19,130 nucleotides of DNA from Spirochaetales bacterium UBA4629 (lineage in GTDB: Bacteria > Spirochaetota > Spirochaetia > Sphaerochaetales > Sphaerochaetaceae), in NCBI GenBank assembly GCA_002406055.1, contig DHMZ01000026.1, positions 1 through 19,130 on the forward strand, written 5' to 3'. A program made the translations under genes and the position numbers. Below are positions 1 through 19,130 of this stretch, piece after piece (the first letter of the stretch is position 1; every line of letters starts with the position of its first letter). Under the pieces are notes generated by a model. It saw only the letters and a list, made by a program, of their open reading frames with translations. It had not been told where the DNA came from and did not search any database.

Positions 1-19
1 AATTCAATTACCGAGTAGT

Positions 20-634
20 TCACGGACGTGCTATTTCATTAAGAAGAGTAGTATTACACATATTTGAATTTATAGATGCTTGGATAAATCCTCTTTCTGA
101 ATCTGTGTAGTAAATAGAAGAATATGAGCGTCCATTTATAGATATGCTGTCTGCACTAAATGAATTACTTGTTCTTCTTATTACGCCACTTATTGAGAAT
201 GTGCCATCTTCAATTTCTTTTGAGTTTGCTCTCTGATACTTGTAACTACACTTCAGATCAATAGTGCCAACACCATTAGAATATGAATAATTACCATTTA
301 GTGTTGAAAATGAAAGAATTGTAGAACCAGAAGGGAGAGAAATAGAAATAATCGCATTCTTCAATGCTCTAGCTTCTTTTGTATGTGATGTTGCCCATCC
401 TGAGTTATCTATAGTTCCACTGTTTGTTGTACTAAGTGCTATTGCTTCGATAACATTTTCAACCTTCTCAGCTTCTATTTTTGCATCTAAAAATGCTCTT
501 GAGTTCTCTCTTTCTTCTACTGTATAGAAAGTACCTCCACCATCAGTTAAATCTGTGTATAAAAAGGCACAGCTAGTTAATAAGAAAACAGTTAAAAGAA
601 CTGTGATTAAAACAAGAAAAGAACGCTTCTTCAT
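20..634 (-). CDS. Hypothetical lipoprotein (signal peptide plus lipobox), function unknown
   Basis: Complete ORF. The N-terminus MKKRSFLVLITVLLTVFLLTSC has a basic n-region, a hydrophobic core and an L-T-S-C lipobox. A GAGGTG Shine-Dalgarno lies about 6 nt upstream of the ATG on the minus strand (rc of 635-650). The mature part is Ser/Thr/Asn/Gly-rich with no catalytic motif I recognise. Confidence 0.75.
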   Translation of the reverse strand: MKKRSFLVLITVLLTVFLLTSCAFLYTDLTDGGGTFYTVEERENSRAFLDAKIEAEKVENVIEAIALSTTNSGTIDNSGWATSHTKEARALKNAIISISLPSGSTILSFSTLNGNYSYSNGVGTIDLKCSYKYQRANSKEIEDGTFSISGVIRRTSNSFSADSISINGRSYSSIYYTDSERGFIQASINSNMCNTTLLNEIARP

Positions 635-695
635 ATAACACCTCTTTACTAATTATTTAGTTATTATTTTCTTAGTGTCAATCTCTAATATCTTG

Positions 696-724
696 TTCAA
701 AAAAAGAGTTTTCTTATTTATAAT
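696..724 (+). promoter_or_regulatory. Putative sigma-70-type promoter for the 733-6123 gene string (possible leaderless start)
   Basis: Perfect TATAAT at 719-724. TTCAAA at 696-701 gives a 17-nt spacer. Only 8 nt separate the -10 box from the ATG at 733, and no Shine-Dalgarno lies between them. Confidence 0.4.
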
Positions 725-732
725 TTAATGAA

Positions 733-1428
733 ATGAAGATTCTTTGTATTTCAGATACCACACGCTCTTTAGCCTTCTCACCTATGGTGAAGGATATATA
801 TAAAGGTGTTGATTTAATACTTAGTGCAGGCGATATGCCCCTTGAGTCTTATGATTATGTCTCAACATTGCTTCATAAGGATGTTTGCTATGTCTATGGA
901 AATCATAATCTAAAAGACTTTAGAGATGCGATGAATAAAGATGGGCTATGGACTGCTATGAAAAAAGATGATGAATACAATAAGAAATTCTATGGCTTTA
1001 TGATAGATGGAAAATGCTATAGAGATAAGTCCTCAGGTCTTCTTATTGCTGGTCTTGGTGGTAGCATGCTCTACAATAATGGTGATAGCCAATATAGTGA
1101 AAAACAGATGCGATATAGGATTTGGAAGCTAATTCCCTATCTTATGTATAATAAAAGACGCTATGGCAGGTATCTTGATATTCTAATAACCCATGCGCCT
1201 CCTCTAGGTATTGGGGATGGCCCTGATTTGTGTCACAAAGGATTTAAGTGTTTTTTAGATTTTATTGATAAATTTGAGCCTAAGTATCTACTACATGGAC
1301 ATATTCATCTCGATGATTTGAATCTTCCACGAGTAAGAGAGAGAGGTAAAACAAAGATTGTTAATGTTTATGGTTCTTATTTGTTAGATGATGATTCTTT
1401 AGGAGGGACTAAGAATGGCGGCAGATAG
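733..1428 (+). CDS. Calcineurin-like metallophosphoesterase
   Basis: Ordered metallophosphoesterase motifs are present: ISD (motif I, with DTT instead of DxH), SAGDM (GD), YGNHN (GNH[D/E/N]), ITHAPP (H) and LHGHIH (GHxH). The ORF is uninterrupted. Confidence 0.85.
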   Translation: MKILCISDTTRSLAFSPMVKDIYKGVDLILSAGDMPLESYDYVSTLLHKDVCYVYGNHNLKDFRDAMNKDGLWTAMKKDDEYNKKFYGFMIDGKCYRDKSSGLLIAGLGGSMLYNNGDSQYSEKQMRYRIWKLIPYLMYNKRRYGRYLDILITHAPPLGIGDGPDLCHKGFKCFLDFIDKFEPKYLLHGHIHLDDLNLPRVRERGKTKIVNVYGSYLLDDDSLGGTKNGGR

Positions 1429-2314
1429 AATGACAGTCAGTGACGACTTTGATGACGCAAGAAGAAGGGCGAGAGTTCAAAAGGTATTAGCTACATTTAG
1501 GTGGAAAAACCCAGATTTACTTTCATTCTATGAAGTAACAAAGCTTATAAAACCAGAAAGCCAGGCTTATAAAGGGATGCAAACAATACCGGTGAAAAAT
1601 ATCATCGGCTCTGAAAATCGCTATCATGATTTTTCTAGCGCATTCTTTCCTAAGTCATATACTCTTCAACATCGTTGGGAAAGTATTGATGCTGCACGTC
1701 TTGATGATATTCCTCTTCCTCCTATTTCTGTATATAAACTAGGTGAGTGGTACTTCGTCAGAGATGGCAATCATCGTGTATCTGTTGCAAAAAGTAAGGG
1801 ACAAGAATTTATAGATGCTGAGGTTGTTGAGCTTTCTTCCCAGATTCCTCTCGAAGAGGGAATGACAATGAATGAACTTAAAAGGCGAGTTGTTGCATAT
1901 GAAAGAGGTCGTTTTATAGAGCAATATCATCCGACATATCTTCCTATGGATAAGATTATATTCACAACTCCCGGATCATACCCTGAGATGGTTAATCACA
2001 TCCTTGTTCATAAGTACTATGCTAATGAGCATTGTGATCATGTAATGACATTTGAAGAGGGTGCTGTAAGTTGGTATAAGAATGTGTATCGTCCTCTTGT
2101 TGATGCATTAGATAAAGAGCATCTGTTGTCTTTATATCCTGGGTATACCGAAGCCGATATCTACATGTGGCTTGTCAGGCGCTGGGATGAGATGAAGAGA
2201 ACAGATAGTTATGCAACTGAAGAGGAAGCTGCCTTAGATATAAAAAAAGATGCAGAGAAGAATAGATTTAAGACTTGGTTTAACTATATAAAAAGTAGAA
2301 TAAGTAGGAAGTAA
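1415..2314 (+). CDS. ParB/sulfiredoxin-like N-terminal domain protein with a C-terminal domain of unknown function (DUF4032-like architecture)
   Basis: WYFVRDGNHRVSVAK contains the DGxHR core of the ParB/Srx fold. AGGAGGG Shine-Dalgarno at about 1399-1405, 7-9 nt before the ATG at 1415. The start overlaps the upstream gene end by 14 nt. The DUF4032 assignment is from memory of this architecture, not from a search. Confidence 0.6.
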   Translation: MAADRMTVSDDFDDARRRARVQKVLATFRWKNPDLLSFYEVTKLIKPESQAYKGMQTIPVKNIIGSENRYHDFSSAFFPKSYTLQHRWESIDAARLDDIPLPPISVYKLGEWYFVRDGNHRVSVAKSKGQEFIDAEVVELSSQIPLEEGMTMNELKRRVVAYERGRFIEQYHPTYLPMDKIIFTTPGSYPEMVNHILVHKYYANEHCDHVMTFEEGAVSWYKNVYRPLVDALDKEHLLSLYPGYTEADIYMWLVRRWDEMKRTDSYATEEEAALDIKKDAEKNRFKTWFNYIKSRISRK

Positions 2315-2315
2315 A

Positions 2316-3146
2316 ATGAGTAGAGCCGATCAAATTTTTGTTGAGAATATACTAGATATACTAGAGCATGGTGTAAAGGATGATGCCTATCCTGTTCGCC
2401 CTCATTGGAGTGATGGAGAGAGTGCTCATACAATAAAAAAGTTTGGTATTGTAAATAGATATAATCTAAAGGAAGAGTTTCCAATTATTACTATCAGGCG
2501 AACATATATGAAGTCTGCTATCGACGAGTTATTATGGATATGGCAAAAGAAGAGTAATAATATCCACGACTTAAAGAGCCATGTTTGGGATAGCTGGGCA
2601 GACGAAAATGGTTCTATTGGTAAGGCTTATGGCTACCAGTTAGGCGTTAAGCATAAATATAAAGAGGGCATGTTTGACCAAGTAGACAGAGTCTTATTTG
2701 ACTTAAAGAATAATCCTCAGTCACGTAGAATTATTACAAATATCTATAATCACCATGACCTATCTGAAATGGCCCTATATCCATGTGCATATTCTTTAAC
2801 GCTAAATGTTTCAGGTAACACTTTAAATGGAATATTAAATCAGCGAAGCCAAGATATGCTGACAGCAAACAATTGGAATGTTGTTCAGTATGCTGTGTTA
2901 ATGCATATGTTTACTCATGTTTCTGGCTTAGAGGTTGGAGAGCTTGTCCATGTTATTGCTGATGCTCACATCTACGACAGACATATTCCAATTGTGGAAG
3001 AGATAATAAAGAATGAGCAATACCCTGCTCCTGAATTTAAGATGAATAAAGAGAAGGATGATTTTTATTCATTTACTCCAGATGACTTTTCACTTGTTGG
3101 TTATCGCTACAATCCAACAAAATACAATATCCCAGTAGCAATTTGA
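2316..3146 (+). CDS. thyA: Thymidylate synthase (ThyA, folate-dependent)
   Basis: Typical ThyA blocks: ELLWIWQKKSN, GKAYGYQ, SRRIITNIYN, and LYPCAYSLTLNV with the catalytic Cys in a P-C context, then QRSQDM and DAHIYDRH. It starts 1 nt after the upstream stop and is followed by folA, the classic thyA-folA pairing. Confidence 0.95.
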   Translation: MSRADQIFVENILDILEHGVKDDAYPVRPHWSDGESAHTIKKFGIVNRYNLKEEFPIITIRRTYMKSAIDELLWIWQKKSNNIHDLKSHVWDSWADENGSIGKAYGYQLGVKHKYKEGMFDQVDRVLFDLKNNPQSRRIITNIYNHHDLSEMALYPCAYSLTLNVSGNTLNGILNQRSQDMLTANNWNVVQYAVLMHMFTHVSGLEVGELVHVIADAHIYDRHIPIVEEIIKNEQYPAPEFKMNKEKDDFYSFTPDDFSLVGYRYNPTKYNIPVAI

Positions 3147-3156
3147 GAGGTGTTAG

Positions 3157-3669
3157 GTGCAAGCTATTTTACATTGTGATAAAGAATGGGGAATTGGAAA
3201 AAAGAATGATTTGATGTTCCATCTTCCTCTAGATATGGCCTATTTTAGAAAAAATACGCTAAAAAAAGTTGTCGTAATGGGGTCCAATACACTTCTTTCT
3301 TTTCCTAATGGTAAGCCACTTAAAAACAGAACAAACATTGTTCTTTGGCCAAATGGCGACAAAGAAAGGGCAAAAAAGGATGGCTTTATTATGGTAGAAA
3401 GCCTTCCTGAACTATTTGAAGAATTAAAAAAGTACAATAGTGATGACATCTACATAATAGGCGGGGCAATGATGTATAAAACTATGCTTCCATATTGCTC
3501 TCGTGCGCTTATTACAAAGGTTGATGCTCTAGGTGGAGCAGAGGTCTTTTTTGAGAATCTTGATAAGAAAGAGAATTGGCACCTTGAGAATTGTAGCGAT
3601 AGCGTAATTGATAATGGCTTTTCAATTAAGTTTTGTACCTACGTCAATTCTGCACCTTTATCACTATGA
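3157..3669 (+). CDS. folA: Dihydrofolate reductase
   Basis: GTG start 10 nt after the thyA stop, preceded by GAGAGG. DHFR blocks present: WGIGKKNDLMFHLPLDMAYFRKNT, VVMGSNT, LKNRTNIVL and IYIIGGAMMY. Confidence 0.9.
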   Translation: MQAILHCDKEWGIGKKNDLMFHLPLDMAYFRKNTLKKVVVMGSNTLLSFPNGKPLKNRTNIVLWPNGDKERAKKDGFIMVESLPELFEELKKYNSDDIYIIGGAMMYKTMLPYCSRALITKVDALGGAEVFFENLDKKENWHLENCSDSVIDNGFSIKFCTYVNSAPLSL

Positions 3670-5045
3670 AAACGAGAATAAATAAAGGAAATTACGGTGA
3701 GGGTAGTATTACCCTCCATATTCTTTCTCTTGCTCTGCCAACACTATTAGCAGAACTAGTAAATGTCCTCTATAGCGTTGTCGATAGAATGTATATTGGA
3801 CACATAGAGAATGTGGGTACGCTTGCTCTTTCTGGCGTTGGTGTTGTTTTTCCTATAATTAGCTTTATAAGTGCTTTTTCTTCTCTTATTTCGACAGGAG
3901 GAGCTCCAATTGCTGCCATTGAAAGAGGAAAAGGAGATGATAGAAAAGCGACTCTTATAATGGAGACTTGCCTCTCGTTTGCACTTATTATTAGTTGCCT
4001 TTTGACCATTCTTTTATTTTTATTTCGACTTCCATTGTTGTCTCTTATGGGAGCAGATAGCCAAATAATAGGCTATGCAAGCGATTATTTTTCTATATAT
4101 GTCTTCGGTAGCGTTTTTGTCTTTATAAGCGTTGGCTTCAATTCTTTTATTACCATGCAAGGTTTTGGTGGAATTGGCATGCTTACTGTATTAATTGGCG
4201 CTATCCTAAATACGGTATTGGATCCAATTTTCATCTATGCTCTATCTATGGGGGTAAAAGGAGCAGCTGTTGCAACGGTTATTTCTCAATTTGTTTCTGC
4301 TCTTTGGGTTCTTCTTTTCTTGCATTCAAAAAAATCAAAACTAAGACTAGAGCGTCTTTCTTTAGATAAGGCTATTCTTTTGAGAGTAGCTAAGCTCGGT
4401 GTCTCTGGCTTTATGTTTAAGATGACAAATTCATTAACGCAGGCAGCATCAAATATGACTCTAAGAGTCTTTGGAGGGTCACTTTCAACTCTTTATATAG
4501 GTGCGATGAGCGTCATAAATTCAACTAGAGAGATGGTTTCATTACCAATATCTGCTATTACAAGTAGTGCTCAACCAGTAATTAGCTATAACTATGGAGC
4601 AAGAAAGAGTGATAGAGTCTGTAAAGCCATTAAGAGTATGACACTAATGACGCTTTTCTATGGCATTCTTATATGGGCATTTGTTCTTGCCTTTCCTCAA
4701 ACTTTAATTAGTATTTATACCCCAGATAAAGATTTGATTAATATAACTATACCAGTGATGAGAATTTTCTTTGCAGTTTTCTTTATGATGGCACTCCAGT
4801 CATCAGGACAGACGACCTTTGTTGCTTTAAATCGTCCTCGATTTGCAGTGTTCTTCTCTTTGCTTAGAAAAGCGATCTTGGTCTTTCCTTTAATACTAAT
4901 TCTTCCTCACCTCGGCTTTGGTGTTAATGGTGTCTTCTTAGCTGAGGCTATTAGCCAACTTCTTGGTGGCTCAATTTGTTATAGTACAATGTATTTTGTT
5001 TTCTATAGAAAAATGAAAAAAGGAATAGATATAGACGCAAGTTAA
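3666..5045 (+). CDS. MATE-family efflux transporter
   Basis: About 12 predicted hydrophobic segments. MATE-like N-terminus (ILSLALPTLLAELVNVLYSVVDRMYIGH). I place the start at ATG 3666 (MKTRINKG), which overlaps the folA stop as ATGA. The tracked start at 3633 would lie inside folA. Confidence 0.85.
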   Translation: MKTRINKGNYGEGSITLHILSLALPTLLAELVNVLYSVVDRMYIGHIENVGTLALSGVGVVFPIISFISAFSSLISTGGAPIAAIERGKGDDRKATLIMETCLSFALIISCLLTILLFLFRLPLLSLMGADSQIIGYASDYFSIYVFGSVFVFISVGFNSFITMQGFGGIGMLTVLIGAILNTVLDPIFIYALSMGVKGAAVATVISQFVSALWVLLFLHSKKSKLRLERLSLDKAILLRVAKLGVSGFMFKMTNSLTQAASNMTLRVFGGSLSTLYIGAMSVINSTREMVSLPISAITSSAQPVISYNYGARKSDRVCKAIKSMTLMTLFYGILIWAFVLAFPQTLISIYTPDKDLINITIPVMRIFFAVFFMMALQSSGQTTFVALNRPRFAVFFSLLRKAILVFPLILILPHLGFGVNGVFLAEAISQLLGGSICYSTMYFVFYRKMKKGIDIDAS

Positions 5046-5064
5046 CAATAAAGGAGATATGGTT

Positions 5065-6123
5065 ATGGAAAGACAAGATAAAGACCTTGCTTTTATGCTT
5101 CAATATGAAAATGTTGCATGGTATGAGAATGGACACGTTAGAGTTTTAGATAGAAGAGTATATCCTGCTAAGATTGAATGGGTGATTTGTAATAGTGTTG
5201 AAGATGTTGCACTTGCAATAAAGAATATGGTAACTCAATCAACGGGGCCATATACTCTTGCTCCTATGGGGATGGCCCTTGCTGCCTACATTGCTAGAGA
5301 TAAGAGCGAAAAAGACTTTATCGAGTATTTAGAGTGGGCATCTCGAACTATTAGCACATCTCGTCCAACAACAACACGAAGAATGCAAAAGCTAACTGAC
5401 GGATGCATTTCTGTTGCTATTGCTGCTTTGAGAGAGGGTAGAAGAGCAGATGAAGCCATAAAAGAACATGTAATAGAGTCTAATAATCTCAGATATGAGA
5501 GGGTAGGCAGAATTGCTAAGTATCTAGTTGATAAAATCCCACAGGGCGGAACTGTTATGACTCAGTGTTACGCAGAGACAATACTTGGCATGATGCTAAA
5601 AGAATGCAAAAAGCGTAATAACCCTATTAAGCTATTTTGTCCTGAAACAAGACCATATTTCCAAGGTGCTCGCTTTACAAGCACAGTTTGTTATCAGATG
5701 GGTTTTGATGTGACGCTAATAACAGATAATATGCCTGCATTTGTTATGAAGAATGAAAAGGTTGATCTCTTTACATGTGCTGCTGATGCTATTAGTTGCG
5801 ATGGCTATGTCTTTAATAAAGTAGGAACAAGTCAAATTGCAATATGTGCCGCCTATTTCCATATTCCTGTATATGTTACAGGTGCACCAGATAAAGCTCA
5901 TAAAACATATGATACAGTTACAATTGAGATGCGAGATCCATCTTTCTCTTTGCAAGCAATGGGTGTGAAAACAACAGTAGATGGCGTCAAAGGCTACTAT
6001 CCAGCCTTCGATATGACACCACCCGAGCTAATTACCGGCATTGTTACTAATAAAGGTATTTTTAAGCCAGAAAGAGTATCTGAATACTTTACCGATGAAA
6101 GCGACGAGGAATTAACTGTTTAA
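5065..6123 (+). CDS. eIF-2B alpha/beta/delta family protein, divergent MtnA-like (methylthioribose-1-phosphate isomerase-like) sugar-phosphate isomerase
   Basis: Family blocks: VRVLDRRVYP, CPETRPYFQGARFT, DVTLITDNM, AADAIS..DGYVFNKVGTSQIAICA and PVYVTGAP. The AAGGAG Shine-Dalgarno at 5051-5056 fits ATG 5065 (8-nt spacing) better than ATG 5059 (2-nt spacing). Confidence 0.7.
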   Translation: MERQDKDLAFMLQYENVAWYENGHVRVLDRRVYPAKIEWVICNSVEDVALAIKNMVTQSTGPYTLAPMGMALAAYIARDKSEKDFIEYLEWASRTISTSRPTTTRRMQKLTDGCISVAIAALREGRRADEAIKEHVIESNNLRYERVGRIAKYLVDKIPQGGTVMTQCYAETILGMMLKECKKRNNPIKLFCPETRPYFQGARFTSTVCYQMGFDVTLITDNMPAFVMKNEKVDLFTCAADAISCDGYVFNKVGTSQIAICAAYFHIPVYVTGAPDKAHKTYDTVTIEMRDPSFSLQAMGVKTTVDGVKGYYPAFDMTPPELITGIVTNKGIFKPERVSEYFTDESDEELTV

Positions 6124-7490
6124 TCCCTCGTTTCGCTAGCTCCTTCTCTAAGGGCCTCTTCTTCTATGTAGTTCCATTCTCCTTTTCTGTAGAAGATAAC
6201 AGATAGAATGGTTCCAATAATCCAACCAATAGGCCAACTTAGCCATATACCTGTGCTTTGAAGTGCTGTACGAGATAGTAAGAAGGCAATAACTACTCTC
6301 AGAATTAAATCTGTAAATGTTGAAATCATGAAGTATTTCATGAGACCGGCACCTTTGAGAGTGCCATCTGAGACCATCTTTATACAGACAATAACATAGA
6401 AAGGGGCAACTATTCTTAAGAATTCTCTTCCTGTTTTTAAGGCCTCAAGTGATGGATTATCCATAAAGAGAGTTAAAAGCTGGTTAGATAAAAGGACATA
6501 TAAAATGATGAAAGGGATTGAGATGATTTCAACCATCTTGACACCTGCTTTCCAACCATCTGAGATTCTCTTGAGCTTCTGAGCTCCAAGGTTTTGTGCT
6601 GTGTAGTTAGATATTCCATTACCAATTGTAGTAAATGATGTAATAACTAGGTTATTTAGTTTAACTGCTGCAGCGTAGCCGGCAACAACAGAAGATCCAA
6701 AGCCATTAATAATTGACTGAAGGATAATGTTTCCGACTGAAATGAAGCTCTGTTGCATTGTGCTAGGGACAGCGACCGATAAAAATTGTTTAAAGAGTGA
6801 AGGTACAAAAAACTGTGGCTTCTCTTCTACTTTTATTGTTTTAAGTCTTTTAAATACAACTACAAGAGCTAAAATAGCGCTTATTCCCTGGCATATAAAT
6901 GTTGCCCATGCAACGCCATCAACGCCCATATGGAGCTGTGTAACAAATAGAATATCCATAAAAATATTAGCTGTAGATGAGAACGCTAGGAAAATAAATG
7001 GTGTCTTGGAATCTCCTAGAGCGGAGAATATTCCTGTTGCAAGGTTATATAAAAACAAGAACGGAAGACCATAAACATAGATGTCTAGATAGAGCGCAGA
7101 ATCTGCAAGGATGTTACTAGGTGTATTAATTAGTCTCAATAGTCCATCCATTGAGATAAGACCAATGGTCATCAAAATAACACAAGTAGCTATGGTTGAT
7201 ACTATGGATGTATTAATTGCGCTCTTAAGCTTAGTGTATTCTTTTGCACCAAAGAGACGAGATGCTAAGACAGAACATCCCATATTGCATCCAAAGGCGA
7301 AGGCTATGAAGATTAATGTGATTTCATAACTATTTCCAACTGCAGCAAGTGCATCTTCTGAAATAAATTTTCCAGCTACAAAGCTATCTGCAATGTTATA
7401 TAGCTGTTGAAAGACAATTGATAGAAATAGAGGAAGGCAAAACTCAAATATTACTTTTTGTGGCTTTCCAACGGTAAGATCTTTATTCAT
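6120..7490 (-). CDS. MATE-family efflux transporter (second copy, convergent)
   Basis: Multi-pass hydrophobic protein with a MATE N-terminal block (FEFCLPLFLSIVFQQLYNIADSFVAGKF). I prefer the ATG at 7490 (MNKDLTVGK), which has GGAG 6 nt upstream on the minus strand. The tracked ATG at 7517 has no Shine-Dalgarno. The stop shares the TTAA at 6120-6123 with the convergent plus-strand gene. Confidence 0.85.
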   Translation of the reverse strand: MNKDLTVGKPQKVIFEFCLPLFLSIVFQQLYNIADSFVAGKFISEDALAAVGNSYEITLIFIAFAFGCNMGCSVLASRLFGAKEYTKLKSAINTSIVSTIATCVILMTIGLISMDGLLRLINTPSNILADSALYLDIYVYGLPFLFLYNLATGIFSALGDSKTPFIFLAFSSTANIFMDILFVTQLHMGVDGVAWATFICQGISAILALVVVFKRLKTIKVEEKPQFFVPSLFKQFLSVAVPSTMQQSFISVGNIILQSIINGFGSSVVAGYAAAVKLNNLVITSFTTIGNGISNYTAQNLGAQKLKRISDGWKAGVKMVEIISIPFIILYVLLSNQLLTLFMDNPSLEALKTGREFLRIVAPFYVIVCIKMVSDGTLKGAGLMKYFMISTFTDLILRVVIAFLLSRTALQSTGIWLSWPIGWIIGTILSVIFYRKGEWNYIEEEALREGASETRD

Positions 7491-7543
7491 TTTTTGCTCC
7501 AAAGAGATAATAGACATAAATAGACGGAAGTTTCTAGTAGCTC

Positions 7544-7575
7544 AAAAAATAAAGGCCACAGTTTTCTGTAGCCTT
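7544..7575 (-). terminator. Rho-independent terminator of the amino-acid ABC operon
   Basis: On the minus strand this reads AAGGCUACAG-AAAA-CUGUGGCCUU, a 10-11 bp stem whose one odd pair is a G-U wobble on this strand only. UAUUUUUU follows it. The hairpin starts 12 nt after the substrate-binding-protein stop. Confidence 0.8.
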
Positions 7576-7587
7576 ACTGATTATCAT

Positions 7588-8388
7588 TTATTCTTTGGTG
7601 ATATCAACACCGAAGTATTTAATTGAGAGTTCAGTTAAAACACCTTCGTTCCTCAATTCTTCTAAGGCCTTATTTATTGCCTCAAGAAGTGTTTTGGAAT
7701 CATCACCTTTTCTTACAGGGATTGCAACACTTGTCTTATCTTTGTCTAAGCATGCAATTTTGAATGGCGCATCTGGGTGTTCTTTCATGTAGTCATAATA
7801 AGTAACTTCTGCGTTTAGCGTTGCATCGATTCTTCCTGTGGCAAGAAGCTCAAATGTCTGAATCAAGTCATCTACACCTGTAACATTAGCTCCATATTTT
7901 TCTGCAACTTCCGCATATGTACTAGATATTGTATTGGCAGTTTTCTTTCCTTTTAGATCTTCCATCGAGGAAATTGAATTATTATCAGATTTAGTTATAA
8001 CGGCAGTTTTGTTATATGCGTAAGGAGTTGAGAAATTGTATTTCTCTGCTCTTTCAGGGGTAATGTCAACGCCGTTAATCATAACATCATATCTTCCTGC
8101 ATCGAGCCCAGCAAGAAGCCCATCCCATTCTCCTTCAATAAATTGAGCGCTTACTCCAATTTTTTGTGCAATGGCTTGGCCAATTTCTGTATCAAAACCT
8201 ACAAGGTTATTATTCTCATCATGATAAGTCCAAGGTGCCCATGTGCCTTCCATTGCGATTGTGATCGAGCCTTTGGCCTTAATACGCTCTAGCTGATCTC
8301 CACTTACAGCTGTCTCTTTGTTTCCACCTGCCATTATAGAATTAGCAAGTAGAATTGCAATTAGTGAAATTGTAATAAATTTCTTCAT
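7588..8388 (-). CDS. Polar amino acid ABC transporter substrate-binding protein (TcyA/FliY-like; cystine is a guess)
   Basis: Signal peptide MKKFITISLIAILLANSIMA. Family-3 SBP blocks: AMEGTWAPWTY, VGFDTEIGQAIAQKIGV, EWDGLLAGLDAGRYDVMINGV and ERAEKYNFSTPY. AGGAGA Shine-Dalgarno upstream. Confidence 0.85.
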   Translation of the reverse strand: MKKFITISLIAILLANSIMAGGNKETAVSGDQLERIKAKGSITIAMEGTWAPWTYHDENNNLVGFDTEIGQAIAQKIGVSAQFIEGEWDGLLAGLDAGRYDVMINGVDITPERAEKYNFSTPYAYNKTAVITKSDNNSISSMEDLKGKKTANTISSTYAEVAEKYGANVTGVDDLIQTFELLATGRIDATLNAEVTYYDYMKEHPDAPFKIACLDKDKTSVAIPVRKGDDSKTLLEAINKALEELRNEGVLTELSIKYFGVDITKE

Positions 8389-8399
8389 GCTTTTTCTCC

Positions 8400-9149
8400 T
8401 TATTCTATTTTTGAGAGTTCCATTCTTGTAATGAACTCTTTAGTTCTACTATTTTTAGGGTTAGTGAAGAATTCTTCAGTCTTATCTTCTTCAACAATGA
8501 CACCGCCTTCCATGAATACAATCTTGTTAGCAACTCCACGGGCAAAGCTCATCTCATGAGTAACAACAACCATCGTCATTCCTTCTTCTCCTAGTTTTTT
8601 CATAACAGATAAAACTTCTGAAGTAAGCTCTGGATCCAAGGCTGAAGTTGGTTCGTCAAAGTATATTAAGAGTGGTTCTGTTGCAAGAGCTCTAGCAATG
8701 GCAACACGTTGTTGCTGTCCTCCAGATAATTGCGAAGGGTAGTAAGAGGCTCTATCTAGCATACCTACTTTCTCTAGATACTTTTCACTTCTTTTTCTTG
8801 CCTCTTCTTTATTCATTTTTCTTGCAACAATGAGGCCTTCCATAACATTTTCTATAGCTGTTTTGTTGCTAAACAGGTTATAGTTTTGAAAAACAAAACC
8901 TGTCTTAAGTCTTATTTCTTTAATCTCTTTTTTAGTTATGGTTTTGGTGTCATATTCCTTTCCATCAAAGATTATTTTGCCATCATCTGCCTTTTCTAAG
9001 AAATTAAGACAACGCAAAAAAGTTGTTTTACCACTACCAGATGGTCCAAGGATTGCTATTACGTCACCTTTATTTACTGATAGAGAAATTCCTTTTAATA
9101 CTTCTAAAGAACCAAAGCTCTTCTTAATGTTTTCAACTTGTAAAATCAT
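8400..9149 (-). CDS. Polar amino acid ABC transporter ATP-binding protein
   Basis: Walker [11 protein letters not shown]-loop, ABC signature [15 protein letters not shown], Walker [13 protein letters not shown] and H-loop VVVTHEM. The start overlaps the permease stop (ATGA on the minus strand). Confidence 0.95.
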
Positions 9150-9814
9150 CAGTAGCCTCTCTTCTTAAACTGCTTTTCTCCCCAAGACTGAACCTTAGTA
9201 AGAATAGTACAAATTAGTAGGTAAATAAAACCAACTTCTAGGTAGAGAACAAGAGGCTCATATGTTCTAGCAACGATGCGCTGTGTCTGCATAAACATCT
9301 CAGTAACTGTGATATTTGCGGCAAGAGAGGTATCTTTTACCATACTTATAAGTGAGTTGAAGAGAGTCGGAAATGCAATTCGTAGAGCTTGAGGAAGAAC
9401 GATTCTTTTCATGGTTTGTAACCAACTCATTCCCACACATTCTCCGGCTTCTAGTTGTCCCTTTGGAACAGCTTCTATGGCTGCTCTGATTGTTTCAGAG
9501 GAGTATGCTCCTTCGTTAATCGAGAAGACTAAAACAGCTGCAGGAAAAGGATCAATTAGTATGCCAATAGATGGAAAACCAAAAAAGACGACAAAGAGTT
9601 GAACTAAGAGAGGAGTACCTCTAATTATCCAAATGTAAAAACGGCAAATGTTTTTTAATACTGGGATTTTTGCAACTTGTATAAGTGCAACGACAGTTGC
9701 AATAACAAGAGCAAAGGAAAAAGAGAGAAGAGTAAGTGGTATTGTTCTCTCAAGTCCAGGTTTCAATATCTTCCAAAATGAATCTATGACAAGATTCAGT
9801 ATTCGCTCGTTCAC
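9149..9814 (-). CDS. Polar amino acid ABC transporter permease (HisM/HisQ-type)
   Basis: Five or so hydrophobic segments and an EAA-type loop ([30 protein letters not shown]). GTG start preceded by AGGGAGAG. Confidence 0.9.
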
Positions 9815-9837
9815 TTTTCTCTCCCTATACTAAAAGC

Positions 9838-9866
9838 AAAATAATTAATCAATAGCCAAGTGTCAA
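9838..9866 (-). promoter_or_regulatory. Putative promoter of the ABC importer operon
   Basis: On the minus strand: perfect TTGACA (rc of 9861-9866), a 17-nt spacer, then TATTTT (rc of 9838-9843). This lies about 25 nt upstream of the permease GTG. Confidence 0.4.
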
Positions 9867-9962
9867 TGATATACCTAGAATAGAGAAGAGACATTTTTAA
9901 GTATGAAAACAATTTCATATTTGTTATTTTTTCGTAAAGATTTCTTTATTAAAATTTTTTTA

Positions 9963-9991
9963 TTGACGCATTAGCAAAAAATGTGTTAAAA
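9963..9991 (+). promoter_or_regulatory. Putative promoter driving the T-box leader
   Basis: TTGACG at 9963-9968 preceded by a T-rich UP-like run. A weak -10 (TTAAAA at 9986-9991, or TGtGTTAAA as an extended -10) follows after 16-17 nt. The position is right for a leader starting near 10000. Confidence 0.35.
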
Positions 9992-10010
9992 AACCAACAA
10001 TTAAAAAAAG

Positions 10011-10284
10011 CTACGACGAAGACGGAAAAGGAAGATAGCTAGAGCGAGCTGGGTACGGTGTGAGCCAGTAGTGAAGGGCCTTTAAACCTATCACTTCAGA
10101 GCTGGAGGACAGAAAACAGAGATGTAAGTAGAGGCCTCTCGTGATTGCTGCGTTAATGCATACGGCTTGATGGAGCCTGAGTGGCGTAGAAATACGCAAT
10201 TTGAGTGGTACCGCGGGTATAGTATCAAAAAATAGATATAACTCGTCTCAAAGGATTAATAGTCTTTTGGGGCGAGTTTTTTTT
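10011..10284 (+). promoter_or_regulatory. T-box riboswitch leader (tRNA-sensing transcription attenuator); specifier most likely AUC (Ile)
   Basis: - T-box sequence AATTTGAGTGGTACCGCG at 10198-10215 (consensus AAnnnGGGTGGTACCGCG).
- Stem I AG-bulge AGAGCGA (10041-10047) with the distal stem-loop GCTGG-GTACGGTGTGAG-CCAGT, followed by TAGTGAA.
- F-box-like GCGTTA at 10150-10155.
- Stem III GCGTA-GAAA-TACGC (10184-10197) immediately 5' of the T-box.
- Antiterminator helix TTTGAG (10200-10205) pairs with CTCAAA (10247-10252), which is also the 5' arm of the terminator.
- The UGGU bulge can pair with a tRNA ACCA end. Confidence 0.85.
10242..10284 (+). terminator. T-box expression-platform intrinsic terminator
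   Basis: CTCGTCTCAAAGG (10242-10254) pairs with CTTTTGGGGCGAG (10264-10276). The stem is 13 bp including 3 G-U pairs, with a 9-nt loop, followed by T8 (10277-10284). It lies 19 nt upstream of the GTG at 10303. Confidence 0.85.
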
Positions 10285-10302
10285 ATTTGGAGGATTTGAG
10301 AA

Positions 10303-12573
10303 GTGGAAGCGAGAAGCTACAGTGATCAACTTAGAGATGTTGCATCTAGAATCAAAGGCATGAGAGAGATTATGGCTCTTTCGGAGAGCGAGATGGCAAA
10401 GAAGACCGAGGTTAGTCTTTCTGACTACAAAAATTATGAAAGTGGAAGCGTTGATTTACCTTTCTCTTTCATTCATAAGTGTGCTTTAGTCTTCTCGATA
10501 GATATTACCGATCTTCTAGAAGGTGAATCTACGACATTAACTTCTTATACTGTAACAAGAAAAGGTCAGGGTGTTCAGACAGCAAAGGAAGAAGGTATCG
10601 ACATTTTTAATCTTGCACCAAAGTTTAAAGATAAGCTAGCCGAGCCGTATTGGGTACGATATGAATACTCTGAGGAACTACAATCTAGACCAATACAGCT
10701 AAGCAAACACTCTGGACAAGAGTTTGACCTTGTTCTTTCAGGTTCTCTTTTAGTTCAAGTTGGTGAGAATAAAGAAGTTCTTCATGAGGGTGATAGCATT
10801 TACTATAACTCTTCAACTCCACACGGCATGATTGCTGTTGAAGGAAAAGATTGTGTTTTCTGTGCTGTTGTACTTTCAGGGGAAGAAAATAAGGGGGATG
10901 AGGTAATAATAGACTCTATTGTACCTCGTCCAGATAAAAAGCCTCTTCTTATAGAAAAGTTTGTTAAATGCAGTGAAGATAAAGAGGGACATTTAACAGG
11001 CGTTGAGTTTAAGAATACAGATGCATTTAACTTTGGTTTTGATGTCGTTGATGCAATAAGCGAGCATTATCCAAATAAGACAGCTCTTGTTTACTTGGAC
11101 AGAAATAGAAATGAGAGAAGATTTACGTTTGAAGAAATAAAAAAAGAGTCGAATAGATGTGCCAACTATCTTCTCAGCTTAGGTGTAAAAAAGGGTGATA
11201 AAGTTATGCTCGTCTTAAAGCGGCATTGGGAATTTTGGATTACCATCGTTGCACTTCATAAAATAGGAGCGGTTGCTATTCCTGCAACTTACCTCTTAAG
11301 AGAGCATGACTATATTTATCGCTTTAATGCAGCTAGTGTCTCAGCTGTAATTTCTACAGCTACAGGAGACTCTGCTAGCATGATTGATTCTGTTTTATCG
11401 GAGTGTCCAACTGTAAAGACAAAGATTATCGTACAAGGAGAAAAAGAAGGTTGGCACAATTTTGATAAAGAGTATCCTCTCTTTAAGAGTTCATTTAAAA
11501 GAACTAGCTCTTCTCCAAGTGGAGAAGAAAGTGCGCTTATGTTTTTCTCTAGCGGAACAACAGGAAACCCTAAGATGGTTGAGCATAAGCATACCTATGC
11601 TCTTGGACACTTTATTACAGCACGCTATTGGCATTGCTGTGAACCTGATGGCCTACACTTTACTATATCTGATACAGGTTGGGGAAAGTCACTTTGGGGT
11701 AAGTTATATGGACAATGGATGTGTGAAGGCGCTGTTTTTGTCTATGATTTTGACCGTTTTGATGCCCATGACTTATTGCCACTCTTTGCCAAATATAAGA
11801 TAACAACCTTCTGTGCTCCTCCAACAATGCTAAGAATGATGATAAAAGAAGATTTAACTAAATATGATTTCTCATCGGTAAGACATATGACAACGGCAGG
11901 CGAAGCACTAAACCCTGAAGTTGCAATACAGTTTGCAAAGGCAACAGGCTTGGAGATTATGGAAGGCTTTGGACAGACAGAAACAACACTTACTATTGCT
12001 AATTTTAGAGGTACAAAGGTAAAGATGGGAAGCATGGGAAAACCTAGCCCTGAGTACGATGTACACATCCTCACTCCAGATGGTGAAGAGTGTCTTCCTG
12101 GTGAAACTGGTGAAATTGCTATCTCTCTTAAAAATGGCAATCCTATTGGGCTCTTTACTGAATATTATCGTGATGAAGAAAAGACAAAGGAAGCTATACA
12201 TGATGGCTACTATCATACAGGCGATACTGCTTGGAAGGATGAAGATGGCTATTTCTTCTATGTAGGAAGAACAGATGACATTATTAAATCTTCTGGCTAT
12301 CGTATTGGACCATTTGAAGTTGAGTCTGTAATCATGGAGCTTCCATATGTTCTAGAGTGTGGTGTCTCTGCATCACCTGATCCTATCAGAGGTCAAATTG
12401 TTAAGGCATCGATTGTTCTTACAAAGGGCACTGAACCAACGGAAGAACTAAAGAAAGAAATTCAGAACTACGTAAAAGAACATACAGCTCCATATAAATA
12501 CCCTCGATTAATTGTCTTCAAAGATGAACTGCCAAAGACAATTAGTGGAAAGATAAAGAGGAATGCACTATGA
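10303..12573 (+). CDS. Fusion protein: XRE-family HTH + cupin sensor module (PuuR-like architecture) fused to an AMP-forming medium/short-chain acyl-CoA synthetase
   Basis: One uninterrupted 756-aa ORF with a GTG start 9 nt after GGAGG (10289-10293).
- Residues about 10-72: HTH_3-like (LSESEMAKKTEVSLSDYKNYESG).
- Residues about 105-192: cupin-like (HSGQEFDLVLSG...EGDSIYYNSSTPHGM).
- Residues about 236-756: adenylate-forming enzyme with FFSSGTTGNPKM (nt 11542-11577), EGFGQTETT, YHTGDTAW, GRTDDIIKSSGYRIGPFEVES and PKTISGKIKR. Confidence 0.85.
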   Translation: MEARSYSDQLRDVASRIKGMREIMALSESEMAKKTEVSLSDYKNYESGSVDLPFSFIHKCALVFSIDITDLLEGESTTLTSYTVTRKGQGVQTAKEEGIDIFNLAPKFKDKLAEPYWVRYEYSEELQSRPIQLSKHSGQEFDLVLSGSLLVQVGENKEVLHEGDSIYYNSSTPHGMIAVEGKDCVFCAVVLSGEENKGDEVIIDSIVPRPDKKPLLIEKFVKCSEDKEGHLTGVEFKNTDAFNFGFDVVDAISEHYPNKTALVYLDRNRNERRFTFEEIKKESNRCANYLLSLGVKKGDKVMLVLKRHWEFWITIVALHKIGAVAIPATYLLREHDYIYRFNAASVSAVISTATGDSASMIDSVLSECPTVKTKIIVQGEKEGWHNFDKEYPLFKSSFKRTSSSPSGEESALMFFSSGTTGNPKMVEHKHTYALGHFITARYWHCCEPDGLHFTISDTGWGKSLWGKLYGQWMCEGAVFVYDFDRFDAHDLLPLFAKYKITTFCAPPTMLRMMIKEDLTKYDFSSVRHMTTAGEALNPEVAIQFAKATGLEIMEGFGQTETTLTIANFRGTKVKMGSMGKPSPEYDVHILTPDGEECLPGETGEIAISLKNGNPIGLFTEYYRDEEKTKEAIHDGYYHTGDTAWKDEDGYFFYVGRTDDIIKSSGYRIGPFEVESVIMELPYVLECGVSASPDPIRGQIVKASIVLTKGTEPTEELKKEIQNYVKEHTAPYKYPRLIVFKDELPKTISGKIKRNAL

Positions 12574-13367
12574 CAAAAAGAATGAAGGTTGCTTCCATTC
12601 AGATGGATGTAAAATTTGGTCAAAAAAGAGAGAACTATGAAAAAGCTCTTGTACTGCTAGAAGAAGCAAAGAAAAGAGGCTCTGATGTAGCACTTTTACC
12701 TGAGCTATGGGACTTGGGATTTTTTCCTGAAAACAATCTCTCTCAAATGGCAGATTTAGAAGGATTCGAAACAAAGGCTTTCTTGTCATCTTGTGCAAGA
12801 AAACTCGATATGAATATTGTTGGAGGCTCTGTTGTAAATAAAAGAGGTAAAGGACTCTACAACAGTTGTTTTGTCTTTGATAGAAGTGGTCATCTTCAAG
12901 CTGAATATGACAAGACACATCTTTTTTCACCTCTTAATGAAGATAAGTTCTTCACTCCAGGGGATCATCTATCAACATTTATGTTTGATGGAGTTAAGTG
13001 TGGCGTTATTCTTTGCTATGATTTGCGTTTTCCTGAGCTCTCTCGTCGCCTTAGTTTAGATGGGGTCGAGATGCTTTTTGTTAGTGCATCTTGGCCACTA
13101 GAGAGAAAAGGACATCTACTTACACTTTCAAGAGCGAGAGCTATTGAAAACGAAATATATCTTGTTCTCTCTTCATCTGCAGGGAAGAGAGAAGATATAG
13201 ATTTCTGTGGCTGTTCTTCGATTTTTTCTCCGACAGGAGAGCTACTAGCAACACAGGATAACCAGGAAGAAGGGATAGTTGAAGCTTGTTTTGATGAAAA
13301 AGAAGTGTATTTAGCTCGAACAAATCTTCCTGTTTTTAAAGATAGAAAACCGAATTTGTACAAATAG
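12570..13367 (+). CDS. Carbon-nitrogen hydrolase, Nit/omega-amidase (YafV/MtnU-like) branch of the nitrilase superfamily
   Basis: A Glu-Lys-Cys triad is visible in LLPELWD, YDKTHLF and ILCYDLRFPE. The size (265 aa) is typical. The ATG overlaps the upstream stop (ATGA at 12570-12573). Confidence 0.8.
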   Translation: MTKRMKVASIQMDVKFGQKRENYEKALVLLEEAKKRGSDVALLPELWDLGFFPENNLSQMADLEGFETKAFLSSCARKLDMNIVGGSVVNKRGKGLYNSCFVFDRSGHLQAEYDKTHLFSPLNEDKFFTPGDHLSTFMFDGVKCGVILCYDLRFPELSRRLSLDGVEMLFVSASWPLERKGHLLTLSRARAIENEIYLVLSSSAGKREDIDFCGCSSIFSPTGELLATQDNQEEGIVEACFDEKEVYLARTNLPVFKDRKPNLYK

Positions 13368-13381
13368 ATGAGGAGGAAAGT

Positions 13382-14473
13382 ATGAGTTTCGACATTAGAG
13401 TTGAAAGAACAAAAGAACCAAAGGAAAAGCCAGATGAGAATCATCTTGGGTTTGCTAAGTATTTTACAGATCACATGTTTTGTGCTGATTGGACAGAAGA
13501 CGAGGGATGGCATGATTTTAGAGTTGTTCCTCATAAGCCAATATTAATTGAGCCTGCATCCTGTGTCTTACATTATGCACAAATGATGTTTGAGGGAATG
13601 AAAGCATATAGAGCACCAGATGGAGATGTCCTTCTCTTTAGACCAGATATGAACGAAAAGAGAATGGAAAAAACATGTGAGAGAATGTGTATTCCTATGC
13701 TACCTAAAGGTCTTCTTGTTGAGGCAATTAGAAGCTTAATTCAGACAGATGAGTCATGGGTTCCATCAAAAGAAGGAACAGCTCTTTACATTAGGCCTTT
13801 TATCTTTGGCGACGAAGTTTCTTTCTCAGTTCTTCCTGCAAAGCACTATCGCTTTATGATTATTCTTACTCCAACAGGTTCTTATTATGCTGCTAATGAT
13901 GGAGGATTATCTACAACAAGAATCTTTGTTCAAGATAAGTATATAAGAGCAGCAGAGGGCGGAACTGGATATGCAAAGGTCGGTGGTAACTATGGTGGCG
14001 CAATGAGAGCAAGTGAAGATGCTATGCGTTTTAACTGTAAAGATGTTTTATGGCTTGATGCCAAAGATCATAAATACGTTGAAGAAATAGGAACATCTAA
14101 TGCTTTCTTTGTTATAAATAATGAGGTAATAACAGCACCACTCGATAGTGGAACGATTCTTCCTGGTATTACTCGTGATAGTGTTATTCGCCTTCTCTCA
14201 TCATGGGGAATTAAGGTAAGCGAGAGAAAACTCAGTATCTATGACGTGCTCGAAGCAAGTAGAAATGGAACATTGACTGAAATATTTGCTTCAGGAACTG
14301 CTGCTGTTATTTCACCTATAGGATGCTTATGTTTTAACGGCGAAGATTACCCTGTCCAAAAGGAAAAGGTCGGACCAATTGCACAGAAACTCTACGATAC
14401 TCTCTACGGAATTCAAACGGGAAGAATAAAAGATGATATGGGTTGGTCTTATAGCTTGGGTTTAAAAAAGTGA
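13382..14473 (+). CDS. ilvE: Branched-chain amino acid aminotransferase (PLP fold type IV, long YbgE/YwaA-type)
   Basis: FTDHMF, HYAQMMFEGMKAYR, LFRPDMNEKRM, ALYIRPFIFG, GGTGYAKVGGNYG (PLP lysine region) and GITRDS. AGGAGG Shine-Dalgarno 5-6 nt upstream. Confidence 0.9.
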   Translation: MSFDIRVERTKEPKEKPDENHLGFAKYFTDHMFCADWTEDEGWHDFRVVPHKPILIEPASCVLHYAQMMFEGMKAYRAPDGDVLLFRPDMNEKRMEKTCERMCIPMLPKGLLVEAIRSLIQTDESWVPSKEGTALYIRPFIFGDEVSFSVLPAKHYRFMIILTPTGSYYAANDGGLSTTRIFVQDKYIRAAEGGTGYAKVGGNYGGAMRASEDAMRFNCKDVLWLDAKDHKYVEEIGTSNAFFVINNEVITAPLDSGTILPGITRDSVIRLLSSWGIKVSERKLSIYDVLEASRNGTLTEIFASGTAAVISPIGCLCFNGEDYPVQKEKVGPIAQKLYDTLYGIQTGRIKDDMGWSYSLGLKK

Positions 14474-15111
14474 AAAGGATAACTCTGTTTTTAGGTCACT
14501 ATGGATCTGGAAAAACTAATGTAGCTATAAACTATGCATACCATATAAATAAAAAAGGCAAAAAAGTTGTTATAGCTGATTTAGATATAGTTAATCCATA
14601 TTTTAGAACCAAAGATAGCCAAGAGGAATTAGAAGCGAAAGGAATTGAAGTTATTTCACTTCCTTTTGCGGATAGCAATGTTGATTTACCGGCTCTTCCT
14701 TCGTCTATTTATAGATTAGTAGAAGACAAATCAATTTATTCTGTAATTGATGTAGGCGGTGATGATAGAGGTAGTTATGCTCTAGGTCGTCTTGTTCCTT
14801 ACGTAAAAGAAGAAAACAACTACGATATGTTCTATGTTGTGAATTTTTATCGCCCTTTAACTCAAAATGCACTAGATGCATATGAAGTTTTGAAAGAGAT
14901 AGAAAAAGCATCGGGACTATCTTTTACTGGAATAATAAACAACTCTAATCTTGGAGCAGATACTACTAGAGACACAATAGAAAAAAGAATAGATGAGGCT
15001 GAAAAACTCTCTCGTCTTTCTAATCTTCCAATTGTTTATACAACAGTTGAAGAGGGGCTAAAAGGAAATAATGAATTTGGTCTAAAGTTACAAAGAAGGC
15101 CATTTGATTAA
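14470..15111 (+). CDS. Uncharacterised SIMIBI-class P-loop NTPase (MinD / G3E-metallochaperone-like)
   Basis: Walker A GHYGSGKT at residues 9-16. Walker-B-like hydrophobic strand plus VIDVGGDD. A later IINNSNLG resembles an NKxD-type specificity strand. No Cys/His metal motif, HTH or membrane segment. The GTG start overlaps the ilvE stop (GTGA). Confidence 0.6.
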   Translation: MKRITLFLGHYGSGKTNVAINYAYHINKKGKKVVIADLDIVNPYFRTKDSQEELEAKGIEVISLPFADSNVDLPALPSSIYRLVEDKSIYSVIDVGGDDRGSYALGRLVPYVKEENNYDMFYVVNFYRPLTQNALDAYEVLKEIEKASGLSFTGIINNSNLGADTTRDTIEKRIDEAEKLSRLSNLPIVYTTVEEGLKGNNEFGLKLQRRPFD

Positions 15112-15124
15112 AAAGGAAATTGTT

Positions 15125-15331
15125 ATGGCAAAGATTACTTTTGAAATAGACAAATGTAAGGGATGTGGACTCTGTGTAGAAGCTTGTCCTAAGTCTCTTC
15201 TTTTTCTTGATAAAAGCAAAATGAATAAGAAGGGACATAATTATGTTCAAATAAAAGATATGTCTAAGTGCGTAGGTTGTGGCTTCTGCTTCGCTATGTG
15301 CCCAGACTCAATAATTACGGTGGAAAAATAA
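15125..15331 (+). CDS. 2-oxoacid:ferredoxin oxidoreductase delta subunit (2x[4Fe-4S] ferredoxin)
   Basis: Two CxxCxxCxxxCP motifs (CKGCGLCVEACP and CVGCGFCFAMCP). I place the start at ATG 15125 (MAKITFE), with AAGGA 7 nt upstream, rather than the tracked 15104. Confidence 0.85.
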   Translation: MAKITFEIDKCKGCGLCVEACPKSLLFLDKSKMNKKGHNYVQIKDMSKCVGCGFCFAMCPDSIITVEK

Positions 15332-15332
15332 T

Positions 15333-16397
15333 ATGAGTGAAAAGGTATTAATGAAGGGCAATGAGGCCATTGCTGAGGCAGCTTTAAGAGCTGGATGCAG
15401 ACATTACTTTGGTTATCCAATTACCCCACAGACGGAAATTGCAGCATATATGGCAAAGAGAATGCCTAAAATAGGCGGAGTTTTCCTTCAAGCAGAAAGT
15501 GAAATTAGTGCAATAAATATGGTCTATGGAGTCTCATCTACTGGTAAGAGAGTTATGACAAGTTCCTCAAGCCCAGGAGTCTCTCTTAAAATGGAGGGAA
15601 TTTCATATCTTGCTGGTTCAGATTTACCTGCTGTAATTGTAAATGTACAACGAGGAGGTCCGGGTCTTGGAGGTATTCAGCCTAGCCAATCTGATTATTT
15701 TCAAGCAACAAAAGGTGGTGGACACGGTGACTATCACATGATTGTACTTACGCCTGCGTCTGTTCAAGAAATGGCCTCTCTTACAATGTTAGCTTTTGAT
15801 TTAGCAGATAAATATCGTACTCCGGTTATGATTTTAGCTGACGGCACTATTGGACAAATGATGGAAAGTGTTGTTCTTCCTGATGAGGTCAAAGAGAAAA
15901 AATATGAAAAACCTTGGGCTTTAACAGGAACAAAAATGATGAGGGAGCACAATATTGTCAACTCTCTCTATCTCTCTCCTGAAAAGTTGGAAGAGACGAA
16001 TATAGAGCGTTTTGAACGTTACAGGAAAATTGAGGAAAACGAAGTTAGAGTTGAGAGTTATATGATGGATGATGCATCTTATGCTCTTGTTGCTTTTGGT
16101 ATTGCTTCTCGTGTTGCCAAGGCGTCTGTTAACGAACTGAGAGCTCTTGGTGTTAAATGTGGTCTTATTCGACCTCTTACAGTATGGCCATTTCCTTCAA
16201 AAGTAATAAATGAAGCATCTTATAGAGTTGAAGCATTCATTTCTGTAGAGCTTTCTATGGGACAAATGATTGAGGATATTCGTCTTGCTGAGGAGTGCAG
16301 AAAGCCAGTCTATTTGTGTCAACGAGCTGGTGGAATTATTCCATCCACCTCGCAAATTGTTGAGAAGGTTCTCTCTATACAAAAAGGAGGTAAGTAA
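15333..16397 (+). CDS. 2-oxoacid:ferredoxin oxidoreductase alpha subunit (Kor/Vor-type; substrate not assignable from sequence alone)
   Basis: Typical N-terminus (MKGNEAIAEAALRAGCRHYFGYPITPQTEI) and VNVQRGGPGLG. It sits between the delta and beta subunits and starts 1 nt after the delta stop. Confidence 0.85.
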   Translation: MSEKVLMKGNEAIAEAALRAGCRHYFGYPITPQTEIAAYMAKRMPKIGGVFLQAESEISAINMVYGVSSTGKRVMTSSSSPGVSLKMEGISYLAGSDLPAVIVNVQRGGPGLGGIQPSQSDYFQATKGGGHGDYHMIVLTPASVQEMASLTMLAFDLADKYRTPVMILADGTIGQMMESVVLPDEVKEKKYEKPWALTGTKMMREHNIVNSLYLSPEKLEETNIERFERYRKIEENEVRVESYMMDDASYALVAFGIASRVAKASVNELRALGVKCGLIRPLTVWPFPSKVINEASYRVEAFISVELSMGQMIEDIRLAEECRKPVYLCQRAGGIIPSTSQIVEKVLSIQKGGK

Positions 16398-17149
16398 TGG
16401 CCATGCTATTTCAAAAACCAAAGAGCTTAACAGAGAAAGAGCTTCATTATTGCCCAGGTTGTTCTCATGGTATAATTCATCGCTTAGTTGCAGAAGCTAT
16501 TGATAGCCTTGGTATTGAAGGTAGAACAATAGGTGTTGCGCCTGTTGGCTGTGCTGTTATGGCATATGATTATTTTGCTTGCGATATGATAGAAGCTGCC
16601 CATGGAAGAGCACCTGCTGTTGCTACAGGTATAAAAAGATCTCTTCCTGAGAACATTGTTTTTACCTATCAGGGGGATGGAGATCTTGCTTCTATTGGTA
16701 TGGCTGAGACAGTTCATGCAGCAACAAGGAATGAAAATATTACAATCATATTTGTTAATAATGCTATCTATGGAATGACAGGAGGGCAAATGGCCCCAAC
16801 CTCTCTTCCTGGACAGGTTACACAAACCTCTCCTTATGGTAGGGATGTCTTTCGAGAAGGCTATCCAATAAAGGTATGTGAGCTCTTATCTAGCTTAGAT
16901 GGCCCATACTACATTTCACGTGTTGCTGTTAATAACGTAAAGAATGTTCTTAGTGCAAAGAAACACATAGAGAGAGCATTTCGAAATCAGGTTGAAAATA
17001 AAGGTTTTTCTCTTGTTGAAGTAGTTTCTGCATGTCCAACCAATTGGGGTTTGACTCCACAAAAGGCTTTAGAGTGGGTTGATGAAAAGATGATTCCTTA
17101 TTACCCACTTGGAGTTTTTAGAGATAAAGATGAGAAGGAGAGAGTATGA
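16397..17149 (+). CDS. 2-oxoacid:ferredoxin oxidoreductase beta subunit (thiamine-diphosphate-binding)
   Basis: CPGCSHG Fe-S/TPP-subunit N-terminus. TPP motif GDGDLASIGMAE...NNAIYGMTGGQ. The start overlaps the alpha stop (TAATG). Confidence 0.9.
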   Translation: MAMLFQKPKSLTEKELHYCPGCSHGIIHRLVAEAIDSLGIEGRTIGVAPVGCAVMAYDYFACDMIEAAHGRAPAVATGIKRSLPENIVFTYQGDGDLASIGMAETVHAATRNENITIIFVNNAIYGMTGGQMAPTSLPGQVTQTSPYGRDVFREGYPIKVCELLSSLDGPYYISRVAVNNVKNVLSAKKHIERAFRNQVENKGFSLVEVVSACPTNWGLTPQKALEWVDEKMIPYYPLGVFRDKDEKERV

Positions 17150-17676
17150 CTACTAAATTGATTATTGCTGGTTTTGGTGGCCAAGGAATCCTTTTCTTTG
17201 GTAAGTTACTTTCATATAAAGCATTGTTTGAAAATAAAGAGGTTAGTTGGCTTCCGTCCTATGGCCCAGAAATGAGGGGAGGAACAGCAACATGTTCTGT
17301 GACAATAAGTTCTTCCTTAATTGGTTCTCCAATTATTGATGAACCAGACATTCTAGTTGCAATGAATCTACCTTCTCTTGATAAGTTTGAGAGCAAAGTA
17401 AAGAGTGGAGGTAAGATTTTTGTCGACTCTACTATGGTAGAACGTAAAATAAAACGAAGTGATGTTGAGGCCTTTTATATTCCTTCTTCAGCGCTTTCTC
17501 AAGAGATGGGGAATGTGGCACTTAGCAATATTGTGCTACTTGGAAAGGTCTTAAAAGAATGCCCTGAACTTGGCAGAAACAAAATTGAGGAAGCTATTAA
17601 AAAAGTTGTCAGTGCCAGGCATCAGGATATGTATGAAATAAATTTGGAAGCTATAAATAGAGGCTTCAATTATTAA
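17146..17676 (+). CDS. 2-oxoacid:ferredoxin oxidoreductase gamma subunit
   Basis: IIAGFGGQGILFFGKLL followed by SYGPEMRGG, typical of OFOR gamma domains. The ATG overlaps the beta stop (ATGA). Confidence 0.85.
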   Translation: MTTKLIIAGFGGQGILFFGKLLSYKALFENKEVSWLPSYGPEMRGGTATCSVTISSSLIGSPIIDEPDILVAMNLPSLDKFESKVKSGGKIFVDSTMVERKIKRSDVEAFYIPSSALSQEMGNVALSNIVLLGKVLKECPELGRNKIEEAIKKVVSARHQDMYEINLEAINRGFNY

Positions 17677-19130
17677 AGGGAATCGTATAGATTTTCGTAT
17701 CTACGAGAGGAATTGGACCAAGACCAATCTTCTTCCATTCCTCTCTTCATAATCTTTCTCCATTCGTCTTTTTTCTCGTAATAGAGCCAAAGTGCATGGT
17801 TTATTCTATCCATTAAAACTTGAGGATTAAAATCGAAGAAAGAAAAACCAGTTCCTGTTGAAGTGTATTGGTTATAAGGCTTTACTGTATCTTTTAAGCC
17901 TCCTGTTTCGTGAACAATTGGAATGGCGCCATACTTTAATCCTATTAGTTGTGTCAGGCCACAAGGTTCGAAAGCAGATGGAATAAGAAGGCTATCTACA
18001 GCACCATATATTTTGTGAGATAAACCTTCTGAGAATTCTATTTTTGCTCTGACTTTATCTCTATATTTGGATTCATAGTACCTGAACATATTCTCATAGC
18101 AACTATCCCCAGTTCCTAGAACAATTAAGTTTATTTTATTAGCACAAAGCCTATCCATAATAGGATCGAGCAAATCTATACCTTTTTGGTTTGTTAGGCG
18201 AGATACAATGGCAATTGTAAAAACATCTTTATCTTCTTTTAATCCCAATTCCTTTTGAAGTTCTACTTTGTTTTTTTCTCTCTCTTTGACAAAGGACGAA
18301 GAAGAATAATTATGAGGAAGAAGCATATCTTTTTCGGGGTTCCACACTCCATAGTCTAGACCATTGACAATTCCAAGTAGACGGTCTCTTCTCCATGAGA
18401 GAATATCTTCTAGTCCCTCTCCATAGCTATGTGTTTGTATTTCATTAGCATATGAAGAAGAGACGGTAGTTATCCAATCAGAAAAGACAAGGCCTCCACG
18501 TAGCATCGTCGCATTCCATTCGTCTTGTGGATAAGAGGTATCTTGAAATGGTGATACAAGAAGGCCTGGCACAAATAGCTCATTTGGTAATCCTGTTACC
18601 CACCTCAGGTGTCCAACATTCCAACAGCCTTGGAACCTGAGATTATGGATTGTCATTATTGTTTTAATTCCATGAAAAAAACTATCACCTTGGAAAATTG
18701 TATTTAGATATACTGGAACAAGTGAAGTCTGCCAATCATGAGCGTGGATAATATCTGGCTTGAAGCCAAGAAGAGGAAGGGCGGAGAGTATTGCTTTTGA
18801 AAAGTACGCAAAGCGCTCTAAGTCAGAAAAAAGATCAAAGTAAGGTTTGGCCCCAGAGAAGTATTTCTTATTATCGACAAAATAATATGTTATACCATCA
18901 AACTTTAGAGTGTTAATGCCAACATAGATTCTGTTGTCCATTTGGAAGTAAACAAGGTTTTTTAAATCCTTTTTATACTTTTCATCCATGCATTCATATT
19001 GTGGCAAGATTACTCTTACATCATACTTTTTCTTGTCTAAAGCTTTAGGTAGACTACCAACTACGTCTGCGAGTCCTCCTGTTTTTACAAAAGGTACACA
19101 CTCTGAAGAAGCAAATAATATTTTTTTCAT
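17673..19130 (-). CDS. glgA: Glycogen synthase (ADP-glucose-type, GT5)
   Basis: N-terminal MKKILFASSECVPFVKTGGLADVVGSLPKAL (KTGGL motif). HDWQT, IHNLRFQG, VSRLTNQKG and PSAFEPCGLTQL are also present. The ATG occupies the last three bases of the window, so upstream signals are not visible. Confidence 0.95.
   Translation of the reverse strand: MKKILFASSECVPFVKTGGLADVVGSLPKALDKKKYDVRVILPQYECMDEKYKKDLKNLVYFQMDNRIYVGINTLKFDGITYYFVDNKKYFSGAKPYFDLFSDLERFAYFSKAILSALPLLGFKPDIIHAHDWQTSLVPVYLNTIFQGDSFFHGIKTIMTIHNLRFQGCWNVGHLRWVTGLPNELFVPGLLVSPFQDTSYPQDEWNATMLRGGLVFSDWITTVSSSYANEIQTHSYGEGLEDILSWRRDRLLGIVNGLDYGVWNPEKDMLLPHNYSSSSFVKEREKNKVELQKELGLKEDKDVFTIAIVSRLTNQKGIDLLDPIMDRLCANKINLIVLGTGDSCYENMFRYYESKYRDKVRAKIEFSEGLSHKIYGAVDSLLIPSAFEPCGLTQLIGLKYGAIPIVHETGGLKDTVKPYNQYTSTGTGFSFFDFNPQVLMDRINHALWLYYEKKDEWRKIMKRGMEEDWSWSNSSRRYENLYDSL

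Follow-up and report, generated by a model that had tools for sequence, protein, structure and literature searches.

An eight-gene operon of Spirochaetales bacterium UBA4629 is likely a self-contained unit for isoleucine salvage or biosynthesis from 2-methylbutyrate, switched by a T-box leader that would respond to uncharged tRNA-Ile. The operon lies in a 19,130-nucleotide stretch of contig DHMZ01000026.1, hereafter the window. The anatomy of the leader RNA, its specifier and the families of the genes are shown below, as are their conservation and their co-variation with the specifier.

Organization of the operon

Eight plus-strand genes are packed tightly 3' of the T-box and encode an HTH-cupin::AMP-ligase fusion, a Nit hydrolase, a BCAT, a P-loop NTPase and the δ, α, β and γ subunits of an OFOR. 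The features are as follows.

9963..9992, +, putative sigma-70 promoter read by eye from the sequence: -35 TTGACG (9963-9968), TG-extended -10 TGtTAAAAA (about 9984-9992)
10004..10253, +, T-box leader RNA (Stem I, Stem II/IIA-B region, Stem III, antiterminator), full-length match to RF00230
10090..10092, +, specifier codon AUC (isoleucine) by covariance-model alignment, with the conserved purine A as the next base (10093)
10198..10215, +, T-box core AAUUUGAGUGGUACCGCG, conserved T-box sequence
10240..10286, +, intrinsic terminator, 18-pair stem and U8 tract, by fold and shuffle test
10303..12573, +, fusion protein of 756 aa, HTH-cupin and AMP-forming acyl-CoA synthetase (Pfam HTH_19, Cupin_2, AMP-binding, AMP-binding_C)
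12570, +, ligase/Nit junction, ATGA overlap
12570..13367, +, carbon-nitrogen hydrolase, Nit branch (Pfam CN_hydrolase, E = 2e-49)
13368-13381, +, Nit/BCAT junction, 14-nt gap
13382..14473, +, branched-chain amino acid aminotransferase (BCAT), class IV, IlvE type II (NCBIfam)
14470, +, BCAT/P-loop NTPase junction, GTGA overlap
14470..15111, +, SIMIBI-class P-loop NTPase, cysteine-free (Pfam CbiA, 26.9 bits)
15126..15331 (longest ORF from TTG 15104), +, OFOR delta, 2 x [4Fe-4S] ferredoxin-like (Pfam Fer4 families)
15332, +, OFOR delta/alpha junction, 1-nt gap
15333..16397, +, OFOR alpha, VorB subfamily (Pfam POR_N, PFOR_II; NCBIfam PRK07119)
16397, +, OFOR alpha/beta junction, 1-nt overlap (TAATG)
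16397..17149, +, OFOR beta, thiamine-diphosphate-binding (Pfam TPP_enzyme_C)
17146, +, OFOR beta/gamma junction, ATGA overlap
17146..17676, +, OFOR gamma (Pfam POR, E = 5.6e-34)

An earlier note, made from sequence alone, had described a T-box followed by eight genes of these families, and profile searches and the ORF list bear this out. Its count of five start/stop overlaps held only in part, there being four overlaps and one 1-nt gap. The start of the delta gene is ambiguous: the TTG at 15104 chosen by the ORF finder creates an 8-nt overlap with the P-loop gene, while an ATG at 15126, provided with an AAGGAAA ribosome-binding site, leaves a 14-nt gap. The earlier note implied such a gap, which fits the ATG start and not the TTG.

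The T-box leader and its specifier

A covariance-model search with RF00230 covers model positions 1-219 entirely in the window leader, with 73.7 bits and E = 4.6e-16. The Rfam gathering score of this family being 93, the leader is sub-threshold and is missed by a default search; a related locus (L022) also falls below it. The antiterminator (10200-10252) has a fold energy of -12.8 kcal/mol, and the terminator (10240-10278 with the U-run) reaches -22.7 kcal/mol (z = -6.15), none of 200 shuffles being equally stable. The CUCGUCUCA strand forms the 5' arm of the terminator and is common to the antiterminator, such that the two folds are mutually exclusive. The UGGU bulge of the T-box core is inferred to pair with the NCCA end of the tRNA. 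A consensus promoter scan made no call at 9963..9992 in the window, but a TTGACA-N17-TATAAT promoter is found at the equivalent position in all orthologous leaders.

Conservation and co-variation of specifier and ligase

The same leader and gene set were found in 80 independent loci of Sphaerochaetaceae and Clostridia from the gut and rumen, a recurrence which rules out a chance arrangement. The module kept in Sphaerochaetaceae and many Clostridia comprises the ligase, the Nit hydrolase (not always present), the BCAT, the P-loop NTPase and OFOR δαβγ. Homologous T-box leaders occur at about 130 places in related loci. The specifier column reads AUC in all 74 aligned leaders of the clade to which the window ligase belongs (the Ile clade); in 16 of these 74 the next base is C, where a purine is usual. 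Clostridia carry a tandem paralogous ligase with its own T-box, whose specifier is GUA or GUC (Val) in 41/41 leaders, and a third ligase cassette is preceded by Leu T-boxes. These Val, Ile and Leu readings were confirmed with the Rfam covariance model on representative loci only. A ligase for each branched-chain amino acid, each under its own T-box, with OFOR and BCAT shared, is what a route from acid to amino acid predicts.

The reading of the specifier as AUC, proposed in the earlier note, consequently holds, both by the RF00230 alignment, which might have placed a codon for neither a branched-chain nor an aromatic amino acid at this position, and by the orthologous leaders. The survey of gene order behind T-boxes in related genomes, which that note had suggested, revealed an order conserved across two phyla. 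Its general reading of the operon, from organic acid to acyl-CoA, 2-oxoacid and amino acid, is supported by comparative evidence and by no biochemistry; the comparison with the Val and Leu ligases and their own T-boxes is evidence that was beyond its reach. The note was unaware of any account in which this route forms a riboswitch-controlled operon, and we likewise found no earlier report of it as a T-box operon in the literature searched.

The HTH-cupin::ligase fusion

Residues about 246-756 of the fusion form an AMP-forming short branched-chain acyl-CoA synthetase, which we propose to be a 2-methylbutyrate-CoA ligase, an inference from relatedness as its substrate has not been shown biochemically. 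Over its whole length the catalytic domain shares 51% identity with MacsMa (PDB 3ETC), which prefers 2-methylbutyrate, the sole acid it takes through to the CoA ester; propionate can be adenylated, and with most other acids the CoA ester is not completed (PMC10455477). The top NCBIfam match is MbcS, at 457 bits and thus below the equivalog cutoff of 850. MbcS activates 2-methylbutyrate and isobutyrate, not acetate, and provides primers for branched fatty acids in S. aureus (PMC10026030). In the window ligase the pocket Trp of Acs is replaced by Gly, and W465 is the equivalent of MacsMa Trp259. A single catalytic-domain position separates the clades: residue 461, four residues N-terminal of the invariant pocket Trp, is Gly in 79/80 sequences of the Ile clade and Ala in 38/38 of the Val clade, a difference that fits a C5 versus a C4 acid. 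L464 is fixed in the Ile clade and different in the Val clade.

Residues about 1-200 consist of an XRE-type HTH and a cupin, and hold 12 of the 13 clade-discriminating positions of the fusion. The cupin triad H136/E140/H174 (His/Glu/His, H-x3-E...H) is invariant, and the structure model of this N-domain resembles HppE, HEPD, MPnS and a Vibrio HTH_3 regulator. Our guess is that the HTH-cupin senses a branched ligand in a metal-dependent manner; its binding of DNA, of metal and of a ligand is inferred throughout, and no operator for the HTH domain came to light.

The transaminase, the OFOR and their neighbours

The BCAT passes the equivalog cutoffs of NCBIfam PRK13357 (439.7 bits, cutoff 307) and TIGR01123 (352.5 bits, cutoff 250). 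The Nit hydrolase reached no NCBIfam equivalog cutoff, omega-amidase included. It carries the triad motifs LPELW, DKTHLF and ILCYD, mouse Nit2 and yeast Nit3 are among its neighbours in the PDB, and in 18/18 loci its gene is followed by the BCAT. We speculate that it is an omega-amidase-like partner of the transaminase.

OFOR alpha matches PRK07119 VorB with 547.5 bits (cutoff 399), and its PDB neighbours are 1YD7, 8YS5 and 6N2N. Its sequence sits closer to enzymes of the Kor/Oor type and to generic 2-oxoacid enzymes than to the archaeal VOR equivalogs (PRK08659, 326 bits; PRK08366, 72.9 bits). Only genomic context and the NCBI subfamily name therefore point to branched-chain specificity. OFOR beta scored below the cutoffs of all NCBIfam beta-subunit families. 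The P-loop NTPase, with the Walker A motif GHYGSGKT, has no cysteine in the window and none conserved across its family. Its AF2 model (pLDDT 85.6) is closest to SRP GTPase and ATPase-type HypB folds. Its gene lies directly 5' of OFOR delta in all 63 loci, and it may be an obligatory OFOR accessory, assembly or maturation being our best guess as to its role.

Proposed pathway

T-boxes induce genes upon amino-acid shortage and so control supply. When tRNA-Ile is charged, the leader would form the terminator at 10240-10286 and transcription would end. Uncharged tRNA-Ile would pair through its anticodon with AUC and through its 3' end with the UGGU bulge, stabilizing the antiterminator and allowing the eight genes to be transcribed. 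The ligase would then convert exogenous 2-methylbutyrate to 2-methylbutyryl-CoA (ATP to AMP), the four-subunit OFOR with reduced ferredoxin would carboxylate it reductively with CO2 to 3-methyl-2-oxovalerate, and BCAT would yield L-isoleucine. The Nit hydrolase would probably clear an amide by-product of transamination, following omega-amidase logic, and so pull the reaction forward. The substrates, the direction of the OFOR and the tRNA-dependent read-through are inferred without experiment, and for the Nit hydrolase, the P-loop NTPase and the HTH-cupin, three of the eight products or domains, the assigned roles remain guesses. In rumen anaerobes, 2-methylbutyrate is a documented source of isoleucine and isobutyrate one of valine (Robinson & Allison 1969; Allison & Peel 1971; cited in PMC7356843). 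If correct, our proposal would tie a rumen and gut pathway known only from 1960s labelling to a set of genes and a mode of regulation.

Alternative explanations

The ligase could instead produce propionyl-CoA, from which the OFOR would make 2-oxobutyrate, with IlvBN/C/D and finally the operon BCAT completing isoleucine. Control by an Ile T-box and the presence of BCAT fit this equally well, MacsMa can adenylate propionate, and reductive carboxylation of propionate has been reported as a route to isoleucine in some anaerobes and methanogens. We consider it unlikely, however: the closest characterized ligases prefer 2-methylbutyrate, MacsMa leaves most other acids short of the CoA ester, Gly in the Ile clade against Ala in the isobutyrate (Val) clade implies a larger Ile-clade pocket, where a C3 acid would lead one to expect a smaller one, and ilvBNCD are absent from the operon in 60/60 complete loci. 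Nor does a general branched-acid module seem probable, in which the ligase, OFOR and BCAT of single-ligase organisms, this one among them, would accept 2-methylbutyrate, isobutyrate and isovalerate alike and the operon would supply all three branched-chain amino acids while sensing only isoleucine. The dual specificity of MbcS (PMC10026030), the usual breadth of BCATs and VOR-type OFORs and the lack of a Val-type ligase in the window and in Sphaerochaetaceae loci speak for it. Yet genomes in which Val or Leu is also to be supplied carry a separate ligase with its own T-box for it, a sign that the Ile-clade enzyme does not suffice for the corresponding acids, and G461 and L464, fixed among Ile-clade ligases, are not shared by those of the Val clade.

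Least credible is an oxidative or lipid role, in which BCAT and OFOR would break isoleucine down to 2-methylbutyryl-CoA, with the ligase scavenging 2-methylbutyrate, to supply anteiso fatty-acid primers or energy. OFORs are reversible, the C. sporogenes OFOR PorA makes branched SCFAs from branched-chain amino acids (bioRxiv 10.1101/401489), and MbcS primes branched fatty acids. But a T-box that turns on with uncharged tRNA-Ile would make the induction of isoleucine breakdown self-defeating, an AMP-forming ligase costs two ATP equivalents without conserving energy, and catabolism offers no reason for pairing each amino-acid specifier with a ligase of its own.

Relation to known systems

The leader shares with Bacillota T-box leaders (ilv-leu, ileS, amino-acid transporters; RF00230) the Stem I specifier loop, the T-box with its UGGN bulge and the competing antiterminator and terminator, and with ileS leaders the AUC specifier. 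Unlike them, it sits in a spirochaete and precedes ligase/OFOR/BCAT salvage genes rather than genes for de novo synthesis, tRNA charging or amino-acid transport. The proposed chemistry, from acid to acyl-CoA, 2-oxoacid and amino acid, and the rumen or gut habitat recall the reductive carboxylation described by Allison and co-workers in rumen organisms and methanogens. That work was physiological labelling, to which no bacterial gene set, accessory protein or regulation has been attached in the literature searched.

The ligase resembles Methanosarcina acetivorans medium-chain acyl-CoA synthetase (MacsMa) in its AMP-forming fold, in having Gly where Acs has its pocket Trp and in the retained alternate pocket Trp. 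MacsMa and S. aureus MbcS have both been characterized on 2-methylbutyrate (PMC10455477, PMC10026030), but only the window protein has the N-terminal HTH-cupin of roughly 200 residues and belongs to an amino-acid-gated operon. Fusion of an HTH to an adenylate-forming enzyme is reminiscent of BirA-type trigger enzymes. In fold, the N-domain model matches HppE and HEPD, which combine an HTH-like domain with a metal cupin, and it has the H-x3-E...H triad. Catalysis of the HppE type consumes O2 and is unlikely in this anaerobe.

Archaeal VOR and bacterial Kor/Oor have the same δαβγ set, thiamine diphosphate and [4Fe-4S] domains, and C. sporogenes PorA is a gut-bacterial OFOR acting on branched-chain 2-oxoacids (bioRxiv 10.1101/401489). 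The window OFOR differs in its proposed carboxylating direction, in the cysteine-free P-loop NTPase always ahead of it and in falling within the PRK07119 subfamily instead of among the archaeal VOR equivalogs. Glutamine transaminase is known to pair with omega-amidase, for instance MtnE/MtnU in methionine salvage. As in such pairs (MtnE/MtnU, Nit2), a Nit-branch hydrolase gene adjoins that of an aminotransferase, but the window transaminase is a class IV BCAT and not of the glutamine transaminase K type.

Gene content and limits of the operon

The T-box leader and eight-gene plus-strand operon described in the earlier note were confirmed, and Pfam matches assign the following products to the genes:

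10303-12573, plus strand: fusion of HTH_19, Cupin_2, AMP-binding and AMP-binding_C domains, 756 aa (the fusion ligase)
12570-13367, plus strand: CN_hydrolase (Nit)
13382-14473, plus strand: class IV aminotransferase (BCAT), over both IlvE type II equivalog cutoffs
14470-15111, plus strand: P-loop NTPase, CbiA/ParA-like
15126-15331 (ORF from 15104), plus strand: δ subunit of the 2-oxoacid:ferredoxin oxidoreductase (OFOR), 2 x [4Fe-4S]; start site read from sequence
15333-16397, plus strand: OFOR α, VorB subfamily PRK07119
16397-17149, plus strand: OFOR β, thiamine-diphosphate-binding
17146-17676, plus strand: OFOR γ (POR)

If δ starts at ATG 15126, where a ribosome-binding site is present, the gene junctions comprise two 14-nt gaps, one 1-nt gap and four start/stop overlaps. 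The junctions read earlier held; what had been counted as five overlaps are four overlaps and the 1-nt gap. The flanking genes (thyA, folA, two MATE transporters, an IF-2B/MtnA-like gene, a divergent polar-amino-acid ABC transporter and a convergent glgA) are unrelated, which sets the operon apart as a discrete unit. At its end, OFOR γ (+) and glgA (-) converge, their stops overlapping at 17673-17676 with no intrinsic terminator between the two genes; read-through either way would be antisense to the opposite gene. Two ORFs, 20-634 (-; 204 aa) and 1415-2314 (+; 299 aa), had no Pfam match.

The T-box leader

The RF00230 covariance model, run in E-value mode, is covered end to end (model positions 1-219) by 10004-10253 of the plus strand, with 73.7 bits and E = 4.6e-16. 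Stem I AG-bulge and distal-loop motifs are present, and the specifier position of the Stem I specifier loop is aligned with AUC at 10090-10092, followed by a purine, A, at 10093. Other elements of the leader are:

starts 9963, plus strand: putative promoter, TTGACG, 18-nt spacer and TG-extended TAAAAA, read from sequence
10198-10215, plus strand: T-box sequence AAUUUGAGUGGUACCGCG, the UGGN-bulge antiterminator element, in an antiterminator fold with a 7-nt bulge
10240-10278 and a following U8 tract, plus strand: intrinsic terminator, -22.7 kcal/mol, z = -6.15

None of 200 shuffles was as stable as the terminator fold. Because the CUCGUCUCA strand is common to antiterminator and terminator, the two structures are mutually exclusive. 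Control of the operon by uncharged tRNA-Ile is inferred from this leader, as is tRNA-dependent read-through. The promoter at 9963 was not called by a consensus promoter scan; a strong TTGACA-N17-TATAAT promoter occupies the equivalent place in all orthologous leaders. A perfect inverted repeat, ATGAAAacaaTTTCAT, occupies 9903-9918, in the intergenic region that separates the T-box promoter from the divergent ABC-transporter operon.

A default Rfam scan of the window returned no match to anything, the T-box score being below the RF00230 gathering score of 93. We read this as a matter of threshold, the structure being intact. Two T-boxes of L022, a related locus, are also sub-threshold (9668-9907, 89 bits; 12313-12568, 81.5 bits). 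Since their scores fall below the gathering threshold, default annotation pipelines miss these T-boxes, which may explain the absence of the regulon from catalogues.

Distribution and architecture of the module

A search for the fusion ligase, using one genome per species, returned at least 600 matching stretches, at least 586 of them confirmed relatives. The top locus (97% identity) belongs to a Candidatus Ornithospirochaeta MAG of the phylum Spirochaetota and a second tier (73-79%) to MAGs of Sphaerochaetaceae and Spirochaetales, while the remaining loci (65-72%) come from rumen and gut Clostridia (Oscillospiraceae, Acutalibacteraceae, Faeciplasma, Ruminococcus). The eight window proteins were mapped onto 80 retained loci and architectures were counted in the 60 that are complete; many carry two fusion ligases in tandem (lig1, lig2).

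Main architectures of complete loci carrying the fusion ligase
lig1-lig2-Ploop-δαβγ-BCAT: 17 of 60
lig1-Nit-BCAT-Ploop-δαβγ (the window's type): 11 of 60
lig1-Ploop-δαβγ-BCAT: 10 of 60
lig1-lig2-BCAT-Ploop-δαβγ: 7 of 60
lig1-lig2-Nit-BCAT-Ploop-δαβγ: 6 of 60

Two adjacencies are strict: BCAT lies directly 3' of Nit in 18/18 cases, and the P-loop gene directly 5' of δ in 63/63. The sole locus without the latter pairing, L050 (12398-14970, -), lacks a P-loop gene; there the Ile-type ligase is followed by an OFOR that is more divergent (39-73% identity) and encoded on the opposite strand.

T-box-controlled operons in Spirochaetota were seen in the window and in nine related loci (L001-L008 and L063); their proteins are 65-72% identical to those of Clostridia and their leader is homologous, which suggests transfer of the operon between phyla together with its riboswitch. 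Composition gave no clear signal of horizontal transfer (GC 0.35-0.40 in the operon, 0.32-0.38 in the flanks).

The specifier tracks the ligase

Nearly every fusion-ligase copy in the related loci is preceded, at about 100 nt, by a T-box core motif, and paralogous ligases in tandem each have a separate promoter and T-box. We aligned 134 leaders with MAFFT and read the column aligned with the window specifier. It holds ATC in 74/74 aligned leaders of window-type ligases (>= 65% identical; hereafter the Ile clade) and a valine codon, GTA (39) or GTC (2), in 41/41 leaders of the paralogous ligase (52-62% identical; the Val clade). The Rfam covariance model, an independent reading, gave AUC and GUA in L022 and CUC in L075. 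Nine more plus-strand T-boxes of the related loci carry leucine codons, CUC or CUG. Those of L033 and L075, the only such cassettes scanned with Pfam, precede a LeuA-like protein and a TIM-barrel::AMP-ligase fusion, with an amidohydrolase also present in L075; downstream of the other seven, ORF patterns match those of these two. The ligase of the Leu cassettes is a more distant AMP-ligase than the fusion ligases of the Ile and Val clades, and the cassette may represent an isovalerate-to-leucine channel.

This comparative evidence points to a separate T-box-gated acyl-CoA ligase for each branched-chain amino acid, grouped around one shared OFOR and BCAT, the layout expected if branched acids are turned into amino acids. 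The specifier is in effect a built-in functional label for the amino acid served by each ligase. In genomes with tandem ligases the shared OFOR genes lie behind the Val leader, and their induction by isoleucine shortage alone would need to pass the Val-gated terminator.

Substrate pocket of the ligase

The catalytic domain of the ligase matches PF00501 (E = 7.6e-68) and PF13193 and contains the YHTGD adenylation motif. Its top solved relative is MacsMa of Methanosarcina acetivorans (PDB 3ETC; 617 bits, 51% identity over full length), which prefers 2-methylbutyrate, the acid taken through to the CoA ester, and which has Gly instead of the Trp of the Acs pocket, an alternate Trp259 being critical (PMC10455477). 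The same Gly replacement is found in the window ligase (EGFGQTE). With the offset set by the YHTGD motif, Trp259 corresponds to W465, present in 118/118 sequences. The top NCBIfam family is MbcS, which is active on 2-methylbutyrate and isobutyrate with no activity detected on acetate or dicarboxylates (PMC10026030); at 457 bits, under the equivalog cutoff of 850, the window ligase is not an equivalog.

To compare the clades (80 Ile-clade and 38 Val-clade sequences), we defined as discriminating those positions that are at least 90% conserved in each and differ between them. The sole such position of the catalytic domain is 461, Gly in 79/80 of the Ile clade versus Ala in 38/38 of the Val clade, four residues N-terminal to the invariant W465. 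The neighbouring L464 shows no variation across the Ile clade, and its Val-clade counterpart is Met or Ala. The resulting larger pocket of the Ile clade fits 2-methylbutyrate (C5) as against isobutyrate (C4). A preference of the ligase for 2-methylbutyrate is thus an inference, drawn from the 51% identity to MacsMa and the Gly/Ala difference at 461.

The HTH-cupin N-domain

Both clades carry the HTH-cupin. Within a clade the cupin is as conserved as the catalytic domain (0.81) and the HTH somewhat less so (0.70-0.79). Between clades, 12 of the 13 discriminating positions fall in the N-domain: among positions conserved in both, 12/71 differ in the N-domain versus 1/241 in the ligase (Fisher p = 9.5e-8), which we read as the signature of a specificity diverging along with the amino acid served.

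Cupin_2 scores 44.5 bits (cutoff 27.2) in the window ligase and HTH_19 26.9 bits, just under its cutoff of 30.2; the latter domain is given for homologues. H136, E140 and H174 occur in 118/118 sequences, with the H-x3-E...H spacing typical of 2-His-1-carboxylate cupins such as HppE. The AF2 model (overall pLDDT 75.6) shows a five-helix N-domain and a β-barrel, confident for HTH residues 5-73 and cupin residues 110-191. Its top PDB fold matches are HppE, HEPD and MPnS, enzymes that combine an HTH-like domain with a metal cupin, and the Vibrio HTH_3 regulator 1Y9Q. Residues 85-105 are sequence-invariant yet modelled with low confidence, and may need a partner, a ligand or the ligase domain in order to fold. 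A PDB sequence search with the HTH-cupin gave no match, and no stand-alone relative was found among 120 listed homologue matches, all apparently fragments of the fusion.

We infer that the HTH-cupin senses its cognate branched ligand in a metal-dependent way; that it binds DNA is so far unproven. By analogy with trigger enzymes such as BirA, it might control either the enzyme or transcription. No support was found for a role as autoregulator: the 126 regions upstream of leaders share no conserved palindromic operator or inverted repeat, and the ATGAAAacaaTTTCAT repeat of the window is absent from L001, a locus whose ligase is 97% identical. A target elsewhere in the genome remains possible.

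OFOR, BCAT and the accessory proteins

BCAT is above both NCBIfam equivalog cutoffs (PRK13357, 439.7 bits, cutoff 307; TIGR01123, 352.5 bits, cutoff 250). By Pfam, the OFOR subunit set is complete, with POR_N and PFOR_II in α. The α subunit is assigned to NCBIfam PRK07119 'VorB' (547.5 bits, cutoff 399) and scores only 72.9 bits against archaeal VOR α versus 326 bits against PRK08659; its PDB neighbours 1YD7, 8YS5 and 6N2N are generic or 2-oxoglutarate enzymes. By sequence, α is nearer to Kor/Oor-like and generic 2-oxoacid enzymes than to archaeal VOR α. Branched-chain specificity and the carboxylating direction are inferred from context, namely the T-box logic, the ligase and BCAT. OFOR is the weakest link of the pathway reading.

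Nit belongs to PF00795 (E = 2e-49) and has the Glu-Lys-Cys triad motifs LPELW, DKTHLF and ILCYD. It falls under every equivalog cutoff (YafV family PRK10438, 103 bits, cutoff 249), and its PDB neighbours include the omega-amidases yeast Nit3 and mouse Nit2 (2W1V, 109 bits, sixth among PDB matches). Adjacent Nit-transaminase pairs occur in glutamine-transaminase/omega-amidase systems. By analogy, an amide by-product such as 2-oxoglutaramate may be the Nit substrate; its inferred hydrolysis would render the amination irreversible.

The P-loop protein has a Walker A motif, GHYGSGKT, and the invariant motifs ADxDIVNPYFR, DxGGDDRG and NNSNL. Its family is large: all 8000 scored candidates have E <= 1e-5, and the named members listed carry generic names only. 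Foldseek matches of its AF2 model (pLDDT 85.6) are limited to generic SIMIBI NTPases, the SRP GTPase domain and ATPase-type HypB (probability 1.00, TM ~0.6). Cysteine is absent from the window protein, and 38 homologues share no conserved one; an Fe-S role of the NifH-like or Mrp/NBP35/ApbC-like kind was rejected because the cluster-ligating cysteines are missing. The strict pairing of its gene with δ, together with translational coupling in the window, argues for an OFOR accessory, and assembly or cofactor loading of OFOR is offered as no more than a tentative guess at its role.

Pathway reading and alternatives

The earlier note had proposed that isoleucine is made from 2-methylbutyrate via ligase, OFOR and BCAT. 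This interpretation is supported: the operon likely supplies isoleucine from a branched acid through these three activities under the control of tRNA-Ile, with no step biochemically demonstrated.

In one variant of the pathway, propionate would be converted to 2-oxobutyrate; the larger Ile-clade pocket, with Gly in place of Ala at 461, speaks against a C3 substrate, and we consider the variant unlikely. We likewise doubt that the operon is a broad module serving the three branched-chain amino acids. An oxidative or lipid-primer role seems least credible of all, as a catabolic role would provide no rationale for one T-box-gated ligase per amino acid.

Isoleucine supply remains the preferred reading, and a bolder version of it, possible but not probable, would see the operon as one channel of a modular salvage regulon, in which T-box-gated Ile, Val and Leu ligases feed a common anabolic OFOR/BCAT core. 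The metal-binding HTH-cupin of the ligase would read the cognate acid, 2-oxoacid or amino acid, such that RNA would register demand, and protein the substrate or product. To function or be assembled in the carboxylating direction, OFOR would strictly require the cysteine-free SIMIBI NTPase as a nucleotide-dependent partner, and the whole unit, riboswitch included, would have moved between Clostridia and Spirochaetota. If true, the trigger-enzyme ligase and the NTPase partner of OFOR would be new biology.

Relation to known systems

That rumen and gut anaerobes require branched-chain volatile fatty acids, and convert them to Ile, Val and Leu, has been known since the 1960s. The acid-to-amino-acid chemistry is classical (Robinson & Allison 1969, Allison & Peel 1971, Allison 1962/1966, cited in PMC7356843), was inferred for Methanobrevibacter ruminantium (PMC2812497) and was noted for rumen methanogens (PMC10658910). 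The reverse reaction, in which an OFOR makes branched SCFAs, was shown genetically in C. sporogenes (PorA; bioRxiv 10.1101/401489). The full-text literature searched yielded no T-box linked to an OFOR or ligase for this route, a mention in subscription journals not being excluded, and no description of the HTH-cupin fusion or of the P-loop partner, for which an earlier mention is likewise not excluded. Within the literature searched, then, the riboswitch class and the chemistry are known, and their union in one operon with accessory parts is undescribed.

The operon provides a concrete and widespread gene set for a pathway whose bacterial genes and control were not pinned down in that literature. 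It opens to test the cross-feeding between consumers and producers of branched SCFAs (for instance C. sporogenes with PorA), the reasoning behind the feeding of branched-chain acids to ruminants, and what makes an OFOR work as a carboxylase. It also brings in the P-loop NTPase and the HTH-cupin, two conserved accessory parts without known role, and presents a riboswitch-controlled operon common to two phyla.

Further cassettes and T-boxes in the related loci

Many Clostridia have a second fusion ligase immediately behind the first one, as at 6725-9110 in L013, 12313-14913 in L022, 12521-14908 in L033 and in about 38 other loci. Leu cassettes lie at 4250-8213 in L033, 10164-15089 in L075, 13709-16449 in L013 and 5841-9635 in L003; the window has none. 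Their LeuA-like protein is short (~463 aa, HMGL-like and LeuA_dimer), and the fusion joins a xylose-isomerase-like TIM barrel to the AMP-ligase (818-836 aa). L003, a Sphaerochaetaceae locus, has LeuA-like protein, TIM barrel and ligase as separate ORFs upstream of its Ile operon, with no amidohydrolase seen and no T-box found upstream of the cassette. T-box motifs also occur on the opposite strand, with ATG (Met) in the specifier column at ~3358 (-) of L044 and CTC (Leu) at ~21680 (-) of L043.

Follow-up and report, generated by a model that had tools for sequence, protein, structure and literature searches.

The locus and its leader

The window (the whole stretch of DNA analysed, 19,130 nucleotides of a Spirochaetales genome) carries a nine-gene operon behind an isoleucine-specific T-box (Table 1). 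In its first gene an XRE-like helix-turn-helix (HTH) domain and a cupin, together called the module below, are fused to an AMP-forming acyl-CoA synthetase (the ligase). The following genes encode a CN-hydrolase, a branched-chain amino acid aminotransferase (BCAT), a P-loop protein, a ferredoxin and the subunits of a 2-oxoacid:ferredoxin oxidoreductase (VOR).

Table 1. Features of the operon and of its leader, in window positions.
Feature	Position	Strand	Details
Probable sigma-70 operon promoter	9963..9992	+	-35 TTGACG (9963-9968), extended -10 TGtTAAAAA (9984-9992)
T-box leader RF00230	10004..10253	+	cmscan 73.7 bits, E 5.6e-16
T-box intrinsic terminator	10240..10288	+	18-bp hairpin (10240-10278) and T-run
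Ribosome-binding site GGAGG and GTG start	10289..10305 (GGAGG 10289-10293; GTG 10303)	+	spacing 9 nt
HTH-cupin-ligase fusion gene	10303..12573	+	756 aa, GTG start at 10303
XRE-like five-helix domain, residues 6-73	10318..10521	+	Pfam HTH_19, AF2
Cupin beta-barrel, residues 91-191	10573..10875	+	Pfam Cupin_2; AF2 pLDDT 95-98
Inter-module junction, residues 192-235	10876..11007	+	variable, predicted disordered (~45-residue linker)
AMP-forming short/medium branched-chain acyl-CoA synthetase module	11008..12573	+	Pfam; MbcS best NCBIfam match
CN-hydrolase (nitrilase/omega-amidase superfamily)	12570..13367	+	Pfam PF00795, 168.6 bits
BCAT (IlvE type II)	13382..14473	+	NCBIfam NF009897, 439.7 bits (cut-off 307)
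CbiA/MinD-like P-loop protein	14470..15111	+	Pfam CbiA, 26.9 bits
75-aa 2x[4Fe-4S] ferredoxin (VorD-like delta subunit)	15104..15331	+	
VorB	15333-16397	+	NCBIfam NF005507, 547.5 bits (cut-off 399)
Vor TPP-binding beta subunit	16397-17149	+	Pfam matches in Vor set
Vor gamma subunit	17146-17676	+	Pfam matches in Vor set

The cmscan match to the T-box family was full-length (model positions 1-219) and included Stem I, the specifier loop, the T-box sequence and mutually exclusive antiterminator and terminator structures. The T-box proposed in the initial annotation is therefore real. Its score lies below the Rfam gathering score of 93, such that a default scan finds nothing and the T-box appears in E-value mode. 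Elsewhere, T-boxes scored 83.5-86.5 bits in fused-type relatives and 89.7-110.6 bits in split loci, in which the module and the ligase are separate genes, most of them above the cut-off of 93; cmscan confirmed the T-box in loci L021 and L087 and in 10 split loci. The specifier codon is AUC (Ile, 10090-10092), followed by A, and the T-box core is UGGUACCGCG (10206-10215), where UGGU implies the discriminator A. The terminator overlaps the 3' strand of the antiterminator (MFE -87.4 kcal/mol, z = -3.35). Across 70 orthologous leaders the AUC specifier never changes, although its flanks vary, and a tandem paralogue of the fusion has its own T-box with a Val specifier, GUA or GUC.

An A/T-tract resembling an UP element precedes the sigma-70 promoter. 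In around 105 related loci the same promoter layout (TTGACA, ~17 nt, TGnTAnAAT) is found directly 5' of the T-box, and in the Val-type copies only tens of bases separate its start from the stop codon before it. Transcription of the operon is controlled by the T-box, which is absent from the split loci of archaea and Eggerthellaceae.

The core motifs of the ligase, including the catalytic Lys, are intact: SSGTTGNPK, GFGQTET, YHTGD, GRTDDIIKSSGYRIG and PKTISGKIKR. The best NCBIfam match was MbcS (457 bits), which does not reach the equivalog cut-off of 850. The ligase is 52% identical over 514 residues (E 9.5e-186) to MacsMa (3ETC), an enzyme that prefers 2-methylbutyrate as substrate (PMC10455477). 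Given this preference and the Ile specifier, the ligase most likely activates 2-methylbutyrate to 2-methylbutyryl-CoA.

The CN-hydrolase gene, whose start overlaps the ligase stop codon, reached no NCBIfam cut-off and occurs in only a subset of related loci. The P-loop gene always precedes the ferredoxin and Vor genes, in fused as in split loci. VorBAC (15333..17676) matched the Pfam profiles POR_N, PFOR_II, TPP_enzyme_C and POR, as a 2-oxoacid:ferredoxin oxidoreductase of the 2-oxoisovalerate type. We found the synteny of the fusion, P-loop, ferredoxin, VorBAC and BCAT genes in about 60 loci, and the operon in rumen and gut MAGs.

Rumen anaerobes classically convert branched-chain volatile fatty acids into branched-chain amino acids by reductive carboxylation. 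This needs three activities, and the operon has them all: acid activation, ferredoxin-dependent 2-oxoacid synthesis and transamination. Hence, the operon fits the reductive carboxylation of 2-methylbutyrate to isoleucine, i.e., it would run in the biosynthetic direction. We rejected the catabolic reading (isoleucine degradation to 2-methylbutyrate) because the T-box induces on isoleucine starvation and AMP-forming ligases run towards the acyl-CoA. A literature search for a T-box with a Vor operon returned nothing; neither the gene-level assignment, nor the control by Ile and Val T-boxes, nor the accessory module was found in the literature searched.

The fused protein and its split counterparts

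The initial annotation described a single 756-codon ORF joining an HTH and a cupin to a complete ligase through a linker without Met (residues 193-235). The translation and the Pfam search agree with this description. The protein matched Cupin_2 (residues 134-189, 44.5 bits), AMP-binding (253-608, 229.5 bits), AMP-binding_C (672-750, 75.5 bits) and HTH_19 (15-75, 26.9 bits, E 4.5e-6), the latter narrowly missing the gathering score of 30.2. Alignments with orthologues begin at residue 1 or at residues 7-9. A census of the architecture, also an idea of that annotation, found the four domains in at least 120 protein clusters (755-756 aa, 78-100% identity) and full-length relatives in at least 586 species genomes (65-97% identity). 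The tandem paralogue constitutes a second clade of fusions; a third clade, of 766 aa, has no Vor cluster in its neighbourhood. A literature search for HTH-cupin-ligase fusions found nothing.

The junction has the highest column entropy (1.88), and AF2 gave its residues 198-223 a pLDDT below 50. As a comparison with split-gene junctions showed, its counterparts there are the tail of the separate cupin protein and the N-terminal leader of the separate ligase. The gene encodes one real polypeptide, with two modules on a disordered linker. The prediction of inter-domain contacts, which had been suggested as a check, gave no reliable model: the full-length AF2 structure had a pLDDT of 66 and a pTM of 0.52, and its arrangement of contacts between the module and the ligase is not usable.

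When we searched with a profile of the free-standing HTH-cupin protein, the ligase was encoded directly downstream on the same strand in 70 of the 72 informative loci (97%), 65 of them split and five fused. Ligases of split loci are 52-57% identical to the fused ligase domain. The stop and start codons of split pairs overlap in 26 of 59 distinct loci, and 12 more pairs lie within 20 nt. Split pairs were found in archaea, Actinobacteria (including Eggerthellaceae) and Firmicutes. The module is apparently an obligate partner of the ligase at the protein level, with an accessory or regulatory function, which supports the functional tie between the two that the initial annotation had suggested. 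In relatives it is dispensable for catalysis, and MacsMa is active alone (PMC10455477).

The HTH-cupin gene is still the first of the pair in the lineages devoid of a T-box. The regulator-first order of split loci also fits the pattern of local repressors, and in archaea and Eggerthellaceae, which have no T-box, some other regulator would be expected, two counter-points to the explanation that we favour below.

The N-terminal module and the search for an operator

AF2 predicted five helices in the XRE-like domain (pLDDT 96-98), and its homologues matched the Pfam profiles HTH_3, HTH_19 and HTH_31. The core residues R16, R21, A32, Y42 and E46 are invariant and helices 4-5 (54-73) nearly so; helix 3 (39-47) varies and is acidic. 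Within the module, column entropy is highest in helices 2-3 (1.6-1.8) and lowest in helices 4-5 and the cupin (0.5-0.8). In all five clades no part of the module is less conserved than helix 3, the putative recognition helix. In every one of them its DNA-facing positions (39, 40, 41 and 44) hold 37-57% Asp/Glu, 0-9% Lys/Arg and 4-17% Gln/Asn/Ser/Thr/His. The net charge of helices 2-3 ranges from -3.6 to -4.6; in PuuR and SutR, two proven DNA binders, it is 0.

The cupin residues H136, E140 and H174 are invariant in the family and form a 2-His-1-carboxylate pattern; the polar residues K111, E114, Q139, D164 and S170 are also invariant. In the profile alignment the triad matches H138, E142 and H180 of HppE, the iron ligands of that enzyme. 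Between the Ile-type and Val-type cupins the sole standout candidate for specificity was F141C, which probably faces away from the pocket. The module is probably a metal-dependent ligand sensor.

A PDB search with the single N-terminal sequence had no matches; only the family profile reached 1Y9Q, its best sequence match, and HppE, with which it aligned full-length (positions 8-180, E 2e-6). Foldseek matched both domains to 1Y9Q, HppE, Psf4, HEPD and MPnS (E 6.5e-14, TM 0.44-0.51), all enzymes except 1Y9Q. The latter is uncharacterised and annotated as a regulator; like the invariant residues of the HTH core, it is a counter-point to our favoured explanation.

To search for operators we inspected 112 promoter regions by eye and measured the enrichment of k-mers and inverted repeats, relative to shuffles, in 64 Ile-type and 41 Val-type regions. 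No operator or palindrome was shared among these 105 regions, although lineage-specific, co-varying operators could escape such a search because the reading-head residues vary among orthologues. The only enriched k-mers were the -35 box and the UP-like A/T tracts. Upstream of the split pairs we found no common palindrome. The palindrome TATGAAAacaaTTTCATA (9902-9919) occurs once, in the window. None of 167 related loci has it, not even L001 with its 97% identical protein, and at least one match arose in 64 of 200 shuffles. We therefore rejected it as an operator of the family; it may be part of the promoter of the divergent ABC transporter. The heptamer TTTCATA, which forms this palindrome, shows a mild enrichment around Ile-type promoters (10 of 64 loci vs 4.3 expected). 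Two further candidates were discarded: an archaeal inverted repeat, TATCTTTT-N9-AAAAGATA in locus L085, lacks conservation in the other archaeal loci, where only the TATA-like TATCTTTTTAT recurs, and the Eggerthellaceae motif TGCTATACAAT resembles an extended -10 box and is not palindromic.

To judge from its sequence, the module is most likely not a DNA-reading transcription factor. The helical domain is not vestigial, because it is under strong purifying selection. The initial annotation had offered, as a fallback, a cupin recruited for binding or gating next to a vestigial HTH. The binding or gating cupin and an HTH that does not read DNA fit our results better than the DNA-binding trigger enzyme; the vestigial HTH does not fit them.

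Role of the module and comparison with known systems

On balance, we lean towards a ligase that serves isoleucine synthesis and has an obligate, ligand-gated HTH-cupin partner that does not read DNA. The ligase would spend ATP to activate 2-methylbutyrate to 2-methylbutyryl-CoA, the VOR complex would reductively carboxylate the acyl-CoA to 2-keto-3-methylvalerate, and BCAT would transaminate the latter to isoleucine. Uncharged tRNA-Ile would turn transcription on through the Ile-specific T-box. The role of the module would be allosteric or structural: its helical domain would be a structural or oligomerisation element, as in HppE, and the His-x3-Glu...His pocket of the cupin would bind a metal along with a small ligand from the pathway (the acid or its acyl-CoA, the 2-keto acid, or the amino acid formed at the end), thereby gating or feedback-controlling acid activation.

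A wider proposal is more tentative. The XRE-like and cupin partners, fused or split, could represent a so far unrecognised class of regulatory enzyme subunits whose fold derives from transcription factors, and which sense a pathway metabolite and gate the ligase in archaea, Actinobacteria, Firmicutes and spirochaetes. The metal site would sense, e.g., isoleucine, valine or a 2-keto acid, and would allosterically gate the ATP-spending activation of branched-chain acids. In a minority variant the module would also bind DNA, via fast-co-evolving operators, and would be a true trigger enzyme.

We regard as unlikely that the fusion is a trigger enzyme or autorepressor, whose HTH would bind an operator in the control region until a cupin ligand, or the state of catalysis in the ligase, released it. 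With the T-box, this would amount to a two-input gate, for the need for isoleucine and the availability of the acid. Such gating makes biological sense, and local repressors have this architecture: with the exception of the phosphonate enzymes, every characterised XRE-cupin protein represses a neighbouring metabolic gene, and these repressors sense the precursor metabolite (PMC7901475). The HTH profile matches of the protein and its homologues, the invariant HTH core, the first place of the HTH-cupin gene in pairs lacking a T-box and the weakly enriched TTTCATA also argue for DNA binding. However, the reading head is acidic and, in all clades, less conserved than any other part of the module; its net charge lies far below the value in PuuR and SutR, and the 105 promoter regions share no operator. 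The Val-type promoters begin close behind the preceding stop codon, and the palindrome TATGAAAacaaTTTCATA is unique to the window and was matched in 64 of 200 shuffles. A repressor would not typically have a strong promoter, be tied 1:1 to an abundant enzyme or, as in the split loci, be translationally coupled to it. The second transcriptional layer put forward in the initial annotation is thus disfavoured by the acidic, variable helix 3, the lack of a shared operator and a similarity to PuuR of only 28%.

The cupin might instead be a catalytic metalloenzyme (HppE-like, or of the isomerase, epimerase or lyase type) with the acid, its acyl-CoA or the 2-keto acid as substrate, which we consider improbable. 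Its triad aligns with that of HppE, further polar residues are invariant, and nearly all two-domain structural neighbours are enzymes. Yet the triad does not indicate catalysis, because the regulators PuuR and SutR carry the same pattern, and the genes of the operon already cover every step from acid to amino acid. Chemistry with O2 or H2O2 is unlikely in strict gut and rumen anaerobes and methanogen relatives. An epimerase we rejected outright, since the Val-type paralogue, with an achiral substrate, retains the module.

Quite improbable, too, is a pure scaffold, which would only dimerise or tetramerise the ligase, or dock it to the VOR complex, and sense no ligand. HppE, with its alpha and beta domains, assembles into a homotetramer (PMC9088020), conservation within the helical domain is strongest in helices 4-5, and the Vor cluster adjoins in many loci; but the invariant metal and polar pocket would be superfluous in a scaffold, and the third fusion clade lacks a neighbouring Vor cluster. 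Finally, a sequencing or assembly error merging two genes is next to impossible: the same two genes do exist split, with stop and start codons overlapping by 1-8 nt, but hundreds of independent assemblies carry the same ORF without interruption, in three clades and with a conserved junction length, and the surveys of clusters, genomes and the third clade already refute such an artefact.

That gut and rumen anaerobes need branched-chain volatile fatty acids, or benefit from them, is long established. The genes and controls turning these acids into amino acids are still poorly assigned, and the locus provides a coherent, testable set: ligase, VOR and BCAT. The T-box specifier labels the amino acid served, isoleucine for the enzyme of the window and valine for the tandem paralogue. 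Such specifiers would predict substrate specificity for thousands of proteins annotated just as "AMP-binding protein". The very widespread "XRE family transcriptional regulators" partnered with the ligase are probably mis-annotated. If so, this would be the second reuse of the XRE fold beyond DNA binding, after the HppE-type enzymes, and a caution against automatic regulon inference from HTH annotations. If the partners do form an unrecognised class, they and the T-box would provide a fast protein layer and a slow RNA layer of end-product control in a salvage-type amino-acid pathway.

The XRE-cupin factors (PuuR and SutR of E. coli; PauR, PsdR and ErfA of Pseudomonas) have, like the module, a five-helix XRE domain and a C-terminal cupin in ~185 aa. 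The HTH_19 and Cupin_2 matches and the five AF2 helices bear out this resemblance, which the initial annotation had noted for PuuR. The cupins of PuuR and SutR share the His-x3-Glu...His pattern, and the factors pair with a neighbouring metabolic gene as a local unit, as the gene of the module does. However, the similarity with PuuR is limited to 28% over 50 cupin residues. The factors have a polar or basic reading head and a palindromic operator, whereas the head of the module is acidic and variable and no palindromic operator was found in the 105 fusion promoter regions or at the split pairs. A further difference is that the module and its partner enzyme are either fused or linked by translational coupling.

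The non-haem-iron phosphonate enzymes HppE, HEPD and MPnS combine the same XRE-like alpha-domain with a cupin. In these enzymes the helical domain has a structural role and does not bind DNA; the 'recognition helix' of HppE, TPETVAAWENGE, is acidic and non-basic, like helix 3 of the module. The positions of the metal triad are shared with HppE, and the module is predicted from them to bind metal. The identity to these enzymes is merely 16-19%, the partner of the module is an acyl-CoA ligase, and no phosphonate genes were found in the window or related loci. Their oxidative chemistry is implausible for the module, whose hosts are strict gut and rumen anaerobes.

The trigger enzymes BirA, PutA and NadR resemble the fusion in joining a metabolic or adenylate-forming enzyme and an HTH-type domain in one polypeptide. 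They have proven operators and DNA-competent HTH domains, whereas the HTH of the fusion lacks the features of a DNA reader and has no detectable operator.

The closest likeness of the ligase half is to MacsMa of Methanosarcina acetivorans, with which it shares the core motifs and whose substrate preference matches the Ile T-box. Studies of MacsMa and of the MbcS of S. aureus dealt with each enzyme on its own, with no HTH-cupin module. MbcS supplies fatty-acid synthesis; the context of the fusion ligase is amino-acid synthesis via VOR and BCAT.

The fusion gene and its split counterparts

The initial annotation had described a single 756-codon ORF in which an HTH, a cupin and a complete acyl-CoA ligase are joined by a Met-free linker. 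The frame is present exactly so, no Met occurs within residues 193-235, and a Pfam search returned all four domains (see the table of features). An artefactual fusion was ruled out by the occurrence of the same architecture across many clusters, species genomes and further clades. In our census it was common to at least 120 protein clusters (755-756 aa, 78-100% identity). A scan using one genome per species, which gives a lower bound, found full-length relatives (65-97% identity) in at least 586 genomes, mostly of gut and rumen Clostridia (Oscillospiraceae, Acutalibacteraceae, Ruminococcaceae, Ca. Faeciplasma) and also of Sphaerochaetaceae. The nearest relative (97% identity) is from a Candidatus Ornithospirochaeta MAG. 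Around half of the related loci carry a tandem second paralogue, and a third clade of fusions (766 aa) is abundant. Public databases hold the architecture, labelled only "AMP-binding protein" or "XRE family transcriptional regulator", and we found no published description of it in the searchable literature. One divergent representative (P0164, 758 aa) keeps the HTH-cupin part and has degenerate ligase motifs, with FLQSYSYGMAKP replacing SSGTTGxPK and PKDANGVVIRS devoid of the catalytic Lys; judging from these motifs, it is possibly a pseudo-ligase.

Features of the fusion gene, its leader and its operon (nucleotide positions in the window; residues of the fusion protein)
Feature	Position	Strand	Remarks
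Perfect palindrome TATGAAAacaaTTTCATA	9902-9919		Between two divergent operons, that of the cystine-type ABC transporter (- strand, start 9814) and that of the T-box
T-box leader	10004-10253		73.7 bits, E 5.6e-16, full-length model match; then 18-bp terminator hairpin
Specifier	10090-10093		AUC, then A (covariance-model alignment)
Fusion ORF	10303-12573	+	756 codons; GTG start; GGAGG 9 nt upstream
HTH_19	residues 15-75		Pfam, 26.9 bits, E 4.5e-6; slightly below gathering score
Cupin_2	residues 134-189		Pfam
AMP-binding	residues 253-608		Pfam
AMP-binding_C	residues 672-750		Pfam
CN-hydrolase	12570-13367		Between ligase and BCAT; start overlaps ligase stop; nitrilase/omega-amidase superfamily
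BCAT (branched-chain aminotransferase)			Passes NCBIfam cut-off
CbiA/MinD-like P-loop protein	14470-15111		Also L083:2754-3533; L085:4101-4772
Ferredoxin			75 aa, 2x[4Fe-4S]
VorB			Passes NCBIfam cut-off
TPP-binding beta subunit, then gamma subunit			2-oxoacid:ferredoxin oxidoreductase (VOR); downstream of VorB

The closest free-standing homologues of the HTH-cupin module are 33-50% identical to it across its whole length. In Oscillospiraceae, Eggerthellaceae and Methanomassiliicoccaceae archaea, a free-standing HTH-cupin gene is directly followed by a ligase gene, whose product belongs to the subfamily of the fused ligase domain and is 52-57% identical to it. A metagenome scan recovered the HTH-cupin/ligase pair in 70 of 72 informative loci (65 split, 5 fused); the genomic pairing of module and ligase is near-obligatory. 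Stop and start codons overlap (ATGA, TGATG) in 26 of the 59 distinct split loci, and the two genes are at most 20 nt apart in a further 12. Many of the split pairs of Firmicutes are preceded by an Ile T-box. In the Eggerthellaceae-type split loci (L083:5534-5600; L108, L110, L111, L116, L121, L123, L126, L136, L137, L140-L142), the HTH-cupin gene has a conserved end, ...ATTATCTAGGCG. The ligase frame is open upstream of the HTH-cupin stop, and the called ligase (632 aa) overlaps the preceding gene by 52 nt, which could mean that a fusion has recently split, that the start was mis-called, or that recoding takes place. Two incidental neighbours just 3' of the ligase of split loci are a bacterial large SRP RNA (L152:6360-6625) and a tRNA gene (L094:6481-6553).

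The T-box-controlled operon and its predicted pathway

The fusion is the first gene of a nine-gene unit whose genes overlap or are at most 14 nt apart, with no convincing internal terminator within it. The gene order is kept in nearly all related loci of sufficient length. Upstream lie a promoter close to the consensus (TTGACG followed by an extended -10) and the T-box already proposed by the initial annotation, which we matched over the full model. The default Rfam scan missed it because its score is below the gathering score of 93 bits. T-boxes before fused genes scored 73.7-86.5 bits (the window; L021:9705-9947 and 12308-12562; L087:7681-7919), i.e., systematically below this threshold, so that default annotation misses the whole subgroup. 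Those of split loci scored 89.7-110.6 bits, and most of them pass.

In an alignment of 119 T-boxes preceding fusion genes, the specifier of the window-type paralogue was always ATC, with variable flanks, and that of the second paralogue was GTA or occasionally the synonymous GTC, in agreement with cmscan on L021. AUC was also found in the third clade and in ten split-gene loci. The family therefore responds to tRNA-Ile, apart from one Val-specific branch. The Val-type paralogue, with its own promoter and T-box, occurs in L021 (12308-14917) and ~40 other loci (e.g., L013, L017, L048), around half of the related Clostridia loci, and its GUA/GUC specifier points to an isobutyrate-to-valine enzyme adjoining a 2-methylbutyrate-to-isoleucine one. 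No Leu-type copy was seen among the related loci. Several loci have extra T-boxes with GGGUGGUACCGCG cores elsewhere (e.g., L013:13709, L033:4250). To our knowledge, T-boxes are not typical of the spirochaete phylum; here they occur in the window and in Ca. Ornithospirochaeta/Sphaerochaetaceae MAGs (L001-L008). Since the operon is 70-76% identical to the Oscillospiraceae versions, these sequences suggest that it was acquired horizontally together with its leader.

Over 514 residues, the ligase domain shares 52% identity (E 9.5e-186) with the characterised acyl-CoA synthetase MacsMa (3ETC), which prefers 2-methylbutyrate (PMC10455477). Its best NCBIfam family, at a score under the cut-off, is MbcS, the 2-methylbutyryl-CoA synthetase of S. 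aureus. Taken with the T-box specifier, VOR and BCAT, these similarities are consistent with a route in which the ligase would activate 2-methylbutyrate, VOR would reductively carboxylate the activated acid to 2-keto-3-methylvalerate, and BCAT would transaminate the latter to isoleucine. Such a physiology, from acid through reductive carboxylation to transamination, is familiar from rumen anaerobes; we found neither the gene set for the 2-methylbutyrate-to-isoleucine route nor its T-box control in the searchable literature.

The CN-hydrolase, present only in a subset of loci, met no NCBIfam cut-off and may act with the transaminase as an omega-amidase or repair amidase. The CbiA/MinD-like gene, which has no NCBIfam match, is always 5' of ferredoxin and VorBAC, in fused and split loci and across phyla, and may encode a maturation or accessory factor for the VOR of these loci. 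The third clade of fusions (L087:7681-11854; 766 aa, one cluster having 1874 members) has an Ile T-box in front but lacks a Vor cluster in its vicinity. Next comes an ACT and metallo-beta-lactamase-fold gene, and close by are a DAHP synthase and a PaaK-like ligase adjoining a small ACT-domain protein. Here, too, a ligase is paired with a small amino-acid-binding protein, possibly in analogy to HTH-cupin and ligase. In many loci (L002-L006, L012, L014-L022 etc.) a distant AMP-binding ligase (25-30% identity, ~340 residues) is encoded ~1-1.5 kb upstream of the fusion, often ending 60-100 nt before its promoter. The flanks of the window (733-9814 and 17673-19130) hold ordinary genes, namely those for a metallophosphoesterase, thyA-folA, two MATE exporters, an MtnA-like IF-2B family isomerase and the SBP, ATPase and permease of the cystine-type ABC transporter, as well as a glycogen-synthase-like gene in convergent orientation.

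The module as an unlikely reader of DNA

The initial annotation had seen in the fusion a candidate trigger enzyme that possibly adds a second layer of control. Outside the phosphonate enzymes, the characterised XRE-cupin proteins are indeed repressors acting locally, which bind to palindromes as dimers and respond to a pathway precursor (PMC7901475). The regulator-first gene order agrees with this pattern, the HTH core residues are invariant in the module, and lineages lacking the T-box would need another regulator. However, five independent lines speak against the module as a DNA-binding regulator: a likeness to PuuR in architecture only, an unsuitable reading head, the lack of a conserved operator, the near-obligatory pairing with the ligase, and structural relatives in which such a module has a role other than DNA binding. 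We aligned the reading head, i.e., the DNA-facing part of the putative recognition helix (helix 3), of 80 window-type, 38 Val-type and 120 third-clade fusions and 177 free-standing homologues. At the positions equivalent to DNA contacts, acidic residues (Asp/Glu) account for 37-57%, basic ones (Lys/Arg) for 0-9% and polar ones (Gln/Asn/Ser/Thr/His) for only 4-17% (consensus S-[V/E/L]-E-E-Y-x-x-[Y/L/C]-E-x-G-E), and in each of the five groups the mean net charge of the helix 2-3 segment lies between -3.6 and -4.6. In contrast, this segment has a net charge of 0 in PuuR and SutR (sequences from the E. coli K-12 record), whose reading heads are GLTHSAISTIEQ and GVSKAMLGQIER. Within the window clade, variability is highest in helices 2 and 3 (entropy 1.6-1.8) and lowest in helices 4-5 (0.5-0.7) and the cupin (0.8). 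The helical domain is not vestigial, as the annotation's fallback reading had allowed, since purifying selection on it is strong; this selection acts on helices 4-5 rather than the reading head. The other part of the fallback reading, a binding or gating role of the cupin, fits the findings better than a trigger enzyme. The proposed likeness to PuuR-type repressors holds for the architecture, but in sequence BLASTP aligns just 50 cupin residues (28% identity).

K-mer enrichment revealed no conserved operator upstream of Ile- and Val-type genes. Each of these genes has its own strong promoter flush with its T-box, the Val-type promoters start no more than tens of bases after the preceding stop codon, and the only enriched k-mers were the -35 box and UP-element-like A-tract/T-tract patterns at ~-40 to -60. 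No shared palindrome was found upstream of the split pairs. Lineage-specific operators could escape a shared-motif search because the reading head varies. The palindrome of the window is unique to it, being absent from related loci, and may serve in transporter regulation; its half-site, TTTCATA, shows a mild enrichment near Ile-type promoters (10 of 64 loci vs 4.3 ± 2.2 expected). Given the acidic, variable reading head and the lack of a conserved operator in these searches, we consider DNA binding by the fusion unlikely, and the headline mechanism of the initial annotation is probably wrong.

A probable protein-level role and its structural precedents

On balance, we favour the view that the module belongs obligatorily to the predicted 2-methylbutyrate-CoA ligase and assists or regulates it at the protein level, with the T-box giving transcriptional control. 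MacsMa is active without an HTH-cupin module (PMC10455477), so the module is dispensable for catalysis as such. Most economically, it would gate or feedback-control the first, ATP-consuming step in a ligand- and metal-dependent way, possibly combined with oligomerisation. Module-ligase contacts in the full-length AF2 model are unreliable (pTM 0.52). The fusion joins an XRE-cupin/HppE-like module to a MacsMa-type ligase, in a predicted reductive-carboxylation operon under the control of an Ile T-box. The module itself is real and occurs very widely.

The AF2 model of the module is confident (pLDDT 84.6; 95-98 in both domains), and its two-domain Foldseek matches are 1Y9Q, HppE, Psf4, HEPD and MPnS. 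The profile of the free-standing family matches the uncharacterised "HTH_3 regulator" 1Y9Q, which has the reading head of SutR, and aligns full-length with the fosfomycin epoxidase HppE (positions 8-180, E 2e-6). The invariant H136, E140 and H174 of the family align with H138, E142 and H180 of HppE, as a catalytic cupin would have it; PuuR and SutR carry the same His/Glu/His pattern, which therefore suggests a metal site without separating enzyme from sensor, and we hold catalysis by the cupin to be quite improbable. A module serving purely as a scaffold, as the XRE-like alpha-domain is structural in HppE-type enzymes, seems to us the least probable reading. The HppE homotetramer consists of alpha and beta domains (PMC9088020). 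HppE, Psf4, HEPD and MPnS, unlike 1Y9Q, are enzymes, and the module has its two-domain fold in common with them.
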